A DNA stretch of 64,000 nucleotides, taken from Candidatus Melainabacteria bacterium. Its GTDB lineage: Bacteria; Cyanobacteriota; Vampirovibrionia; 2-02-FULL-35-15. The notes beneath the pieces were generated by a model. It was not told where the DNA came from. It made no database searches and saw only the letters and a list, made by a program, of their open reading frames with translations. Where the stretch lies: contig JAHFBG010000006.1 of assembly GCA_023250155.1 (NCBI GenBank), positions 78,963 through 142,962 on the forward strand, given 5' to 3'. This document shows positions 1 through 64,000 of this stretch, piece after piece (position 1 is the stretch's first letter; the number at the start of each line of letters is the position of its first letter). A program made the translations under genes and the position numbers.

Positions 1-369
1 AGAAAACAGGCAGGACCTATACAAACCACAAAAGAACTAGCAAATATAATACTCAAATCTTATCCAAATAATAAATACCATAAAATCCATCCTGCTACTA
101 AAACCTTTCAAGCATTAAGGATTGAGGTTAATAAAGAGTTAGATAATTTAAACAACTTTTTGTGTTTTATTCAGGAACTACTTTTACCATCTGCCCGACT
201 AAGTGTTATATCTTTTCATTCATTAGAGGATAGAATTGCCAAAATCTTTCTGAAAAACAATAAAGATTTTAAAATACTAACAAAAAAACCGATGATTCCA
301 TCGACTGATGAACTAAAGACAAATCCCAGATCCAGAAGTGCAAAACTAAGAATTGCTGAAAAAATTTAA
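1..369 (+). CDS. rsmH: 16S rRNA (cytosine1402-N4)-methyltransferase RsmH, C-terminal part (5-prime end outside window)
   Basis: Frame 1 is open from base 1. Translation contains HPATKTFQALRIEVNKEL, SFHSLEDRIAKIFLK and NPRSRSAKLRIAEKI, typical RsmH/MraW C-terminal motifs. First gene of a dcw-like order. Confidence 0.9.
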   Translation, partial: RKQAGPIQTTKELANIILKSYPNNKYHKIHPATKTFQALRIEVNKELDNLNNFLCFIQELLLPSARLSVISFHSLEDRIAKIFLKNNKDFKILTKKPMIPSTDELKTNPRSRSAKLRIAEKI

Positions 370-370
370 T

Positions 371-862
371 ATGCGTAAATTTAAAAGATTTAATGAAGAA
401 GCTTATACAAACCATCAATTACTAAGCTCGCTAGTGATGAATACTCCTTATACGGTTGATCACCTTACTACATCACCTCAAATTACAAGATTTTTAACAC
501 TTCCACTAGGAATAAAGCTGGAATCAAGTAATTTACTGAGACCTGTTTTTAAGCTTTTATCTACATTGTGTGTTGGTATGACAATGGTTTGTTTGTTTAC
601 AGTAGCAATTAATTTCCCAATTCAAAATCTTAACAATCAACTACTTGGCAATATTAAATCATTAAGCAATCAAAGACTTGGTTTAAAAGTTAAACTACAA
701 GAAACCACAAACTATAAGAAACTAATAGCAAATGCAAATGCTTTATCATTAAGTGATACTGAAAACATTGCTTATTTAAATATTGGACAATCAAAAGAAG
801 TTCAACCAGACAAAAAAATAATCCCACATAAATACCCCACAATATTTTTCAGTGGATTTTAG
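371..862 (+). CDS. FtsL-like cell division protein (hypothetical membrane/coiled-coil protein)
   Basis: Lies between rsmH and a PBP gene. One hydrophobic helix (LSTLCVGMTMVCLFTVAINF) is followed by a leucine-rich coiled stretch. ATG at 371 directly follows the rsmH stop; the ORF track start at 353 is the alternative. Confidence 0.5.
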   Translation: MRKFKRFNEEAYTNHQLLSSLVMNTPYTVDHLTTSPQITRFLTLPLGIKLESSNLLRPVFKLLSTLCVGMTMVCLFTVAINFPIQNLNNQLLGNIKSLSNQRLGLKVKLQETTNYKKLIANANALSLSDTENIAYLNIGQSKEVQPDKKIIPHKYPTIFFSGF

Positions 863-871
863 ATCCCATTA

Positions 872-908
872 TGTCATTGCGAGTCGAATGAAATGAGACG
901 TGGCAATC
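872..908. repeat. Copy of dispersed GC-richer element TGTCATTGCGA...GAATGAAATGA...GCAATC
   Basis: Shares the TGTCATTGCGA head, GAATGAAATGA core and GCAATC tail with copies at 30501-30545, 30898-30929 (inverted) and 62635-62673. Sits in the ftsL-like/PBP intergenic region, which is visibly GC-richer than its surroundings. Confidence 0.7.
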
Positions 909-1018
909 CCCATCGAATTTATGTGAATAGATTGGGACTGCGGGAGTATGCCCCGAGCAGAGTGTGGAGGTCACATGCTATCCTCGATTTGTTAGTATGC
1001 CCAGCTATAATCTAATAA

Positions 1019-2662
1019 ATGTTATTAGGATATAAACATAGATTAACCTTAGTACAAATTGTTTTTGGTTTAATTTTTATTATTATATTTGTTCAACTAT
1101 TTAACATACAAATAATCAAATCAAAGCAAATCATATTAGAAGCAAAAAAACAATTTTATAAACCAGAGATATTCCTTCGAGGTGAAATAAGAGATAGAAA
1201 TGGAAAGTTGTTAGTTCTAGATCTTATTACCTATGATATTTATAATAATGTTACTGATTTAAAAAAGATATCAAATGAAAAAATATTAAGTCTTTCAAAG
1301 ATTTTAAATTGTACAGAAAATGATCTGTTTAAAAAGCTAAATCAAAAAAAAGACACAAGACTTTTCTTGAATATAAGTGAAAAAACAGCCAATCAAATAA
1401 AAAAAATAAAAGCCTCTTTTGTCTATCTTGTGCCAAAAGTTACAAGAGCCTATCCAAACAAAAGACTAGCTTCTCAGATAATAGGATTTGTAAACAATGA
1501 TCATAAAGCCCAACATGGGATTGAATATTACCATGACAATTTACTGACTAAATTAACACAGTCAAAGAACTTCTTTGAGCCATTCCCAAAAGGTACTGAT
1601 ATAGTTCTTACACTTGATTCGATTTTGCAGGAGTATGCAGAGGAAGAATTAAATAAAGCTGTAAAGGAGTCAAAAGCAAATAAAGGTGCAATTATTATTC
1701 TCTCACCTAAGACAGGTGAAATCTATGCATGGGCTGTATATCCTGACTTCAATCCTGCATTGTTTTTTAAAGAAAAATCTTTAAAGAACTGGTCAATCAC
1801 TGATATCTATGAAGCAGGATCAACATTTAAGATAGTTACAGTAGCAAGTGCACTTGAAAATATGGTCATTCAAAAAGACTCTACCTTTTATGACCCTAGT
1901 TTTTTAAAAGTGGGAAAAAGAACAATTAAAAATCATCATAAAAATAAACCACAATACATAACACTGCTCGAATTGTTTAAACAATCTAGCAATGTTGCAA
2001 GTGCTCAGGTAGCATTGTTAATGGATCCTGAGATGTTTTACTCTTCAATAAAAAAGTTTATGATTGGTACAAAAACCAATATAGATCTTCCTGGGGAATC
2101 AAATGGATTATTGCTTGATTATAAAAAATGGCGAACTATAGATCTAGCTACAACTGCATTTGGACAAGGGGCTGTTTCACTTACACCAATTCAACTTGCA
2201 TGTGCAGTTAGCTCTATTGCAAATCATGGACTGTGGGTACAACCGCATTTACTAAAAGGTATTTGGAATCCTAACTATGAAGTGATAGAAAATAGCCCAT
2301 ATAAGCCAGTGGTTCAAGAAGTCGTTTCTAGAGATACAGCGGATTTTGTGTCAGGACTCTTAAAGCAAAGTGTAAAAGAAAATCTAGCAGCTATGGCTTA
2401 TATAGGTGGTAATGTACCTGGTTATGATGTAGCTGGAAAAACTGGTACAGCTCAAAAAATAAGACCAGATGGAAAAGGCTATTGGGGCGGGCATACCGTA
2501 GCATCTTTTATAGGATATTTTCCTGCAGATGATCCTGAGGTGTTGGCTCTTGTAGTGGTAGATGATCCTAAAACAGGTGGTGGCTGGGGAAATACAATCT
2601 GTGGACCAGTCTTTAATAATATTGCTAATATAACTGTTAAAAGAATACTTAAAAACCGATGA
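1019..2662 (+). CDS. ftsI: Penicillin-binding protein, class B transpeptidase (FtsI/PBP2-like)
   Basis: N-terminal TM helix plus the three transpeptidase motifs: STFK (AGSTFK), SSN (KQSSNV) and KTGT (AGKTGTAQ). dcw context. Confidence 0.85.
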   Translation: MLLGYKHRLTLVQIVFGLIFIIIFVQLFNIQIIKSKQIILEAKKQFYKPEIFLRGEIRDRNGKLLVLDLITYDIYNNVTDLKKISNEKILSLSKILNCTENDLFKKLNQKKDTRLFLNISEKTANQIKKIKASFVYLVPKVTRAYPNKRLASQIIGFVNNDHKAQHGIEYYHDNLLTKLTQSKNFFEPFPKGTDIVLTLDSILQEYAEEELNKAVKESKANKGAIIILSPKTGEIYAWAVYPDFNPALFFKEKSLKNWSITDIYEAGSTFKIVTVASALENMVIQKDSTFYDPSFLKVGKRTIKNHHKNKPQYITLLELFKQSSNVASAQVALLMDPEMFYSSIKKFMIGTKTNIDLPGESNGLLLDYKKWRTIDLATTAFGQGAVSLTPIQLACAVSSIANHGLWVQPHLLKGIWNPNYEVIENSPYKPVVQEVVSRDTADFVSGLLKQSVKENLAAMAYIGGNVPGYDVAGKTGTAQKIRPDGKGYWGGHTVASFIGYFPADDPEVLALVVVDDPKTGGGWGNTICGPVFNNIANITVKRILKNR

Positions 2663-3450
2663 GAAATAAAACAAACAATTTAGAGCAAAAAAAAACAAAT
2701 GAGCTTGTGGAATTGTTTTTAAATGAAGAAACTAAAACAATTCAAAGTTTAAAACAACAAAAAAATAATATTACTAAAGCAATTGATTTAATTACAAGAA
2801 AAATTAACTCAGGCGGTAGGGTGGTTTATATAGGTGCAGGAACAAGTGGTCGTTTGGCGGTTTTAGATGCTGTAGAGTGTATACCTACATTTAATTCTAG
2901 ATCTTTTGTGCCAGTACTAGCTGGTGGTAAAAAAGCTATGTTTAAAGCACAAGAAGGTGCTGAGGATGATAAGAAACAAGCTATTAAAGAATTACAAAAA
3001 ATAAAACTTAATGAAAATGACATTCTTGTGGGTGTTTCAGCGAGTGGAGAAACACCCTATACAGTATCGGCCTTAACTTTTGCTAAAAAAAGAAAAATAA
3101 ATATAGTTGCTATAACTTCAAATCCTACTTCGACACTGGCAAAACTGACTAGCTATAAGATAGTGCCACTGATTAAAAATGAAATCATCCAAGGTTCATC
3201 CAGACTAAAGTCAGGTACCGCTCAAAAAATTATTCTAAATATGTTAAGTTCAATCTCTATGATTAAGTTAGGGAAAGTTTATGGAAATCTTATGATAGAT
3301 GTGCGACCTACAAATAAAAAGCTTATAAAAAGAGCCATTGGGATTATCTCTACTATTTGTAACATCTCATTTAACAAAGCTAAGACTTTATTTTCAAAAT
3401 CAAAAAGAAGCATAAGAACAGCTATAGCAATGCATTATAAGAACAATTAA
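2659..3450 (+). CDS. murQ: N-acetylmuramic acid 6-phosphate etherase
   Basis: SIS-domain motifs GGRVVYIGAGTSGRLAVLDAVECIPTF and SASGETPY are typical of MurQ. Overlaps the PBP stop by 4 nt. Confidence 0.8.
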   Translation: MRNKTNNLEQKKTNELVELFLNEETKTIQSLKQQKNNITKAIDLITRKINSGGRVVYIGAGTSGRLAVLDAVECIPTFNSRSFVPVLAGGKKAMFKAQEGAEDDKKQAIKELQKIKLNENDILVGVSASGETPYTVSALTFAKKRKINIVAITSNPTSTLAKLTSYKIVPLIKNEIIQGSSRLKSGTAQKIILNMLSSISMIKLGKVYGNLMIDVRPTNKKLIKRAIGIISTICNISFNKAKTLFSKSKRSIRTAIAMHYKNN

Positions 3451-3474
3451 TACCAATCTGTTGAAATAATCTCA

Positions 3475-3562
3475 TATTTTCCTGCCTTTCCGCAGACAAA
3501 CTTTTCTGGTTGTTTCGCTAAGCTCAACAGCCCAGAAAAGTGTCTGCTGGGCGCGGAAAATG
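3475..3562. repeat. GC-richer long hairpin element (REP-like family 2)
   Basis: Arms CCGCAGACAAACTTTTCTGG and CCAGAAAAGTGTCTGCTGG are near-complementary. The loop CTGGTTGTTTCGCTAAGCTCAACAGCC resembles CTGGTTTCGACAGGCTCAACCAGCC at 22464-22490. Confidence 0.6.
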
Positions 3563-3700
3563 GTAAGTGTTATTGTGTCGATTGGTTTAGTAAGAAAAAA
3601 TGTAACAAATAACAAATAGCCCTAGATGGTTTTTCTTAGCTTGGGAAGATAAGAACTAAGGATTAATCAACAAAGATCTAAACAGGGGTAAATATTTAAG

Positions 3701-3802
3701 ATGTTATTAGCTGGTCAATTATTTCTTGTTGTAGCTTTTTTAGTATTGTTTATCGTTTCACTTTTAATGTCAGATCCAGAGAGCGTGGAGTCTGAGAACT
3801 AA
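3701..3802 (+). CDS. Possible 33-aa hydrophobic peptide (MLLAGQLFLVVAFLVLFIVSLLMSDPESVESEN)
   Basis: ATG-to-TAA ORF below the track cutoff. One TM-like helix plus an acidic tail. Its 3-prime 60 nt recur at 9098-9157. Weak SD (AGGGG). Confidence 0.3.
   Translation: MLLAGQLFLVVAFLVLFIVSLLMSDPESVESEN
3739..3798 (+). repeat. Direct repeat A1 (60 bp, identical to 9098-9157)
   Basis: TTTAGTATTGTTTATCGTTTCACTTTTAATGTCAGATCCAGAGAGCGTGGAGTCTGAGAA is found twice in the same orientation. Confidence 0.9.
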
Positions 3803-3907
3803 TTTTTGCTAAATATAAATAAAATCTAAACTTTTAAAGACTTAATATATTGATGATTTAAGATTAAGACTCAAATTTGTTTTTATTAGGCTATTAAAAA
3901 ATAATTT

Positions 3908-5275
3908 ATGAGAATTCAATTATCACAATCTAAAGCACAAGAGCTTGGGAGAAAAATTAGAGACTTTGGAGTTTCCTATACTCAGCCAAACCAAGAAAAA
4001 GTATTTTCTCATAACTTGGCTCAGGAAGTTGAAAAAACATTCCACCATCAAACATCACAAGATCAAAGAACTGAGTTTGTTGAACCTCTTTGGAAAATTA
4101 TTGGAGGATATTCAGATAATGCAGTAGTTAATCTTAAAAGTGTTTCTACTTTAGAAAGAGTAAGTGGTGAAACCTATCCTATTGTTCCTGCATTCAAAGA
4201 TTCTCCAGATGTAATACTTAAAATAATTTCAAAAAATGGAAAAACAACTATTCCAGAAATCAATTTTGATAAGGGTGGCTTGGCACATAATACTACTGAG
4301 GCTTTAAAGCTATTAGGTATTCTAGCTTATACTCCATCTCTTCTTGGAAATATATCTGATCCAATATCACTTCTTCATAAGCACCTTTTAGATGTAAGTG
4401 GCATTGATACTTCCTTGTCTGTTCGTACAGTAGCAGGAACATACCTCCACACTTGTTTTTATGTAGAGGACAATGGTGAACCAAAAGAATTTTGGATGGC
4501 GCAGGTAAGAGAGCCATTTGAAAAGACTGAAATTAGTGAACTTACAGATTTGATTAAAAAATGTTGTGAAACTAATCCTGGTGAACCTTTAGTACTTGCA
4601 GCAATTCCTCCTGTTGGCACTGACAATAGATATTGGACTCAACAATTGATAGAAGAAATTGCAGAACCAAACAATAACCCAGTTCTTTTTAACCCAAAGC
4701 AATATGACTATTTAGATAACACTAAAACAAGTTTTTTGATTGATTTGTTTTTACAAAAAAAGCTTAATCTCATCAAACCAAATCTAGAAGAGTTTGTACA
4801 ATTTTTAAAATTTGCATATGTTATTAAAGGTAGTGAAGAAGATGAAGTAAGACAAAGACTTTATAAAGATGTAGAAAAAGGTAAATTTAAAAATCTTACT
4901 GAGTTGGGGAAGAAACTTGTTTCAAAACTAGATCCTGATTCTGGAGTACTAGTGATTTCTCTAGGCAAGCATGGTGCTGTAATCATAAATAAAAAATATG
5001 CACTATATTCTAAAGCCCCTGAAATTGGTAAAGGTGGGTGTCCGTCTGGAGCAGGAGATAGTGGTATTGCTTCAATTATTGCTGAGGCTAGAGATTTGAT
5101 AAAAGGAAAAATAAATTTTAAAAGCAAATTAAATGATGCAGATCTAAACAGGCTTTTATTGGCATTTATATATGCTGCATCTGCTACAGCAAGCCTACCA
5201 GGAAATAAAATAGCTGGACCCCATGAAATAAATGCTTTAAAGCAGCAAGAATTAAAGACAAGACTTATAAAATAA
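3908..5275 (+). CDS. Divergent PfkB-family (1-phosphofructokinase/ribokinase-fold) kinase-like protein with long N-terminal extension
   Basis: GGLAHNTTEALKLLG resembles the PfkB N-terminal GG motif. LIKPNLEEF, VLVISLGKHGAVI and SGAGDSGIASII resemble the PfkB C-terminal GAGD signature. The roughly 120-aa N-terminus is unassigned. Confidence 0.5.
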   Translation: MRIQLSQSKAQELGRKIRDFGVSYTQPNQEKVFSHNLAQEVEKTFHHQTSQDQRTEFVEPLWKIIGGYSDNAVVNLKSVSTLERVSGETYPIVPAFKDSPDVILKIISKNGKTTIPEINFDKGGLAHNTTEALKLLGILAYTPSLLGNISDPISLLHKHLLDVSGIDTSLSVRTVAGTYLHTCFYVEDNGEPKEFWMAQVREPFEKTEISELTDLIKKCCETNPGEPLVLAAIPPVGTDNRYWTQQLIEEIAEPNNNPVLFNPKQYDYLDNTKTSFLIDLFLQKKLNLIKPNLEEFVQFLKFAYVIKGSEEDEVRQRLYKDVEKGKFKNLTELGKKLVSKLDPDSGVLVISLGKHGAVIINKKYALYSKAPEIGKGGCPSGAGDSGIASIIAEARDLIKGKINFKSKLNDADLNRLLLAFIYAASATASLPGNKIAGPHEINALKQQELKTRLIK

Positions 5276-5290
5276 TCAGGAAAGAGAAAT

Positions 5291-5800
5291 ATGGGCATTG
5301 GAAGAATTGATAATAATCGTGATGGATTTCAACCAACTATAAAATTTTACCTACAAAACAAAAGAGCTGCAGAACTTAGAGGGTTATGCATTAATATAAT
5401 TAAGCATGTTAGATCGCTGATCACAGATGAAGGACTTGAGCAAGCAGATAAAAATATAATTAAATCTCAACTAGAAGATCTCTATGAAAAATTAAGTGAA
5501 TTAGGTATAAGTCCTAAGATGTCTATGAATAGACCAGTAAATGAATATCGTAACAATCCAGTAACAGCTGCTGAATATCTTGCTGGTCAGTTAATTTGTT
5601 TAAGAAATATAAAAATCAGATCTGAAGCAGAGCTTGAACCTATTGCAAGAGAGTTTAGCGAAGGAAAAGTACATAGTGATGAAGATTATAATCGTTATGT
5701 TTTAGAAAATAGTACTTTACCTCAGGCAATTAAAGATTTTGCTTCTGTTACAAGTACACTTAATTTTGTAGAAGGGTTATTTAATGGGGATAGAGAGTGA
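5291..5800 (+). CDS. Hypothetical protein
   Basis: 169-aa ORF co-directional with and tightly spaced after the PfkB-like gene. No motif recognised. Confidence 0.5.
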   Translation: MGIGRIDNNRDGFQPTIKFYLQNKRAAELRGLCINIIKHVRSLITDEGLEQADKNIIKSQLEDLYEKLSELGISPKMSMNRPVNEYRNNPVTAAEYLAGQLICLRNIKIRSEAELEPIAREFSEGKVHSDEDYNRYVLENSTLPQAIKDFASVTSTLNFVEGLFNGDRE

Positions 5801-5841
5801 ATGTTATTAGAAAAGAAATTAGATAATAAAAGGAGGAATTT

Positions 5842-6210
5842 ATGAAAATAAGTGAATCTACAGGATTAAATCTCAACCGTAGAGACTTTTTTAAAAAAGC
5901 TGGATTAGCTGTACTTGGTTTAGGTATTGCTGAAAATATAGCAAAAGCAGACAAAGCAGGTGGTGGAGTACCAGATAGACCACTGTCTAGAGCTGATAGA
6001 TTGAGGAAAGAAAGAGACGATAGAGAAGAAGACATGAGACGATGGAGATCTTTTTCTGAAGATGATATTAGAAAAATGCGAAATGCCTATGCTGATGACA
6101 TAGCAAGAGCAGAAACCCAATCAACAGTAAGTCCTGAAAAAGTCATTGTAGGTGTTGGTACAGCTGTAGCAATAGCAGCAGCAGTTTGGTACTCTTGCAT
6201 TGAAACATAA
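5842..6210 (+). CDS. Hypothetical small protein with twin-arginine signal and C-terminal TM anchor
   Basis: NRRDFFKKAGLAVLGLG is a canonical Tat motif. C-terminal VIVGVGTAVAIAAAVWY is a TM helix. Charged Arg/Asp/Glu-rich middle. SD AAGGAGGAA upstream. Confidence 0.6.
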   Translation: MKISESTGLNLNRRDFFKKAGLAVLGLGIAENIAKADKAGGGVPDRPLSRADRLRKERDDREEDMRRWRSFSEDDIRKMRNAYADDIARAETQSTVSPEKVIVGVGTAVAIAAAVWYSCIET

Positions 6211-6289
6211 ATCTAAACCAAGTCAAAATCAAGATGCTAAAAAATAGTTCTTAAATGGTTTATTAAAGGAGATTATAAGTTAAGAAACC

Positions 6290-6350
6290 AAAACAACCAA
6301 ATCTTTTTCAATTAGCTTTTGAAAAACCTTGGGTCGCAAAGGACTTGAAG
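6290..6350 (-). pseudogene. Scar: 3-prime fragment of an MNT-type nucleotidyltransferase gene fused to a tRNA-3-prime-like fragment
   Basis: 6290-6324 is identical to 9168-9202, the 3-prime end of the MNT gene (the reverse strand reads FQKLIEKDLVVL). The following TTGGGTCGCAAAGGACTTGAAGC resembles the 3-prime halves of the tRNAs at 9855 and 10096. Confidence 0.6.
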
Positions 6351-6444
6351 CAATATAAAATATTTGCAATAGAGCTATCCTTATATTTATACATCTTAAT
6401 ATGTGTATAATATATGTGTAGTAAGATTGTGTTGAGGGAAATGT

Positions 6445-6654
6445 ATGAGCAAGGTTAGAAAAAACTTTTCAATATCAGAACAATCAGCCAAATATCTAAA
6501 ATTGGTTGACAATGAGTCAGATTTTGTCGATAAACTAATTAAGCAAGCTATGTTTGAAAATGCTGCTACAAGTATGGCCAAAGACTCTGATTATTTAAAA
6601 GAATTTAAAGAGTGGGATTCTTTTTTGAAGGATGGTTTAGAGGACAATGGCTAA
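6445..6654 (+). CDS. Putative antitoxin of the MazF/PemK-like toxin
   Basis: 69-aa ORF overlapping the downstream PemK-like gene by 8 nt, the classic TA layout. No confident fold assignment. Confidence 0.6.
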   Translation: MSKVRKNFSISEQSAKYLKLVDNESDFVDKLIKQAMFENAATSMAKDSDYLKEFKEWDSFLKDGLEDNG

Positions 6655-7015
6655 ATCATTTTCTTTTTATAGACCAAGAAGAAATGAGATTTGGATTGTT
6701 GAACTAGATCCAACTCGTGGACATGAAATACAAAAAACAAGATATTGTTTAGTGATTCAGTCTGATGTACTAAATAAGCGTTTACCAACTTTTATTGTTG
6801 CACCAATCACGTCAAAAATTAGAGAAGAATGGCATCCCATAGGTATTATCTTAAAAAAAGGAGAGGGTGGATTAACTAAAGAATCTCAAGTCATGCTTAA
6901 TCAAATTAAAGTAGCAGATATAACAAGGTTTAAAAGAAAAATAGGAAGACTTAGTGAAACCATCATGAAACAAATTAACGAGTCTTTGAATTTTGTATTA
7001 AGTTTGGAATCATAA
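6647..7015 (+). CDS. mazF: Type II toxin, MazF/PemK family endoribonuclease
   Basis: IWIVELDPTRGHEIQKTRYCLVIQSD and FIVAPITS match conserved PemK/MazF motifs. 122 aa. Confidence 0.85.
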   Translation: MAKSFSFYRPRRNEIWIVELDPTRGHEIQKTRYCLVIQSDVLNKRLPTFIVAPITSKIREEWHPIGIILKKGEGGLTKESQVMLNQIKVADITRFKRKIGRLSETIMKQINESLNFVLSLES

Positions 7016-7243
7016 TTTTCTATACTAAGAACTTATACAAAACATCAAGCAGTTTATCTCTAAAGAATGCTCTAAACTATGCTATAAGAATGAATCTTAG
7101 GAAATACTTTGGGTAGTACTAAAGTACTAGATAATTATTGAATTCGCAATCGAGATCTTTTTTAACGATTAAGAGACTTAAATCTGTTATTCTTCAAAGA
7201 AGATATTTAAGAAAAATAAAAATTAGTATAAAGGAGAAATGAA

Positions 7244-8968
7244 ATGATTTTTTTAAGACAAGTTTCTGGTTTAAAACAAGTATATTGTACAAAAGATGAA
7301 TCAGGTATGAGTGGTGAGGGTAGTGTAAAAAAGTCTGTTGATGAACAAATTTTAGTTAAGGATTTGAAAAATAGTAATTCAAGCGCTCACCATAATGCAA
7401 TATTGGCTCTTAGAAGGAGTGGAGGAGAAACAAGAGAAGCCGTCCCAGTATTGGTTGAAGCTTTGAAATGGGGTAATAATTGGGAAGTTCGCTGTCAAGC
7501 AATAGAGACTCTTGGAAAAATTGGAAAAGAAGCAAGAGAGGCAGTGCCAGTATTAATTGAAGTTTTGAAAAGTGATAGTGATTTAGCTGTTCGCTGTAAA
7601 GCAGTAGAAATCCTTGGAAAAATTATAGGAAAAGAAGCAGTGCCAACATTAATTGAAGTTTTTAAAAGTTGTAGTAATAATGAAGAACTTAACTATAGTG
7701 TATTAAAAGCCCTTAGAGAGCTTGGAGAAGAAGCAAGAGAAGCAGCACCAGAATTAATTGATGTTTTGAAAAAGGAATTTTGGGAAAAAGATTGTGGTAT
7801 TTCATTTTTTCCTTGTAGAGTAGCAGAGGCTCTTGGAAAAATTATAGGAAAAGAGGCAGTACCAACGCTAATTGAAACTTTTAAAAATGATAACAATTCG
7901 AGTGAAGTTCGCTGTTATGCAGCATGGGCTCTTAAAGGTATTGGAGAAGAAGCTAGGGAAGCAATACCAGTATTGCTTGAAGCCATAAAGAACGATAATG
8001 AATCTGGCTTTAGAGCAGCAGAGGCTCTTGCAGATATTGGAAAAGAAGTAATACCAGAACTAATTAAAATTTTAAAAAGTGATAGTGATTATAATGTTCG
8101 CATGCAGGCCGTACGAGTCTTTCGAGATATGGGAGAAGAAACAAAAGAAGCAGCAAAAGAAGCAGTACCAGTGTTAATTGAAGTTTTGAAAAGTTGTAGG
8201 AATGAGTTATTTGTTTACCGTACGACAATAGAGGCTCTTGGAAATATTGGAGACAAAGCAGCAGTGCCAGCATTGATAGAAGTTTTGAAAAGTAGTAAGT
8301 CGATTTTCCAAGAGGCGGCATGGGCTCTTGGAAGTATTGGAGAAGAAGCAAGAGAGGCAGTGCCAGCATTGATAGAAGCTTTGAACAGTGATTCACCTAG
8401 TAGCAGTGGTGTATCATGGGCTCTTGGAAATATTGGAGACAAAGCAGCAGTACCAGCATTGATAGAAGTTTTGAAAAATAGTAATAGTGACTCACGTGTT
8501 TGCCGTAGTGTAGTAAAGGCTCTTGAAAGAATCGGAGGAGAAGCAAGAGAAGCAGTGCCAGCATTGATAGAAGTTTTGAAAAGTGATAGTAATTCTTGCT
8601 TTAAGGCAATCGATATTCTTGAAGAGATTGGAGAACAGGCAAAAGAAGCAGTGCCAGTATTAATTAAAGTCTTGAAAAGTGATAATAATCCCAATATGCG
8701 CAATGGTGCAGCAAGGGCTCTTGGAAGAATTGGAGGTAAAGAAGCAGTGCTAGCATTGATAGAAGTTTTGAAAAACAGTAATAGTGACGACTCACTTGAT
8801 CACTATAAGATAGTAGAGGCTCTTGGATATATGGGTACAAAAGCTAGTGATGCATTGCCAGCTTTAGTTGAGATTCAAAAAAAGGATAGTGGTGGAGATA
8901 ATTTCCTATCAGAGACAATTGAAATAATTGAAGGAAAACGAAAAAGCTATACTCCATTTGACTTATAA
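7244..8968 (+). CDS. HEAT-repeat (PBS-lyase HEAT-like) protein
   Basis: More than 12 iterations of the EAVPxLIExLK...D..VR..A..ALG.IG module. SD AAAGGAGAAA upstream of ATG 7244. Confidence 0.85.
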   Translation: MIFLRQVSGLKQVYCTKDESGMSGEGSVKKSVDEQILVKDLKNSNSSAHHNAILALRRSGGETREAVPVLVEALKWGNNWEVRCQAIETLGKIGKEAREAVPVLIEVLKSDSDLAVRCKAVEILGKIIGKEAVPTLIEVFKSCSNNEELNYSVLKALRELGEEAREAAPELIDVLKKEFWEKDCGISFFPCRVAEALGKIIGKEAVPTLIETFKNDNNSSEVRCYAAWALKGIGEEAREAIPVLLEAIKNDNESGFRAAEALADIGKEVIPELIKILKSDSDYNVRMQAVRVFRDMGEETKEAAKEAVPVLIEVLKSCRNELFVYRTTIEALGNIGDKAAVPALIEVLKSSKSIFQEAAWALGSIGEEAREAVPALIEALNSDSPSSSGVSWALGNIGDKAAVPALIEVLKNSNSDSRVCRSVVKALERIGGEAREAVPALIEVLKSDSNSCFKAIDILEEIGEQAKEAVPVLIKVLKSDNNPNMRNGAARALGRIGGKEAVLALIEVLKNSNSDDSLDHYKIVEALGYMGTKASDALPALVEIQKKDSGGDNFLSETIEIIEGKRKSYTPFDL

Positions 8969-9097
8969 GCAATCCTGAAAAGAAAAATTCCAAAGAAAAG
9001 TGGAAACATTGAAGTGTATAGAAGAATCGAAGTCTTTGGCGAAGGGGATCATGATGAGTCCGCAAGGATACTAAAAGAGTAAAAAATCATTAAGTAG

Positions 9098-9157
9098 TTT
9101 AGTATTGTTTATCGTTTCACTTTTAATGTCAGATCCAGAGAGCGTGGAGTCTGAGAA
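9098..9157 (+). repeat. Direct repeat A2 (60 bp, identical to 3739-3798); truncated copy of the small-peptide ORF end
   Basis: Same 60-mer as A1. The upstream sequence here has in-frame stops, so only the C-terminal part of the peptide ORF is duplicated. Confidence 0.9.
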
Positions 9158-9442
9158 TTAGTGAGTTAAAACAACCAAATCTTTTTCAATTAGCTTTTGA
9201 AATGTAGGGCTCATATTTTCCCAGCTAACTATATCAACTTTAAAAGGTAAATCTGATTCTTCAAATTGTTCTTTTATGCTTGAGATTACTTTTCCTGGTA
9301 TTTTTTCTTTGTAGCAAAGATCTAAATCAGAATTCTTTCTTGCTTTTTTTTTAGCTCGTGAACCATATACATAAAATGTATAAGAGTATTTTTTTAAGAT
9401 CTCTTTTACTATCGTCAAATGTTTTTCTTTTATATCAACCAT
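9158..9442 (-). CDS. Nucleotidyltransferase-domain protein (MNT/HI0073-like; antitoxin partner of HEPN)
   Basis: YVYGSRAKKKARKNSDLDLC is the GS...DxD minimal NTase motif. 94 aa, 6 nt downstream of the HEPN-like gene. Confidence 0.8.
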   Translation of the reverse strand: MVDIKEKHLTIVKEILKKYSYTFYVYGSRAKKKARKNSDLDLCYKEKIPGKVISSIKEQFEESDLPFKVDIVSWENMSPTFQKLIEKDLVVLTH

Positions 9443-9448
9443 TTCAAA

Positions 9449-9835
9449 TTAGAGAGTCAGGATTTTGTTTATGAACTTTTCTACTTCTTTTTGGAAAGTA
9501 GGTAGAAAGCTAAAAATTTCTTCTGCTGTTTTTTTATTGTAGGTATGAGTGGTTTCATTTCGTTTTTTTATAAATTCAAACCAGATTTCTGCATCTTCAA
9601 TCAAGTTAAATTGTGCTGCTGTACGAAAAATATCCTTAGTGATTGATGTTTCTATGTTTTGATTAGCAAATATTCTTTTCATAGTTTTCCAACAAAGCTC
9701 ATAAGTATATTCAAAGGCTTGTATTGCACCAGCTTTTTCTAAATCTGATTTTGCATTTGCAATACCAAAATCTAAAGTCTTCTTTGCCTCAAGCAAAGGA
9801 GTTATATCAATTTCACCAAGAATTAGATTTGACAT
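9449..9835 (-). CDS. HI0074-family nucleotidyltransferase substrate-binding (HEPN-like) protein
   Basis: FEYTYELCWKTMKRIF and RNETTHTY (Rx4H HEPN-type motif). Paired with the MNT gene. Confidence 0.8.
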   Translation of the reverse strand: MSNLILGEIDITPLLEAKKTLDFGIANAKSDLEKAGAIQAFEYTYELCWKTMKRIFANQNIETSITKDIFRTAAQFNLIEDAEIWFEFIKKRNETTHTYNKKTAEEIFSFLPTFQKEVEKFINKILTL

Positions 9836-9854
9836 TAGTTCATTCTTAAAAACC

Positions 9855-9926
9855 TGGGCTACAAGGGACTCGAACCCATAACCTAACGCTTAAGAGGCGT
9901 GTGCTCTACCATTGAGCTAGTAGCCC
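9855..9926 (-). tRNA. tRNA-Lys (anticodon CUU)
   Basis: The reverse complement folds as a cloverleaf: acceptor GGGCTAC/GTAGCCC, D arm GCTC-AATGGTA-GAGC, anticodon loop CTCTTAA, T loop TTCGAGT. There is one mismatch each in the anticodon and T stems. CCA is not encoded. Confidence 0.8.
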
Positions 9927-10095
9927 ATAGATTGATTGTGCCTTCCTTATTCATTTTATTTAGAGCGAAGGTTTTTCTATATACGAAAAACCTGAGCGTC
10001 GATAAAGTGTGTGAATAAAATGCCATCTAATTAATCTTTGAAAGTCAGGGCACATCTTTACACTTGTTGTAAAATGTGCCCTGCGTAATAAAAAA

Positions 10096-10175
10096 TGGGC
10101 GCTGAGGGACTTGAACCCACACGGTTACCCATATGATCCTAAGTCATACGCGTCTGCCAATTCCGCCAAGCGCCC
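10096..10175 (-). tRNA. tRNA-Leu (anticodon UAG), long variable arm
   Basis: The reverse complement is GGGCGCTTGGCGGAATTGGCAGACGCG...TATGA-CTTAGGA-TCATA...GGGTTCAAGTCCC...AGCGCCCA. This closely parallels class II Leu tRNAs. Confidence 0.9.
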
Positions 10176-10276
10176 CTTTTCTTTTTTGATAGCTCAAGAC
10201 AAGCTTGAGCTTCCATTGACTATGCCAATCACTTGATCGGATTTATCGAATGAATCGGATAAACCCTTTCTAAGTG

Positions 10277-10349
<73 letters not shown>

Positions 10350-10604
10350 ATGTAACACCTTAATATAGTAATCTGTTTCTTTAACCTTTTGCATAAAAAA
10401 ACAAATTAGTTTATCTAAAATCATGGTTATATAGTACTATGATAGATTAAGGCTCTTAACCATATACTAACTAATTTATAATCTTTTTATAATCTCTCTA
10501 GACTTTAGCTTCTTAACTTTAATACAATCTTAATATACACGTTAGTGTATTAAAATTGCTATTTTAAGTAGTTTTAAAAGAATATCATTACATAATCCAA
10601 ATCA

Positions 10605-12800
10605 ATGTATTTAATTCCAGCAAACCTAAATACTGGCCCTGCTAAATGGGAGGAAGCTAAGTCTGTTCATAAAGACAGCAAACAAATCTCTACGCCTAAT
10701 ATTACAAAAGATAAACAAGATAATTCACAGCAAAAATCACATGGTCTTTTTAGTGCTCTAACGCTTGCTGGTGGAATTGGTTTGGGTTCTACTTTCAAGG
10801 ATGGTTTAAATCAAGGACTAAAAAATATTGCAAACCTAACAAATGGAGTCAGCAATATTATTTCTGTTCCTTTTTCACTGCTGTTTCCATACTTTATTTT
10901 GGACAATGAAAGAGCATCTCTTAGAGATGGAAAAAAATCTAAAGATGACTTATTTAATCGGATGATTTATACAGCAGCAAGTCTTGGATTTACTCCAAAT
11001 ACCTGGGGTGAACCTCTCAAGATGGGAACACGATCAAAAGGACACTTAGCACTTACATTAGCTAATCTGCCGCATATGTTATTTACCTTACTTTCTTATA
11101 CAGGAGGTAGAGCTATAGGTTGTTTGAAAGCATTCCAATTAAAATCAAATAAAGAAGAAGATAAACAATACAGGCTGCAACAAGAATTTGATGCCACTAT
11201 GACACTTGGAAATCTTGGTAGTGCACAGGCTTCTGTCATTCCCATGGCAAACCAGTTTGGACTTGGGTGGGAAACAATAACAGATGTTTTTAGAGGAGAT
11301 TTTGGTTCAGCATGGGATAGATTTAAACATGAGCCAGTTTCAGTAGTGCTTGGTACATGCTTTAATTCATGGATGTGGCCATTTGAATATGTAGCAAAGA
11401 TTTTTGATACTACAATTAGAACAGCAGAAGAAGTACCTACGTTTAAAAATGCATTTCCAGAAGGACATTTTGTTGTCAGGTGGTTAGAAAAAATAAAAGA
11501 TAAATGGCATTCAAATACCAAAGACCAAAACAGTGGCTTGGGTAAAGCTTTAAAATTTGCAAGAGAAGCATCAAAGATAGAGGCATTGATTATACCGCCA
11601 ATAGGTATGGTATCTGTAGTTTTGCCTACGATAAATAGATTTTTAAGAGGTGAGTTTTGGAATAAAGAAGCTCAAGAAATTGGTGGGGTAGTAGGAGCCT
11701 TCGATAAAATATTTAATCTAGCTGGGTTTGCAACACACATGTACTATACAGGTATCTATGCTTTAAATGTAAGGATCCCACAAACTATTACTACAGGGGC
11801 ATTTTACTTAACACATGCATATAATTGGATTAAGGGACAAAATCAGTTTAATGCAGATGGCTCTCTAAATGAAAAATATGTAGATCCAATTGATACTAGA
11901 GAAAGGCTATTTAACAATTCATTTGTAAATAAAATATCCAATTGGGCAGGAAATAAAATAAACAATATAGAAAAAGGACTTCATAAAGATCCAAATGATC
12001 AAATTTTAATAGCCAAGGATGAAGAAGGCAATCTAACTGGGAAATCCAGACACATAAGAAACTTTGCTGAAATTATGGCAAGTGAAGTATGCTTTATACC
12101 TGCTAAAGAAAAGCTTTATGAAGCTGCTGTAAGAGGCAGGTTCTTTGATGAAGGGTTAGATGAGGCAAATGGTGGAAAGATAAAAGAAGAAAATTGTAAA
12201 CCGTCAGATCTTAAGTGGGCACAAATACTTAAAGAAAATGAAGATACTGTAATTGAAAGTAGTAAGCAATATCTCATTCAATATTTAGAAAAATCTCAAC
12301 TGCTTACTAAAGATAAAGTAGATGAATTTTTACGACTTGAATTTGAAGGTGGGATAAAAGAAGAAATCAAGAAACTAGTAAAGAAAGATATAGAAGGTTC
12401 TAAGACTGCACTTAATAGAGGTGAAGTAAATGAGGAAGAAAAAGAAGTAAAATCAAAATCATTCCTTGAGCTTCTTACGAATTGGACAGATCTTAAGAAA
12501 GTATTAGCATTAAAAACCTTCCATGGACCAAATACATTCTTACCGCTTTGGATTAGAGGCTTTGTAAATGTAGTAGATTTTGGTAGAAGAAATGATCCTT
12601 TATGGTTGCGTAATCTAAAAGCTACAGAGACTGGTATTAGAGAAGGTGATGTACAACAAGCCTGCAATAGAGAGTTCATGCCAGTAGTGGGTTATGCATT
12701 CCAAAGCATGGGTAAAGGGATGGCATTAATACATGGCTTAGGAAATTTCTTAATGGGACGTGGTTCAATGCCAAGTTTTGGTGGAAATGAAGAGGATTAG
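10605..12800 (+). CDS. Large hypothetical protein (731 aa), hydrophobic N-terminal two-thirds and charged/coiled C-terminal third
   Basis: Long uninterrupted ORF. No motif recognised. First gene after the tRNA cluster. Confidence 0.6.
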   Translation: MYLIPANLNTGPAKWEEAKSVHKDSKQISTPNITKDKQDNSQQKSHGLFSALTLAGGIGLGSTFKDGLNQGLKNIANLTNGVSNIISVPFSLLFPYFILDNERASLRDGKKSKDDLFNRMIYTAASLGFTPNTWGEPLKMGTRSKGHLALTLANLPHMLFTLLSYTGGRAIGCLKAFQLKSNKEEDKQYRLQQEFDATMTLGNLGSAQASVIPMANQFGLGWETITDVFRGDFGSAWDRFKHEPVSVVLGTCFNSWMWPFEYVAKIFDTTIRTAEEVPTFKNAFPEGHFVVRWLEKIKDKWHSNTKDQNSGLGKALKFAREASKIEALIIPPIGMVSVVLPTINRFLRGEFWNKEAQEIGGVVGAFDKIFNLAGFATHMYYTGIYALNVRIPQTITTGAFYLTHAYNWIKGQNQFNADGSLNEKYVDPIDTRERLFNNSFVNKISNWAGNKINNIEKGLHKDPNDQILIAKDEEGNLTGKSRHIRNFAEIMASEVCFIPAKEKLYEAAVRGRFFDEGLDEANGGKIKEENCKPSDLKWAQILKENEDTVIESSKQYLIQYLEKSQLLTKDKVDEFLRLEFEGGIKEEIKKLVKKDIEGSKTALNRGEVNEEEKEVKSKSFLELLTNWTDLKKVLALKTFHGPNTFLPLWIRGFVNVVDFGRRNDPLWLRNLKATETGIREGDVQQACNREFMPVVGYAFQSMGKGMALIHGLGNFLMGRGSMPSFGGNEED

Positions 12801-12827
12801 ATAGATGCAAGATAGTGTATAATATTA

Positions 12828-13523
12828 GTGACTATGTTGGATCTAATAGAAATAAGAAAATTATCTGCAACCATAGGAATTTCTGCTTTAAATATTGTTA
12901 GAGAAAATTTAGAGATGGAAATTCTTGAAAGTCTATCGAAAAGTGATCTTTCTCATAGAATTATTTTTTATGGTGGGACATCAATTAGGCTGGTATATGG
13001 TGGTCAAAGGTTTTCTGAAGATTTAGATTTCATCTTTGAAAAGCAAAACAAAAATGATTATAAGGAACTAGAACAGGCATTGCTTAGTGTTTCTAAAGCA
13101 AATGAAGGTGTTTTGTTAGAAGAAGTACATGACAAGAGAAATACCCTTTTTGGATTAGTTCACATTTCCAATCCATTATTGAAACATTCTATAAGAATAA
13201 AAATAGAAATATCAAAAAAGCAACACAAACAAAAAGCAGAATATCTTATGCTACGTTCTCCATGCAGTATTTTAAATCCTATAATAAAAACAACATCATT
13301 AAATGATCTTATACAAAACAAATTATTAGCAATAAAAATGAGAAATGAACCTCGAGATTGGTTTGATTTGTGGTTTATGAGCAAAAAAAACAATACTAAT
13401 CTAAAACCGAAAATAGCCTTCCCTTTTAATAAGAAGGAATTTGAAAATGAACTTAAACGCTGGCTTCCAAAAACTTTTTGGAAGATTATTCCTGGAGTTA
13501 TTGTTTATTATGAAGAAAGTTAA
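12828..13523 (+). CDS. abiEii: AbiEii/AbiGii-family nucleotidyltransferase toxin (DUF1814)
   Basis: IFYGGTSIRLVYGGQRFSEDLDF matches the hallmark GGTAL...R.SEDLDF motif of AbiEii. Confidence 0.8.
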   Translation: MTMLDLIEIRKLSATIGISALNIVRENLEMEILESLSKSDLSHRIIFYGGTSIRLVYGGQRFSEDLDFIFEKQNKNDYKELEQALLSVSKANEGVLLEEVHDKRNTLFGLVHISNPLLKHSIRIKIEISKKQHKQKAEYLMLRSPCSILNPIIKTTSLNDLIQNKLLAIKMRNEPRDWFDLWFMSKKNNTNLKPKIAFPFNKKEFENELKRWLPKTFWKIIPGVIVYYEES

Positions 13524-14094
13524 ATATCATGAATTTAAAAAGAGACTAGAAGATGTAGGAAAAACTTACTTTACTATTCAAGAATTAGAAAAATTTTACA
13601 AAAATAAAAAATCAAGTCTTAAAAATCTACTTTCTAGATGGTCTAAAGAAGAGATAATATTTTCATTAAATAAAGGTTATTATTGTTTTGATGTTGAAAA
13701 ATTAGACTATTTAAATCACTCATGCAGTTTAATAAAACCTTCTTATATTTCATTTGAGTATGCATTGAATTACTATGGTATTCTGGATCAAGTACCGCAA
13801 GTTATAACTCTAGCTACTACTAAAAGACATAAGTTTGTTTACTCAGGTCCATATGTTTATGAGTACACAAGGATGAAGAAAGAACTTTTTTTTGCTTATG
13901 AAAGAGTTAATCAATACTATATTGCTTTGCCAGAGAAAGCTTTACTGGATACAGTGTATTTATTGTCAAGAAATAAAAGACTTGTGGATCTTAGTAGTTT
14001 AAATCATAAAAAAATAAATAAACATACACTGTATAATTACGCAAAGAAATTCCCTAAATATACTATAGAAAAATTAAAATCATTTGGATTTTGA
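13510..14094 (+). CDS. abiEi: AbiEi-family antitoxin/transcriptional regulator
   Basis: N-terminal wHTH-like FTIQELEKF...LLSRWSKEEIIFSLNKGYYCF and SYISFEYALNYYGILDQVPQVITLATTKR match AbiEi hallmarks. ATG at 13510 overlaps the AbiEii stop by 14 nt; the track start at 13441 looks like an upstream extension. Confidence 0.7.
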   Translation: MKKVKYHEFKKRLEDVGKTYFTIQELEKFYKNKKSSLKNLLSRWSKEEIIFSLNKGYYCFDVEKLDYLNHSCSLIKPSYISFEYALNYYGILDQVPQVITLATTKRHKFVYSGPYVYEYTRMKKELFFAYERVNQYYIALPEKALLDTVYLLSRNKRLVDLSSLNHKKINKHTLYNYAKKFPKYTIEKLKSFGF

Positions 14095-14164
14095 AAAGAA
14101 TAAAAAGACTTCTTAAGTTACTTTGTAAATTTTGTTTGTAAGTTTTAAGCTATAATACAAACTG

Positions 14165-14794
14165 ATGTATAAAGAGTTAAAAATAATTCTTGCAATTCTA
14201 CTTTTTGTAACAGTACTCTTAAACACGAATGTTTTAGCTAAAGTGGCAAAAGATCCTTATTTATACCTTAAAGAAGTTGGTAAAAGTACTTGTAGTTTAT
14301 TCAGGACAGTTAGAAGAGAATCTATTACTAAAGTGAAAGTAAAGGGAATTCCAAAAACCTTTTCCAAGGTTAAAGGCAAAATAGTTTTGTTATCACCTAC
14401 CAAGCGCTCTTTAAGTGGGACTGAGGCAGAAATTTTTAAAGGGAATGACAAATCAGTTAATCTGGTAAAAGTGATTAATGTAGAAGGTGTGAATACTGGT
14501 AGTAGTGTGAGTTTGAGAGGAGTCGGAGAATCTAGCAAAGGGTATTCTTTCTCATCAAGCCGTCTTGGATTTAAGAATTTTTGTATAGATCCAAAACGAA
14601 GAAGAAGTGCAAACTTCTTGAATTATTCTATATTGTCTATATCTCTAGCATTTAAAGATAAGTCAATTTCAATTGATGCAGATGTAGATAGCCCAGGACT
14701 TAAATCGATAGTAGAAAAAAATAGAGCAACAATTAAAGGTGGGATAGAGACCAAACTAGGCAAAGGAAGATTCAAGTTAATATATACGAAGTAG
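14165..14794 (+). CDS. Hypothetical secreted protein
   Basis: N-terminal signal-like segment ILAILLFVTVLLNTNVLAK. No other motif. Confidence 0.5.
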   Translation: MYKELKIILAILLFVTVLLNTNVLAKVAKDPYLYLKEVGKSTCSLFRTVRRESITKVKVKGIPKTFSKVKGKIVLLSPTKRSLSGTEAEIFKGNDKSVNLVKVINVEGVNTGSSVSLRGVGESSKGYSFSSSRLGFKNFCIDPKRRRSANFLNYSILSISLAFKDKSISIDADVDSPGLKSIVEKNRATIKGGIETKLGKGRFKLIYTK

Positions 14795-14891
14795 GGTTCT
14801 CTAACTAGGTTATTTAGGCTTGAACCTTCTTATACAAATTTCTATTAAATGAAAAAACAAATTAAATTTAATTAATAAAATTACTATTAAA

Positions 14892-16694
14892 ATGAAACAA
14901 AAATACCTAACAAAGTCAGATTTTAAAATAGCCCAGGACTGTCCAACAAAACTTTACTATAAAAAACTTGACTACCCGAATATCCTTGAGCAGGATGAGT
15001 ATTTAAAACTTCTTGCAGATGGTGGATACATAGTAGGTAAGATGGGTAGATTACTTTATCCGGATGGAATAGAAATTGAAATTGATGAGGACATAGAAAA
15101 AGCAATAGAAAAAACTAAAGAGTTCTTAAAAAAAGAAAATATAACTTTATTTGAGCCTATTATTAACATTGATGGCTTATTTATAAAAATTGATATTCTG
15201 ATTAAAAAAAATAATAACTTTGATCTTATAGAAGTAAAGTCTAAATCCTATGATAGTTCACCTGAAAAGAATTTATTTATAAGCAAAAAATCCAAGTGGG
15301 AACCTTACTTTGAAGATGTGGCTTATCAAGTCTATGTACTTAAAAAAGCATATCCTACAGCTAATATAAATTCATTCTTATTGCTGCCAGACAAATCAAA
15401 AAGAACAAAAATAGAAGGTCTTGCCTCTTGGTTTAAGCTAAATAAAAACAGTAAAAACTATGATGTTGAATTTACAGGGGATTTAGAGGAACTCAGAAAA
15501 GATGACATTCTTACATGTGTATCAGTAAACAATCAGGTAAAAAGACTTTTACCAATAGTCGAGGAGAATGCAAAACTTTATCTGGACAGTGTTTCATCCA
15601 CCATTAAAAAACTACCGAATCAAATCACCAAAGACTGTAAACAATGCGAATACAAACTTGATTCAAAAATTGAAAGAAATGGTTTTGCTGAGTGCTGGGG
15701 AAAATCAGCATTTGTGGAACCTCATATTTTTGATCTTTATAATATGGGTACAATAGGCGGAAATAGAACTCCTTTTGTTAATGAGCTAATAGCTAATGGA
15801 AAAGTTAGCTTATATGATATGCCATTAGATAAGCTGACTAAAACCAGAGGTGAAAGACAAAAGCTACAAATAGAAATGACTAAAACTAATAAAGAGTGGA
15901 TTTCTCCTCAGATGAACAATGTTTTAGAAAGTCTTAAATATCCACTTTACTTTATTGATTTTGAAACATCTAGAATGGCAATACCATATCATAAAAATAT
16001 GCGACCTTATGAGCAAATAATTTTTCAGTGGAGCTGCCATAAAATCAGTGAGCCAAATGCAAAACCAGAACATTTTGAGTGGATAAATTTAGAAGAATCA
16101 TTTCCTAATTTTAAATTTGCTAAAAGCTTAAAAAACTGTATAGGTGATGATGGAACTGTTTTTATGTGGGCAAGGCATGAAAATACAGCATTGAGAGACA
16201 TTTATGATCAAATGTACATTTATAACCATGAAGATGAAGAACTAAAAAACTGGCTAAACGATATTACACAGTTTGCGACAGATGATCACTCTACAAGGTT
16301 AGTGGATATGAATGACTTGACCTTAAAGTATTATTTTCATCCAGAGATGAAGGGAAGAACTTCACTTAAATATGTTCTTCCTGCAATTTGGAAAAACAAT
16401 TCTTATTTACATGAAGTCTCATGGTTGAAAGAATATTTAAAAGTAGAAAATAAAAAAGTGCTTGATCCGTATGAAACCTTACAGCAAATTGAAATAGTAG
16501 GGAAGGCAGAAGTAATAAAAGAAGGTACAGGAGCAATGAGAGCGTATCAAGAACTGCTATATGGGCTGAATAAAGATAACCCTGAAATTAAAGAAAAATG
16601 GACTAAAATATTACTTCAATATTGCAAACTAGATACCATGGCTATGGTGATTGTTTGGATGCATTGGGAGAGGTTGGTTTCAAAGCAAAGTTAA
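14892..16694 (+). CDS. DUF2779-like protein (N-terminal PD-(D/E)xK/Cas4-like nuclease fold, C-terminal DUF2779 region)
   Basis: IDILIKKNNNFDLIEVKSKS fits a D...ExK nuclease motif. YFIDFETSRMAIPYH...IFQWSCH matches my memory of the DUF2779 signature (fLDFE...FQfS.H). Confidence 0.65.
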   Translation: MKQKYLTKSDFKIAQDCPTKLYYKKLDYPNILEQDEYLKLLADGGYIVGKMGRLLYPDGIEIEIDEDIEKAIEKTKEFLKKENITLFEPIINIDGLFIKIDILIKKNNNFDLIEVKSKSYDSSPEKNLFISKKSKWEPYFEDVAYQVYVLKKAYPTANINSFLLLPDKSKRTKIEGLASWFKLNKNSKNYDVEFTGDLEELRKDDILTCVSVNNQVKRLLPIVEENAKLYLDSVSSTIKKLPNQITKDCKQCEYKLDSKIERNGFAECWGKSAFVEPHIFDLYNMGTIGGNRTPFVNELIANGKVSLYDMPLDKLTKTRGERQKLQIEMTKTNKEWISPQMNNVLESLKYPLYFIDFETSRMAIPYHKNMRPYEQIIFQWSCHKISEPNAKPEHFEWINLEESFPNFKFAKSLKNCIGDDGTVFMWARHENTALRDIYDQMYIYNHEDEELKNWLNDITQFATDDHSTRLVDMNDLTLKYYFHPEMKGRTSLKYVLPAIWKNNSYLHEVSWLKEYLKVENKKVLDPYETLQQIEIVGKAEVIKEGTGAMRAYQELLYGLNKDNPEIKEKWTKILLQYCKLDTMAMVIVWMHWERLVSKQS

Positions 16695-16735
16695 TAATCA
16701 TCATTTTTGTTACTTCCTTATATGTTTGATTAAGC

Positions 16736-16811
16736 CCCGTAGGTATGGGTCGCTTATTTCTTACTAAAATCTTCAAGTAATATAAACAAAATAAGTAATG
16801 CTAAAATATAG
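16736..16811 (+). repeat. Cassette left repeat L1 (paralog of 21298-21376)
   Basis: CCCGTAGGTATGGGTCGCTTATTTCTTACTAAAATCTTCAAGTAATATAAACAAAATAAGTAATGCTAAAATATAG aligns with L2 with few mismatches. Contains an extended -10-like TGCTAAAAT about 25 nt before the DinD ATG. The first 16 nt are inverted at 18018-18033. Confidence 0.8.
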
Positions 16812-16831
16812 TTTTATTTAGAGGACTTTGA

Positions 16832-17680
16832 ATGAAAAAAGAAATTATAACAAAATTACATAAAAGTTTTGAAGAGGCTGCATACCAAGAAGATGGAGTT
16901 GAATATTGGCTTGCTAGGGAACTTCAAACTCTTCTTGAATATACAGAATGGCGTAATTTTCTTCAGGTGATAGATAAAGCTAAAGTAACGTGTAAAACCT
17001 CTGGTCAAGAGGTTGGGCATCATTTTGTTGACATCAACAAAATGATAACTTTAGCAAAAGGGGCCTCTAGAGATATTGATGACCTCATGCTGACTAGGTA
17101 TGCATGTTATTTAATAGCTCAAAATGGTGACCCTAGAAAAGAACAGATTGCATTTGCACAAAGTTATTTTGCTATTCAAACACGTAAACAAGAAATATTA
17201 GAAAAAAGAATTGAGTTGATTGAAAGGTTAGAAGCAAGGGAAAAGCTTACTGCTACTGAGACAGAATTGTCTGGAACGATTTATGAAAGAGGAGTAGATA
17301 GTAAAGGTTTTGGAAGAATAAGAAGCAAAGGAGACCAAGCTTTATTTGGTGGTAATAACACTTTGCAAATGAAAAAGAAATTAGGTATTCCTGAAAGTAG
17401 ATCGCTTGCAGATTTTTTACCTACAATTACTATAAAAGCAAAAGATTTAGCTACAGAGATTACAAATTTTAATGTAAAAAAAGCCGATCTAAAAGGTGAG
17501 CAAAAAATAACAGATGAACATGTGAAAAATAATCAGGATGTGAGAACCTTATTAGAAAAAAATAACATACTGCCAGAGACTTTACCACCAGAACAAGATA
17601 TAAAAAAATTAGAACGTGCTGTTAAAGCTGATGATAAAAAACTGTTAGAGGATATTAAAAAGTTGAAAAGAGATAAGTAA
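16832..17680 (+). CDS. dinD: DNA damage-inducible protein D
   Basis: WLARELQTLLEYTEWRNF, RYACYLIAQNGDPRK and AQSYFAIQTRKQE closely parallel E. coli DinD (SRYACYLVVQNGDPAKP...GQTYFAIQTRRQE). Confidence 0.85.
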   Translation: MKKEIITKLHKSFEEAAYQEDGVEYWLARELQTLLEYTEWRNFLQVIDKAKVTCKTSGQEVGHHFVDINKMITLAKGASRDIDDLMLTRYACYLIAQNGDPRKEQIAFAQSYFAIQTRKQEILEKRIELIERLEAREKLTATETELSGTIYERGVDSKGFGRIRSKGDQALFGGNNTLQMKKKLGIPESRSLADFLPTITIKAKDLATEITNFNVKKADLKGEQKITDEHVKNNQDVRTLLEKNNILPETLPPEQDIKKLERAVKADDKKLLEDIKKLKRDK

Positions 17681-17780
17681 AAGATACCAAAAGGTTTATT
17701 TTCAAGGGGAGCTGATAATAAAAATCAGATATTTATAGTTTCCTCTATGAAAACTGAGTATATTACAGCATATTTTATTT

Positions 17781-17932
17781 GAGCGAAGCGTAATACCCCG
17801 ATGCTTGTGTTGGGGATATAAGCGAGGGAAAGCAAACGACTTCCTTTGATGCGACGACTGTTGCCAAAGGCAAAAATTGGCGTAATACCCTGCTGCTTGC
17901 GGCAGGGATAGCCGATTTAGGGAAGTCGTTTA
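17781..17932. other. GC-richer, highly structured non-coding segment (candidate ncRNA or REP/MITE-like array)
   Basis: Two GCGTAATACCC-hairpin-GGGATA units (17788-17820 and 17879-17910). Hairpin TTGCCAAAGGCAA (17861-17873). Long-range complementarity AAACGACTTCC (17834-17844) with GGAAGTCGTTT (17921-17931). Confidence 0.5.
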
Positions 17933-17951
17933 TTTTCATATGACTTGAATC

Positions 17952-18033
17952 AGAACTAACCTGGAGCGGAAAAAACAAGAATAGGATAAAGTAAAATGCT
18001 ATGTAGGTTTGGGTTATGACCGATACCTACGGG
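17952..18033 (+). repeat. Cassette right repeat R1 (paralog of 22536-22615) ending in the inverted terminal repeat
   Basis: AGAACTAACCTGGAGCGGAAAAAACAAGAATAGGATAAAGTAAAATGCTATGTAGGTTTGGGTT matches R2 with three substitutions and one indel. GACCGATACCTACGGG (18018-18033) is the reverse complement of 16736-16751 with one mismatch. Confidence 0.8.
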
Positions 18034-18095
18034 AGATGAGGTGTTAATCCACTTGAAATTAATGTAAATTTATTTTTCCAATCCTTATATTTTTT

Positions 18096-18701
18096 TCAAT
18101 TGTTAGATTGAATTAGTTCGCCAGCTATTTGATTTACAGATTCTAGACTTGGTGAGAATAGCAAACTTACACAAGTACCTTTGCTAATAGAACCATTGTC
18201 TAAAACTGCTATACAATGCAGGGAGAGATAGTCTTTTTCACTTAAGGTACCTGCTTTAAACTCAAGGACTGCGGGTAATTCAAAATGAATAGCAGAGGGT
18301 GTGATTAAGCCAATTCCATTGAGATCATATTTTTCATTTAGGTAATCAACGGTGTACTTAAAAGAACTATTATTTGTGCTTTGAAAAGAACCATTATCTA
18401 TAGATTCTATAGAAAGTTTATAAGAATGGACTCCCTGGCTTTTTAAATCTACAAATAATATATAGGTGCTTTTCAAAGACTTACCTGTATTTTTCTCTAT
18501 TTCAGAACAAAGTATGCACTTAGAGCATTCAGGACATGATTCAGTGCTCATGCATAATGGACTACTTAAAGCATCTAGCTTACAAGTGTTACAAATTTTA
18601 CTTTGTTGTCTTGATGAGCATGCTGCTTTTATACTCCAAGGAAATAGAAAACTAATTATTATGATTATAGATATAGAAATTATTAATTTATGTTTATGCA
18701 T
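18096..18701 (-). CDS. Hypothetical secreted cysteine-rich protein
   Basis: Signal-like LIISISIIIIISFLFPWSIKA followed by a Cys-rich stretch (CSS..C..C....C....CPECSKCILC). Confidence 0.5.
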   Translation of the reverse strand: MHKHKLIISISIIIIISFLFPWSIKAACSSRQQSKICNTCKLDALSSPLCMSTESCPECSKCILCSEIEKNTGKSLKSTYILFVDLKSQGVHSYKLSIESIDNGSFQSTNNSSFKYTVDYLNEKYDLNGIGLITPSAIHFELPAVLEFKAGTLSEKDYLSLHCIAVLDNGSISKGTCVSLLFSPSLESVNQIAGELIQSNN

Positions 18702-18714
18702 AATCTAAAATGAT

Positions 18715-19233
18715 TTATTTTGTACCATTCCTCAAATCCTTAACTTTATTCCAAAATCCTTTTTTGTTTTGCCTTGCTTCTTTCTCATATTTAATAAAAT
18801 CCTCAGAGTACTTAAATGGATATTTGGTATAAGCATGGCTATAACCTTGTTTAACGAGCTCAGCGTTGAATAATTTGTCTTCTAACAAATGTACATAAGC
18901 CAATGTTCGTCCGTAATAGTCTATTCTTTTATTGTCGTATTCTAGGCAGACCTCTTTCCCGATTAACGTACTTTTAGTAAATTCAGTAGCTTCTTTGCCA
19001 AAGTATTCTTTTGGCTTTTTGGGATGTTTAGTTTCAGGAGTATTAACACCTATTAATCTGATGTGTTGTTCTACCACTATAGTGTCACCATCAATAATCT
19101 TTATAACCTTCCTTGAATCCTCTGAATATTTATCATTTTTAGATTTTGGACATTGAAACTTTGCGGCGACACTTAGTTGTGTCGTTAAGCATAAAACAAT
19201 ATAGAAAAGAATAGGTAATTTATTTTTGTTCAT
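18715..19233 (-). CDS. Secreted thermonuclease (staphylococcal nuclease, SNase family)
   Basis: Signal peptide, then IDGDTIVV, IRLIGVNTPETKHPKKP, YFGKEATEF, DYYGRTLAYV and AELVKQGYSHAY, the typical SNase catalytic and core motifs. Confidence 0.85.
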   Translation of the reverse strand: MNKNKLPILFYIVLCLTTQLSVAAKFQCPKSKNDKYSEDSRKVIKIIDGDTIVVEQHIRLIGVNTPETKHPKKPKEYFGKEATEFTKSTLIGKEVCLEYDNKRIDYYGRTLAYVHLLEDKLFNAELVKQGYSHAYTKYPFKYSEDFIKYEKEARQNKKGFWNKVKDLRNGTK

Positions 19234-19265
19234 AATTAAAACTTCTTGAATTTGTTGCTTATGTT

Positions 19266-19322
19266 GCTGTAGGGTATCACTCTACGAGTTAGATTATAAG
19301 CTGAACGGTACCACCCTACAGC
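19266..19322. repeat. Perfect 10-bp inverted repeat pair (GCTGTAGGGT / ACCCTACAGC) with 37-bp spacer, related to cassette termini
   Basis: The arms are exact reverse complements. The TGTAGGGTAT motif resembles the TGTAGGTATGGG cassette ends at 16738 and 21299. Confidence 0.7.
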
Positions 19323-19362
19323 TATTTATAAAGCCATTTATTGTAAAGCATGAGGTTTATAA

Positions 19363-19584
19363 ATGGCTAGATGGCATACAAGATTAAAAAAGGCACGAGA
19401 AGCAATTGGATTATCATTAGCTGGTGCTGTCAAGCTATTGTATGAAAGTGAGAAAATCAAAATTCACAGAACTTTTTTAGGTCAAGTAGAACGTGGTGAA
19501 TCTGATTTAACAACCAGTAAATTTAGAGGTTTATGTAAAATTTATTGTGCAGATTCAAATTGGGTTTTGGACTTGAAGGAATAA
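19363..19584 (+). CDS. XRE-family helix-turn-helix protein (module copy A)
   Basis: RLKKAREAIGLSLAGAVKLL...FLGQVERGESDLT is a Cro/CI-type HTH pattern. Paralog at 26984-27232 shares the C-terminal LC.IYC...NWVLD.KE. Confidence 0.7.
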   Translation: MARWHTRLKKAREAIGLSLAGAVKLLYESEKIKIHRTFLGQVERGESDLTTSKFRGLCKIYCADSNWVLDLKE

Positions 19585-19586
19585 AT

Positions 19587-19979
19587 TTAGTACTTCGTTT
19601 CTTCCAACCCCTGCATCCCCATATCCTGAATTAAATAAAACAAATTATCTTCAAAGTAATCTTGAGTTGGTGTACCGATTTGACTGATGATTTTATTAAA
19701 ATCTAAGTTCTCTGGAATCGATCCATTTTGAATGATTGGTATAACTAGCTTTTTAAGTGATTCTGCAGGGAGACTTCCTTTTCCATAGACCTTGTCTCCC
19801 CAAGGTAGACCTTCTGATTCATTGATAGCATTTATTAAATGAGTCTTTTCTTCTGGCTTGAGATTTTTCAAGAAGTCATTTAATGATTTTGTTTGTAGTC
19901 CTTCTATACCTGATTTAACTGGTCTTGGAATAGGCTTTCCAACTACTAAGAATCCAACGTGCCTTACAAATATAGTCAT
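19587..19979 (-). CDS. Hypothetical 130-aa protein (module copy A)
   Basis: SD AAGGAG 6 nt upstream. Paralog at 28830-29219 is nearly identical except for the last ~14 aa. No recognised motif. Confidence 0.65.
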   Translation of the reverse strand: MTIFVRHVGFLVVGKPIPRPVKSGIEGLQTKSLNDFLKNLKPEEKTHLINAINESEGLPWGDKVYGKGSLPAESLKKLVIPIIQNGSIPENLDFNKIISQIGTPTQDYFEDNLFYLIQDMGMQGLEETKY

Positions 19980-19994
19980 GTGTTTCTCCTTAAA

Positions 19995-20186
19995 TTACAT
20001 GGGGGTATGGTTTTGTAAGGTGTACTCTAAAAGCTCTAGCTCCTCTTTACGTACATCATCATTGTTTTGTAATGACTGTAGCTCATCACCCTCATAATAT
20101 TTTTCTAAATCTTTCACTTTTTTGAGGGCACTAATTCTTTCCTTGATTTCATTGAAAAGCTTAGGGTTCATTCCATTAATTCTCAT
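19995..20186 (-). CDS. Hypothetical 63-aa acidic/helical protein (module copy A)
   Basis: Precedes the 130-aa gene by 15 nt. Paralog at 29235-29426 has the same length and conserved ends (MRI.GM...HTPM / YTPM) but many substitutions. Confidence 0.55.
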   Translation of the reverse strand: MRINGMNPKLFNEIKERISALKKVKDLEKYYEGDELQSLQNNDDVRKEELELLEYTLQNHTPM

Positions 20187-20268
20187 AACTTTATCACCTA
20201 CTTTATCTCTGATTAGTTTAAAGCAGTTAATCTTGTATTTCTCAATTTTGTAAATGATCTTTTACACT
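20177..20268. promoter_or_regulatory. Divergent promoter/leader region, 92 bp identical to 29417-29508
   Basis: Block-by-block comparison shows no mismatch across 92 bp, while the flanking coding sequence differs at many positions. Lies between the divergently transcribed 63-aa and ~315-aa genes. Confidence 0.6.
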
Positions 20269-20291
20269 TGTTTTCTGGGAATAGCATTGAT

Positions 20292-21236
20292 ATGAGTGCT
20301 ATTACTAATGCTGGTTTTAAATGGGGTGAAAATCTATCATGGGCTAAAGCTAATGTTTTTCACGGAAGAAACTCATTAGTATATGGTTTATCTGCTACTA
20401 CTCTTGGATGTATTAAGACACTTATTAATGAAGATTCCTTTTCTTACAAAACCTTAGATTTGTTTCAGTCTACTTTTTTAGGACTAAGAAGTAATCAGCA
20501 GTACAGCATCTACTCAAGAAAAAAAGATGATGATTTAGGTTTTGATGAAGTACATAGGCCACATGCTGCAAACATAGGAGAGTTAGCATGTTTTATAGAA
20601 AAGAAAATAAATCCTATAGCATTACCCTTAACTACTGCTTTAGGAAATGAAGTAAAAGAAAGCTATCATTTAATAGCTCACTTAGCTAATGCTTTATGGT
20701 GGAGGAGCAGGTTATTCTCACAGAAAATCAGTTGGAAATTATTTAAACATATTCCTAGACTTTTTCAACAACTAATAAATTCAACAAATAAGAATCTTGT
20801 AACTAATCAAATCAGTGAGATTGTTTCTCCATCATTAGGTCTCATAGGTTTTGCTTTTTGTGGCTTATTCACACCTATAAAATCTTGGCTTAAATTTAAA
20901 GGGACGGAAAATAAAATCATTGATTCATTAGCATCAGTAGGTACTGCTACTCAGCATTTGATTTATTTTTTTAAATTTACCCTACCTCAGATATTTCATT
21001 TTCAAGAGAATAACAAATATGAACACAAAAAATTATTTAACATGGGTATTTGTGCAAATGCTTTAAATATTGGATTGCCCATAATTGATCTTTTGTCTTT
21101 TGAAAATGGTTTTTTAAATAAAGCACAAAGATTATATAAAGAACTAGCGTCTGGATTTACTATGGCATTTTTCTCTAGTAGAAGGTATTTTATGGGAAAG
21201 GCATGGGTGGATGGGAATAATAATCCTTCATTATGA
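20292..21236 (+). CDS. Hypothetical ~315-aa protein with several hydrophobic segments (module copy A)
   Basis: ATG at 20292 aligns with the ATG of the paralog (29532). The two share long identical stretches (NAGFKWGENLSWAKANVFHGRNSL..., TENKIIDSLASVGTATQHLIYFFKFTLPQIFHFQEN...). No known motif. Confidence 0.65.
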   Translation: MSAITNAGFKWGENLSWAKANVFHGRNSLVYGLSATTLGCIKTLINEDSFSYKTLDLFQSTFLGLRSNQQYSIYSRKKDDDLGFDEVHRPHAANIGELACFIEKKINPIALPLTTALGNEVKESYHLIAHLANALWWRSRLFSQKISWKLFKHIPRLFQQLINSTNKNLVTNQISEIVSPSLGLIGFAFCGLFTPIKSWLKFKGTENKIIDSLASVGTATQHLIYFFKFTLPQIFHFQENNKYEHKKLFNMGICANALNIGLPIIDLLSFENGFLNKAQRLYKELASGFTMAFFSSRRYFMGKAWVDGNNNPSL

Positions 21237-21297
21237 ATTTTCTTTGATGAGGTGGTTTTAAATGCACCAATTAATTCTGATAATGATTTGATTTTGC

Positions 21298-21376
21298 CTT
21301 GTAGGTATGGGTCGCCTATTTTCTTACTACAATCTTTAAGTAATATAAACAAAATAAAAGTAATGCTAAAATGTAG
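21298..21376 (+). repeat. Cassette left repeat L2
   Basis: CTTGTAGGTATGGGTCGCCTATTTTCTTACTACAATCTTTAAGTAATATAAACAAAATAAAAGTAATGCTAAAATGTAG aligns with L1. TGCTAAAAT lies upstream of the YhcG-like gene. Confidence 0.8.
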
Positions 21377-21409
21377 ACTAGTGTAGAGAATAAGCGGACT
21401 ACTTAATCA

Positions 21410-22453
21410 ATGAATGATTTAATGAAAGCAAATGAATACTATAATCTACTGACTGAGATTAAATCTAAGATTCGTCAAGCACAGCTTAAAGCTACTCTAG
21501 CTGTTAATCAGGAATTGATTTTGCTTTATTGGCAAATGGGTAATTCTATTCTTATCCAAGAACAGCAAGGAGGGTGGGGGTCTAAAGTTATAGACCACTT
21601 AGCTAAAGACCTTAAAGCTGAATTCCCTGAAATGAAGGGGTTCTCAATACGAAACCTAAAGTATATGAGGACTTTTGCTAAACATTATAAGGATTTAAAC
21701 TTTGTGCAACAAGCTGTTGCACAAATTCCATGGGGGCATAATTGCATTATTTTGGATAAAATTAAAGATGACAAAGAGAGAGAATTTTATATCAATGAAA
21801 CTGTCAAGAATGGCTGGTCTCGGAATGTAATGGTTCACCAAATTGAGAGTAATCTCTATCAAAGGCAAATTCAATCTGATAAAACTCATAATTTTAAAAC
21901 TACGCTAACTAAACCTCAATCTGATTTGGCACATGAAATACTCAAAGATCCATATAATTTTGATTTTCTTAGCCTTGGGCAAGAAGCTAAAGAAAAAGAT
22001 CTTGAAAACGCTTTAGTAGAGCACATTACAAAATTTTTACTAGAGTTAGGAGCTGGTTTTGCTTTCATCGGAAGGCAATATCATTTGGAAGTAGATAATC
22101 AAGATTTTTATATCGATTTGCTTTTTTATCATACTCGCTTACATGCTTATGTTGTTATTGAACTTAAGCTTGATGATTTCAAGCCAGAGTATGCAGGTAA
22201 ACTAAATTTCTATCTATCTGTAATTGACAAAACATTAAGAAACAATAATGATAAACCTTCTATCGGCATTATTCTCTGTAAAAACAAAAATAAAATCGTT
22301 GCAGAATATTCTTTGCAAGATATGACTAAGCCAATAGGGGTTTCTGAATATCAGCTCACAGAAGCAATTCCTGAAGATCTTAAATCCAGCTTACCAAGTA
22401 TAGAAGAGCTGGAGAATGAACTTGCTAGTTATCAAGAAATTGGAGGAAAATGA
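21410..22453 (+). CDS. YhcG-family PD-(D/E)xK nuclease (DUF1016)
   Basis: The N-terminus (IRQAQLKATLAVNQELILLYWQMG, GGWGSKVIDHLAKDLKAEFPEMKGFSIRNLKYMRTFA) and the C-terminal core (FYIDLLFYHTRLHAYVVIELKLDDFKPEYAGKLNFYL) are typical of DUF1016/YhcG. Confidence 0.85.
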   Translation: MNDLMKANEYYNLLTEIKSKIRQAQLKATLAVNQELILLYWQMGNSILIQEQQGGWGSKVIDHLAKDLKAEFPEMKGFSIRNLKYMRTFAKHYKDLNFVQQAVAQIPWGHNCIILDKIKDDKEREFYINETVKNGWSRNVMVHQIESNLYQRQIQSDKTHNFKTTLTKPQSDLAHEILKDPYNFDFLSLGQEAKEKDLENALVEHITKFLLELGAGFAFIGRQYHLEVDNQDFYIDLLFYHTRLHAYVVIELKLDDFKPEYAGKLNFYLSVIDKTLRNNNDKPSIGIILCKNKNKIVAEYSLQDMTKPIGVSEYQLTEAIPEDLKSSLPSIEELENELASYQEIGGK

Positions 22454-22461
22454 TAAAAATA

Positions 22462-22520
22462 GCTGGTTTCGACAGGCTCAACCAGCCAGTGATGCCTGAG
22501 CTAGTCGAAGGCACCACTGA
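22462..22520. repeat. GC-richer double hairpin (REP-like family 2 copy)
   Basis: GCTGGTT-TCGACAGGCTC-AACCAGC and AGTGATGCC-TGAGCTAGTCGAA-GGCACCACT stems. The first loop matches the loop of the 3475-3562 element. Confidence 0.6.
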
Positions 22521-22535
22521 TAAAAATAAAAACTT

Positions 22536-22615
22536 AGAACTAACCTGGATCGGAAAAACAAGAATAGGATAAAGTGAAATGCTATGTGGGTTTGGGTTGT
22601 AGGATGTCTAGGGGA
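22536..22615 (+). repeat. Cassette right repeat R2 with degenerate terminal motif
   Basis: Matches R1 over about 63 bp. The following GTAGGATGTCTAGGGG only loosely resembles the R1 terminal GACCGATACCTACGGG. Confidence 0.7.
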
Positions 22616-22884
22616 TAATCTTTAAAAAAGAACAGAGAGAGATGCTTCTGCTTGTTTTTGATTAGTGTTCCACTGGGTGGATTTTGGGATTTAAGTACTT
22701 TTAGAAGACTGAAAGATGATGGTAAGTATTCTGAGCTGATTTAAATTAGAACCCTAATATATGTTGAATGAAAAAAATACTGTGAATATAAAAACATACA
22801 AGATCAAATTCATATCCTATTTGCTAAACTCATAGTTGCTAATAACTCTAAAATCATTTTACTGTATAGTAAAGGTAATCTAAA

Positions 22885-23820
22885 TTGAAAAATATAATTA
22901 ATAGGAAGATTACTGAATCAGAAACAATATTGCCTGGGATGGCTTGTTGGTTGTGCTCTTTAAAAGAGCTTAAAGTTATTAAGAATTCAAGTCTAACAAA
23001 AAAAGACTTAAGTAGTAAGCTGTTTGCAATTACAGATAGTGCTTACGGTAAGACTCTAGAGGTATATCGTTGTATGGGTTGTGGATTTATGCAGTGTTCT
23101 AGTGTAGATGAAGTTCTAGGATACTATGAAACGCTCCAAGATGAAGAATATGAAAACACAAGAAAACCACGGAGCCTTCAAATGAAAAAAGTATTAGAAA
23201 TTATAAAAAAATATAAGAATGGTGGTAGATTGTTAGATGTTGGTGCAGGAAATGGCATTCTAGTTGAGCAAGCAATAACTATGGGTTACGATGCTGAGGG
23301 GATAGAACCTTCGACTTGGTTAGTAAAGAAAGCTCACGATAGAAAATTACCAATATATGAAGGAACCTTAAATAGTCTTAAGCCAAAAGAATTATATGAT
23401 GTTGTCACTATTATAGATGTAATCGAACATGTCACAAATCCTCTTGATTTACTTTCCAGTGTTTATAATCTAATTGCAAAGGATGGGATTATAGTTATAG
23501 TTACTCCAGATGTAGGTTCTCTTGTGGCAAAACTACTTAGTTGGAAGTGGTGGCATTACAGGGTTGCACATGTTGGATACTTCAATAAGAATACATTGAA
23601 TTATGCTCTTGACAAGACCAACCTCAAGTCAATTAAAATGCTTAATCCGAGTTGGTATTTTACAGGTGAATATGTGGCAGAGAGAATAAACAAATATCTT
23701 CCTAGTTTTATGCACATAACTTTGCCTATTTACTTTAGAAACAAGATTATCTCAATTAATGTAGGAGATTCAATTTTAGGAATTTATGCACCAAAGACCC
23801 CTAAGAATAACGAACACTAA
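22885..23820 (+). CDS. Class I SAM-dependent methyltransferase with N-terminal Cys4 zinc-ribbon-like motif
   Basis: Motif I LLDVGAGNGILVEQA. CWLCS...CMGCGF at the N-terminus. The track start is TTG at 22885; ATG at 22939 is the alternative. Confidence 0.75.
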   Translation: MKNIINRKITESETILPGMACWLCSLKELKVIKNSSLTKKDLSSKLFAITDSAYGKTLEVYRCMGCGFMQCSSVDEVLGYYETLQDEEYENTRKPRSLQMKKVLEIIKKYKNGGRLLDVGAGNGILVEQAITMGYDAEGIEPSTWLVKKAHDRKLPIYEGTLNSLKPKELYDVVTIIDVIEHVTNPLDLLSSVYNLIAKDGIIVIVTPDVGSLVAKLLSWKWWHYRVAHVGYFNKNTLNYALDKTNLKSIKMLNPSWYFTGEYVAERINKYLPSFMHITLPIYFRNKIISINVGDSILGIYAPKTPKNNEH

Positions 23821-23830
23821 GAATTATATT

Positions 23831-25843
23831 TCAATCAAGATAATCAAGCTCTTCCAACTTACTTTTTACCTTCTCATTAGAAGGATTTATAAATGAGAGG
23901 ATAATGTTTAATGATTTTTTTGCATCTTCATACATTCTGTTTTTAATAAAAACATTAGTAGTTAAAAGATATAAATTTTCATTTGCAGTAGAAGGAATTT
24001 TATCATTAGAAATTGCTTGCTTAAAATACTCTAAAGCAATTTCTGTATTATTGATTTCTTGATAAAACAATCCAGCAAAAAGATATGGGTATGATGATAT
24101 TGGTTTTATCTTAATGTAATTCTTTATTAGTTCTGATGCTTCATTCAGACTGTCTGACTTTATTGCAACTTCAATAAATAGCCTATCGTATATAAAAGTA
24201 AAGCTAGGATTAGATCTTACTGCATTTTGTAGAGACTGCCAGGCTCTCTTCCACTCTTTAATTTCCTTGAACAGAGTTGCATTTTGAATCCAGGCAAACG
24301 CATCATTTTTAACTTCTATAGCTTGTTTCATTAAGTAATCAAGTTCATCTTGTTTATTGCTAGTAATAAGACATCTAGAAATAAATCTGTAAGTATTGTA
24401 TTTGTAGGCATTTTGCATTGGTCCAAACTTGTAGGAAAGATCTGGTTTTACGTATAAGTATTTTTTTAACCATTGGGCTACTTCTCTTTTTAGTTCATCT
24501 AAATTCATACATTTGGGTAATTCATCCTGCCTGCCTTTAGATTTTGCTGTTTGTATAGCTTCAAGAGTGTACATAACTTTAGTCCATGGTGGGGAATATT
24601 TAGCCATAGAAATTGCTTGTGAAAGACGATCTTTTTGTGTGGGTATGTATAGAATGGTTCTCCAAGCTAACAAACAAAATATTGATAATACTATTATTAG
24701 TAAAGTCCTTGTTGAAATAGTTTTCCAACAATAAGTAAACAAACTAAAAATAGATAGAAGAATACCTAATATAGATAAATAGCACCAATGCTCATCTACT
24801 ATGTCAAATAATGGAATGATTTGAATCACCAATATCATTGAAGTTAGAAACCATACAATTCCTATACTATAAAAAGGAATTTTTTTATACAAATATATTC
24901 CACTTAATATCAGCACTAAAGCTAATCCTTGACAAAATAATGTATATGGACTGAGAAGTGTCCCCCCTACCATATACCAATCTGTTTGTGTCTCTGCCAG
25001 ATAATCTGGATAGAAAAATAATCTGAAGTAATGTACTAATAACTGTGGTGCTAACCAATAGGCTCTGAATAAAATATCTTTAGTGGTACCTATTTCAGTC
25101 CATGTAATTAACGAGTCTCCAGTATAGAATAGTGATGAACCACAAGCAAAGAACTTCCATGTTAAATAAATTGGATAAATTAATATTATGGGTAGTACAA
25201 AATTAATTAAGTAGTCTCTTTGAAAAAATCTCTGCTTTCCATCAAGAAAGAAAAAAATTAAAAGAAGTACTAAAGGAAAAGGAAGATATTGCTCATGAGA
25301 TGTAATTGAAGCAAAAAAGAACAGAATTCCAACCAGGGAACTAAACAATCTGAGGACATAGTTTTTAATTTCCCTTGCTTTTAGAAAACACCAAATAAAA
25401 GTCAAGCAAAAAGTACCCGATGCCAATTGAGCTGGAGCACATCCTACTCTTGTTAATATTTCCACGTTTAGTGGATGAACTGTCCACAAAGAAATAATCA
25501 GAACAGAGATTAACTTGCTATTTGTTAGCTTGTGCATAATTAGTGTAGCAATTACACAACTAATTGAATGCATAATTAGTGCATATAAATGAAAACCAGA
25601 AGGGAATGCTTGATTGCCCAAGAAATAATGAACTAGATATGATTGAAAGTAACAAAATGGTACAAAGTGTAATCCCGGAAGATTTCTATAAAATCCTTGT
25701 AACATAATGCTGAAATTCTTAGCCATTGGTACAGTAATATATGTGTCATCTCCCCATGCAGCATCAAAAAAAACAGACTGAGAATAAAGCAGAAGATAGA
25801 TTATGGTTGGTACTAAAAAGTATATTTTTCTTATGAATTTCAT
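23831..25843 (-). CDS. GT-C-fold membrane glycosyltransferase-like protein with C-terminal TPR repeats (TMTC/DUF1736-like)
   Basis: About 10 hydrophobic helices. The first-loop AAWGDDTYIT resembles the DD motif of PMT/TMTC-type GT-C enzymes. The C-terminal ~250 aa are TPR-like. Confidence 0.6.
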   Translation of the reverse strand: MKFIRKIYFLVPTIIYLLLYSQSVFFDAAWGDDTYITVPMAKNFSIMLQGFYRNLPGLHFVPFCYFQSYLVHYFLGNQAFPSGFHLYALIMHSISCVIATLIMHKLTNSKLISVLIISLWTVHPLNVEILTRVGCAPAQLASGTFCLTFIWCFLKAREIKNYVLRLFSSLVGILFFFASITSHEQYLPFPLVLLLIFFFLDGKQRFFQRDYLINFVLPIILIYPIYLTWKFFACGSSLFYTGDSLITWTEIGTTKDILFRAYWLAPQLLVHYFRLFFYPDYLAETQTDWYMVGGTLLSPYTLFCQGLALVLILSGIYLYKKIPFYSIGIVWFLTSMILVIQIIPLFDIVDEHWCYLSILGILLSIFSLFTYCWKTISTRTLLIIVLSIFCLLAWRTILYIPTQKDRLSQAISMAKYSPPWTKVMYTLEAIQTAKSKGRQDELPKCMNLDELKREVAQWLKKYLYVKPDLSYKFGPMQNAYKYNTYRFISRCLITSNKQDELDYLMKQAIEVKNDAFAWIQNATLFKEIKEWKRAWQSLQNAVRSNPSFTFIYDRLFIEVAIKSDSLNEASELIKNYIKIKPISSYPYLFAGLFYQEINNTEIALEYFKQAISNDKIPSTANENLYLLTTNVFIKNRMYEDAKKSLNIILSFINPSNEKVKSKLEELDYLD

Positions 25844-25852
25844 ATATAGTAT

Positions 25853-26791
25853 TTAACTTGATTGTGTACTTAAAAAAGCATTTTTTAAAAACCAATTAAG
25901 TAAAGGAAGATTAAATTTAAGGAGAAATATTACAAGTAGCGATAAGAAAATAACATATAGGGTGAATGATTTTTGCCCAAATAGTTTTTCAGGATTCTGT
26001 GCAATTGAGTTTTTTTGGAAACCCAAACTCAAGTACCAAGTAAACAGCAAAGCAAAGCAGGGTAGACTTAATAGAAGCTCTACACGGTATTTAACAAGAA
26101 ATACTCCAATAAAAAATGCTGAAGTTAAAGCATAAAAGAAAGCAGAAATTAATAGCTTATCTTCAGTGTAGTCATTAAAAGATTTTCTGTATAAGGTAGC
26201 AGTTTGTTGATTATCAAAAGATCGGTATTCCGCAAACCGTTTAATGGCCATAAGAAATGCACCACCCATCCAATAGCCTAGAACTAGGCTAGAAGGAGGA
26301 AATGGGTTGTTTATTACTGAAAACCAGCCAAGATATAACCTTATTGGATTATTTATTGCTTCAGAGAGAACATCAAGATAAACCACTTCTTTTAAACGCA
26401 ATGGCTTTGCGTTATAAACAATACCCATAATTAATAAGATAATGGATGTAACTAGAAAGTTCTGTGAGATCCTCCATGCTATAGCTAAGCCAAGTGTAAC
26501 TAATAAAATGTACTCAAGAAAAACAAACTTAATTTTTAATTTACCTTGAGCTATTGGTCTTTGTTTCTTGAATGGATGATGAAAGTCGCATTTTGAATCC
26601 AGCCATTCATTAATTACATAATTTGCAGATGACAAAAGACAAGCACTTATCAGACTCAAGGCAATATTCGTCAGGCAATCAGTAATTGGAGTATTTGATA
26701 ATGATACAGCAATTAAAATCCCAGGTAACATAAAAGCATTTTTAAACCAGTGTGTAGGTCTAGCAATGGAAACATATTCTTTTAAGTTCAT
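25853..26791 (-). CDS. UbiA-family prenyltransferase, decaprenyl-phosphate phosphoribosyltransferase-like
   Basis: NYVINEWLDSKCDFHHPFKKQRPIAQG parallels the N..D...D..HP.K..RPIA.G motif of DPPR synthases. Polytopic membrane protein. Confidence 0.7.
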   Translation of the reverse strand: MNLKEYVSIARPTHWFKNAFMLPGILIAVSLSNTPITDCLTNIALSLISACLLSSANYVINEWLDSKCDFHHPFKKQRPIAQGKLKIKFVFLEYILLVTLGLAIAWRISQNFLVTSIILLIMGIVYNAKPLRLKEVVYLDVLSEAINNPIRLYLGWFSVINNPFPPSSLVLGYWMGGAFLMAIKRFAEYRSFDNQQTATLYRKSFNDYTEDKLLISAFFYALTSAFFIGVFLVKYRVELLLSLPCFALLFTWYLSLGFQKNSIAQNPEKLFGQKSFTLYVIFLSLLVIFLLKFNLPLLNWFLKNAFLSTQSS

Positions 26792-26983
26792 ATTTTTAAG
26801 TTGCTTGCTTCTACTGGTAGAAAATAAATAAAAAGAGAAATAAAAGAATACTCAAAATCTTTTTAATTTCTTTATCTTTATTCGGATTAGTTTCCTTCTT
26901 AAAACCGTAGAATCGGTGTGTTATTCGACGAGATGTTTCGTTTAACGAAACGATCATAGCTTAAGCCCTATATCTTTACAAGT

Positions 26984-27232
26984 ATGAAGGTAGTTAAACC
27001 TAAAAAAAGTAATGACAGTTGGAATAAAAGACTTAAAATTGCCAGGGAAGAAATGGAGTTGTCTTTAACTGGAGCCTTGAAACTTTTATATGAAACTCAT
27101 AAGATACGCTGGAGTAAATCTCAACTATCAAAAGTTGAAATGGGGATATCAAACTGTGATGTATATAAATTTAAAGCTTTATGTGATATTTACTGTGTAG
27201 AACCAAATTGGGTCTTAGATTGGAAGGAGTAA
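26984..27232 (+). CDS. XRE-family helix-turn-helix protein (module copy B)
   Basis: Paralog of 19363-19584 (RLKIAREEMELSLTGALKLLYE...LCDIYCVEPNWVLDWKE). Confidence 0.7.
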   Translation: MKVVKPKKSNDSWNKRLKIAREEMELSLTGALKLLYETHKIRWSKSQLSKVEMGISNCDVYKFKALCDIYCVEPNWVLDWKE

Positions 27233-27249
27233 CAGATCAGATATTTTAT

Positions 27250-27303
27250 TTCCCATCCAACCCCCACATCCCCATTTCCGGAATCAAATAAAACAAATTA
27301 TTT
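27250..27303 (-). pseudogene. Relic of the 3-prime end of a 130-aa-family gene
   Basis: TTCCCATCCAACCCCCACATCCCCATTTCCGGAATCAAATAAAACAAATTAT aligns with 19597-19650, the 3-prime end of the copy A 130-aa gene, directly after the HTH stop as in copy A. Confidence 0.65.
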
Positions 27304-27373
27304 TTAAACTCTTATAGTTTGTTGGTTCTTAGAATTTGGTTTCCTAAGTACCAACCCTTTGGTAGCTAAACAG

Positions 27374-28789
27374 CTACTTCTTTATCTCCCACCATCCACC
27401 CTTATCAGGCCCAATTCTCTTTAGTAATTCTTTTTGTTTTAGCTTTTGTATGTTTCGCTTAATGGTACGTTCATCTAGTTTTAAAGTTTCAGATAACTTA
27501 CTTATAGTAATCTTTGTGTTTCTCTTTATTGCAAGATAAATTTTCAACTCAGAAGAATCCTGTTTTAGAAGATTTTCTGGGGCATTTTCTGGGGCATTTT
27601 CTGGGGCATTCTTTGATCTGTAAAACACAGTAGAAAATCCTGATTTGAGAACTTTAAACTCAACCTTTACATTATTTTCTTTACACTCATCATATATTCT
27701 CTTTAAGCCTGAACCCCATTTTTCAATATCCTTACTAAGATAAAGATTTATAGCAATAAGAGGATTTCTTAAAACTGATTGCTCTTCTCCCTTAATAAAA
27801 TCCTGGGGTGACAATCCTTCAGGGAACTTGCCAGGGTTAAATATATCAACTCTATCTTTAAATATAGCTATTTGATTCCCTTCCCCTCTCCAATAATCTC
27901 TATGACAAAGTGAGTTTACTAAAGCTTCTCTGAGTGCATCAATTGGAATTTCTGGGATTTCTACACGCTTAAAATCCTTAAACTCTACTCTCCAATTAAT
28001 ATGTTCTTTAACATATAACTCTGATTGTTCAAGTAAATCAAAAAGATTACCTTTTAACAGCTTTATATCAAGAAAATTTCCTTTATCAGTACCTGAAAAA
28101 ATTGCAAGTTGTACTTCAAGAGGGTTTTCATTACAAAATAAAACCTCTCCTGCCTTCAAAAGTTTCCTATCTTTTATTAAATCTAATTTCTTTAGTGTTG
28201 TTGTAACGTCTTTAAATTTATAATCTATCCTTTTTGCTAAGTTAGCTCTTTTTATATATTCTCGAAGAACTTTAGAATTGACTTTGCTTATTGGTTTATC
28301 TGAGTATTTATTATCCCAGCGTAGCTCATCCTTATTCTTTTTTATAAACATACTTTCTAACTCTTTTGCACTTAGTTGCCTGTTTTCATCTCCAACTCTT
28401 ATGTATGCCCTACCATATACAAAGTAAGGAATATTATTTCCTTCAAACTCAACTTGAAGACAACTTTTCTTATTAGTTTCTATCTTTGCAACTTTTGGAT
28501 AAATCTTTGGTTCAATGTGTTCTGCAATTGATCTTGAAACTTCTCTTATAGTATTTTGTGTAACATCTTGACCTATCACTTCACCATTATCTTTCATTCC
28601 AAAATAAACATCACCTTTTTTATGTTTATTAAGAATTGAGGCTATTGAAATAACTGCCTCTTTTAATTCAGAAGTTGATTTTTTTAATTCTATAGTTTCC
28701 GATTCTTTTAAATAGGTCTTCATGCTATTAATTTTAACGTAAATCATATCTTGATTTTCAGTATACGTTAGCTGTTTATCCTGGTTCAA
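27374..28789 (-). CDS. Schlafen/AlbA_2-domain protein with HATPase_c_4-like region and C-terminal wHTH (RecG-like putative regulator/sensor)
   Basis: ESETIELKKS...VISIASILNKHKKGDVYFGMKDNGEVIGQDV fits the AlbA_2 pattern. ALREALVNSLCHRDY is typical of this family. The C-terminus is basic and HTH-like. Confidence 0.7.
   Translation of the reverse strand: MNQDKQLTYTENQDMIYVKINSMKTYLKESETIELKKSTSELKEAVISIASILNKHKKGDVYFGMKDNGEVIGQDVTQNTIREVSRSIAEHIEPKIYPKVAKIETNKKSCLQVEFEGNNIPYFVYGRAYIRVGDENRQLSAKELESMFIKKNKDELRWDNKYSDKPISKVNSKVLREYIKRANLAKRIDYKFKDVTTTLKKLDLIKDRKLLKAGEVLFCNENPLEVQLAIFSGTDKGNFLDIKLLKGNLFDLLEQSELYVKEHINWRVEFKDFKRVEIPEIPIDALREALVNSLCHRDYWRGEGNQIAIFKDRVDIFNPGKFPEGLSPQDFIKGEEQSVLRNPLIAINLYLSKDIEKWGSGLKRIYDECKENNVKVEFKVLKSGFSTVFYRSKNAPENAPENAPENLLKQDSSELKIYLAIKRNTKITISKLSETLKLDERTIKRNIQKLKQKELLKRIGPDKGGWWEIKK
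27573..27608. repeat. Perfect 12-bp x3 tandem repeat inside the AlbA_2 gene (encodes NAPE x3)
   Basis: TTTTCTGGGGCA is repeated three times head to tail. In frame. Confidence 0.9.
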
Positions 28790-28829
28790 ATCTAATGAGT
28801 TACATGATGGTATGCTACAACAGCTTACT

Positions 28830-29219
28830 TCACGACTTCCTATCCAACTCTCGCACTCCCAGCTCTTGAATTAAATAAAACAAATTATCTTCAAAATAAT
28901 CTTGGGTGGGTGTACCGATCTGATTGATGATTTTATTAAAGTCTAAGTTTTCTGGAATTAATCCATTTTGAATGATTGGTATAACTAGCTTTTTAAGAGA
29001 TTCTGCAGGGAGACTTCCTTTTCCATAGACCTTATCTCCCCAAGGTAAACCTTCTGATTCATTAATTGCATTTATTAAGTGAGTCTTTTCTTCTGATTTG
29101 AGATTTTTTAAGAAGTCATTTAATGATTTTGTTTGTAGTCCTTCTATACCTGATTTAACTGGTCTTGAAATAGGCTTTCCAACCATTAATAACCCAACGT
29201 GCCTTACATATATAGTCAT
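28830..29219 (-). CDS. Hypothetical 129-aa protein (module copy B)
   Basis: Paralog of 19587-19979, with the same SD and a different C-terminal tail (ELGVRELDRKS). Confidence 0.65.
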   Translation of the reverse strand: MTIYVRHVGLLMVGKPISRPVKSGIEGLQTKSLNDFLKNLKSEEKTHLINAINESEGLPWGDKVYGKGSLPAESLKKLVIPIIQNGLIPENLDFNKIINQIGTPTQDYFEDNLFYLIQELGVRELDRKS

Positions 29220-29234
29220 GTGTTTCTCCTTAAA

Positions 29235-29426
29235 TTACATGGGGGTGTAACTGTCTCTGCTCTCCTCACATTCAGCAAGCTCTTTTAGTCTAAGCTCGTC
29301 ATTATTTTGTAGGGCTTCTAATTCTTTATCTTCGTAAAACCTTTCTAATCCTTTGTTAGCTCTAAGAGCCTCAATCCTTTTAGCAATTAATTCTGCAAGT
29401 CCAGGATCCATTCCAGTAATTCTCAT
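29235..29426 (-). CDS. Hypothetical 63-aa protein (module copy B)
   Basis: Paralog of 19995-20186, with the same length and synteny. Confidence 0.55.
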   Translation of the reverse strand: MRITGMDPGLAELIAKRIEALRANKGLERFYEDKELEALQNNDELRLKELAECEESRDSYTPM

Positions 29427-29508
29427 AACTTTATCACCTACTTTATCTCTGATTAGTTTAAAGCAGTTAATCTTGTATTTCTCAATTTTGTAAATGATCT
29501 TTTACACT
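29417..29508. promoter_or_regulatory. Divergent promoter/leader region, identical to 20177-20268
   Basis: See 20177-20268. Confidence 0.6.
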
Positions 29509-29531
29509 AATCTTCTGGGCATAGTACTAGT

Positions 29532-30473
29532 ATGAATGCTATTACTAATGCTGGCTTTAAGTGGGGTGAAAATCTCTCCTGGGCTAAAGCTAATGTTTTT
29601 CATGGGAGAAACTCATTAATATATGGTTTATCTGCTACTACTCTTGGATGTATTAAGACACTTATCCATGAAGATTCATTTTCTTATAAAGCCTTAGATT
29701 TACTTCAATCTACCTTTTTAGGTCTAAGAAGTAACCAGCAGTACAACATCTACTCAAGAAAAAAAGATGATGATTTAGGTTTTGATGAAGTACATAGGCC
29801 ACATGCTGCAAACATAGGGGAGCTAGCATGTTTTATAGAAAAGAAAATAAATCCTATAGCATTACCTTTAACTGCTGCTTTAGGAAATGAAGTAAAAGAA
29901 AGCGATCATTCAATAGTACATTTGGCTAATGCATTGTGGTGGAGAAGCAGGCTTTTTTCAACTAAAATCAAGTTGTCGAGATTGCAATATATTAAAGATG
30001 ATTTAGTTAAGCTATGCAGAGCAAACTTAGAGGTTAAAAAGTTATCAGCATCACATTTAGAAAGTATTATTTCACCATTATTAGGTCTTATTGGCTTTGT
30101 TTCATGTGGCTTATTCACACCTATAAAATCATGGCTTAGATTTAAAGGAACTGAAAATAAAATCATTGATTCATTAGCATCAGTAGGTACTGCTACTCAG
30201 CATTTGATTTATTTTTTTAAATTTACTTTGCCTCAGATATTTCATTTTCAAGAGAATAAGAAATATGAACACAAAAAATTATTTAATCTGGGTATTTGTG
30301 CAAATGCTTTAAATATTGGATTGCCCATAATTGATCTTTTGTCTTTTGAAAATAGTTTTTTAAATAAGGCACAAAGATTATATAAAGAACTAGCGTCAGG
30401 ATTTACTATGGCATTTTTTTCTAGTAGAAGGTATTTTATAGGAAAGGCATGGGTGGATGGGAATAGGTTGTAA
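29532..30473 (+). CDS. Hypothetical 313-aa protein with hydrophobic segments (module copy B)
   Basis: Paralog of 20292-21236, with a replaced central segment (aa 143-179). Confidence 0.65.
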   Translation: MNAITNAGFKWGENLSWAKANVFHGRNSLIYGLSATTLGCIKTLIHEDSFSYKALDLLQSTFLGLRSNQQYNIYSRKKDDDLGFDEVHRPHAANIGELACFIEKKINPIALPLTAALGNEVKESDHSIVHLANALWWRSRLFSTKIKLSRLQYIKDDLVKLCRANLEVKKLSASHLESIISPLLGLIGFVSCGLFTPIKSWLRFKGTENKIIDSLASVGTATQHLIYFFKFTLPQIFHFQENKKYEHKKLFNLGICANALNIGLPIIDLLSFENSFLNKAQRLYKELASGFTMAFFSSRRYFIGKAWVDGNRL

Positions 30474-30500
30474 AATGTTGTGCAAATGTGATACCAATAT

Positions 30501-30545
30501 TGTCATTGCGAACCCTGAATGAAATGAAGGGTGAAGCAATCTCAC
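30501..30545 (+). repeat. CATTGCGA...GCAATCTCAC element, left flank of the GIY-YIG gene
   Basis: TGTCATTGCGAACCCTGAATGAAATGAAGGGTGAAGCAATCTCAC. Its ends are inverted at 30898-30929. Confidence 0.8.
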
Positions 30546-30573
30546 GATTGATCAAACGAGAATGAGGCCACCT

Positions 30574-30867
30574 CTATTTTAGTGTTAGATATAAATCCTT
30601 CATGTCTTTGTTCATTGATTCAATAAGCTCAAGCTTTTTTTTCCTTGAACCTGCTTTTATTTGTTTTTCTCTAGCTATTGCTAAATTGATGTCTCTAAAA
30701 GTTTCATAGTAAAGAAGATCTTTAACGTTATATCTAGAAGTAAAGCCTTTTGTTGAATTGTTTCGGTGTTCATAAATCCTTCTTGTTAGGTCATTTGTAA
30801 CACCTGTATAAAGGACTGTTCTAGACTTGTTTGAAATTATATAAATAAAATAACGATATTCTTCCAT
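30574..30867 (-). CDS. GIY-YIG nuclease family protein (URI domain, COG2827-like)
   Basis: YFIYIISNKSRTVLYTGVTNDLTRRIYEH, YNVKDLLYYE and AIAREKQIK match the GIY...YTG...R...H...E pattern. Confidence 0.85.
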   Translation of the reverse strand: MEEYRYFIYIISNKSRTVLYTGVTNDLTRRIYEHRNNSTKGFTSRYNVKDLLYYETFRDINLAIAREKQIKAGSRKKKLELIESMNKDMKDLYLTLK

Positions 30868-30897
30868 GGGTTTTTGATATTATGCGGTTTATGCTAT

Positions 30898-30929
30898 GTG
30901 AGATTGCTTCGCTTATGCTCGCAATGACA
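30898..30929 (-). repeat. CATTGCGA...GCAATCTCAC element, right flank of the GIY-YIG gene (inverted)
   Basis: GTGAGATTGCTTCGCTTATGCTCGCAATGACA. Its reverse complement is TGTCATTGCGAGCATAAGCGAAGCAATCTCAC. Confidence 0.8.
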
Positions 30930-30955
30930 AAGAATTAAGTAAAACACAATATCCA

Positions 30956-31168
30956 CTAAGTCCAATTTATTACCCATTTTATTTTCAAATCTTTATTTGC
31001 AAATGAAGTTAATGAAGCATCAGAAACAAATCCAATTTCTGAACCATTTTCATTGTAAATTTTTGCTCTAATTGAATAACCATCATAATCTTTCAAAGTC
31101 AAATTATTCTGTAAGCAATATTCTTTTATTTTCTCGATAGTTTCAAATCCTAAACACCCATTAAACAT
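30956..31168 (-). CDS. Hypothetical 70-aa protein (candidate immunity-like partner of the upstream 672-aa protein)
   Basis: Starts 4 nt after the stop of the 672-aa gene, on the same strand. No signal peptide and no motif. Confidence 0.5.
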   Translation of the reverse strand: MFNGCLGFETIEKIKEYCLQNNLTLKDYDGYSIRAKIYNENGSEIGFVSDASLTSFANKDLKIKWVINWT

Positions 31169-31172
31169 TTAT

Positions 31173-33191
31173 TTATAACCTTCCTTCTGACTTTAATTTT
31201 AGCAATAGTGTATTTATTTCTTCAGGACTGGACGGATGTAATGACTTTAATAATAAATTGTTGATTTCGCTTTCTGTTAATTTTAATACCCCGATCACTT
31301 TAGTTGTAGCATTTACATTGCTAAGTAATGATGTAGATGGTATTGATATAGCACTATCTACGCTTATACTTTCATATCCACCACCACTAGTGATTCCGCC
31401 TACTACAAAGCTTGGATTAATTATTGCATTATTCTTAGAAGGAAGTTCAATTTTAAGATTAGCTGTGTCAAATTCTGTTATTATCAATATTTCACCTTGT
31501 AATCTTTCAATATCACTAATAGTATCTAACCCTAATTTTTTTAAGAGATTTAGTCCTATTAGATCTTTTATTTGTTCAGCATCTGTTAAGAATGTTATGC
31601 CATCTCTGTTTGACAATGGACGAATACCACTCTTTACGTCATCAATTTTAGATTGCAAATCCACCCTTGCCCCCCTCTCAGGCACATAACTTGGTTTTCC
31701 AGTAACTAGGTTTTTACTTACTCTTATGACTTCACTACTCAATCTTTCTTCTTCTACATTTTCTACAAAAACAAACAATAAATCATTTAATTCTGTGTCA
31801 TTTAATGGAATTGTTAGATTATCCCTGTTTATGATTTTTAAGAATGAATCATGAGACTCACCGATTAAGCTTCCTAACCTATCTACTATTTTTGTAGTAT
31901 CTAATTGTCTGGTTTCTAGCCTTTTTGCTAATTCATTTAAAACACTTTTTGCTTCATTTGTTAGTTTTGTGATTAGAACTGAAAAGTTATATAAACCTAT
32001 CTTTTTATGTGTTTGTAGTCCTTCATCTTTTGTTGTGGCTATTTTGTCTAGTGCACTATAGAGTAGTTTTGATAAGTCATTAAGGTTTTGAGTTTTTAAT
32101 TCTTCTATTTGCTTGATGGTTTGTGTGTATTCGTCGAGTGCTAATACAGTAGTGTTTTTTGATGCCCATGCTATTACACCTGATAGTCCAATGAGTTTTG
32201 TGACTTCTCCGAATATATAACCTGCTTTAAATAAACTACTTTCATGTGAATATGATAATAATTGGGTTTTAATAGTGTCAGCTTGTATGGCTATACTGCT
32301 TGCACTAAACTCAGTAAGAATAATGGGTAGAAGTGGATCTACTGTAGTGCTTATAGTAGTTATTGCTCCTGCACCTATGATGAAGGTAAATACTGCACTA
32401 GCTAAGATTGGATTTTCTTTTATTGAATTAAGTAGTTCTTGATTTGATGTTTCTAACCCACGGAGAAAATCATTTAAATCTAAAACAAGCTTTAAATCTT
32501 CTTTACTTGGCTTAAACTCTGTATATGAACAGCTTCCTTGTAATGTGGTTTGATATTTAAGTCTTAAGTATTTTTCTTTGTTTAGACAAGAATCTTTAAT
32601 TAATTTTGCAAGATCTTCATTGAGCTGTGTTGTATAAGTGTTTTCATTTTTGTTTGTGAGATATCCGAAAGTAGAAAGTACGTTTTTAATCTCTCGAATT
32701 GTAATTCTTCTTCCATCTAGGTCAATATTTTCAATATCGAGTAGAGTGGTTTCTTCTTCTGTGTCTTCTTTATTACTATGATCTACCACATATGTTTTTC
32801 TTATTGCATATACTGCTTTTGGATCTGTTAATAAGTCTGTGTTTTCAACAGGTGTTTCCTTTAGTCTTTCCTGTATTATTTTTAACCAGTTGGGATTTCT
32901 TTTTACTATTAGTTCAAAAGTATCTGCTTCTTTTGGAATGCAGTTATTGTAAGAGATGGTTTTAGTTAGTTGTTTTGGGCTTGTGAAATTCACTTCATCA
33001 GGAAATGTACAAGTAGGATTGATCGTTCCTTTGTCTGGAACAATATCTACAAGTAGTCCTGAACCAGCTTTAAGGAGAGTATTTGTAGATAAGGTTACTT
33101 CAAAATCAAAATAATCATCAGATGAAGCAAAAGCTAATATTGGATTCACCGACAATAAAACAATAAATAAAATTGTAATTATTTTTCTCAT
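31173..33191 (-). CDS. Large secreted hypothetical protein (672 aa) with central hydrophobic helices
   Basis: Signal peptide IITILFIVLLSVNPILAFA. Hydrophobic segments ILASAVFTFIIGAGAITTI and LIGLSGVIAWA. The C-terminal ~180 aa contain VVGGITSGGGYE. No confident family. Confidence 0.6.
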   Translation of the reverse strand: MRKIITILFIVLLSVNPILAFASSDDYFDFEVTLSTNTLLKAGSGLLVDIVPDKGTINPTCTFPDEVNFTSPKQLTKTISYNNCIPKEADTFELIVKRNPNWLKIIQERLKETPVENTDLLTDPKAVYAIRKTYVVDHSNKEDTEEETTLLDIENIDLDGRRITIREIKNVLSTFGYLTNKNENTYTTQLNEDLAKLIKDSCLNKEKYLRLKYQTTLQGSCSYTEFKPSKEDLKLVLDLNDFLRGLETSNQELLNSIKENPILASAVFTFIIGAGAITTISTTVDPLLPIILTEFSASSIAIQADTIKTQLLSYSHESSLFKAGYIFGEVTKLIGLSGVIAWASKNTTVLALDEYTQTIKQIEELKTQNLNDLSKLLYSALDKIATTKDEGLQTHKKIGLYNFSVLITKLTNEAKSVLNELAKRLETRQLDTTKIVDRLGSLIGESHDSFLKIINRDNLTIPLNDTELNDLLFVFVENVEEERLSSEVIRVSKNLVTGKPSYVPERGARVDLQSKIDDVKSGIRPLSNRDGITFLTDAEQIKDLIGLNLLKKLGLDTISDIERLQGEILIITEFDTANLKIELPSKNNAIINPSFVVGGITSGGGYESISVDSAISIPSTSLLSNVNATTKVIGVLKLTESEINNLLLKSLHPSSPEEINTLLLKLKSEGRL

Positions 33192-33265
33192 CTGTAATCA
33201 TTGAAGCAAATAAGAAATATTTTTTGTAGCAGGTAAAGTAGGTGATTTGGTTAAAGGAAGTCGGA

Positions 33266-33288
33266 GGTTGTAACCGCCGGTTACAACC
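33266..33288. promoter_or_regulatory. Perfect palindrome GGTTGTAACC-GCC-GGTTACAACC upstream of the PIN-like gene
   Basis: 10-bp exact inverted arms. Followed by a second hairpin, GGCATCACATTTTGTGATACC. Possible operator. Confidence 0.4.
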
Positions 33289-33336
33289 AAGGCATCACAT
33301 TTTGTGATACCTTAAGATTTTTGATACAATTACCAT

Positions 33337-33807
33337 ATGTATAAGAAGCTAAAACTTTATATTGATACATCTATCTGGAATCTTGCTCTTGAACATGATA
33401 GAGATGAGTATTCACTAACTCATGATTTTCTAGAAGTTTATAGTCATAGTAAAAACAGTTTGCTTATATCAGAAGTGGTTGAGATTGAAATTAATAGGGC
33501 TTATGATACTAGGCGTAAACAATTGTTAAAGCTAATTGAAAGATATAAACCAGAAGTTTTGATTCCTACTAATGAAGCATATAGCTTGGCTAAGATTTAT
33601 ATTACTGAAGATTTAATGCCAGCTAGTGCTATAAATGATGCTATTCATATTGCAATAGCTAGTTTAAACCACTGTGATTTTATTGTCTCATGGAATTTTA
33701 AACATATTGTTAGGGCTAAAACTATTAAAGGTGTACATGTGATCAATTTACGAGAAGGTTATAGTTTAATTGAGATTGTTTCACCTAGAGAATTTATTTC
33801 ACAATAA
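33337..33807 (+). CDS. PIN-like domain protein (putative toxin)
   Basis: LYIDTSIWN at the N-terminus and NDAIHIAIASLNHCDFIVSWNFKHIV near the C-terminus resemble a PIN-like family (D...DA.HiA.A...D.lvSWNfKHi). Confidence 0.55.
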   Translation: MYKKLKLYIDTSIWNLALEHDRDEYSLTHDFLEVYSHSKNSLLISEVVEIEINRAYDTRRKQLLKLIERYKPEVLIPTNEAYSLAKIYITEDLMPASAINDAIHIAIASLNHCDFIVSWNFKHIVRAKTIKGVHVINLREGYSLIEIVSPREFISQ

Positions 33808-33817
33808 GGAGAAAAAT

Positions 33818-33976
33818 ATGAGAAAAAAAGAACAGGATCCACTTGCTGAATTGCATAAAATAAGAAAAGAAATCTATAATGAAACAAAACATCTATCTGC
33901 TGCTGAATATGTAAAATATATTAGAAAAGAAGCAGAGAAGTATAAGAAATCATCAAAGAAGAAAAAAACCGCTTAA
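33818..33976 (+). CDS. Small lysine-rich protein, putative partner of the PIN-like protein
   Basis: SD AAGGAGAAAAAT before ATG 33818. DPLAELHKIRKEIYNETKHLSAAEY resembles small proteins that I recall beside this PIN-like family. Confidence 0.45.
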   Translation: MRKKEQDPLAELHKIRKEIYNETKHLSAAEYVKYIRKEAEKYKKSSKKKKTA

Positions 33977-33984
33977 AAAATTTT

Positions 33985-35313
33985 GTGACTATACAATTAC
34001 ATCTTGCAAAAGTTATAATGCCTATTTCATCTTGTCCCATTATTGATGGTGCACTATTAGTAGAAGACTCTAAAATCTTAAAAGTAGGTAGGCAAGAAGA
34101 TTTTGGAGATTACAAAGATAAAAAAAACAAAAATTATAAAGTTGTAGATCATAAAGATTCACTTATTTGTCCTGGGTTTATAAATCTGCATACACACTTG
34201 CTTTATTCAGGTCTGACTGGTTTAGATGGGACTAATGGTTTGTTTCCTTGGCTAGAAAGCTTGATAGATTTTGTATCAAGCTGGCAGGAAGAGGATTATA
34301 AAAAATCCATACGATATGGAATAAAAGAAGCTATTGAATCAGGTACTACATACATTGTAGAGAATACACCAAGTGATTTAAGCATAGTAGAGCTTGGGAA
34401 TAGCCCACTTAAAGCCTTAGCTGGAATAGAGATATTTGGTTCAGATGAAATACTTGCAAAAGAAATATTTAACTTTGCAAAAGAGAACCTGGAATCTATA
34501 CAAAACAAATTTCAAAAACATAAAAACCTTGATTTTACATTTTCTCCACATGCACCATATGATGTCTCAATTTCACTTTGGAGAGAATTATTAAACTGGT
34601 CACAAAAAAATAATAAACCTCTTTTAACTCATCTTGAAGAATCTCCTCAGGAAAAACTGTGGTGGAATGAGAAGAGTGGACCAGCGCTTAGTTTTTGGGA
34701 AAAGATAAATACATTAGAACCAAAATTAAAAAACTGGAAAAAATATAACTCAGGTATTAGTTTTTTACAGAAAAATAATTTGTTAAGTGAGAATATTATT
34801 GCAGCTCACCTTTGTCAGGCTTCAGGTGAAGAGCTAAAAAAATTGAAAGAAAATAATATTAATCTTGTTCACTGTCCAAGAAGCAACTCATATTTAAATA
34901 ACGGAACAAGTAATTTAAAACTTTGGAATGATTTAGGTCTTATATGGGGAATTGGGACTGATAGCATTGCCAGCAACTATAGCTTGGATTTGCTTAGTGA
35001 ATTAAGGTATACAATTAAATTGCAAGAACAAGTTTTTAACTATAAGCTACCTACTATAGATGCCATTAAGGCTATTACCTATAATGCTGCAAAAATCTTA
35101 TCTAAAGAAAATGAAATTGGTTCCTTAAAAGAGGGAAATTGTGCTGATTTGTTAGTTTATAACATAGAAAAACAATCTGAATATACTAATAATAGTTTGT
35201 ATGATTTACTTGTACGGGACATTGACAATAAAAAGGATCTTAAAGAAGTGTGGATTAATGGGGAAATAATTTGGCAAAGAAAACATCTTGTAGATAAAAT
35301 ACATAAAATATAA
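33985..35313 (+). CDS. Amidohydrolase-family metallo-hydrolase (nucleobase/nucleoside deaminase-like)
   Basis: PGFINLHTHL (HxH), HLEES, AAHL and GTDS motifs of the amidohydrolase superfamily. GTG at 33985 or ATG at 34018 as start. Confidence 0.7.
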   Translation: MTIQLHLAKVIMPISSCPIIDGALLVEDSKILKVGRQEDFGDYKDKKNKNYKVVDHKDSLICPGFINLHTHLLYSGLTGLDGTNGLFPWLESLIDFVSSWQEEDYKKSIRYGIKEAIESGTTYIVENTPSDLSIVELGNSPLKALAGIEIFGSDEILAKEIFNFAKENLESIQNKFQKHKNLDFTFSPHAPYDVSISLWRELLNWSQKNNKPLLTHLEESPQEKLWWNEKSGPALSFWEKINTLEPKLKNWKKYNSGISFLQKNNLLSENIIAAHLCQASGEELKKLKENNINLVHCPRSNSYLNNGTSNLKLWNDLGLIWGIGTDSIASNYSLDLLSELRYTIKLQEQVFNYKLPTIDAIKAITYNAAKILSKENEIGSLKEGNCADLLVYNIEKQSEYTNNSLYDLLVRDIDNKKDLKEVWINGEIIWQRKHLVDKIHKI

Positions 35314-35317
35314 CGAT

Positions 35318-36337
35318 ATGCTGTGTGTAACTTACGATAAAAAAAATAAATTAAAACTTACAGAATTACCATCTCCTACAATTGATTCTGATGAAGCTCT
35401 GTTAAAGGTAGATGTTTGTGGAGTTTGTGGATCAGATCTTGTAAAGATCAAGCAAGGGCTTGTTCCTGATGGAACAGTTCTTGGACATGAGGTTGTAGGC
35501 ACTATTGTAGAAGTCGGTAGAAATGTTAGAAAATGGTCTACCTCTCAAAAAGTAGTAGTAGCTCATCATGTACCATGTTTAAACTGTTATTTCTGTAAAA
35601 GCGGAAACTTTTCAATGTGCTCTCAATTTAAAAATACAAACCTAATTCCAGGCGGGTTTGCAGAGTATATAAAACTTTCAAAAGCACATCTTGAACAAAA
35701 CACTTTTTTGATTCCAAAAGGTACAGTATCAGATCATGAAATAGCCATGACTGAACCTTTAGCGTGTTGTCTAAGAGCTGTTAATAGGGCAAAAGTAAGC
35801 ACAAGTAATATTGCATTAGTAATAGGTCTTGGCTCAATTGGATTTATGCTTGGTAAATTGTGTATAAATAGAGGTGCACATACATTTGGAATCGATCTTT
35901 TAGAAGAAAGAATAAAGCTTGCTAAAGAAACACTATCAATTCATGATGGGTATAAGGCTGATTCACAGGAATTAAAATCTTGGATTTTAAATAAAACTGA
36001 AGGACGTGGTGTAGATATAGTATTTCTTTCCAGTGGAAGTGAAAAAAGCTTAGAACCTGCTCTTGGACTAATTAGACCAGGAGGAAAAATCGTTGTATTT
36101 TCTAGTATTCCCAAAGAACTTGGATTTTATAACAATGAGATTTATTATAGAGAACTATCTATTATAGGTAGTTACTCCCCATCCCCAATTGCTTTAAAAG
36201 AAGCTTATCAGTTAATCATCACAGGAAAAATCAAACTTAAAAATTTAATTACAGATGTGGTTTCATTAAAAGAATTTCCAACAGCAATTGAACGATGCTT
36301 TAATAATAAGTCTTTAAAGATGATGGTAGAAACATAG
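35318..36337 (+). CDS. Zinc-dependent alcohol/threonine dehydrogenase family oxidoreductase
   Basis: CGVCGSDL, GHEVVGTIVEVG, the structural-zinc Cys cluster CLNCYFCKSGNFSMC, and GLGSIG Rossmann motifs. Confidence 0.8.
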   Translation: MLCVTYDKKNKLKLTELPSPTIDSDEALLKVDVCGVCGSDLVKIKQGLVPDGTVLGHEVVGTIVEVGRNVRKWSTSQKVVVAHHVPCLNCYFCKSGNFSMCSQFKNTNLIPGGFAEYIKLSKAHLEQNTFLIPKGTVSDHEIAMTEPLACCLRAVNRAKVSTSNIALVIGLGSIGFMLGKLCINRGAHTFGIDLLEERIKLAKETLSIHDGYKADSQELKSWILNKTEGRGVDIVFLSSGSEKSLEPALGLIRPGGKIVVFSSIPKELGFYNNEIYYRELSIIGSYSPSPIALKEAYQLIITGKIKLKNLITDVVSLKEFPTAIERCFNNKSLKMMVET

Positions 36338-36356
36338 AGAGCGATTAATCGCTCTC
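36337..36356. terminator. Perfect hairpin GAGAGCGA-TTAA-TCGCTCTC between convergent genes
   Basis: 8-bp GC-rich stem in a 22-nt gap between convergent stops. No U-tract, so function is uncertain. Confidence 0.4.
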
Positions 36357-36359
36357 CTA

Positions 36360-37895
36360 CTAGTCTTTATAATAAATTAACAGTGCATTACTGATCTTTC
36401 TTTCATGTCTCTCACTAAGCGTGTTTATGATTTTTTTATCTACCACAAGAGTAGTAGAACCCCCACCGTCTAGATTGATAGCGTTTTTTAAATTTAACTT
36501 GTTTAACATTTCTGCAAGCTCTTGTAATGTAACTCCTACAGAATAACCACTCCTTCTTCCATCAACTGCAATTAAAAATAAATTTCCTGCATTGTCGACT
36601 CCTGCTGCACTTCTTGGTGCATAGGTATCTTTATTAGCAAATTTAAAATGCTGGGCATGGAGATCTACAAAGACTTCTCCATTTTTTATAAGATAAGGTC
36701 CACCACTTACAGCTTCAGCTATATCTGACCAGTCAGGAGTGCTGTTCCATACAATTCCTAGGTGATCTTTTTTCTTTAAATAATTTAAAACATATTTCCT
36801 ATCACTAACTAAAACATATCCATCTTTTGGAATTTCAGCTATATCAGATGATATTTTTTTTACATTATCATCTCTTACAATTACGCCAACTTTATCTTTT
36901 GGCAAAACGATTTTATTGTCCCAATTCAATGTATATAAACCCACTTTTTTATATAGCGAGAATGGAATATTTAACCCGTCTATTTCAAACTTGCTAAAAG
37001 GTTTCTTTCTGAACCCCCGATAAATAGTCACATCTCCCAGTAACATTACTTGATCTATATAAACCATATTGTCTTTTGAGAATCCTATTGCTGCTCTGTC
37101 ATAAACAGGTCCGATTAGCCATGTACTATCTGTAATAAGTGTTCCTAAAGGATTCCCTACTTTTACATCAAAATAATTTGCATTTATACCAGCATATGCT
37201 TTTTTCTTTTTTACAATGTTTGAAAGAGTGTCTTTGAACTTGATTTTGTCTTCATCAGGAAATCCCACCTTAACGGAAATATTTTTCCTTGAAAGATCTA
37301 TTTCTAGTACATGAGCAATTACAGGACCTCTGTTATTTACTGTTCTTATCAAATGTCTTTTTATTCCAGGTTTTAAATATGATGTTTCTTTGTTGAAAAA
37401 TTTTCTAGGGAGTTCTAAAACCAGTGCTGGTGGTTTTTCTTGAGAGATTAAATTTACTGGTGTATAGTATGGTCTTTTAATTTCAAAGAGTGTTTTATTT
37501 GGCTCTTTTTTCCAAGTTACTTTTTTTACAAAGCCTTCTTGAGTTATATTAAACAAGTTTGTTGGTTTTATTTCATTGTCTAATTCTTGTTTCTTGCTTA
37601 AAATATTCCAGATGCTTTTTTTTGTTTCCTCATAGTCAGCATTTACTTCAAAAGACACAGTTTCTAAAGTAGCCATTATGGGTGGGAGTTTTTCTAGTGG
37701 AAACATTAAATCTAAAACAATTTTTGAGCTGTTGTTATCCTGGACTAATTGGACTTTTGTTATTTTATTTTTTAATTTAGAAATTGTAGTTTCTTGGTTT
37801 GAAGGAGTTTCAGCAAATACATAACCATTAAGATTTATACTTAACAAAAAACATAATGAAAGTAAGAAAGCTTTCTTTGTCATCAATTCTTGCAA
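36360..37895 (-). CDS. Phosphodiester glycosidase family protein (DUF2233) with N-terminal AMIN-like domain
   Basis: The C-terminal AINLDGGGSTTLV and PRSAAGVD motifs are typical of DUF2233/NAGPA-like proteins. Signal peptide present. Confidence 0.7.
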   Translation of the reverse strand: MQELMTKKAFLLSLCFLLSINLNGYVFAETPSNQETTISKLKNKITKVQLVQDNNSSKIVLDLMFPLEKLPPIMATLETVSFEVNADYEETKKSIWNILSKKQELDNEIKPTNLFNITQEGFVKKVTWKKEPNKTLFEIKRPYYTPVNLISQEKPPALVLELPRKFFNKETSYLKPGIKRHLIRTVNNRGPVIAHVLEIDLSRKNISVKVGFPDEDKIKFKDTLSNIVKKKKAYAGINANYFDVKVGNPLGTLITDSTWLIGPVYDRAAIGFSKDNMVYIDQVMLLGDVTIYRGFRKKPFSKFEIDGLNIPFSLYKKVGLYTLNWDNKIVLPKDKVGVIVRDDNVKKISSDIAEIPKDGYVLVSDRKYVLNYLKKKDHLGIVWNSTPDWSDIAEAVSGGPYLIKNGEVFVDLHAQHFKFANKDTYAPRSAAGVDNAGNLFLIAVDGRRSGYSVGVTLQELAEMLNKLNLKNAINLDGGGSTTLVVDKKIINTLSERHERKISNALLIYYKD

Positions 37896-39163
37896 ACTAC
37901 TTTTCCATTTACTATTGTATAAACAGGCTTGCCTTTTAGTTTACGCATATGAAATGGAGAATTTTTTGATTTTGATAAAGAAGAGCTAACATCATAGGTC
38001 CAGGAATGATTTGGATCGATAATAGTGACATCTGCAATTTCATTTATAGATATAGATCCTCTGGGAATATCTAAAACAGTTGCAGGATTTACTGTAAGCT
38101 TTCTAAGAAAATCTAGAGCAGAGAGTTTCTTTGTATGATAAAAAACTTCAAGGTATAAAGCTAATGCAGTTTCAAACCCAATGATCCCAAAAGGTGCTTC
38201 TACCATTGATCTCGATTTTTCTTCATGTGTATGTGGTGCATGATCAGTAGCAAAGGTATCTAATGTACCATCTAAAACACCTTTGAATAAAGCTTCCTGG
38301 TCTTCTTTGGAACGTAATGGAGGATTCATTTTTTTGTTTGGATTAAAATCTTGAATGTCTTCATCAGTTAAAACAAGATGGTGAGGAGTAACTTCAGCAG
38401 TCACTCTTAAACCTTCTTTTTTAGCATTGCGAATTAAATTAACTGCTTCTTTTGTACTAACATGAGCGAAATGTATTTTTCCTTTAGTTTGTCTTACTAG
38501 CTCTATTTCACGAGATACACAAACAGCTTCGCTGCTGGATGGTATGCCTGGTATTCCAAGTTTTGTAGACCAGAAGCCTTCATGCACTGCTCCACCACAA
38601 CATAGTTTTGAGTCTTCTGCATGGCTAATAATATTTGCATTTATTATCTGAGCATATTCCAAAGCACTTCTTAAAAGTCGTAAGTTTTCAATTGGTTTTC
38701 CATCATCTGAAAAACCTATCGCACCGCTGGCTTTAAGTTCTTCAAATGGTGTAAGCTCTTCTTGTTTTAGTCCTTTTGTAACGGCTGCGATTTGAAAGAT
38801 ATTAACACAACCAACTTTTTGATTTGTTTTGTTTACGTATTCTACAAGTGCTGCTGAGTCAATTGGTGGGTGAGTGTTTGCCATAGGACAGATACTAGTG
38901 AATCCCCCTTTTGCAGCAGCTTTAGTTCCTGTTTCAATGGTTTCTTTTTCTGGTTGTCCTGGGTCACGTAGATGGCAGTGAATATCAATTAAGCCAGGCA
39001 CTACCCAGAAGTCTTTAGCATCAATGATTTGAGTAGAGCCGTTTGAATTGATTTCTTTTTTTAAATCAACAATTTTCCCATCACTAATAAGTACATCTAA
39101 AACTTCGTCGATATTTGTTTTAGGATTTATGTATCGTCCATTTTTTATAAGCAATTTACTCAT
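37883..39163 (-). CDS. pyrC: Dihydroorotase
   Basis: DIHCHLRDPG, GGFTS, FSDDG and ATDHAPH motifs. Confidence 0.9.
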   Translation of the reverse strand: MSKLLIKNGRYINPKTNIDEVLDVLISDGKIVDLKKEINSNGSTQIIDAKDFWVVPGLIDIHCHLRDPGQPEKETIETGTKAAAKGGFTSICPMANTHPPIDSAALVEYVNKTNQKVGCVNIFQIAAVTKGLKQEELTPFEELKASGAIGFSDDGKPIENLRLLRSALEYAQIINANIISHAEDSKLCCGGAVHEGFWSTKLGIPGIPSSSEAVCVSREIELVRQTKGKIHFAHVSTKEAVNLIRNAKKEGLRVTAEVTPHHLVLTDEDIQDFNPNKKMNPPLRSKEDQEALFKGVLDGTLDTFATDHAPHTHEEKSRSMVEAPFGIIGFETALALYLEVFYHTKKLSALDFLRKLTVNPATVLDIPRGSISINEIADVTIIDPNHSWTYDVSSSLSKSKNSPFHMRKLKGKPVYTIVNGKVVCKN

Positions 39164-39209
39164 TTATTTTAACCTTATTAAACTATAATCGTTTAAAATA
39201 TTAGCATAG

Positions 39210-40373
<1,164 letters not shown>

Positions 40374-40403
40374 AAGTCTAGTAATACTGCATAATAAGTT
40401 CTT

Positions 40404-41759
40404 ATGAAGAATAAATTGTTTAGATTAAATTTCCATTGGTTATTTGTAGCCATAATATTCTTTTTAAATTTTAATTTTGTGCTTGCTCAAACAGGAGCAA
40501 ATAAAATAACTTCAATTGTTTGGGAAAATAATGCTTTAACAATTAATACAACAAATCAAATTGCATATACGGAAACTAGAATTAAAGAACCTGACAGGGT
40601 CGTAATTGATATATTAAACTGTTCGCTAGAAAATAAAACATTAGCTAAAAGTTTTCAAAGTGAATCAGATGAAACTATTTCTATTTCTGAACCAGCTCTT
40701 GAACATGTACGAATTGTGTTTTCTGGTACAGCTTCAATAAATAGAAAATCCTACCTTACAAACAATGAAAAAACCTTAATAACTAGAATTGCAAGAATTG
40801 ATGATGTATCAGAAGAAAAAATCGTTGAAAATTCTGAACAAACGACACTAGAAAAAATTGTACCTGGAAATTTAAAAGAGATAATTGTAAAAGAGGATGA
40901 TGATAAAACTAAAGTATTGATTACAGCTACAAAACCAATCAAGTTTAATACTTACCCATTAAAAAACCCAGACAGATTAGCAATTGACCTTTTGAATATA
41001 TTACCTCCTGACAAGCCGCTTCCTACGCACAATCCAACACCTTTTATATCCAGTATACGTATTGGTCGTGCAGCCAGTGGTTTAGCTGCAACAAGAGTAG
41101 TCATTGATCTCTTAAAACCTAATACTGGATTTGATATTGATACAAATTTATTGGGGACAAAAATAGAAATTGAATTTAAAACGATTAAGGAAAAAGAAGA
41201 AACTAAAAAGAAACCAGGGTTTAAAGTTATTATTGATCCTGGGCATGGTGGATATGATACTGGTGCAAGCTACGGTGGCTTTGAAGAAAAGGATGTTAAT
41301 CTTATAATTTCAAATAAGCTAAAAGCTAGTCTTGAAGATTATGGTATTACTGTGTTTCTCACAAGGGAGGACGATAGCTTTCTTTCATTAGCTGAAAGGA
41401 CTGATATTACAAATAGCATAAAACCAAATGTATTTATAAGTATTCATGGAAATGCATTGGTGACTTCAAAGGTGATTAGGGGTGTTGAAACTTATTATTG
41501 GACAAGTCAAAGCCAAAAATTAGCATCATATGTACATAAGAGCATATTAAATCATATAGATATTCCAGATCATTTTATTAGAAGGGCACAGTTTTATGTC
41601 ATACGGCATACACCAGTACCGGCTATACTTGCTGAGTTAGGATTTCTTAGTAACCATGATGATAGAAAACTCTTAACAAATTCAACTACACAAGACCAGT
41701 ATGCAAAAGCTTTAACAGAAGCTATACTTAAATTCTTGGAGATTGAGAAGAAAGATTAG
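40404..41759 (+). CDS. amiC: N-acetylmuramoyl-L-alanine amidase (Amidase_3) with two AMIN-like domains
   Basis: IIDPGHGGYDTGA, SIHGNA and ELGFLSN motifs. Signal peptide present. Confidence 0.85.
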   Translation: MKNKLFRLNFHWLFVAIIFFLNFNFVLAQTGANKITSIVWENNALTINTTNQIAYTETRIKEPDRVVIDILNCSLENKTLAKSFQSESDETISISEPALEHVRIVFSGTASINRKSYLTNNEKTLITRIARIDDVSEEKIVENSEQTTLEKIVPGNLKEIIVKEDDDKTKVLITATKPIKFNTYPLKNPDRLAIDLLNILPPDKPLPTHNPTPFISSIRIGRAASGLAATRVVIDLLKPNTGFDIDTNLLGTKIEIEFKTIKEKEETKKKPGFKVIIDPGHGGYDTGASYGGFEEKDVNLIISNKLKASLEDYGITVFLTREDDSFLSLAERTDITNSIKPNVFISIHGNALVTSKVIRGVETYYWTSQSQKLASYVHKSILNHIDIPDHFIRRAQFYVIRHTPVPAILAELGFLSNHDDRKLLTNSTTQDQYAKALTEAILKFLEIEKKD

Positions 41760-41769
41760 AGATCCATTA

Positions 41770-42591
41770 ATGAATACACCAATATGTTTGTTTGACTCTG
41801 GGATTGGCGGCCTTACTGTCTTAAAGAAGCTCATTAATAAATTTCCAAATCAAAATTATATTTATTTAGCCGATCTGGCAAGAGTACCTTTTGGGGATAA
41901 AACTAAAGAAGAAATAAAATTGATTGTCGGTGAAATCATTGAGTGGCTCACTAAATTTGGTCCAGAAACTATAATAATGGCATGCAATACGAGCTCAGCT
42001 ATTAGTAATAGGATTGAGCTATTAGGATTGAGGAATGAGCAGAACCAACCCAATCCTCAATCCTCAATCCTCAATCCTATATACGGCATGATTGAAAGCT
42101 GTGCTAAAGAAATTGCAAAGTCAAACTACAAGAAGGTTTCCGTATGGGCTACAAAATTAGTCATTGAATCTAATAGTTATAAAAAATCAATTCAAAAATA
42201 CAATCCAAATATCATAGTGGAAGAAATAGCCTGTCCTAAGCTAGTCCCTATGATTGAAGATTTAAGTTTTACAATTAGTGAAAGAAATAAAATAATTAGT
42301 GAATATTTAAATCAAACTTCAAAAGATACAGAAGCATTAATATTAGGATGCACTCATTATCCATTAATTGCTGAAGATATTTCAAGTTTAGCTAATCTGA
42401 AAACGATAGATCCTACAGATAGCTTGCTTAAAGAGTTAGAGCAAAAAATAACAAACAATGATTCAAGTGCAAGTTCAGAAATTTCTCTCTATGCAACAGC
42501 ACAAATTGAAAAATTGGAGAGGTTTGCAAAAATTTATCTTGGTGGTGATTTTCAAACTAGTTTGGTAACGCTGAGTAAAGCTTCTGTTTAA
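41770..42591 (+). CDS. murI: Glutamate racemase
   Basis: FDSGIGGLTV, ACNTSSA and GCTHYP motifs. ATG at 41770 avoids overlap with amiC (the track start is 41743). Carries an in-frame repeat insertion. Confidence 0.85.
   Translation: MNTPICLFDSGIGGLTVLKKLINKFPNQNYIYLADLARVPFGDKTKEEIKLIVGEIIEWLTKFGPETIIMACNTSSAISNRIELLGLRNEQNQPNPQSSILNPIYGMIESCAKEIAKSNYKKVSVWATKLVIESNSYKKSIQKYNPNIIVEEIACPKLVPMIEDLSFTISERNKIISEYLNQTSKDTEALILGCTHYPLIAEDISSLANLKTIDPTDSLLKELEQKITNNDSSASSEISLYATAQIEKLERFAKIYLGGDFQTSLVTLSKASV
42024..42078 (+). repeat. Heptamer tandem repeat (CAATCCT x4, 42051-42078) with upstream complementary arm AGGATTGAGG, inside murI
   Basis: Four exact head-to-tail heptamers. AGGATTGAGG at 42024-42033 is the reverse complement of CCTCAATCCT. 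Confidence 0.85.
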
Positions 42592-42593
42592 TA

Positions 42594-42767
42594 CTACTCA
42601 CTACAAAATGGAAAAAACACTTTGTGAGTTAGTGTTTTAGGCTCTTCTTGTGGTGGTGTTTGTGATTTAGATTTTTCATCAGTTATAGGTTCTGGATGCT
42701 CATAGTATTCTGAACTATTAAACAATGGCCTTTTTTGAAAATTGGAATCTTGTATATTGACTTGCAT
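42594..42767 (-). CDS. Possible 57-aa protein
   Basis: ATG preceded by AAGGAGAAAACC. Translation MQVNIQDSNFQKRPLF...KVFFPFCSE. Below the track cutoff and no homology recognised. Confidence 0.35.
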   Translation of the reverse strand: MQVNIQDSNFQKRPLFNSSEYYEHPEPITDEKSKSQTPPQEEPKTLTHKVFFPFCSE

Positions 42768-42884
42768 GGTTTTCTCCTTAAATCTTAGAATCCACTTTAA
42801 TACTTTAACCTATTATTAATTTTATAGGGTTAACATTAAAAATGATACTATGTATGGTACTAGTGTGGTATAAGATATAGTGTC

Positions 42885-43133
42885 ATGAATATAGATGAGT
42901 TCTTTGAAAACATTAAGGAAAGAAGAACTCACATATCTGTAAATGAACTAGTTAAATTGCTTATAGGTTTTGGTTTTATTTTAAGGAGGACATCTAAAAA
43001 TCACTATATTGCTCAATACAAAAATAAAATTATAACTTTTGCACCACCGCATCCAGGAAAACATGTAAAAAAGCCATATATAAATGAGGTGATAAAAACA
43101 ATTGAAGAGATAAAGAAAGAAGGACTAGAATGA
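42885..43133 (+). CDS. hicA: HicA-like toxin
   Basis: 82 aa, LVKLLIGFGFILRRTSKNHY...PHPGKHVKKPYINEVIK resembles the YcfA/HicA pattern. Overlaps the hicB-like gene by 4 nt. Confidence 0.6.
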   Translation: MNIDEFFENIKERRTHISVNELVKLLIGFGFILRRTSKNHYIAQYKNKIITFAPPHPGKHVKKPYINEVIKTIEEIKKEGLE

Positions 43134-43567
43134 TGTCAAAAAAGAAAAAACAATTAAGCAGTAAAAAAGAATATGGCGATTTAATGAATATTCCATTAAT
43201 TAAACCTTCTAATGAGGCTAAGAAATATTTAGAACTACCTTATACCTACACGGTTGAACCTGAGAAAGATAATGATGGTAATTATTTCATAATTAAAATT
43301 AATGAATTGCCTGGATGTATATCTCATGGAAAGACCATTGAAGAAGCTTATGAAAATGTGAAGGATGCTATGCTTTGCTGGATAAGTGTGTGTCTTGAAT
43401 CTGGACACAAAGTCCCAACACCAGATGGCTATAGTGGAAAATTTTCAGTTCGTATTCCTACCACCCTCCACAAAGAGCTTGTAATAAGAGCAAGTAAAGA
43501 AGGAATTAGTTTAAACCAGTTAGCTACAACAGCCTTTGCAAAATTGATTGGGTATAGAAGTGTATAA
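43130..43567 (+). CDS. hicB: HicB-family antitoxin with C-terminal RHH-like DNA-binding tail
   Basis: YFIIKINELPGCISHGKTIEEAYENVKDAMLCWI (HicB/UPF0150 core) and FSVRIPTTLHKELVIRASKEGISLNQL (RHH-like). Confidence 0.75.
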   Translation: MMSKKKKQLSSKKEYGDLMNIPLIKPSNEAKKYLELPYTYTVEPEKDNDGNYFIIKINELPGCISHGKTIEEAYENVKDAMLCWISVCLESGHKVPTPDGYSGKFSVRIPTTLHKELVIRASKEGISLNQLATTAFAKLIGYRSV

Positions 43568-43568
43568 A

Positions 43569-44336
43569 TTATCTCCTAAAGCTATTCATAAACACACGTA
43601 GTCTAGATAATGGGTTATTCTTGTTTTCTTTTAAAAGCTTGATAATAGCACTTCCCACTATAACTCCATCTGCTCCATAAGATATTACTTTTGAAGCTTG
43701 CTTAGAATCACTTATTCCAAAACCAACAACAACAGGCTTTTTAGTAATTGATTTAAGCTCTTTGATTTTATTTTTTAATTCTTTTGATAGGTTATTTCTT
43801 GTTCCTGTTACACCTGTTACTGAAACTAGATAAATAAAGCCATTTGATAAGTGTGAGATTTGCTTTAATCGAATTTTATTTGTAGTAGGTGCACAAAGAA
43901 GAATTAGATTTAATTTGTAATTTTTAAATAATGGCAAATATTTTTTTGCCTCTTCAATAGGTAAATCAGGAATTATTAACCCATAAAAAAGTGGTTTTGG
44001 TAAATCTCTTAAAAGTTTTTCTAAGCCATATTGGAGTATAGGATTAAAATAAGAAAATAAAATTAAGGGTTTAATCTCTTGTTGTAGAGACTTTGCGTGC
44101 AAGGTCTTTATGCCATGGCATGTCTCTAAGATCCACTTTAAACTAACTCCATTTTCTAATGCAATTTTAGATGCTTCCTGAATAGTTGGCCCGTCGGCTA
44201 ATGGGTCTGAATAAGGTACTCCTACTTCAATAAAATCTGCACTTTCTGATAATGTCTTTAAAATAGGTACGAATAATTTTTTGTTTGGGAAACCTGCTGT
44301 TATGTATGGAATTAATAGAGATTTTTTATTATTCAT
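43569..44336 (-). CDS. trpA: Tryptophan synthase alpha chain
   Basis: LIPYITAGFP, IEVGVPYSDPLADGPTIQEA and GFGIS motifs. ATG at 44336 chosen over the upstream extension in the track. Confidence 0.85.
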   Translation of the reverse strand: MNNKKSLLIPYITAGFPNKKLFVPILKTLSESADFIEVGVPYSDPLADGPTIQEASKIALENGVSLKWILETCHGIKTLHAKSLQQEIKPLILFSYFNPILQYGLEKLLRDLPKPLFYGLIIPDLPIEEAKKYLPLFKNYKLNLILLCAPTTNKIRLKQISHLSNGFIYLVSVTGVTGTRNNLSKELKNKIKELKSITKKPVVVGFGISDSKQASKVISYGADGVIVGSAIIKLLKENKNNPLSRLRVFMNSFRR

Positions 44337-44373
44337 TAGAAGAATATTATAAACGTATGCTATAAATAAGCAT

Positions 44374-45831
44374 ATGTCAGCTGCCACACAAACAAAATAC
44401 GAAGTAGTAATCGGGCTTGAAGTCCATGCTCAATTAAAAACAAAAACAAAAATATTTTGCTCTTGTCCTGTAAATTTTGGTAATGATCCAAATATGAATG
44501 CTTGCCCTGTTTGTTTAGGTATGCCAGGAGTACTGCCAGTACTAAATAAACAAGTGGTTGCATATGCTATAAAAACAGGACTAGCATTGGGTTGTCAGAT
44601 TGCAAAACGTTGTAAGTTTGATCGCAAGCAATACTTCTACCCAGATTTACCAAAAAACTATCAAATCTCTCAATATGATGAACCTATTTGTTTAAATGGA
44701 TCTCTAGATATAAATGGTAAAAGAATTGCTATACAGCGCATACATATGGAAGAAGATGCTGGAAAGCTAGTCCATGCAGGGTCTGATAGATTGCATGGTT
44801 CTGACTATAGTCTTGTAGATTATAACCGCACAGGAACACCCCTTATTGAAATAGTTAGTATGCCTGATATGCGTTCTGCTGAAGAAGCCAGAGAATATGC
44901 ACAAACACTACGTGGCATACTTAGATATTTAGATGTATGTGATGGAAACTTAGAAGAAGGTTCCATGAGATGTGATGTGAATCTTAGCTTAAGACCTATT
45001 GGAAGTACTACATTTGGAACAAGAACTGAAACAAAAAATGTAAATAGTTTTAAATCACTTGTACGTGCAGTTGAGTCAGAGATTGAAAGACAAAGTGAGA
45101 TATTAGATAGTGGCGGAAGAATTGTTCAGGAAACAAGACTCTTTGATGAAAATACCGGAAAAACATTTTCTATGCGAAGTAAAGAAGAAGCACATGACTA
45201 TCGCTATTTCCCAGAACCAGATCTTGTACCGCTTGAGATATCACAAGCGTGGATAAAAGAAATTAAAGAAACTGTTCCAGAATTACCACATGAAAAGAAA
45301 ACCAGATACCAAGAAGAGTATGGTTTAAGTTTAGATGATACAAAGGTCTTAATTGATGATAAGAATATGGCAGAGTTTTATGAGGCTGTTGTAAGGCTGG
45401 GTGCTAATGCTAAAAAAGCAGCAAACTGGTTAATTGGTCCTATAACTGCATATCTTAAAGAAAATAAAACAGATATTATAGACTGTTGCATGACGCCAAA
45501 ACAACTTGTTGATTTATTGAAAGCTCTTGAAAATGGAATCGTTAATGACAATACTGCAAAAGCAGAAATACTAGAAGAAATTTTAGTAAACGGTACAGAA
45601 GTAGAAGAAATTATAAATAAAAAAGGACTATCACAAATCACTGATGAATCAGCTTTGAAAACTATAGTTAAAGAAATTATAGAGCAAAATCCTGAGCAAT
45701 TAAAACAGCTTAAAGAAGGAAAAGAAAAAGTACGTGGTTTTTTTGTAGGTCAAGCCATGAAAAAAACAAATGGCAAAGCAAGTCCTGCTATAGTAAATAA
45801 ACTAATTGATGAGTTTTTGAAATCATCGTAG
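44374..45831 (+). CDS. gatB: Asp-tRNA(Asn)/Glu-tRNA(Gln) amidotransferase subunit B
   Basis: YEVVIGLEVHAQL, CPVCLGMPG, QISQYDEPI, HMEEDAGK and a C-terminal GatB/YqeY domain. Confidence 0.9.
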   Translation: MSAATQTKYEVVIGLEVHAQLKTKTKIFCSCPVNFGNDPNMNACPVCLGMPGVLPVLNKQVVAYAIKTGLALGCQIAKRCKFDRKQYFYPDLPKNYQISQYDEPICLNGSLDINGKRIAIQRIHMEEDAGKLVHAGSDRLHGSDYSLVDYNRTGTPLIEIVSMPDMRSAEEAREYAQTLRGILRYLDVCDGNLEEGSMRCDVNLSLRPIGSTTFGTRTETKNVNSFKSLVRAVESEIERQSEILDSGGRIVQETRLFDENTGKTFSMRSKEEAHDYRYFPEPDLVPLEISQAWIKEIKETVPELPHEKKTRYQEEYGLSLDDTKVLIDDKNMAEFYEAVVRLGANAKKAANWLIGPITAYLKENKTDIIDCCMTPKQLVDLLKALENGIVNDNTAKAEILEEILVNGTEVEEIINKKGLSQITDESALKTIVKEIIEQNPEQLKQLKEGKEKVRGFFVGQAMKKTNGKASPAIVNKLIDEFLKSS

Positions 45832-45843
45832 GTACATAGCATG

Positions 45844-48228
45844 CTACGTACCTACTGTGGCTTCTTTCTTTTGTCTGTAAGGACTGTATAGATTTAATTC
45901 TTCTTCAGTAGGTTCTCTCTTATATTTGCATTCTTTACTATTTGAACAAGCTATTAAAGTACTTTTTGCAGTTTCTTTTAATGTCAATAAAGATTTACAT
46001 TCTGGACAGTGAATAGGAATGGGTCTTGCCCAGAATACAGAATTGCACTTAGTTGTAGACCACATTGAACAACCATAAAAGGTTTTTCCAAATCTAGATC
46101 TTTTTTCAATTACATCACCTTCGCAATTTTCTTTCGGACATTTTATACCAACAGTTTTAACTAGCGTCATCCTATGTTTGCAGTTATCATCTGTGCATTG
46201 TAGGTATTCACCATAAGGTCCATGTTTAATTATCATGCTGGTTTGACACTTAGGACACTTTTCGTCAGACTCTCTATCTTTTGGCATAGGAACGCCATCT
46301 TTTGAAAGATTTAAAACTGTTTTACATTCAGGATAATCCGAACATCCTAAAAACGGACCAAATCTTCCACCTTTGAGTAGCATTGGCTTTTCACATTTTG
46401 GACAATTATGATCAGACTTGATTTCAACTTTTTGTAAGTCTGTTTGTGCTTTTTTTAAAACCTCGCTAAAACCACCATAAAAATCAGCAAGCATCTTACT
46501 CCACTTTTGTTTGGCTTCTTCTACGTCATCTAAATTTGATTCCATTTCAGCAGTAAAGTCATAGTCTACATATCGTCCAAAATGATTTATAAGTAATTCA
46601 GTAACAATCTCTCCAAGCTTAGTAGGTGAAAGAGCTTTTTTGTCTAGTTTTTGTACATATTTTCTATCTAGAATAGTACTGATTGTACTTGCATAAGTAC
46701 TTGGTCTTCCAATTCCTAGCTCTTCAAGCTTTTTTACAAGACTTGCTTCATTGAATCTACTTGGAGGTTCAGTAAAATGTTGTTTAGGATTTATATTAAC
46801 TAAATTGGCTTTGTCATTTACTTTGAAATCGGGTAATGTGCTTAGTGTTTCACCAATAATTTCATTCTTTTCATTGTCACCATCATCTTTTTCTTCTTCT
46901 TCAATTACTTCATCGCCAGGTTCAAATGCTTTTAAAAATCCATCAAAAACAACTTTTGTAGCATTAGTATGTAACAAACCTTTTCCTGCTGTAATCTCAA
47001 CTGTAGTTATTAAAAGTTTAGTAGAAGCCATTTGGCTAGCTAAAAATCTCTCCCAAATCAATCTATAGATTTTATATTGATCTGAACTCAAATATTTTTT
47101 CATGGAGCCTGGAGTTCTAAAAACACTGGTTGGCCTGATAGCTTCGTGTGCATCCTGTACATTCTTTTTCTTAGATTTAAAAACTCGTGGTTCAGAAGGA
47201 TAATAATCATCCCCAAAATTTTTGAGAATATATTCTTTTGATTCATCCTGGGCTTCTTTTGAAATTCTTGTGCTGTCAGTTCTCATATATGTAATAAGAC
47301 CAACAGGACCTTCTTCACCAATTTCTACCCCTTCATAAAGCTCTTGAGCTATTTTCATTACTTTTTTTACAGCATAACCAAATACATTTGCTCCTGATCT
47401 TTGAAGTGTACTTGTAATAAATGGCGGAAATGGATTTTTTTGGATTTGTTTTGTATCAATATCTGTAACGATATACTTTTCTTTTTTTAGTTCATTTGTA
47501 ATTTTGTCAACAGCTTCTTGTTCTTTGATGATTAAAGTAGATTTTGTTTCTTTGCTCTTTGGGCTTATAATAGTTTTCCCATCCCATTTATACAAATTTG
47601 CTACAAATGAAATTTTTCCTTTTTCAAGGTCGACATGAACTGACCAATATTCTTCTTTTGTGAAAGCATTTATTTCTTTTTCTCTCTCAACTACAAGTCT
47701 TAAAGCTACACTTTGTACTCGTCCAGCAGATCTACCTCCCACCTTTCTCCATAATAAAGGGCTTATTTTATAACCTACTAATCGATCTAAAATTCTTCTG
47801 GCTTGTTGTGCATCAACTAAATCCTTGTTTATTTTTCTTGGATGTTTGATTGCATTTTTAATAGCATCTTTTGTGATTTCATTACATTCAATTCTTACAG
47901 TTTTGTCAGGTTTACCTAATATTTCTGATAAGTGCCAAGCAATGGCTTCACCTTCACGATCAGGATCTGGGGCTAAGTAAATTTTGGTTACTTTTTTTGC
48001 AAGCTCTTTTAGTTCTTTTACAATTTTTGCTTTATCTTCTAAGACTTCATAGACAGGTTCAAAATTGTTCTTAACATCGATTCCCAAGCCTTTTGCAGGG
48101 AGATCTCTTACATGTCCAACACTTGCTCTTACAAAAAAATCCTTACCAAGAAATTTACTAATGGTTTTTACTTTTCCTGGTGACTCAACAATGACTAATG
48201 ACTTTCCAGATTTTTGTTGTGTTGCCAT
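45844..48228 (-). CDS. topA: DNA topoisomerase I with C-terminal zinc-ribbon repeats
   Basis: Toprim LVIVESPGKVKTI, DPDREGE, active-site region ITYMRTDS, and several C4 ribbons (CPKCEKPMLLKGGRFGPFLGCSDYPEC). Confidence 0.9.
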   Translation of the reverse strand: MATQQKSGKSLVIVESPGKVKTISKFLGKDFFVRASVGHVRDLPAKGLGIDVKNNFEPVYEVLEDKAKIVKELKELAKKVTKIYLAPDPDREGEAIAWHLSEILGKPDKTVRIECNEITKDAIKNAIKHPRKINKDLVDAQQARRILDRLVGYKISPLLWRKVGGRSAGRVQSVALRLVVEREKEINAFTKEEYWSVHVDLEKGKISFVANLYKWDGKTIISPKSKETKSTLIIKEQEAVDKITNELKKEKYIVTDIDTKQIQKNPFPPFITSTLQRSGANVFGYAVKKVMKIAQELYEGVEIGEEGPVGLITYMRTDSTRISKEAQDESKEYILKNFGDDYYPSEPRVFKSKKKNVQDAHEAIRPTSVFRTPGSMKKYLSSDQYKIYRLIWERFLASQMASTKLLITTVEITAGKGLLHTNATKVVFDGFLKAFEPGDEVIEEEEKDDGDNEKNEIIGETLSTLPDFKVNDKANLVNINPKQHFTEPPSRFNEASLVKKLEELGIGRPSTYASTISTILDRKYVQKLDKKALSPTKLGEIVTELLINHFGRYVDYDFTAEMESNLDDVEEAKQKWSKMLADFYGGFSEVLKKAQTDLQKVEIKSDHNCPKCEKPMLLKGGRFGPFLGCSDYPECKTVLNLSKDGVPMPKDRESDEKCPKCQTSMIIKHGPYGEYLQCTDDNCKHRMTLVKTVGIKCPKENCEGDVIEKRSRFGKTFYGCSMWSTTKCNSVFWARPIPIHCPECKSLLTLKETAKSTLIACSNSKECKYKREPTEEELNLYSPYRQKKEATVGT

Positions 48229-48294
48229 ATTCAAATAAAATAGCACAAGTAGAACTATTTCTCATTAAAACAATACATAACCATAAGTTTTAGA

Positions 48295-49245
48295 CTACTC
48301 ATTGTTTGTAATTATGAAGGAACTTGTAGCGGTTTGATTTGCATTAGTCCAAATTACAGCTTCATTTTGATTAAAGTGGCCTAGAGGTTTAATTTCAGGT
48401 TTTAATAATACATTATATTTTTCATATGTTACTTCCTGTAGTTTTGTTATTAATTTACAAACTTCATGAGAAGTTGCATTTCCCAAATTAACAATAAAAT
48501 TTGCATGTACAGGTGAAACTTTAGCAGAACCCACAGTCCAGTTTTTTGCGCCAATTGAATCAAGTATTTTGCCTGCAGGCATATTAATTTCAATTGGATT
48601 TCTGAAAGTACACCCTGCGCTTGGATCCTTAATAGGTTGAGTTTTACATCTTATTAAATTGTTTTCTTTCATTCTGCTTCGTATTGATGCATCGGTATCA
48701 GAGACCATCCTGAATTTTGCACCAAGCACAATATATTCTTGCGGATTCACAGATGAAAATCTATAACCAAAATGTATATCTTTTGGTGTAAGGGTTTCAA
48801 ATTTTAATGTCTTTAAATTTAAAACAGTAACAATTTCAAGTATTTGATTTGTGCTACTCCCATGGGCACCTGCATTCATTACTATGGCACCACCAACTGT
48901 TCCTGGAATACCTTCGTAAAATTCCATTCCTGAAAGGTTTAACTTTGCTGCATATGCTGATAATCTTGGGAGCCTAACTCCAGCACCTGCTATTAGTTGA
49001 TCTGGTCCAGGTTGTTCTATCCAGTTTAAACCCGTAGTGCAAATTACAGTTCCAGGAATATCATTTGAAGAAATAAGCACATTTGAACCACCGCCAAGAA
49101 TTGACCAAGGTTCATTTTGTGAAATGAGTTTGTCTATTAGATCTCCAAGCTCGTTGATTGAAGCTGGAAAACAAATTCTATCTACTACTCCACCTATTCT
49201 TAGAGTGGTGAATTGTGAGAGCTCAGCTTTTTCTATTATTTTCAT
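48295..49245 (-). CDS. murB: UDP-N-acetylenolpyruvoylglucosamine reductase
   Basis: FTTLRIGG, GGGSN, GIPGTVGGA and AGCTFRNP motifs. Confidence 0.9.
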   Translation of the reverse strand: MKIIEKAELSQFTTLRIGGVVDRICFPASINELGDLIDKLISQNEPWSILGGGSNVLISSNDIPGTVICTTGLNWIEQPGPDQLIAGAGVRLPRLSAYAAKLNLSGMEFYEGIPGTVGGAIVMNAGAHGSSTNQILEIVTVLNLKTLKFETLTPKDIHFGYRFSSVNPQEYIVLGAKFRMVSDTDASIRSRMKENNLIRCKTQPIKDPSAGCTFRNPIEINMPAGKILDSIGAKNWTVGSAKVSPVHANFIVNLGNATSHEVCKLITKLQEVTYEKYNVLLKPEIKPLGHFNQNEAVIWTNANQTATSSFIITNNE

Positions 49246-49291
49246 TATTTATTAATTATAAGTCTTTTAACTTTGAATATCATGCTTCATG

Positions 49292-49367
49292 CCTCTTGTC
49301 TCTTGTCTCTTGTCTCTTGTCTCTTGTCTCTTGTCTCTTGTCTCTTGTCTCTTGTCTCTTGTCTCTT
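49292..49367. repeat. Heptanucleotide tandem repeat (CTCTTGT) x10 plus a partial unit
   Basis: Ten exact head-to-tail units at 49292-49361, then CTCTTC. Lies in the murC-murB intergenic spacer. Confidence 0.95.
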
Positions 49368-49428
49368 CCTTCTCTTTGTCCTTACTTCTATATTAATTGT
49401 TCCCACTATTTGAATCAAGGTCTCTATC

Positions 49429-50949
49429 CTAGGTAGCAAGTCTATCATATGAATTTGCTAAGATTGGGCCAAGGTTTGTTATGTCCCCAGCTCCCATAAT
49501 TAGTATAAAATCTCCATATTTTAAGTGCTTTTCTAATGTGGATGAAATCTGATTAATAGAGCCAGGTATATGTTTAACATTAGGTTTACTTATTTCATTA
49601 ACAAGTTCTTTACTTGAAATACCTTCAATAGGGGTTCCCCTGGCTATATAAACATCAGTTATAAATATATTGTCCTCTTCTTGACTAAGAACTTTTTTAA
49701 AATCGTTCCAGAGATCTTTAAGTCTTTGTGCTTGATGTGGCTGTATGACTATAAGCAATCGCTGTGGATTTAGTTCTTTTGTAGCTTTAATTGTGGCTTC
49801 AATTTCAGTAGGGTGGTGGGCATAGTCATCGACAATAGTAAGCTCCTTACTTGTTTTAATAAACTGAAATCTTCTTTTAACACCATTATAATTTTCTAAA
49901 GATGTCTTTATTTTTTGTGTGGATATATTCAGTGAATATCCTATAGCTATTGTGGCTAGGGCATTAAGAAGATTGTGCTGACCGGGTATTTTTAGCTTAA
50001 GTGAGAACTGGTATGTGCCTTTATAATGTATGTCCCAAATATTTTTCTCTTCATTATGCTTCCCACAAAAAACGTATTTATTTGGATTTGTAGATATTCC
50101 ATAAGTGATTAATTTTTCATTGTTCAAATCAAAATTATTTGTAATTAATTCTTTTGTAACTTTATCTTGAAAACAAACAATTAGACCATTGTTTACTAAG
50201 GCTTTTTTTGCAAATTCTAAAAAAGACTTTTTGATTTCTTCAAAATCTCCACCATAATTTTCCAGGTGATCTTTCTCTATATTAGTGATTACTCCAAGAT
50301 AAGGATTTCCCTTCAAAAAACTTTTATCACTTTCATCAGCCTCTACTATAAAGTACTCGCTATTCCCAATAATTACATTTTTATTTTTAGAAGTTAATAT
50401 ACCACCTAATATTGCAGTGGGATTAAAATCATTGTTTGCTAGAAGCTCAGTAATCATGGCACTTGTAGTGGTTTTTCCATGTGTGCCAGAAATGGCTATT
50501 AGTTTTTTTTCATTAGTAGCAATCTCTAACAAATCAGATCTATGCAAAAGTGTTTTTTTGTTTTCTTTAGACCATGTTAGCTCTTCATTTTCAGAAGAAA
50601 TAGCTGTAGAATAAATTACATAATCAGGATTAATATTTTCTATGTTCTTTTTATTATGTGGGGTCCATATATTTGTGAGTCCTTCGCTAATAAGCTCACT
50701 AACTAAAGAAGAATTTTCTTTATCTGAACCTGATATATCTGAACCATTAGACAAATAGTATCGAGCCAGTGCGCTCATTCCTATACCACCAATTCCTATA
50801 AAGTGAATTTTTTTTGATTTTAAATTTGAATTTGGTATTAGGGATGCCAATTGAGTTTTACTGTAGTGTTTTAAGCCACTTTGATATTCTAGACTTTTTA
50901 TGTGCTGCATTACGTAAATGAAGTACATTTTTTGCAGTGGCTCTATCAA
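49429..50949 (-). CDS. murC: UDP-N-acetylmuramate--L-alanine ligase (start codon uncertain)
   Basis: HFIGIGGIGMSALA, GTHGKTTTS and DDYAHHP motifs. All ATG starts (50949, 50928, 50910) overlap the 3-prime end of rpsT; TTG at 50850 would avoid overlap. Confidence 0.85.
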   Translation of the reverse strand: MIEPLQKMYFIYVMQHIKSLEYQSGLKHYSKTQLASLIPNSNLKSKKIHFIGIGGIGMSALARYYLSNGSDISGSDKENSSLVSELISEGLTNIWTPHNKKNIENINPDYVIYSTAISSENEELTWSKENKKTLLHRSDLLEIATNEKKLIAISGTHGKTTTSAMITELLANNDFNPTAILGGILTSKNKNVIIGNSEYFIVEADESDKSFLKGNPYLGVITNIEKDHLENYGGDFEEIKKSFLEFAKKALVNNGLIVCFQDKVTKELITNNFDLNNEKLITYGISTNPNKYVFCGKHNEEKNIWDIHYKGTYQFSLKLKIPGQHNLLNALATIAIGYSLNISTQKIKTSLENYNGVKRRFQFIKTSKELTIVDDYAHHPTEIEATIKATKELNPQRLLIVIQPHQAQRLKDLWNDFKKVLSQEEDNIFITDVYIARGTPIEGISSKELVNEISKPNVKHIPGSINQISSTLEKHLKYGDFILIMGAGDITNLGPILANSYDRLAT

Positions 50950-51121
50950 TTAATGCAAAAGTAACATCGGCAGTTTCTTTTGCTGCTTTGGTATCTTTTT
51001 TACTTACTAACTCAGATAATTTTTTTAATTGTGTTTTTATTTGAGATGTATATGTAAGGTTTCTTTGTCTGTTTCTTTCAGATGTTTTAACCCTTTTTAT
51101 TGCTGATTTAAGTCTTGGCAT
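50858..51121 (-). CDS. rpsT: 30S ribosomal protein S20
   Basis: MPRLKSAIKRVKTSERNRQRN is the typical S20 N-terminus. 87 aa, basic. Confidence 0.9.
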   Translation of the reverse strand: MPRLKSAIKRVKTSERNRQRNLTYTSQIKTQLKKLSELVSKKDTKAAKETADVTFALIDRATAKNVLHLRNAAHKKSRISKWLKTLQ

Positions 51122-51135
51122 ATTTATTTCCTTTG

Positions 51136-51621
51136 TTATTGGGCTCCACCATTGTCAAGAGCAATTATTATATCAGGCATACCCATTACAATTCCATAAC
51201 CTGCCAGAACAAAACCACCAAGTGTTTCTTGTGTCATGACTTCTTTAGTCTTTCCAAGGACAAAGGGCTCAGCTAAGCTAACATCAGGAATATAACAAAT
51301 ATCTCCTGCACCCTCAGCTTCTAAACCATCAACAATCATTACAGGTTCATTTGTAAATGGGTTGTTAAGACTTTTTGTTAAGCCATTTTCTACAATTTCA
51401 TTTGCATCCATAGGAACTATCCCACTCATGTCAACCACAGCAATTGCTATGTTTGCTCTTAATGCTTGTACGCTTGCATTAACGCTTGCATTCTTTGCTC
51501 TGTCTTGTGCACCAATCAAATTTGGAACAGCAAGCGTAATTAGTATACCTATAATTACGACTACAACTAAAAGCTCTATTAATGTAAACCCATTTTCATT
51601 TCTTTGAACTTGGAATTTCAT
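51136..51621 (-). CDS. Type IV pilin-like protein (prepilin-type N-terminal cleavage/methylation domain)
   Basis: GFTLIELLVVVVIIGIL class III signal. SD AAAGGAGAAAAG before ATG 51621. Confidence 0.85.
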   Translation of the reverse strand: MKFQVQRNENGFTLIELLVVVVIIGILITLAVPNLIGAQDRAKNASVNASVQALRANIAIAVVDMSGIVPMDANEIVENGLTKSLNNPFTNEPVMIVDGLEAEGAGDICYIPDVSLAEPFVLGKTKEVMTQETLGGFVLAGYGIVMGMPDIIIALDNGGAQ

Positions 51622-51722
51622 TTTCTTTTCTCCTTTATAAGTTTTCAAATATAATTAAATGTGCTTATGATATTTTAACTCAAAAATTTCAGCTAGAACA
51701 AGAAAGGTATAAATTATAAATT

Positions 51723-52172
51723 ATGGAAAGAACATTTGTTGCTATAAAACCAGATGCAGTTCAAAGAGGACTCATTGGAGAAGTGATTGATAGATTTGAA
51801 CAAAGAGGATTTAAATTAGTAGGTATGAAATTTATGAAAGTAAGTAATGAACTTGCTGAAAAACATTATGGTGAACATAAAGGTAAACCATTTTTTGGTG
51901 GGCTTGTAAGTTTTATAACGTCAGCACCTATCGTTGCAATGGTATGGGAAGGTAAAGATGCTGTAGATAATATAAGAAAAATGATGGGTAAAACTAATCC
52001 AAAAGATGCTGATACAGGAACTATAAGGGGAGATTTAGCAATTGATATTGGTCGTAATGCTGTACATGGATCTGATAGTGTTGAAAGTGCAAAAAGAGAG
52101 ATAAGTATATTCTTTAAAGAAGAAGAACTTGTAAATTGGGAACCAGAAATACATAAGTGGATTTATGAGTAG
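51723..52172 (+). CDS. ndk: Nucleoside diphosphate kinase
   Basis: [21 protein letters not shown] and NAVHGSDS (active-site His). Confidence 0.9.
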
Positions 52173-52214
52173 TGTTATAATCATTGGTCTTGAAAGCAAT
52201 GTGAGGTAATAAAA

Positions 52215-52436
52215 ATGGTTCGTATACGTTTATCACGAAGAGGAAAAAAAGGTGCTCCTTTTTATAGAATTGTTGTAACTGATATAGAGACAAAAAGAGA
52301 TGGGGATCCTATTGAACAAATTGGAACTTATAATCCATTTACTAAAGCCTTGAAATTAGACAAGGTAAAAGCAGAAGAGTGGATTAAAAAAGGTGCTAAA
52401 CCCTCTGAAACAGTTTTAAGTCTTTTAAAGAAATAA
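52215..52436 (+). CDS. rpsP: 30S ribosomal protein S16
   Basis: MVRIRLSRRGKKGAPFYRIVVTD is the typical S16 N-terminus. Confidence 0.9.
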   Translation: MVRIRLSRRGKKGAPFYRIVVTDIETKRDGDPIEQIGTYNPFTKALKLDKVKAEEWIKKGAKPSETVLSLLKK

Positions 52437-52450
52437 AATCATTTAAATAA

Positions 52451-52954
52451 TTACTTATTTGATGGGCTTGATAGAGAAGCCCCAATTACTATTGTCCATA
52501 AGAAAGTAGCACCAATAGTTGATGTAATTCCAATACATTTAGAGCATGCTCCAAATAAATCTTCTTTAATACGTGTTGCTGCTGCAAGTGAAGTGATAAC
52601 TATAGAAGTAACTACTAAGGGTAAGACAGATGTACTTGTACTTTGTGATTTTGTTTCTATGTTTAGTGTTGGTTTTGGTGGAAGAGGTGGTGGAGATGTT
52701 GAGTTAGTATAATCATTTTCATTGCATAGATGTGGTGAAGAACTTTTTGTATCCTCTTTTTTATTAGAAGAATTAAACTCTGAATTTTGAATTAATGTTT
52801 CTTCACTATCAGGAGAATAAATTTTCAGTGACCATTCTTGGGTAGGACTTGTTGAATATAATTTTGGTGCAGTGCTTCCAAATACTACAGGCTGTTTTCT
52901 AAGTTCTCGTGCTAGCGTTGATTTTACTTTACCCACTTTAGCTATATTATTCAT
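52451..52954 (-). CDS. Hypothetical membrane protein with Ser/Thr/Pro-rich linker
   Basis: Low-complexity middle (STSPPPLPPKPT) and two C-terminal hydrophobic helices. No motif. Confidence 0.45.
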   Translation of the reverse strand: MNNIAKVGKVKSTLARELRKQPVVFGSTAPKLYSTSPTQEWSLKIYSPDSEETLIQNSEFNSSNKKEDTKSSSPHLCNENDYTNSTSPPPLPPKPTLNIETKSQSTSTSVLPLVVTSIVITSLAAATRIKEDLFGACSKCIGITSTIGATFLWTIVIGASLSSPSNK

Positions 52955-53153
52955 ATGTAATTACCTCCACTTCGTTAAGCGTATTTACTTGATATGTCCG
53001 ATTTGTAACTTATGGAAATAGATTAATATTATGTTTCTTACAAATCAATACTTGGGCAAAACCTTAATAATTTAAAGATCTAGATTTTGTTAATTTTTAT
53101 TAGAAATTTTAGTGATTTGATAATGAAATAATGGTTAAATAGTTAATACGATT

Positions 53154-54524
53154 ATGAACATTAGAGAGATTTTAACTAGCGCAATAAATAAATATAAAAA
53201 TCTTGCTGACTATTTAGAAATAAGAGTTGAAAAAGGAGAGTTGTTTTCCTTAAGCTTCCAAGGACAAGTACTTGATAATTTAACCTCTACTACAAATCTT
53301 GGTGGCTGTGTGCGAGCTATGTATAAAGGTGGTTGGGGATTTGTAAGTTTTAATAGCCTTGATAATTTAGAAGAAAAAGTATCGCTTGCAATTAGGCAAT
53401 CAAAAATTGTTGGCAAATCAAGTTTAAAATTTATTGAACCACAGGTTAGAGAAGCTATTGTAAATGTAGATATTAAGAATGATCCAAGACAAGTTTCATC
53501 TAAAGAAAAAAAGAATTTGTTTGAGCACTATAATTCACTTATATTAGCCCAATCATCTAAGATTCAATCCACGCAGGTATCTTATAGAGATGAAGTACAA
53601 AGAATATATTTTATTAATTCATTTGGAAGCTATATAGAACAAGAACGATTAGATGTAGTGGGCAGGTTTAATGTAGTGGCTAGAGATGGAAACAATGTCA
53701 AGCAAGCCTTTGAAAGCGTCACAAGTCGCGACTCTTATGATAAGGTTTTAAATTTTGATAAAAAAGTTTTAGAAACTACAGAACGAGCATTAAGACAATT
53801 AGATGCAAAACCTGTTAATGCTGGTACATATACAGTAGTTCTTGATCCAAAACTTACAGGAGTGTTTATTCATGAGGCTTTTGGACATTTGTCTGAAGGT
53901 GATAATGTTTATGAAAATGAAAGAATGAGAGAAATATTAGTCTTAGGAAAAGAAGTAGCAGTCCCACAATTGACCATAGTAGACAGTGCTGTTATTCCAG
54001 ATCTTCCTGGTTCATATGTCTTTGATGATGAGGGCATACCAGCACAAAAAACAGTTTTAGTAGAAAATGGGATTTTAAAAAATAGGCTTCATGACAGGGA
54101 AACAGCAGCAAAAATGTCAGAAGCTCCTACAGGAAATGGTAGGGCTCTTACTTATGGTTTTTCTCCTATTCCAAGAATGACTAATACATATATTGATAAT
54201 GGCAGTGTTGGTTTTAATGAAATGATATCGGATATAAAAGAAGGAATATACGCTATTAGAATGCTTGGTGGACAGACAAACGGTGAGCTTTTTACATTCA
54301 GTAGTGGTGAGGCTTTTATGATTAGAAATGGCCAAATAGCAGAACCAGTTTCTGATGTTACATTAAGTGGAAATGTGTTTCACACTTTAAAAAACATAGA
54401 AGCAGTTGGAAACGATTTAGCATTTTCTAGTGGTAGTTGTGGCAAATGTGGTCAGAACGGTTTACCAGTCGGTGTAGGTGGACCACATATACGAATAAAA
54501 AATATTTTAGTTGGTGGTAGGTAG
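53154..54524 (+). CDS. tldD: TldD/PmbA-family metalloprotease (TldD-like)
   Basis: HEAFGH zinc motif, GGWGFVSFN and a C-terminal Gly-rich beta region. Confidence 0.8.
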   Translation: MNIREILTSAINKYKNLADYLEIRVEKGELFSLSFQGQVLDNLTSTTNLGGCVRAMYKGGWGFVSFNSLDNLEEKVSLAIRQSKIVGKSSLKFIEPQVREAIVNVDIKNDPRQVSSKEKKNLFEHYNSLILAQSSKIQSTQVSYRDEVQRIYFINSFGSYIEQERLDVVGRFNVVARDGNNVKQAFESVTSRDSYDKVLNFDKKVLETTERALRQLDAKPVNAGTYTVVLDPKLTGVFIHEAFGHLSEGDNVYENERMREILVLGKEVAVPQLTIVDSAVIPDLPGSYVFDDEGIPAQKTVLVENGILKNRLHDRETAAKMSEAPTGNGRALTYGFSPIPRMTNTYIDNGSVGFNEMISDIKEGIYAIRMLGGQTNGELFTFSSGEAFMIRNGQIAEPVSDVTLSGNVFHTLKNIEAVGNDLAFSSGSCGKCGQNGLPVGVGGPHIRIKNILVGGR

Positions 54525-54608
54525 ATTGCTAGATATTGTATCTCGTCATTTTAAATATTTTTGTTATTCTTGTTAAAAAAACTTTTCTATAAAGCTATAA
54601 TCTCCCTT

Positions 54609-56555
54609 ATGGCAGATTTAATTTTAAAAACATCATGGTTAATTGCAGCTCTTCCATTACTTAGTGCACTTTTAATAATGTTCTTTTTTCACTATTCAAG
54701 AAAACTTAGTGCATTTTTATCAATTGGAGCAATAGGATATGGATTAGCTCATTCATTACTAGTTTTAACGGTTAGTTATTTAAACCCAGAAAGAACCTTA
54801 GAGTTAAATGTCCCTTGGATTACTGCAGGTACGTTTAAATTGTTTGTGGGGTATTTAGTGGATCCGCTTTGTTCCATGATGCTAGTTGTCGTCTGTGCTG
54901 TAAGTTTTTTTGTACAAATTTATACACATGGGTATATGAAGGAAGATCCAAACTACAGTAAGTTTTATTCTTATCTTTCACTTTTTACCTTTTCAATGCT
55001 TGGTTTAGTTTTTTCCACAAATTTATTTCAAAGCTATATCTTTTGGGAATTGGTTGGTGTGTGTAGTTATCTTCTTATTGGGTTTTGGTGGTACAAGCAG
55101 CCTGCAGCAAATGCATGTACAAAGGCATTTTTAGTAAATAGAATTGGAGATGCAGGATTATTAATAGGGTTATTAATGTTGTTCTTTTCTACACAGAGTT
55201 TTTGGCAGGATAAAGTTACCCTATCGTTTGGTGAATTAAAAAATGCTTTAGATTGGGCTATTAGCTCAAATGCTTTGCCTATAATCGGTGTTATTAGTGT
55301 TACTACAATTGCACTTTTTGTACTAATGGGACCTATGGCAAAATCTGCACAGTTTCCTTTACATGTGTGGCTGCCTGATGCCATGGAAGGTCCTACACCA
55401 ATTTCAGCATTAATTCATGCAGCTACTATGGTGGCAGCAGGTGTTTACTTGATAGCTAGAGCATATCCACTATATTTAGCAAGCCCAATGGCTATGCATA
55501 CTGTAGCTTGGATAGGTGGTATTACAGCTATTTTTAGTGCAAGCATTGCACTGAGCCAGTACGATATAAAAAGAACGCTTGCATATTCTACATGTTCTCA
55601 GCTTGGTTATATGGTTATGGCTTTAGGGCTTGGAGCATATTCAGCAGGCTTATTTCACCTAATGACACATGCATTTTTTAAAGCAATGTTATTTTTATGT
55701 TCTGGTTCAGTAATTGTAGGATGTCATCATGAACAAGATATGAGACATATGGGTGGGCTTAAAAAGTTCATGCCCATTACATCCCGTACATGTTTAATTG
55801 GAGTTCTTGCCATCTCTGGATTTCCTCTGCTTAGTGGTTTTTGGTCAAAAGATATGATTTTAGCTAGTGCATGGGAGCATAGTAAGATACTTTTTGTAGT
55901 AGGTTCACTAACAGCTATGCTAACAGCGTTTTATATGTTTCGTTTATACTTTATGACTTTTTCAGGTGAATATAAAGGGCATGCTCATCCACATGAGAGT
56001 AGTCCTTCTATTACTACTCCACTTGTTTGTTTAGCAATTCCATCTATATTTATTGGATTAATTGGTTCGCCATTAATGCCTGGCGGAGATAAATTCTCTT
56101 CTTTTATACATTATGGTGAACATCATATGCATCATGAATGGGGTGTAAGTGCTTTTGTTCATGAGTTTTTAACACCTCAAGGCTTTATTCCATTTTTAGC
56201 TTTTGTTTTTGGTACATTTTTTGCATGGCTTATTTATAGAAAAGGTGTTTCTGTAAATGAATACATTAAAAAGAACCTCTCTTTTATCTATAAACTTTCA
56301 TTTAATAAATGGTACATAGATGAAGTCTATTTTTGGATTTTAAATAATATGATTATGCCTGTCTATAAAACTCTGTGGGCTGCTTGTGATAAATTGCTTA
56401 TAGATGGCTTTTTTGTAAATGGCTCAGCTTTAGTTTCTTCTATCATTGGAAATAGGCTTAGATACATTGAAACTGGTCGTGCCCAGCTGTATGCACTTGT
56501 TATTTTTGGTTCAGTACTGGTTAGTGTATTGTATTTTGTTTTTAAAATGAGGTAA
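54609..56555 (+). CDS. nuoL: NADH-quinone oxidoreductase subunit L / NdhF-like proton-pumping subunit
   Basis: WELVGVCSYLLIGFWW, FPLHVWLPDAMEGPTPISALIHAATMV and HAFFKAMLFLCSG. ATG at 54609 preferred over the TTG track start. Confidence 0.85.
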   Translation: MADLILKTSWLIAALPLLSALLIMFFFHYSRKLSAFLSIGAIGYGLAHSLLVLTVSYLNPERTLELNVPWITAGTFKLFVGYLVDPLCSMMLVVVCAVSFFVQIYTHGYMKEDPNYSKFYSYLSLFTFSMLGLVFSTNLFQSYIFWELVGVCSYLLIGFWWYKQPAANACTKAFLVNRIGDAGLLIGLLMLFFSTQSFWQDKVTLSFGELKNALDWAISSNALPIIGVISVTTIALFVLMGPMAKSAQFPLHVWLPDAMEGPTPISALIHAATMVAAGVYLIARAYPLYLASPMAMHTVAWIGGITAIFSASIALSQYDIKRTLAYSTCSQLGYMVMALGLGAYSAGLFHLMTHAFFKAMLFLCSGSVIVGCHHEQDMRHMGGLKKFMPITSRTCLIGVLAISGFPLLSGFWSKDMILASAWEHSKILFVVGSLTAMLTAFYMFRLYFMTFSGEYKGHAHPHESSPSITTPLVCLAIPSIFIGLIGSPLMPGGDKFSSFIHYGEHHMHHEWGVSAFVHEFLTPQGFIPFLAFVFGTFFAWLIYRKGVSVNEYIKKNLSFIYKLSFNKWYIDEVYFWILNNMIMPVYKTLWAACDKLLIDGFFVNGSALVSSIIGNRLRYIETGRAQLYALVIFGSVLVSVLYFVFKMR

Positions 56556-56570
56556 AAGTGGGGGGATAGT

Positions 56571-58109
56571 ATGCTGACAGAATTCTTTTTAAACCATGCA
56601 TTGTCAATTATATTGATAGTCCCATTGATAGCAGCTTTGATCATTGCATTATTACCAGACAAAGAGTCGATTTGTAGAATTGTTGCATTAGTTTTTTCTT
56701 TAGATATTTTATTAGATGTTCTTGTAATTATCGTTTCAAAATTTGATCCACATTTAACAGCCCTCCAATATGTAGAAAGCTATCGTTGGTTTGGAGATAC
56801 TATAAGAATAAAACTTGGAACTGATGGGCTAAGTATTTCTATGGTATTACTTATGGCAATACTTCTTCCAGTGGTGATCATAGCTAGTGAACCGATTGCT
56901 AAGGATAAACCAAAGTTTTACTATTCAATGCTAATGCTATTGGCTGCAAGTGTCTTAGGAGTATTTGTAGCACAAGATTTATTTTTATTCTTTTTATTAT
57001 GGGAGTTAGAGCTTGTCCCTATGTACTTCTTAATAGCTGTTTGGGGAGGGGCAAATAGAAACTACGCATCTATAAAGTTTTTAATTTATACATTTATTGC
57101 TGGTGCATTTATGTTTGCAGGTGTTTTGTTTTTATTTTTTAACTCTGGTGCAAATACCTTTGATATGGAAGTTCTTGCAAGCAGCACAAAGAACATGTCT
57201 TCTGGCATTCAGCTTTTATGCTTTCTTTTATTTTTTATTTGTTTTATTATCAAGCTCCCATCCTTTCCCTTTCATACATGGCTTCCTGATGCTCACGTAG
57301 AAGCTCCTACACCGGTATCTATGCTATTAGCTGGAATTCTTTTAAAAATGGGTGGTTATGGTATTTATCGTATTTGTGCAGGATTCTTTCCAGAAGTACT
57401 TGCTAAGGTAGGTATTTTTATTGCACTTCTTGCTGCTGTAAATATTATTGGTGCTGCAATTGCATGTCTTGTACAGGATGATATGAAGCGGGTTATAGCT
57501 TATTCTTCTGTATCGCATATGGGTTTTGTTTTACTTGGTGTAGCATCACTTACTAGTGCTGGTTTTAGCGGTGGAATATTTCAAATGTTTAGCCATGGAC
57601 TAATTAGTGCTGCACTTTTTATGCTGGTAGGTACTTTGTATGAAAGAACTCATACAAGGCTTATTTCTGACTATGGTGGTATGACTAAGTATATGCCAAA
57701 GTGTTTTTATTTATTTATACTTGCCAGCATGGCAAATCTTGCACTACCAGCTTTATCTGGTTTTGTTGGTGAGAGTTTGATTTTTTATGGAGCCTTTAGC
57801 TCTGAGTTTTTTAACAATTTCCCTACAAGATTTCATTTTAATTTTGGACAAATCTGTGTTTTGTTTTCATCGCTTGGCGTAGTTTTAACAGCAGGTTATA
57901 TGTTATGGCTTTTACAAAGAGTTTTTATGGGCAAAGAAAATACAAAATGGTCAGGCTTAAGTGATTTAAGGATGTCTGAAGTAGTAGTTCTTGGAACACT
58001 TTTAGCACTTGTCGTTTTATATGGTGTTTATCCAGTTTCTTTATCAAATCTATATGAACCAAGTTCAACAGCGCTTCTTAATTTTGTAAGTTCTAATCTG
58101 AGTAATTAA
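56571..58109 (+). CDS. nuoM: NADH-quinone oxidoreductase subunit M / NdhD-like
   Basis: LWELELVPMYFLI, FPFHTWLPDAHVEAPTPVSMLLAG and SSVSHMGFV. Confidence 0.85.
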   Translation: MLTEFFLNHALSIILIVPLIAALIIALLPDKESICRIVALVFSLDILLDVLVIIVSKFDPHLTALQYVESYRWFGDTIRIKLGTDGLSISMVLLMAILLPVVIIASEPIAKDKPKFYYSMLMLLAASVLGVFVAQDLFLFFLLWELELVPMYFLIAVWGGANRNYASIKFLIYTFIAGAFMFAGVLFLFFNSGANTFDMEVLASSTKNMSSGIQLLCFLLFFICFIIKLPSFPFHTWLPDAHVEAPTPVSMLLAGILLKMGGYGIYRICAGFFPEVLAKVGIFIALLAAVNIIGAAIACLVQDDMKRVIAYSSVSHMGFVLLGVASLTSAGFSGGIFQMFSHGLISAALFMLVGTLYERTHTRLISDYGGMTKYMPKCFYLFILASMANLALPALSGFVGESLIFYGAFSSEFFNNFPTRFHFNFGQICVLFSSLGVVLTAGYMLWLLQRVFMGKENTKWSGLSDLRMSEVVVLGTLLALVVLYGVYPVSLSNLYEPSSTALLNFVSSNLSN

Positions 58110-58118
58110 CCTATACTT

Positions 58119-58343
58119 TTGGACTATTTAAATGCAGCTTTAGAAATGGCAAAATATGAACTTATGCCAAATGAGAGAGAAAAATCCTATGCAGAAATTC
58201 CAGTATGTCGTGGTGTTTGGGCTACAGGAAAGACTTTAGAAGAGTGTAGAAAGAATTTAATGAGTACGCTTGAGGGATGGTTGATTGTTAGATTACAAAG
58301 AAAACTCCCTATTCCAAAAATAAAAAATTATAGTTTTATATGA
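58119..58343 (+). CDS. HicB-like/UPF0150-type small protein, possibly N-terminally eroded
   Basis: YAEIPVCRGVWATGKTLEECRKNLMSTLEGWL resembles the HicB core. The ORF starts on TTG, and no hicA is adjacent. Confidence 0.4.
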   Translation: MDYLNAALEMAKYELMPNEREKSYAEIPVCRGVWATGKTLEECRKNLMSTLEGWLIVRLQRKLPIPKIKNYSFI

Positions 58344-58509
58344 TAAGAGGGAGACTAGTGTTAGTGATTCCTAACCTTCATAAAACCAGTATTTGAAGGA
58401 TAAAACAAGCAAAGATTAAGAGGGATAAGTGGTTAGTCTTTAACATGTCTATGCTATCATGTAGACCATTCAAATAGATTAAACAATATTTTAAATAAGG
58501 AGATAAAAA

Positions 58510-59088
58510 ATGAGAGTATCATCATTACAACAGTCGGACAGTGAAGGCTTTGATGAGCTAAGAGGAGATTTTCTAAGTCAACTAGTCCGAGCAATAGATC
58601 ACAAGCAGTTTGAGCTAGCAAGTAGGATTTTGAAGAGCAAGAAGTTAGATTTAAATTCTACAGATATCAGTGGAAATACAGCCCTTATTAAGGCAATATG
58701 GACTAGAAACATAAAACTAATAGAGAAATTAATTGAAAAAGGTGCTGATGTTAATTATTCTGATGGATATGACAGCGTACCACTCATTGATGCAGTACTT
58801 GCTGGAAACAACGTAGAAGTAGTAGAGATGTTACTTGAAAAAGGTGCTGATGTTAATAGTTCTAATAGCTTTGGAGAGACAGCACTTATTGAGACAATAA
58901 AAATATTATTAAAAAAGGGAGAAGGCGAAGTAAAAAAAGAAAAAGCAGTAAAAATAATAGAGAAGTTGCTTGAAAAAGGAGCTGATATTAATCTTAAATA
59001 TAGAGGAGAGACAGCACTTGTATTAGCAGCAAAAAGTGGCAATGTACAATTAGTACAATTACTTGCAAATAAATCAGGGGTTAAGTAA
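58510..59088 (+). CDS. Ankyrin-repeat protein
   Basis: Repeated GNTALI.A......IEKLIEKGADVN modules (about 4-5 repeats). Confidence 0.85.
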   Translation: MRVSSLQQSDSEGFDELRGDFLSQLVRAIDHKQFELASRILKSKKLDLNSTDISGNTALIKAIWTRNIKLIEKLIEKGADVNYSDGYDSVPLIDAVLAGNNVEVVEMLLEKGADVNSSNSFGETALIETIKILLKKGEGEVKKEKAVKIIEKLLEKGADINLKYRGETALVLAAKSGNVQLVQLLANKSGVK

Positions 59089-59109
59089 AGTTGTGGAGCT
59101 AGATTATCA

Positions 59110-59322
59110 ATGAGCATTAAAGCTTTTTTTTATGGAATGGGAAGTGTATTGAACCTTTGGCCGACTGTTGACTATATGCCAAAAAAATCAATAATAGAAG
59201 AAGCTTTGGCTGAGGATTGCAAAAAACTTGAGGGTGATTGGAAAAAAGTTGCAGGTGATATGCAAAGAGCTATTGATAAGATTGAAAAAGAAAACAGTAA
59301 AGCTAAAGAAAACAATAAGTAG
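59110..59322 (+). CDS. Hypothetical protein
   Basis: 70-aa ORF closely following the ankyrin gene. No motif. Confidence 0.4.
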   Translation: MSIKAFFYGMGSVLNLWPTVDYMPKKSIIEEALAEDCKKLEGDWKKVAGDMQRAIDKIEKENSKAKENNK

Positions 59323-59328
59323 GCTTAT

Positions 59329-59919
59329 ATGAAACCCAAACCAGTTGGAGCCAATGTTAGCTCAAGACAAACTCAATCGAAACACAAGACTATATTTGAA
59401 GTGTTAAAAATCTCACCTGGTGCTAAAGCACAAGTATTAAAAGATAAACTAATAGAATTTTTTACAGAAAGAGTTATAAAAGATATTTATAAAACTGGGA
59501 GAGGATTTAGTCAAGAAGGTTTTCGAAAGACACTTGCTGATGAAGTATTTGAGACTGTACAGCAAAATCCCAAGCTACAAAATACTGTAAAAGAAGCGAC
59601 AAAAAAAATACAAGAAGCAAAACAAAAACTTGATTTACCATTGAATACAGCTGCTGAAGTGGTTTATGAAAAAGGATTAGAAAGGGGTTTACAGAGAATC
59701 TTTCAAAAAGTGTTTGAAAATAAAAAAGATGTTAAGGTTCCGCGGTTAGTTTTAAATGAAGATGAGCTTTATGCTTCTTTAAAAGAAGATGTAGCAAATG
59801 TTTTAAGAGATAAATATCCTAAGCTTGAAATTACAGATGCAAGTGATGATGAAGTATATAAAAAACTTTCGCCTTTGATTGTCGCTGAGAAAGTATATGG
59901 AAAACTGCTTTTGAGATGA
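59329..59919 (+). CDS. Hypothetical protein
   Basis: 196-aa ORF, co-directional and lysine-rich. No motif. Confidence 0.45.
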   Translation: MKPKPVGANVSSRQTQSKHKTIFEVLKISPGAKAQVLKDKLIEFFTERVIKDIYKTGRGFSQEGFRKTLADEVFETVQQNPKLQNTVKEATKKIQEAKQKLDLPLNTAAEVVYEKGLERGLQRIFQKVFENKKDVKVPRLVLNEDELYASLKEDVANVLRDKYPKLEITDASDDEVYKKLSPLIVAEKVYGKLLLR

Positions 59920-59921
59920 TG

Positions 59922-60323
59922 TTAATGCACTTCAGCTAAAACAAAATTTGAATACTCATCAGCTGAAATAAGATCTTTGTTTTGAGTTGGATCAGAAGTA
60001 AGTTCTATCTTTAACATCCAACCCTTTCCATAAGGGTCTTGGTTAATGAGTTCTGGATGATCGTTTAAATCTTTGTTTACCTCAAGTATTTTCCCTGAGT
60101 TTGGAAGATAGAGTTCTGAAACAGATTTTACTGATTCTATAACACCAAACTTGTCGCCTAAGTTATAAGCTTTTCCAACTTCTGGTAGCTCTATATAAAC
60201 AATATCTCCAAGCTCATTACTGGCATATGATGTAATTCCGATAGTGGCTTGGTTGCCACTAATTTTTAAATATTCATGACTTTTTGAGTATTTTAATTCT
60301 TTTGGAAAATCTAGTTTGTTCAT
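59922..60323 (-). CDS. gcvH: Glycine cleavage system protein H
   Basis: GVIESVKSVSELYLP (lipoyl-lysine motif) and DPYGKGWM. Confidence 0.9.
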   Translation of the reverse strand: MNKLDFPKELKYSKSHEYLKISGNQATIGITSYASNELGDIVYIELPEVGKAYNLGDKFGVIESVKSVSELYLPNSGKILEVNKDLNDHPELINQDPYGKGWMLKIELTSDPTQNKDLISADEYSNFVLAEVH

Positions 60324-60650
60324 AGTGAGTATTATTTTAACAAAAACACCCTTAATCTATACATAACTAAAACATGTAATGCTTGGGATAGCCTAATTGT
60401 TTTTATAGCCAAAGATGTTATTTTTATAAGCAATTTGGGTAAAAAGTAGTGAAACTAGCTTAAAGATTAAGGTAGTTCAACTTCAAGAATAAAGCTTAAG
60501 TGAAAAAGTGAGCATAATTAATATTTTAGATTTTGTAATAATATCTATAGCAATTATCTTCTTAACGTTACTTTGTAATCTTAAGAGAACTTCATTTTGT
60601 TTTATTCAAAAAAGTTCTTGTAAAAGGAAAGACGGTAAATGGAGATAGTT

Positions 60651-60809
60651 ATGAGTAAACATATGGAATCAAAACAGAATAATAAAGAAGAAAATTGGTT
60701 AGACGACTTAATGGAAAGACAAGAGGAAGATTTAGAAAAAGAAGAAGAAATATTATCATCAGTACCAAGTAGAATAAAACATAAGTATTTAGAAAACGAC
60801 GAAGAATAG
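60651..60809 (+). CDS. Possible 52-aa highly acidic protein
   Basis: ATG preceded by a GGAG-containing stretch. MSKHMESKQNNKEENWLDDLMERQEEDLEKEEE... Below the track cutoff. Confidence 0.3.
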   Translation: MSKHMESKQNNKEENWLDDLMERQEEDLEKEEEILSSVPSRIKHKYLENDEE

Positions 60810-60915
60810 AAAACTACAAATTAAGAATTAAAAGATAGGAACTTACTCAAGTTAGATACTTCTATTTGATTGTTCACATAATTGTATTGGTTTTATATTT
60901 TAGTGGAACAATCAA

Positions 60916-61776
60916 ATGGTTCTTAAAAAATTAAAAATAAATTTATTGTTAGTTGCATTGCTATTTGCTTTGAGTATCTTTGGTGTAAAGGCATTAGCTC
61001 AAAGTGATTATGATTCTGAATTAGAAAATTATTATGATACTGAACAAGCTAGTGATTATGAAAATACAGAAAGTATACAGGAGCTTAAACGAAAGAAATC
61101 CAACCCTAATAAAAATCCTCTCATATTAAAGGATTCTGCTTTTGTGGCTGATAAGAATGCTACTTTCAACGGTTTAGTAAAGCAAGTTGTTTTTATTATT
61201 TTATTTGCACTTATATCTTTAGCTTTAGTGAAGTTCTTATTATCAAAGAACAAGTTTAACCAACCTGGAAGCTTGCTTGACGATCTTGCTCAAAAAGTTA
61301 CAGGAGCTTTTTCTGGAATATCTAATATTCAAACCTTAAAATTAAAGCAAACATTAATGTTAACACCAGGACAAAATATTTATTTAGTAGAAATTGAAAG
61401 TAAAAAACTATTATTAGGTGGTACTCAGCAAGGTGGCGTCCAGTTTTTGGCTGATTTGACAGAAAAAGCAGATTCATTAATTAAGCCAACTATGGAGAAT
61501 CACCATTATACAAAAAACCTAATTCAAAATGATTTGAATGTGATGTCTAATGGAGATTTTGGAAAGTCTATTAAACATGTGGAATTAACAAAAAATATAA
61601 ATGACAATCCATTTGCAAACAAATTACAAGAACAAGATTTGAACTTTGATGAATTATCTAATCAACCTCCTCAACAAGTAAGTGTAGAAGATATAAATAG
61701 ACCACAGGTTCAAAAACAACCACCCTTAAAAAGAACTAACTTTAGGCGATCGCTTAGTGTATCTAGCATGAAGTAA
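60916..61776 (+). CDS. Hypothetical membrane-anchored protein
   Basis: Signal/TM at the N-terminus and a second TM (VVFIILFALISLALVKFLL). The segment LKLKQTLMLTPGQNIYLVEIESKKLLLGGTQQGGVQFL weakly recalls FliO-type proteins. Confidence 0.45.
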   Translation: MVLKKLKINLLLVALLFALSIFGVKALAQSDYDSELENYYDTEQASDYENTESIQELKRKKSNPNKNPLILKDSAFVADKNATFNGLVKQVVFIILFALISLALVKFLLSKNKFNQPGSLLDDLAQKVTGAFSGISNIQTLKLKQTLMLTPGQNIYLVEIESKKLLLGGTQQGGVQFLADLTEKADSLIKPTMENHHYTKNLIQNDLNVMSNGDFGKSIKHVELTKNINDNPFANKLQEQDLNFDELSNQPPQQVSVEDINRPQVQKQPPLKRTNFRRSLSVSSMK

Positions 61777-62587
61777 GATTCAAAAACAAATCTTGAAGCA
61801 CTATTCTATCTTGCATAAATGACTTATTCTTTAAATAAGCAGTGGAGAGATTTTCATATAAATTTATAAATTGTTTTAGGTCTTTGTGTTTTAGCTTCTC
61901 ATAGTTAAAACTTGCTATTTTAGCTAAATAGCTTTTTAAGTCAATCTCATTTTCATTTAAATAATCTAAAACTTTGGATGATTTATTCATTGCTTCTATT
62001 GGATTTTCCACTAAGCAATTAAATATATCTTCTCTTAAGTCTTCTTTAATAGAGCTACTTGTATCTTTTGAACTGTTTATGTAAATCGTTTGAGAACGAC
62101 TTACGATAGTAGGTAAAATGTCATGCTTTGAGCTGCTCGCAAAAATAAAAATTGTTTCTTCTGGAGTTTCTTCAACAGTTTTCAACAAAAGATTGGAGCT
62201 TTCTTGAGGAAGTGAATAGAATGAGGCATTTGTAAAAAAAACTATCCTATAGTATCTTGATGTATTATTTAATGCACTTAGAAGCTCTCTAATGCTGTCA
62301 ATTTTAATTTGTTCTTTCTTGCTTTTTGGATCAGGAGTTATTGTTATTAGAGCTTGAGGGTGTTCTTTCTTATTTAACCAATTACAGTTTATGCATTTTT
62401 CACAAGGTGTAGAAAATCTATTGTTTTCACAGTTTAAGATTTTAGCTAAGTGTAAAACAATTCCTGAAATACCTTCAATATCTCTACCAATAAAAACATA
62501 TGAATTGGCCAATTTGTTTTTTTCAATAGCATTAGTGAAAAACTTTACTGTTGCAGGATGATTATTTGTTAAGTCTTTTGGAAACAT
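61763..62587 (-). CDS. holB: DNA polymerase III subunit delta-prime
   Basis: ANSYVFIG, Cys cluster CEKCINC, LLKTVEETPEETIFIF and TIVSRSQ motifs. Confidence 0.8.
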   Translation of the reverse strand: MFPKDLTNNHPATVKFFTNAIEKNKLANSYVFIGRDIEGISGIVLHLAKILNCENNRFSTPCEKCINCNWLNKKEHPQALITITPDPKSKKEQIKIDSIRELLSALNNTSRYYRIVFFTNASFYSLPQESSNLLLKTVEETPEETIFIFASSSKHDILPTIVSRSQTIYINSSKDTSSSIKEDLREDIFNCLVENPIEAMNKSSKVLDYLNENEIDLKSYLAKIASFNYEKLKHKDLKQFINLYENLSTAYLKNKSFMQDRIVLQDLFLNLTSC

Positions 62588-62634
62588 TATCTTGACCCTA
62601 TTGTGTTACATATAATATCAGGACTATCATTGCA

Positions 62635-62673
62635 TGTCATTGCGAGGAAGGACATAGTCCTGACGAAGCAATC
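62635..62673 (+). repeat. CATTGCGA...GAAGCAATC element copy, followed by a degenerate inverted copy to about 62720
   Basis: TGTCATTGCGAGGAAGGACATAGTCCTGACGAAGCAATC, then TTGTTTCGCCTTTTCGTTTCTCGTAATGCA, which resembles the reverse orientation. Confidence 0.7.
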
Positions 62674-62917
62674 TAATAGCGTTTTGGAGGTTGTTTCGCC
62701 TTTTCGTTTCTCGTAATGCATATCCGTATTATTATCAGAAAACCCCTTTGGAACTGGCCTATAACCCTCTCGTCTAGCTAATTTGATTAGATTGATTAAT
62801 TTGTTCTTAAAGTCTTTTCATTTAAATAAACTACATCATTTGGTGTAGTCTAACATTAAATCAATTTAATTTATGTGTTGTTTGAGCAGTTTTGAGGTAA
62901 ATATAGAGTAACCCCTT

Positions 62918-64000
62918 ATGAATAATAAATCTAAGATTGCTAAGTTATTACCATCAGTCATTAATTATTTTGAAGAGAATTTTGATTCTGTTCATACTCT
63001 AGATTTTAGATTTCCTATAGAAACGTTAGATGAGCTATTAAAGAACTTTTATAAAGATCACGATCAATCAGCATTTTTAATTAAAGCAAATAAAGAAATA
63101 TTTGAATTAGGATTAAAAAGAATATCCAAATCTTATTTGCTAAATGTACCTTTGCCAAGTATAAACAATGAGAATATATATATTGGTTTGTCTGATGTTT
63201 TATCTTTTGTTATTTTATTTGATGAGCCAAACCTTGCAAAACAAAACATAAAAGAACAGAAATCACGATTCCTGATTAGTTTTGATTCGACGGTAATTAA
63301 TGAATTATTTGAATATTTCTATGACTATCATTGTCAATCTTTGTCATTAAAAGAAAAGAAACTATTGATCAAGTTGAAAACAATAAAATCTCATAATATA
63401 GATTCTCAATATATAAGCAAGTTTCAAGAGGCATTATTGATAAATGCTTTAAATAAAAACAATAAGATTAAAAATGAAAAAATAACAGAAGCATTATCCT
63501 TTTCTGATGAATCTATAGTTATCTGTGACAAAAAAGGAAACCTATTAGAATCCAATAATAATTTTAAAAAAGATTTTCCTATAAGTTCGAATAACATAAA
63601 GGAAATATTGTCAGAAGTAATATTTGAAAGTGCTATTAAGGAAGTAAGAAGATTGAATAAGTGGCAAATGGAAATTGAGCTTCCTGTAAATAGTGAAGCC
63701 TCAAAATTTTCATTAACAAGTTGTTATTTGTTTAAAGATGAATTAAATAGACCGAATGGTTATGTTTTTACATTTAAAGATGTTACTGAATTAAGAAAAT
63801 TAGATGTGCTGAATAAAAAGTTGGTTTTAAAATTACGAGAAAGAAATCTTGAACTAACAGAGGTAAATAAACGATTGTTAGAGGGAGATAAAATTAAAAA
63901 TGATCTTTTATCAGTGGTTAGTCATGAATTAAAAACACCAGTTTCTTCAATCCTTGGATTTAGTGAACTTCTTGCAAGTCGAGAATATGACATAGACTCG
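62918..64000 (+). CDS. Sensor histidine kinase, N-terminal part (3-prime end outside window)
   Basis: Frame 2 is open from ATG 62918 to the window end. PAS-like segment (ESIVICDKKGNLLESNNNFKKDF...YVFTFKDVTELRKL), then a coiled coil and the H-box LLSVVSHELKTPVSSILGFSELL. Confidence 0.8.
   Translation, partial: MNNKSKIAKLLPSVINYFEENFDSVHTLDFRFPIETLDELLKNFYKDHDQSAFLIKANKEIFELGLKRISKSYLLNVPLPSINNENIYIGLSDVLSFVILFDEPNLAKQNIKEQKSRFLISFDSTVINELFEYFYDYHCQSLSLKEKKLLIKLKTIKSHNIDSQYISKFQEALLINALNKNNKIKNEKITEALSFSDESIVICDKKGNLLESNNNFKKDFPISSNNIKEILSEVIFESAIKEVRRLNKWQMEIELPVNSEASKFSLTSCYLFKDELNRPNGYVFTFKDVTELRKLDVLNKKLVLKLRERNLELTEVNKRLLEGDKIKNDLLSVVSHELKTPVSSILGFSELLASREYDIDS

Follow-up and report, generated by a model that had tools for sequence, protein, structure and literature searches.

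Repeats shared by a DinD and a YhcG gene in a Melainabacteria contig may be remnants of a decayed type III restriction-modification operon slot

The stretch of DNA analysed here (the window, 64,000 nt) contains two short units, each with one intact gene between a left repeat (L) and a right repeat (R). All features are on the forward strand, apart from one palindrome that has no strand. In the first unit, L1 (16710-16811) precedes a DinD gene of 282 amino acids (16832-17680), and R1 (17952-18034) follows it, with a core at 17952-18015 and a weaker extension to 18034. The protein matched the Pfam domain Bro-N (PF02498, E = 1.9e-10) and, over residues 1-276, the PADLOC candidate PDC-S13 (387 bits). 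In the second unit, L2 (21271-21376) and R2 (22536-22615) enclose the gene of a YhcG/DUF1016 PD-(D/E)XK nuclease (21410-22453, 347 amino acids; PF17761, 160.6 bits; PF06250, 226.8 bits; PADLOC PDC-S02, 522 bits). A DUF2779 gene (14892-16694, PF11074) lies directly upstream of L1, and the two units are separated by 3.2 kb of unrelated genes.

L1 and L2 were identical in 91 of 107 aligned columns (85%), and the similarity reached 16823 and 21388 under laxer scoring. The cores of R1 and R2 (17952-18015 and 22536-22598) were identical at 60 of 64 positions (94%), with a weaker likeness beyond them to 18034 and 22615. Thus, the repeats that the initial annotation had reported around both genes were confirmed, and so was its description of the cargo as unrelated: both genes are intact, and they share no similarity with each other. 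As the similarity of the flanks ends at the cargo genes and does not run into them, the units are not a plain segmental duplication. Each repeat occurred exactly twice in the window, where approximately zero matches were expected from shuffles, and only two copies were present in 81 kb of the contig.

The initial annotation had named an occurrence at these two sites only, together with similarity running into the genes, as evidence against mobile cassettes. We found no third copy across the 81 kb or in the scanned collections. A 21-mer of L had no match in species-representative genomes and a 21-mer of R had none in viral contigs. A 15-mer of L had 19 matches in viral contigs, all by chance and none extending past the 15-mer; a gapped L pattern gave one chance match in JGI metagenomes, within a Bacteroidetes-like coding sequence. 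Searches of plasmids with L and R, and of phages with the whole unit, returned nothing but AT-rich chance matches or the DinD gene. With BLAST, neither repeat had a match in any of the fetched DinD or YhcG loci (approximately 90) or in the ±10 kb by which the contig was extended beyond the window, and Rfam searches, at the gathering threshold and at an E-value threshold, gave tRNAs and noise but nothing in the repeats. The arrangement was the same in contigs from other samples wherever these extended into either unit.

We found that R begins with what is left of a type III mod methyltransferase gene, namely its dead 5′ end of approximately 15 codons. The mod-derived part is the first 35-45 nt or so (…LELTWIGK…). 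In the YhcG unit, the mod fossil (22519-22563, codons about 2-16) overlaps the first part of R2 and translates as DKNKNLELTWIGKTR. Its homologue in the DinD unit (17940-17985, the first approximately 15 codons, ..ESELTWSGKNKN..) is frameshifted and overlaps the first part of R1. The stub was recognised solely through a back-translated DNA scan. Among the 33 matches of back-translated LELTWIGK in viral contigs, 30 were N-termini of the form M..KLELTWIGKE.RPKLEPRIL..GDNLLALKALEQE, which continue to IDPPYNTG where the printed stretch reaches far enough. Similarly, the Mod protein of locus L108 begins MSKQKLELTWIGKEK and matched PADLOC MTase_III from residue 1 (765 bits). Compared with real mod gene starts, R2 had 85-88% DNA identity over 31-34 nt. 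We also built a profile of the Mod N-terminus from 29 sequences and searched it against 6390 six-frame pieces. Pieces of R2 ranked first and second (12.8 and 11.4 bits; the best background piece had 6.3), and pieces of R1 ranked fifth and eighth.

The junction between cargo and stub is also similar to that of intact operons. The start of the former mod gene, ATGATAAAAATA (22450-22461), overlaps the YhcG stop codon as it does there; the stop overlaps ATGATAAAA, as in the operons of L047 and L171, and the DNA homology of the YhcG region to L047 and L048 reaches 22467. The DinD gene of L129, a locus of the same community, is also followed by GGRAAAATGATAAAAAT (0 of 500 shuffles were as good). Past approximately codon 15 of R, Mod was not recognisable by the profile, yet R1 and R2 are approximately 90% identical there. 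A fossil extending past R had been considered because of the look-alikes DKVKCYVG, VLIHLKLM and VFD.CSTG, and it was unsupported by the profile test. The 40-amino-acid ORF spanning R2 matched only itself in a word-indexed protein search and one spurious repeat protein in a full HMMER scan, and the short R2 peptide had no matches by tblastn or in the PDB. No ORF adjoining either unit had a restriction-modification (R-M) Pfam domain, and no res or further mod remnant was detected; the tblastn searches with the SNF2, DUF4391, Mod and Res proteins of L047 had the YhcG loci as their only target.

Small GC-rich hairpin elements, probably inserted later, lie between the cargo and the mod stub. In the DinD unit, a GC-richer insert (17775-17935, 47% GC against 32% in the window) contains two 31-nt hairpin repeats. 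In the YhcG unit, a double-hairpin insert of 56 nt (22462-22517, 59% GC, fold z-score -3.6) splits the mod stub, and an 11-nt direct repeat, TGATAAAAATA, stands on either side of it (22451-22461 and 22518-22528). Viral contigs very commonly contain the core 17-mer class of the 56-nt insert. Within the GC-richer insert, position 17802 is the end of two Logan contigs that come from different runs.

The left repeat could be traced in part. Its 3′ part is a predicted extended -10 promoter, which also accompanies close homologues of the DinD gene elsewhere. The putative promoter, TGCTAAAAT, is at 16799-16807 in L1 and at 21364-21372 in L2, so L2 has a DinD-type promoter despite its YhcG cargo. Four loci with close DinD relatives (L024, L031, L027 and L129) have AATGnTAAAAT conserved approximately 25 nt before the start codon ATG, and the DNA homology of L1 to these four loci begins at 16793-16797. 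A search for the origin of the 5′ 83 nt of L identified no match. We also considered whether L could be what remains of the end of a DUF4391-like gene (its 3′ end) and rejected this, the similarity to L047 being weak.

Both cargo genes are highly mobile. The DinD protein has 75-91% identity to proteins named 'DNA damage-inducible protein D' and is approximately 75% identical across phyla. YhcG relatives at 55-77% identity are spread across bacteria and archaea, the nearest being from Vampirovibrionia/Melainabacteria. Elsewhere on the contig, the best NCBIfam matches were mixed, with a chlamydial-type TopA model beside cyanobacterial-type NdhF/NdhD models, and the housekeeping proteins were singletons at 90% identity. 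The closest YhcG homologues (84, 77, 76 and 72% identical), in the loci L047, L049, L050 and L171, lie inside intact type III operons, and so does the more distant YhcG of L108 (55% identical). These operons are arranged as SNF2–DUF4391–YhcG–Mod–Res, DUF4391-YhcG-Mod, Mod-YhcG-Res or similar, and their Mod and Res were confirmed as type III. In L047, L049 and L171, mod starts at, or overlaps, the end of YhcG; the position of YhcG before or after mod varies between L047 and L050. The DUF2779 family is also present in the type III R-M island of L047 (Res-HAD-DUF2779), the home of the closest YhcG homologue. The window locus and L047 have DUF2779 and AbiEii alike as neighbours, and these are the sole genes shared with that island. 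Two variants of the DUF2779 gene at ≥90% identity, P0248 and P0249, occur on contigs of 61,330 and 3,930 bp. DUF1016/YhcG, DinD/RhuM, GIY-YIG and Fic genes are known as accessory or 'hitch-hiker' genes between the core genes of R-M operons (Milman et al. 2023, PMC9881135), and dinD has been placed in type I operons in the literature.

We consider that the two units are paralogous copies of a decayed accessory-gene slot upstream of mod in a type III R-M operon, with a probability of about 0.55. The mod origin of R, the homology of the promoter in L, the operons in which the YhcG relatives occur and the absence of other copies are direct observations. As R is a mod start and L a leader with a promoter, the flanks would be alike by descent, not through recognition by a recombinase. 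L would be an intergenic leader, comprising a weak terminator-like hairpin, an AT-rich tract and the extended -10 promoter, which would have its origin in the DinD lineage and is probably still the working promoter of both cargo genes. R would be the mod start (approximately 15 codons, M..K.LELTWIGK..) plus approximately 45 nt of junction left after the loss of the rest. Because R1 and R2 remain approximately 90% identical past the recognisable Mod, the truncation junction itself seems to have been copied, so the block would have been duplicated after the death of mod. The difference in cargo might have resulted from differential loss from an ancestral L-DinD-YhcG-mod array, or from gene replacement by recombination in the conserved flanks.

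Several observations do not fit this reading easily. Simple decay is insufficient, since it does not account for the duplication of L...R as a block, or of each repeat on its own, around different genes 4.5 kb apart. The 5′ 83 nt of L are without an identified origin, and the closest DinD homologues are in other contexts, not in R-M operons. An ancestral DinD-YhcG tandem array was looked for among 80 YhcG loci and was present in none of them.

It is also conceivable that two type III R-M operons, related to each other but differing in whether DinD or YhcG occupied the slot, were acquired independently and decayed separately, L and R being the parts that survived in both. The occupant of the slot does vary among related operons (YhcG stands before or after mod in L047 and L050), and the nearest relatives of both cargo genes are found in other phyla. 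Moreover, with two copies only, the ends of the similarity are set by the shorter remnant, and the shared boundaries therefore carry no weight. However, the non-Mod sequence that follows the stub is common to R1 and R2, which implies a single truncation before the copies split. The DinD-type promoter of the YhcG unit and the lack of detectable further mod or res remnants beside either unit also speak against two acquisitions, which we regard as improbable.

The edges of the units require a separate consideration. The initial annotation had reported 16-nt inverted termini with one mismatch, and this was borne out for the DinD unit only. The left terminus CCCGTAGGTATGGGTC (16736-16751, with motif M) and the right terminus GACCGATACCTACGGG (18018-18033) are complementary at 15 of 16 positions, which was equalled by 1 of 300 shuffles of the two end regions. 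A scan for terminators also picked out the left terminus, as a weak hairpin of terminator type with a T-rich run behind it. The inverted partner has decayed in the YhcG unit, where approximately 10 of 16 positions match, no better than shuffles. The right terminus of the DinD unit is contained in a palindrome (18003-18033, no strand; GTAGGTTTGGGTT, AT, then GACCGATACCTACGGG). Only 18003-18030, one of the four unit ends, forms a palindrome of the 11-6-11 type, and the left ends have a half-site (a single arm). The likeness of the end of R to the start of L, also claimed initially, is real but weak on its own. The pair of motifs at these two places in the DinD unit agrees at 11 of 13 positions. 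The best ungapped direct match between the two sides was 12 of 13 in the DinD unit (equalled by 12 of 300 shuffles) and 11 of 13 in the YhcG unit (equalled by 126 of 300).

The 13-nt motif GTAGGTWTSGGTY, which was derived from these same sites after the fact, had five matches at one mismatch or fewer, all at unit edges, against 0.11 expected. In the YhcG unit, motif M is at 21301-21313 in L2 and at 22586-22598 in R2, the inverted partner of the latter being decayed. The motif did not occur elsewhere in the 64 kb. Identity falls from approximately 90% inside the motif to approximately 60-67% just outside it, as counted by hand in the alignments. Two other origins of the motif were rejected. A nhmmer profile of the DUF2779 3′ end ('VWV' codons) had no such match in L or R, and the best alignments with a tRNA-Lys-like att site were equalled by 10-14 of 300 shuffles over 24 tests, which is not significant. 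Reading the junctions of both units revealed no flanking direct repeat that could be a target-site duplication.

These edges raise the possibility of a recombinase-less cassette, that is, a lineage-specific non-autonomous element in which GTAGGTWTSGGTY or the 16-nt termini serve as sites for a recombinase or transposase of the host or encoded at a distance. A unit with a captured mod stub and promoter would be copied or moved, with exchangeable cargo, like dif modules or passengers bounded by MITEs. The presence of the motif at both edges of both units, the significant inverted repeat at the ends of the DinD unit and the drop of identity outside the motif, which is the look expected of a boundary between element and target, count for such a cassette and against decay. 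The core of 11-6-11 type with which the DinD unit ends on the right agrees with it as well, as does the intact, differing cargo within like flanks, and the shared dead mod junction indicates that the block was copied as a unit. In addition, L129 has 1-kb DinD and PIN modules separated by direct repeats, which are copies of the DUF2779 3′ end. The same locus provides a counter-argument: its DinD gene is 87% identical in DNA, but it is without the 5′ part of L and without R. Further points against a cassette are the copy number (only two in 81 kb, and zero in the collections scanned), the half-sites at the left ends, the lack of target-site duplications, the identical arrangement in contigs from other samples, and the YhcG unit, in which the inverted partner has decayed and the direct match is not significant. 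The initial annotation had seen no recombinase or transposase in the window; likewise, Pfam tables and scans of the contig from 57.7 to 139.3 kb revealed no integrase, recombinase, transposase or IntI, although several ORFs there had no Pfam match at all. We therefore consider the cassette unlikely. Of the signature that the initial annotation had recognised, similar flanks around different and mobile cargo stand, whereas L and R as element ends or recombination sites are unsupported in view of the mod fossil, the DinD promoter, the decayed termini of the second unit, the absence of target-site duplications and the presence of only two copies. It is quite doubtful that L, R and the 13-nt GTAGGT-type motif represent a private recombinase-less cassette family of an uncultured AT-rich lineage, in which promoter, defence-type gene and mod stub would be copied by a host recombinase. 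If so, the DinD and PIN modules of L129 would be a sister form of the process.

Selection on regulatory DNA might also have kept the flanks alike. L would then be a terminator, operator and promoter, R a terminator or operator, and the GTAGGT-type motif would be bound by a regulator common to the two nuclease-like genes. The terminator-like hairpin and the conserved extended -10 promoter of L, the recurrence of the motif at the unit edges and the intact state of both cargo ORFs are in line with this possibility. However, no regulatory role explains a dead coding fragment in R, and neither repeat has kept a significant RNA or DNA structure (fold z-scores from -0.6 to -1.0; -0.6 for R1 and R2). 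Furthermore, the palindrome is lost in the YhcG unit, Rfam gave no match, and the absence of the motif elsewhere in the 64 kb implies that there is no regulon. We regard regulatory selection as improbable.

If the decayed slot is the correct interpretation, no cassette system is needed to produce identical flanks around unlike genes. DinD and YhcG/DUF1016 would be interchangeable tenants of one R-M operon slot; after the decay of the operon, the promoter of the slot and the first mod codons would persist as short repeats that mimic the ends of an element. This suggests caution in repeat-based searches for new mobile elements. The locus would also provide a small, dated example of the erosion of a defence island in an uncultured lineage.

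Several known systems resemble the two units in part. Like integron gene cassettes, the units hold single genes of approximately 1.3 kb, have a 3′ repeat in common and do not contain a recombinase. In contrast to them, the DinD and YhcG units lack the conserved imperfect palindrome of attC type, the hairpin being present in R1 only; the cargo here has its own promoter, a 5′ repeat is shared, and R is partly dead coding sequence. Neither IntI nor an array was found, and unrelated genes separate the units. The dif modules of Acinetobacter plasmids, flanked by pdif sites, are small and recombinase-less, and their varied cargo includes genes of toxin-antitoxin or defence type. Their 11-6-11 palindromic core is resembled by the DinD unit at its right end; however, the full palindrome is present at a single end out of four, the sequence is not similar to known dif arms, and the units, of which there are only two, are chromosomal. 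Passenger transposons bounded by MITEs or terminal inverted repeats share with the DinD unit the 16-nt termini (15/16), but a target-site duplication is lacking, the YhcG unit has a decayed inverted repeat, and neither further copies nor a cognate transposase were found. Both cargo proteins match, over their full length, PADLOC candidates for single-gene systems, PDC-S13 (DinD-like) and PDC-S02 (YhcG-like), which are not known to have shared flanks. The closest parallel in gene content is the set of R-M accessory genes of Milman et al. (2023, PMC9881135), which includes the same two families. Compared with those R-M operons, the operon here is lost, with approximately 15 mod codons left and res absent, and its remnant is present twice, 4.5 kb apart, with different occupants.

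Repeats had been described around two unrelated genes, DinD and YhcG, in the initial annotation, and this was confirmed. In local alignments, the left repeats L1 (16710-16811) and L2 (21271-21376) were identical in 91 of 107 columns (85%), and the right repeats R1 (17952-18015) and R2 (22536-22598) in 60 of 64 (94%). Laxer scoring extended L to 16823/21388 and R to 18034/22615. Each repeat had exactly two copies in the 64-kb window, against a shuffle expectation of about zero. The enclosed genes were indeed unrelated and both intact: DinD (16832..17680) encodes a Bro-N protein of 282 aa and YhcG (21410..22453) a DUF1016_N plus YhcG_C protein of 347 aa. In PADLOC, both families are catalogued as candidates for phage defence (DinD as PDC-S13, YhcG as PDC-S02). 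Further copies of L or R were found neither in the 10 kb flanking the window at each end nor in viral contigs, plasmids or phages, nor at 80 YhcG loci or any fetched DinD locus. An L 21-mer had no match among 185,579 species-representative genomes, and a gapped L pattern gave no true copy in the JGI metagenomes, only one chance match within coding sequence. Contigs from other samples kept the same unit arrangement wherever they reached it. The window, with a GC content of 32%, lies on a metagenome contig of 153.6 kb (ENA ERZ27280021).

Judged by its sequence, the first part of R is the dead 5′ end (~15 codons) of a type III methyltransferase gene (mod), because of its likeness to a class of Mod N-termini, its DNA identity to their genes and its rank in a profile search. 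In the frame of the 40-aa ORF that gene callers put after YhcG, R2 translates as DKNKNLELTWIGKTRIG up to a stop codon, and the R1 translation likewise ends with ESELTWSGKNKNRIK and a stop. The methyltransferase at a YhcG locus of a reference genome (L108) begins with MSKQKLELTWIGKEKRPKLEPRILLED; it scored 765 bits from residue 1 against the PADLOC type III methyltransferase model and has a type III Res after it. When viral contigs were scanned with the back-translated octapeptide LELTWIGK, 30 of the 33 matches were N-termini of the form M..K.KLELTWIGK(E/D).RP.LEPRIL..GDNLLALKALEQE, which run on to IDPPYNTG where the printed stretch is long enough. The first 31-34 nt of R2 had 85-88% DNA identity to such mod gene starts. 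Twenty-nine of these N-termini were used to build a profile, against which the window was scored as its full set of 6390 six-frame pieces of forty residues; R2 pieces took the top two ranks (12.8 and 11.4 bits; best background piece, 6.3) and R1 pieces ranked fifth and eighth. With this profile, Mod similarity was not recognisable beyond ~15 codons of R.

The closest YhcG homologue (L047, 84% identical) lies in the order SNF2 helicase–DUF4391–YhcG–Mod–Res–HAD–DUF2779 ... AbiEii, and its Mod and Res scored 690 and 999 bits against the type III models. Mod directly follows YhcG at the locus of a 77% homologue (L049), the order is DUF4391–YhcG–Mod for a 76% homologue (L171), and it is Mod–YhcG–Res for a 72% homologue (L050) and L108. 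The stop codon of YhcG in the window shares bases with ATGATAAAA, an overlap also seen in the type III operons of its relatives, and DNA homology with L047 extends 14 nt beyond the stop. DUF2779 lies immediately upstream of L1, with AbiEii farther upstream. The same RBS-plus-start string, GGGAAAATGATAAAAAT, also occurs 3′ of the DinD gene in L129, a close DinD locus (0 of 500 shuffles were as good). The context of YhcG thus fits a slot in a restriction-modification (R-M) operon, in agreement with the literature, where the YhcG/DUF1016 and DinD families are among the accessory genes housed in R-M operons (Milman et al. 2023, PMC9881135). L047, L049, L050 and L171 also share a recurrent SNF2/HKD helicase–DUF4391–type III Mod–type III Res operon, in which YhcG is inserted on either side of mod. 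Its helicase corresponds to C3a139, a PADLOC candidate model labelled HKD+Snf2, and DUF4391 is scarcely mentioned in the searchable literature (two papers).

In unit 2, a GC-rich double hairpin of 56 nt separates the mod start from the LELTWIGK codons. This insert (22462-22517; 59% GC; fold z-score -3.6) has an 11-nt direct repeat, TGATAAAAATA, at both flanks, and its core CCTGAGCTnGTCGAAGG matched at least 120 viral-contig loci, some in tandem, compared with 19 matches for an arbitrary 15-mer. A second GC-rich insert in this AT-rich genome (17775-17935; 161 nt) contains two 31-nt hairpin repeats. Two Logan contigs, each from a separate run, stop within it at the same position (17802).

DinD homologues of ~75% protein identity were spread across Nitrospirae, Bacteroidota, Desulfuromonadaceae and archaea. 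The nearest (83-91% identical) occupied unrelated contexts: one lay in an integrative element, others in a hydrogenase/complex I operon, in a metal-resistance cluster and in a repeat array. All of these nearest loci lacked R as well as the 5′ part of L. The cargo genes are highly mobile and move independently of L and R. DNA homology to the close DinD loci begins 35-39 nt before the ATG, at 16793-16797, and AATGnTAAAAT stands ~25 nt before the start in all four close loci but not in more distant ones. Hence L ends in ~20-30 nt that form a predicted extended -10 promoter (TGnTAAAAT) of this DinD lineage. L2, preceding YhcG, has the same DinD-type promoter (AAGTAATGCTAAAATGTAG). Within the DinD coding sequence (17019-17046, HFVDINKM), a near-perfect 28-nt palindrome (CATTTTGTTGACATCAACAAAATG) is kept in close homologues and gives rise to weak microRNA-like matches in Rfam.

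We favour, at a probability of about 0.55, the reading that both units descend, as paralogous copies, from one decayed slot of a type III R-M operon. L would be the operon leader bearing the DinD-type promoter, the accessory gene would come next, and R would be the mod stub; the likeness of the flanks would then reflect shared descent. A purely regulatory role of the repeats seems improbable, as it leaves the dead coding fragment unexplained. R1 and R2 are ~90% identical across ~45 nt past the recognisable mod codons, which implies that the truncation junction predates their split and points to a block that was probably truly copied. Given this common junction, it is equally improbable that two operons were acquired separately and decayed independently. 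Under the copied-slot reading, the different cargo might have arisen if an ancestral L–DinD–YhcG–mod array lost different genes in the two copies. This route agrees with L belonging natively to DinD and R to YhcG, although no such array was present among the 80 YhcG loci. Alternatively, one gene might have been replaced through recombination in the flanks. Most likely, the units are remnants of an R-M operon accessory-gene slot, an already known arrangement, and they serve mainly to illustrate how operon fossils can mimic element ends.

The initial annotation had instead proposed cassettes or non-autonomous elements, and some features of the edges agree with it. The 16-nt inverted termini stood for the DinD unit (15 of 16 complementary, equalled in 1 of 300 shuffles of both end regions) but not for the YhcG unit, where the inverted partner is lost and the match is no better than shuffles. 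The claimed resemblance between L start and R end was weak by itself (equalled by 12 of 300 shuffles for unit 1 and 126 of 300 for unit 2). A motif derived from the unit-edge sites, GTAGGTWTSGGTY, had five matches at no more than one mismatch, all at unit edges, where 0.11 were expected. Identity falls just outside this motif, and an 11-6-11-like palindrome lies at 18003-18030. The copied-slot reading accounts neither for these edge features nor for the 83 nt at the 5′ end of L. Against a cassette stand the copy number of two in the 81 kb covered, the decayed second inverted repeat, left ends that are half-sites, the lack of a target-site duplication at the units and the arrangement fixed in every sample that reaches them. 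With two copies only, shared boundaries carry little weight, since similarity necessarily stops at the end of the shorter remnant. As had been reported, recombinase and transposase domains were absent from Pfam tables and scans (contig positions 57.7-139.3 kb). A recombinase-less cassette is unlikely, if slightly less so than the regulatory or separate-acquisition readings; modular reshuffling in L129, together with the boundary-like features, keeps it in consideration.

L129 (1-2677; ENA ERZ27276474 k141_5871954) is a contig of 2.7 kb, and the sample it comes from also contains the window strain. It carries a DinD gene with 87% DNA identity to that of the window, alongside a PIN plus 52-aa module that matches 33319-33979 at 82% identity. 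Each module lies between direct copies (~45-110 nt) of the DUF2779 3′ end, which corresponds to 16588-16705, and stretches from inside the contig recur at its ends. The contig resembles a small module array assembled where a DUF2779 gene ends. Thus reshuffling of ~1-kb defence/toxin gene modules does happen in this gene pool, with repeats unlike L and R. The DUF2779 protein (14892-16694) has two variants of at least 90% identity on other contigs (P0248, 599 aa, 61-kb contig; P0249, 402 aa, 3.9-kb contig), whereas the window's housekeeping proteins are without a relative at that identity, so DUF2779 is multi-copy or mobile in the community.

Other duplications and repeats were also observed. 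A four-gene block is duplicated (19362-21219 and 27011-30465; 86% DNA identity over 1.6 kb; protein pairs 54-89%), and the second copy is split by ~1.5 kb (27309-28842) with a 471-aa ORF that has no Pfam match. A GIY-YIG nuclease gene (97 aa; 30574-30867, minus strand) has inverted repeats on either side (30503-30933): TGTCATTGCGA...GAAGCAATCTCAC at 30503-30548 and GTGAGATTGCTTC...TCGCAATGACA at 30899-30933. It directly follows a paralogue of the gene preceding the YhcG unit, so there are two paralogous sites, each with a different small nuclease gene. Two short intergenic repeats (9098-9160 = 3739-3801, 98% identical; 9168-9202 = 6290-6324, 100% identical) adjoin toxin-antitoxin genes (PemK; a nucleotidyltransferase and its substrate-binding partner), just ahead of a three-tRNA cluster (Lys, Leu, Arg; 9854-10349).

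Among known mobile systems, an integron cassette was rejected, as the units have no attC, IntI is absent from contig positions 57.7-139.3 kb and the cargo has a promoter of its own. A dif module was also rejected, with a complete site at only one of the four unit ends. As for a TIR-bounded element, the DinD unit has the 15/16 inverted repeat and the YhcG unit is at shuffle level.

Follow-up and report, generated by a model that had tools for sequence, protein, structure and literature searches.

We found that a divergently transcribed pair of genes, encoding a large basic all-alpha protein of about 310 amino acids and a small acidic helical partner, forms a conserved two-gene cassette in bacteria of the Melainabacteria type. 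The window, i.e. the whole stretch of 64,000 nucleotides that was analysed, holds two copies of this cassette (A and B), whose XRE-like helix-turn-helix (HTH) gene and 130-aa ORFan are local extras gained by the window cassettes. The two copies are closely similar except in two sharply bounded patches, one in each gene of the pair. Judged from sequence comparison, the two proteins may be a cognate binding pair whose paralogues are kept alike by gene conversion except in their specificity patches, an explanation that we put forward tentatively and regard as somewhat short of probable.

Gene content of the two copies

The two copies and the neighbouring genes comprise the following features.

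19363-21236, copy A, whole: four ORFs
19363..19584, plus strand, HTH_A: 73-aa XRE-like HTH protein
19587..19979, minus strand, p130_A: 130-aa ORFan
19995..20186, minus strand, p63_A: small acidic helical protein, conserved companion of the large gene, divergently transcribed
20002..20174, divergent patch 1 of copy A: body of p63
20187..20291, control region of copy A: bidirectional, highly conserved
20292..21236, plus strand, p314_A: large basic all-alpha protein, ATG start
20710..20859, divergent patch 2 of copy A: helical hairpin, approximately aa 143-180 of the large protein
26984-30473, copy B, whole: counterparts of all four copy A genes
26984..27232, plus strand, HTH_B: 82 aa
27233..27308, p130 remnant: 3' end left from an earlier copy of p130, adjoins HTH_B
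27374..28789, minus strand, AlbA_2/HATPase_c_4/winged-HTH gene: 471 aa, between HTH_B and p129_B
28830..29219, minus strand, p129_B: paralogue of p130_A
29235..29426, minus strand, p63_B: divergent patch at 29242-29414
29427..29531, control region of copy B: palindrome at 29489-29506
29532..30473, plus strand, p313_B: large protein, divergent loop patch at 29950-30105
30956..31168, minus strand, p70: small ORF beside p672
31173..33191, minus strand, p672: large secreted protein, signal peptide

An ORF check confirmed the four reading frames that the initial annotation had placed in copy A. For the large ORF, a mechanical TTG start at 20268 yields 322 aa (20268-21236, plus strand); because of the homologue alignment, we set the start at ATG 20292 (314 aa). 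On the coding strand, the sequence of the 15-nt spacer between p63_A and p130_A is TTTAAGGAGAAACAC; the AAGGAG Shine-Dalgarno sequence described for this operon is thus indeed present. Both genes are probably co-transcribed, with p130_A downstream.

The recurrence of the arrangement at 26984-30473 was likewise borne out, with the same four genes and 1.6 kb at 86% identity (19603-21219 versus 28843-30465, 1636 nt, E = 0), which far exceeds chance resemblance. All four A/B gene pairs have dN/dS values of 0.17-0.33 and therefore behave as coding sequence. The gene with AlbA_2, HATPase_c_4 and winged-HTH domains (Pfam) occurs in copy B only, has no counterpart in copy A, and is an insertion outside the cassette.

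The conserved unit comprises two genes

The initial annotation had treated the four genes as one module. This grouping did not survive a co-occurrence check of 15 independent loci, in which the only constant companion of the large gene is the divergent small gene (60-90 aa); HTH and p130 are absent from all 13 loci of other genomes. What is conserved is the pair, not the set of four. In five to eight loci the small gene can be recognised as homologous to p63 (L001, L003 and L011, where it lies upstream of the large gene, and with weaker similarity L013, L009 and L014), and elsewhere it is a positional equivalent. The p63 proteins of the window are acidic (pI 5.1 in copy A, 4.7 in copy B), and no family match supports a ribbon-helix-helix or other DNA-binding fold for them.

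The HTH gene adjoins no large-protein homologue in other loci, and HTH_A is a local add-on outside the conserved cassette. Its assignment stems from sub-threshold similarities: scores of 20.2 and 17.1 bits were obtained against Pfam HTH_31 (cut-off 27 bits; E = 7e-4 for the higher score) and 17.5 bits for HTH_3 (cut-off 23). HTH_A also weakly matches a PADLOC 'control protein' (E = 0.005), and both HTH_A and HTH_B match a PHROG transcriptional regulator, which at E = 1e-5 for HTH_B lends the assignment some support. The two HTH proteins are 52% identical, with saturated dS.

Among 5.8 billion proteins, a search with p130 retrieved only itself and its own paralogue, p129_B, to which p130_A is 88% identical on the amino-acid level (dN/dS 0.21). 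A 20-residue match of p130 to a BLIP-II repeat (E = 0.05) is weak, and we regarded it as fortuitous. The p130 remnant beside HTH_B is 78% identical in nucleotides to 19587-19655 (tblastn: 18 aa at 67%), and its position suggests that the adjacency of HTH and p130 is ancestral to both copies.

The large-protein family is rare (11 clusters at 90% identity, 86 representatives at 50%), and its named sources are exclusively metagenome-assembled genomes of Candidatus Melainabacteria, with two to three paralogues per genome at changing genomic positions. We found no relatives in IMG/VR viral contigs, GenBank phages (INPHARED) or PLSDB plasmids, and rejected a phage or plasmid origin on these grounds. 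Contexts elsewhere are mixed and include polysaccharide biosynthesis, two-component signalling, housekeeping genes and toxin-like giant proteins. Literature searches returned nothing relevant.

The large protein and its predicted structure

The initial annotation could not place the 63-, 130- and ~315-aa proteins in any family and proposed defence-model and structural searches for them. Our searches agree: p130, p63 and the large protein are without match in Pfam, NCBIfam, PADLOC, PHROGs and PDB sequences, and a large-protein profile against PDB sequences came back empty. The PADLOC-DB v2 models thus lent no support to a defence role of these three proteins, and gave only weak 'control protein'/RmrA matches for the HTH genes (E at least 0.005).

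For structure prediction of the large protein we used the copy B paralogue, p313_B. The AF2 model is confident (pLDDT 91.6, pTM 0.88) and consists of 12 helices. Foldseek against the PDB gave no fold match (best E-value 0.03), the top matches being generic GPCR-BRIL bundles at TM ≤ 0.3, and a comparison with the viral structures in BFVD gave none either. The AF2 model of p130_A is poor (pLDDT 58), and its Foldseek search was uninformative, with no fold match. The large protein is a new sequence family with a confidently modelled fold that has no solved or viral structural counterpart in these searches. The cassette is new only insofar as testing matched it to no known family, fold or system.

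The earlier description of the large protein as 'membrane-like' holds in part: two hydrophobic segments of 19 aa each are present (aa 178-196 and aa 253-271; Kyte-Doolittle 19-mer mean at least 1.2), but the GRAVY value is about 0 (-0.04 to -0.09), and the protein is basic (pI 9.5, net charge +12). In the alignment it is well conserved and has invariant polar residues. Long forms of the family (470-600 aa) carry a conserved insertion of ~90 aa exactly at the variable loop; a scan of these forms for extra domains found none, and the small genes beside them are positional equivalents only, without detectable homology to p63. The invariant DDD motif, an Arg cluster, a C-terminal RRY and a nearby UbiA gene gave rise to the idea of a terpene-synthase/prenyltransferase-like enzyme, which was rejected (Foldseek TM ~0.2 to FPPS, NSE/DTE motif absent).

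Divergence between the copies

Outside the two patches, copies A and B are ~95% identical (dS 0.2-0.35). One patch covers the body of p63, the other a helical hairpin of ~40 aa in the large protein (aa ~143-180), i.e. both fall within the two genes of the cassette, and none occurs elsewhere within 1.6 kb. The copy-specific divergence noted earlier is therefore real, but it is confined to these patches and not module-wide. In the p63 patch, nucleotide identity to copy B drops to 55%, with bordering tracts at 94-96%; p63_A and p63_B share 49% of their amino acids, and their dS is saturated (~2.3, compared to 0.3 in the neighbours). The hairpin patch is 46% identical in nucleotides to copy B, and its dN at least equals its dS (loop dN 1.0, dS 0.7), while dN/dS is ~0.1 in the flanking halves of the large gene.

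The loop of copy A is more similar to that of locus L001 (49% identity) than to the copy B loop (27%), the reverse of the relationship outside the loop (A-to-B 93%, A-to-L001 74%). In close relatives, the p63 relationships are star-like (38-49%), and the trans-specific signal therefore comes from the loop alone. Across nine loci, p63 divergence tracks overall large-protein divergence (rho 0.46), and its correlation with loop divergence is not significant (rho 0.21); we therefore rejected a specific p63-loop co-variation across genomes. The patches could also have originated as fast-evolving segments, whose own divergence blocks gene conversion.

The intergenic control region

The region between the two genes of copy A (~105 bp) holds the Shine-Dalgarno sequence of p63 (AGGTGAT, minus strand), two direct repeats of ACTTTATC, and a palindrome composed of TGTAAATGA and TCTTTTACA at 20249-20266. 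The control regions of copies A and B are 92% identical overall, with an identical core of ~95 nt. Compared to L001, L003 and L010, the region is 83-88% identical, versus 47-56% at four-fold sites in these loci, whose synonymous positions are thus saturated. It is under strong purifying selection. Distant loci without an HTH gene retain the palindrome as TGTRAA-N6-TTTACA. A regulatory RNA in this region was rejected: an Rfam search of 19000-31000 gave no match, and the intergenic consensus folds at -1.8 kcal/mol with 0 compensatory pairs, i.e. without a conserved RNA structure.

Possible function and alternative explanations

If the two proteins are a cognate pair, the small protein would dock on the variable hairpin of the large one and act as its neutraliser, chaperone or regulator. 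Gene conversion would hold the paralogues alike elsewhere, and each pair would retain a private specificity. Two buried-type hydrophobic helices, an amphipathic bundle and the strong positive charge would favour a membrane- or polyanion-directed effector over a classical integral membrane protein. The conserved palindrome may serve as an operator that coordinates both genes, with the HTH proteins of this genome as candidate local regulators. Toxin-antidote pairs are not usually transcribed divergently, which counts against a binding pair.

Alternatively, the large protein could be an ordinary protein specific to this lineage, associated for instance with the envelope or a membrane and co-regulated with its small partner, without any role in specificity or conflict. 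The patches would then be a by-product, namely weakly constrained, fast-evolving segments that escape gene conversion. The good conservation of the large protein with its invariant polar residues, the family-wide variability of the loop, the lack of a specific p63-loop correlation, and the location of L001, L016, L017 and L018 among polysaccharide, LPS or housekeeping genes are all consistent with this. Several paralogues per genome at changing positions, the confinement of both patches to the paired genes, and the extreme conservation of the control region, which implies tight coupled regulation, argue against it, and we consider this explanation possible, if rather doubtful.

The pair could also be a non-autonomous accessory of a giant secreted protein system, acting in delivery, maturation, regulation or producer protection. 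Relatives of p672 adjoin the cassette in 6 of the 15 loci, in two gene orders; because some of these loci are orthologous, this amounts to approximately two to three independent arrangements. The p672 relatives have a hydrophobic central region in common, differ in their C-termini, and are each followed by a different small ORF, and ORFs of 158 aa and 146 aa recur in L003 and L017. Together, p672 and p70 look like a polymorphic toxin and the corresponding immunity gene, and the p672 C-terminus gives a hint of Ntox10 that is sub-threshold (E = 0.043, 14 bits versus a cut-off of 26.8 bits). Against an accessory role, the other nine loci, including copy A of the window, have no p672-family neighbour within the examined flanks. 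Moreover, p672 is only a putative toxin, and a homologue search with its conserved part, in which diverse toxin C-termini were sought, returned orthologues only. An accessory function thus appears unlikely.

A four-component phage-defence, exclusion or addiction system of HTH, p130, p63 and the large protein is highly improbable: the four genes neighbour each other in both copies, the HTH gene weakly resembles controller-type regulators, the p130 remnant at HTH_B suggests an ancestral HTH-p130 adjacency, and the surrounding island carries AbiEii, PIN, SNase, YhcG, AlbA_2 and GIY-YIG genes, but HTH and p130 are missing from every locus outside this genome, p130 has no homologue elsewhere, an unrelated gene splits HTH_B from the rest of copy B, and the family has neither a PADLOC match nor representatives in the viral and plasmid collections. 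The accessory character of the region is not in dispute, since the nuclease and toxin-antitoxin-type neighbours listed in the initial annotation (SNase, DinD-like Bro-N, YhcG, AlbA_2, GIY-YIG) were all recovered. With no conserved four-gene unit, no PADLOC match, no viral or plasmid relatives and mixed contexts, phage defence is therefore a guess.

We thus return to the cognate binding pair. Large secreted proteins with variable C-termini frequently lie next to it, which suggests that it may belong to the same setting of inter-cellular conflict or the cell surface. In its most far-reaching form, the cassette would be a hitherto undescribed two-component conflict module of Melainabacteria-type bacteria, in which a new-fold helical effector is gated by a private, co-evolving acidic partner at a hypervariable hairpin, selection against conversion in both patches keeps the paralogues orthogonal, and the module cooperates with the giant polymorphic-toxin-like secreted proteins; to this we assign only a small chance.

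Should the proposed pairing hold, the cassette would contribute both a new fold and a new pair of effector and partner from an uncultivated, poorly studied sister lineage of Cyanobacteria. It would also provide a natural experiment, i.e. two paralogues of the same genome that are homogenised except at their presumed interaction surfaces, and the divergent patches would point to the residues that set specificity. The conserved control region of ~100 bp is a defined putative operator. Even if the large protein is an ordinary one, the unit of analysis is corrected from four genes to two, with the HTH gene and the 130-aa ORFan as local additions.

Comparison with known systems

XRE controller or Cro-like regulators are comparable to the HTH gene only, whose product has a fitting length of 73-82 aa and weakly resembles HTH_31/HTH_3 and a 'control protein', and which lies where a block of accessory genes ends. 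Its scores lie under the curated thresholds, however, it is unlinked to the cassette in other genomes, and the palindrome also occurs without an adjacent HTH gene. With helical-bundle proteins that insert into membranes by buried hydrophobic helices, such as pore-forming colicin domains and Bcl-2-like proteins with their cognate inhibitors, the large protein has in common an all-alpha bundle with just two strongly hydrophobic helices, a make-up that is amphipathic and seemingly soluble apart from these, and a small, putatively cognate partner. These helices are ~55 residues apart and form no hairpin, though, and Foldseek retrieved no such structure.

Polymorphic toxin/immunity loci are a class that was reportedly defined through comparative genomics by Zhang et al. 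in 2012. Unlike the toxins of these loci, the large protein of the cassette has a conserved C-terminus instead of a variable one, and it has no signal peptide and no known trafficking or toxin domain; the Ntox10 hint concerns the neighbour p672, not the cassette. The likeness lies in the strain-variable position of the cassette and, in the six loci with p672 relatives, in adjoining secreted proteins with a common trunk, variable C-termini and downstream ORFs.

Type II toxin-antitoxin systems differ in that their genes form a bicistronic operon, whereas in the window and in related loci p63 and the large gene are transcribed away from each other. Neither protein matches a toxin or antitoxin family in Pfam, NCBIfam or PADLOC, no DNA-binding domain can be recognised in the small one, and the large one is a 310-aa all-alpha bundle without fold match. 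Like these systems, the cassette pairs a small acidic protein with a larger basic one, has a palindromic operator-like site in its promoter region, occurs in several paralogues per genome with private differences, and sits among mobile or accessory genes.

A rare two-gene cassette

What the data support best is a rare two-gene cassette, in which a basic helical protein whose fold has no match is paired with a small acidic protein across a constrained control region. The initial annotation had proposed a larger unit of four genes, and the ORF listing reproduces its layout of copy A, including the 15-nt spacer between p63_A and p130_A with AAGGAG within it. The recurrence of this arrangement as copy B was also borne out, with an extra gene.

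Genes of the two copies
19363-19584, +, HTH_A, 73 aa
19587-19979, -, p130_A
19995-20186, -, p63_A
20268-21236, +, large ORF of copy A, from a mechanical TTG start
26984-30473, copy B, the same four genes as copy A
27374-28789, extra gene of copy B between HTH_B and p129_B, 471 aa, AlbA_2/HATPase_c_4/winged-HTH

In the alignment, the start position common to all large-protein homologues is the ATG at 20292, which yields a protein of 314 aa. BLASTN aligned 19603-21219 with 28843-30465 at 86% identity over 1636 nt, and all four A/B gene pairs behave as protein-coding, since their dN/dS is 0.17-0.33. The G+C content of the window is 32%, and among named sources groundwater MAGs of Candidatus Melainabacteria are closest to it.

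As the initial annotation had anticipated, p130, p63 and the large protein match no family in Pfam, NCBIfam, PADLOC or PHROGs and no PDB sequence, whether searched as single sequences or with a 35-sequence profile; they are new proteins. The HTH proteins gave sub-threshold HTH_31/HTH_3 scores and matched a PHROG transcriptional-regulator family. Among 5.8 billion proteins, the large protein occurs in only 11 clusters, and p130 has no relative except its own paralogue. When 1.84 billion representatives were searched exhaustively with a profile, 86 relatives of the large protein emerged, among them long forms of 470-600 aa that are extended by ~100 aa at the N-terminus and carry a conserved insertion of ~90 aa; IMG/VR, GenBank phages and PLSDB plasmids contained no relative. 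Lineage-specific families without characterisation are common in uncultivated phyla.

We gathered 15 independent loci, both window copies included, and clustered all their ORFs. In about 12 of them the large gene is immediately preceded by a divergently transcribed small gene, 60-90 aa in length. Homology of this gene to p63 is clear in the two window copies and in the outside contigs L001, L003 and L011 and weak but detectable in L013, L009 and L014; in L007 and the long-form loci the gene is a positional equivalent only. Of the four genes, only this one accompanies the large gene in other genomes: the HTH and p130 genes are absent from every collected locus outside the window. Because of this absence, and because p130 lacks relatives, the four-gene module is specific to this genome and does not stand as a conserved entity. 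That two genes, the divergent pair, make up the conserved cassette is a conclusion we hold far more firmly than the binding mechanism discussed below. In L015 (4163-4798), a long-form homologue is accompanied by a tandem pair of small genes, 69 and 77 aa long, whose C-terminal halves are identical (…PTPTELFHRRSIAISDESRVDGDSSGE), so the small partner has been duplicated locally.

Control region and protein properties

The stretch of ~105 bp that separates the two start codons is 92% identical between copies A and B, with an identical core of ~95 nt, and 83-88% identical to L001, L003 and L010, whereas in the same comparisons the adjacent gene is saturated at its fourfold-degenerate sites (only 47-56% identical). 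The region holds the p63 SD, two ACTTTATC direct repeats and an 18-bp palindrome (TGTAAATGA|TCTTTTACA), whose pattern TGTRAA-N6-TTTACA can still be made out in distant loci without a nearby HTH gene. Given this conservation, and since the region has neither an Rfam match nor a conserved RNA structure, we interpret it as a compact promoter serving both directions, with a putative operator.

AlphaFold2, with only 11 aligned sequences as input, produced a very confident twelve-helix model of the large protein (pLDDT 91.6, pTM 0.88). Foldseek found nothing significant in PDB (best E-value 0.03, TM <=0.3; GPCR-BRIL fusions and other generic bundles) and nothing in BFVD. Of the earlier label "membrane-like", two strongly hydrophobic segments remain (aa 178-196 and 253-271), but with a GRAVY of about 0, a pI of 9.5 and a net charge of about +12 the protein hardly resembles a classical multi-pass membrane protein; it may instead be soluble or peripheral, a bundle that buries its hydrophobic helices. 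Polar residues conserved across the family are W17, N21, R66, Q70, D80, E103, W137, R138, R140, Q223, Y227, R299 and R300. The p63 proteins are acidic (pI 4.7-5.1).

A mosaic of two copies

The cassette is duplicated in the window. Copy-specific divergence, as originally noted, is real, but a sliding-window nucleotide comparison, which set the tract boundaries, confines it within the compared tracts to two patches, the p63 body and a helical hairpin of the large protein.

Nucleotide identity of copy A tracts to copy B
19629-20002, p130, 94%
20002-20174, p63 body, 55%
20174-20274, p63 5' end and intergenic region, 96%
20298-20703, large gene, N-terminal half, 92-96%
20710-20859, hairpin (aa ~143-180), 46% over 20710-20831 and 62% over 20843-20859
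20859-21213, large gene, C-terminal half, 96%

Similar tracts have a dS of about 0.2-0.35, against about 2.3 in p63. The hairpin shows a dN of about 1.0 with a dS of about 0.7, against a dN/dS of about 0.1 in the flanking halves. The copy A hairpin is 49% identical to L001 and 27% to copy B, whereas outside the hairpin the protein matches copy B at 93% and L001 at 74%. The conserved insertion of the long forms sits exactly at the hairpin position.

HTH_B adjoins a remnant of ~75 nt (27233-27308) that corresponds to the 3' terminus of a p130-type gene, and the complete p129 is found 1.5 kb away, past the AlbA_2/HATPase_c_4/wHTH gene (27374-28789); copy B was thus rearranged by insertion or recombination with partial duplication. 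An old duplication fits this remnant and the 52% identity of HTH_A and HTH_B. On the simplest account, gene conversion then made the copies alike everywhere but in the two patches. Since each gene of the conserved pair holds one of the patches, these may represent mutual recognition surfaces of the large protein and p63. Across nine loci, p63 divergence showed no specific correlation with loop divergence. Alternatively, fast-evolving segments might simply block gene conversion and so leave two divergent patches. A cognate-binding-pair mechanism for the large protein and p63 is a tentative proposal, somewhat short of probable; the full conflict-module reading of the cassette appears unlikely, and nothing directly supports a defence role. 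The family is new, and the mosaic of its paralogues offers a useful handle on it.

Genomic context

The window cassettes sit among AbiEii, DUF2779, Bro-N, SNase, YhcG, AlbA_2, GIY-YIG and PIN genes, together with methyltransferase and UbiA-type envelope genes; neighbours in other genomes include polysaccharide, two-component-system and housekeeping genes. Judged by reading the sequences, Gp37/Gp68-like and TcmP-like genes in L011 (6134-7921) are probable accessory-type neighbours, and a small TA-like pair may lie near the cassette in L005 (1273-1775). Elsewhere in the window, 7244-8968 encodes a 574-aa protein built from tandem HEAT/PBS-lyase repeats, and the DNA is internally repetitive over 7400-8790.

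Two unrelated nuclease-type genes, Bro-N/DinD-like (16832-17680) and YhcG (21410-22453), have common flanks and look as if they were different cargo in one cassette frame.

Flanks of the Bro-N/DinD-like and YhcG genes
16710-16811 / 21271-21376, upstream, ~100 nt, 85% identical
17952-18015 / 22536-22598, downstream, ~64 nt, 94% identical

Between the large gene and p70 (30474-30955) lies a 97-aa GIY-YIG gene (30574-30867). Its absence from the orthologous locus L001, its flanking inverted sequences of the CATTGCGA / TCGCAATGAC type and similar sequences in an intergenic region of L018 suggest a small mobile element.

The p672 family of large secreted proteins adjoins the cassette in 6 of the 15 loci and in two gene orders, which amount to about two or three independent arrangements, as some of the six loci are orthologous.

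p672 with signal peptide, followed by p70, and relatives
30956-33191, window
1-4877, L003
301-5763, L007
1-4181, L017

The N-terminal and central part of p672 is common to giant PKD-containing proteins of other Melainabacteria-type contigs. In architecture the family resembles polymorphic toxin loci with their toxin and immunity genes, having a shared trunk that includes a common hydrophobic central region, variable C-termini and a different small ORF after each, but the only toxin-domain signal is a sub-threshold Ntox10 match in p672.
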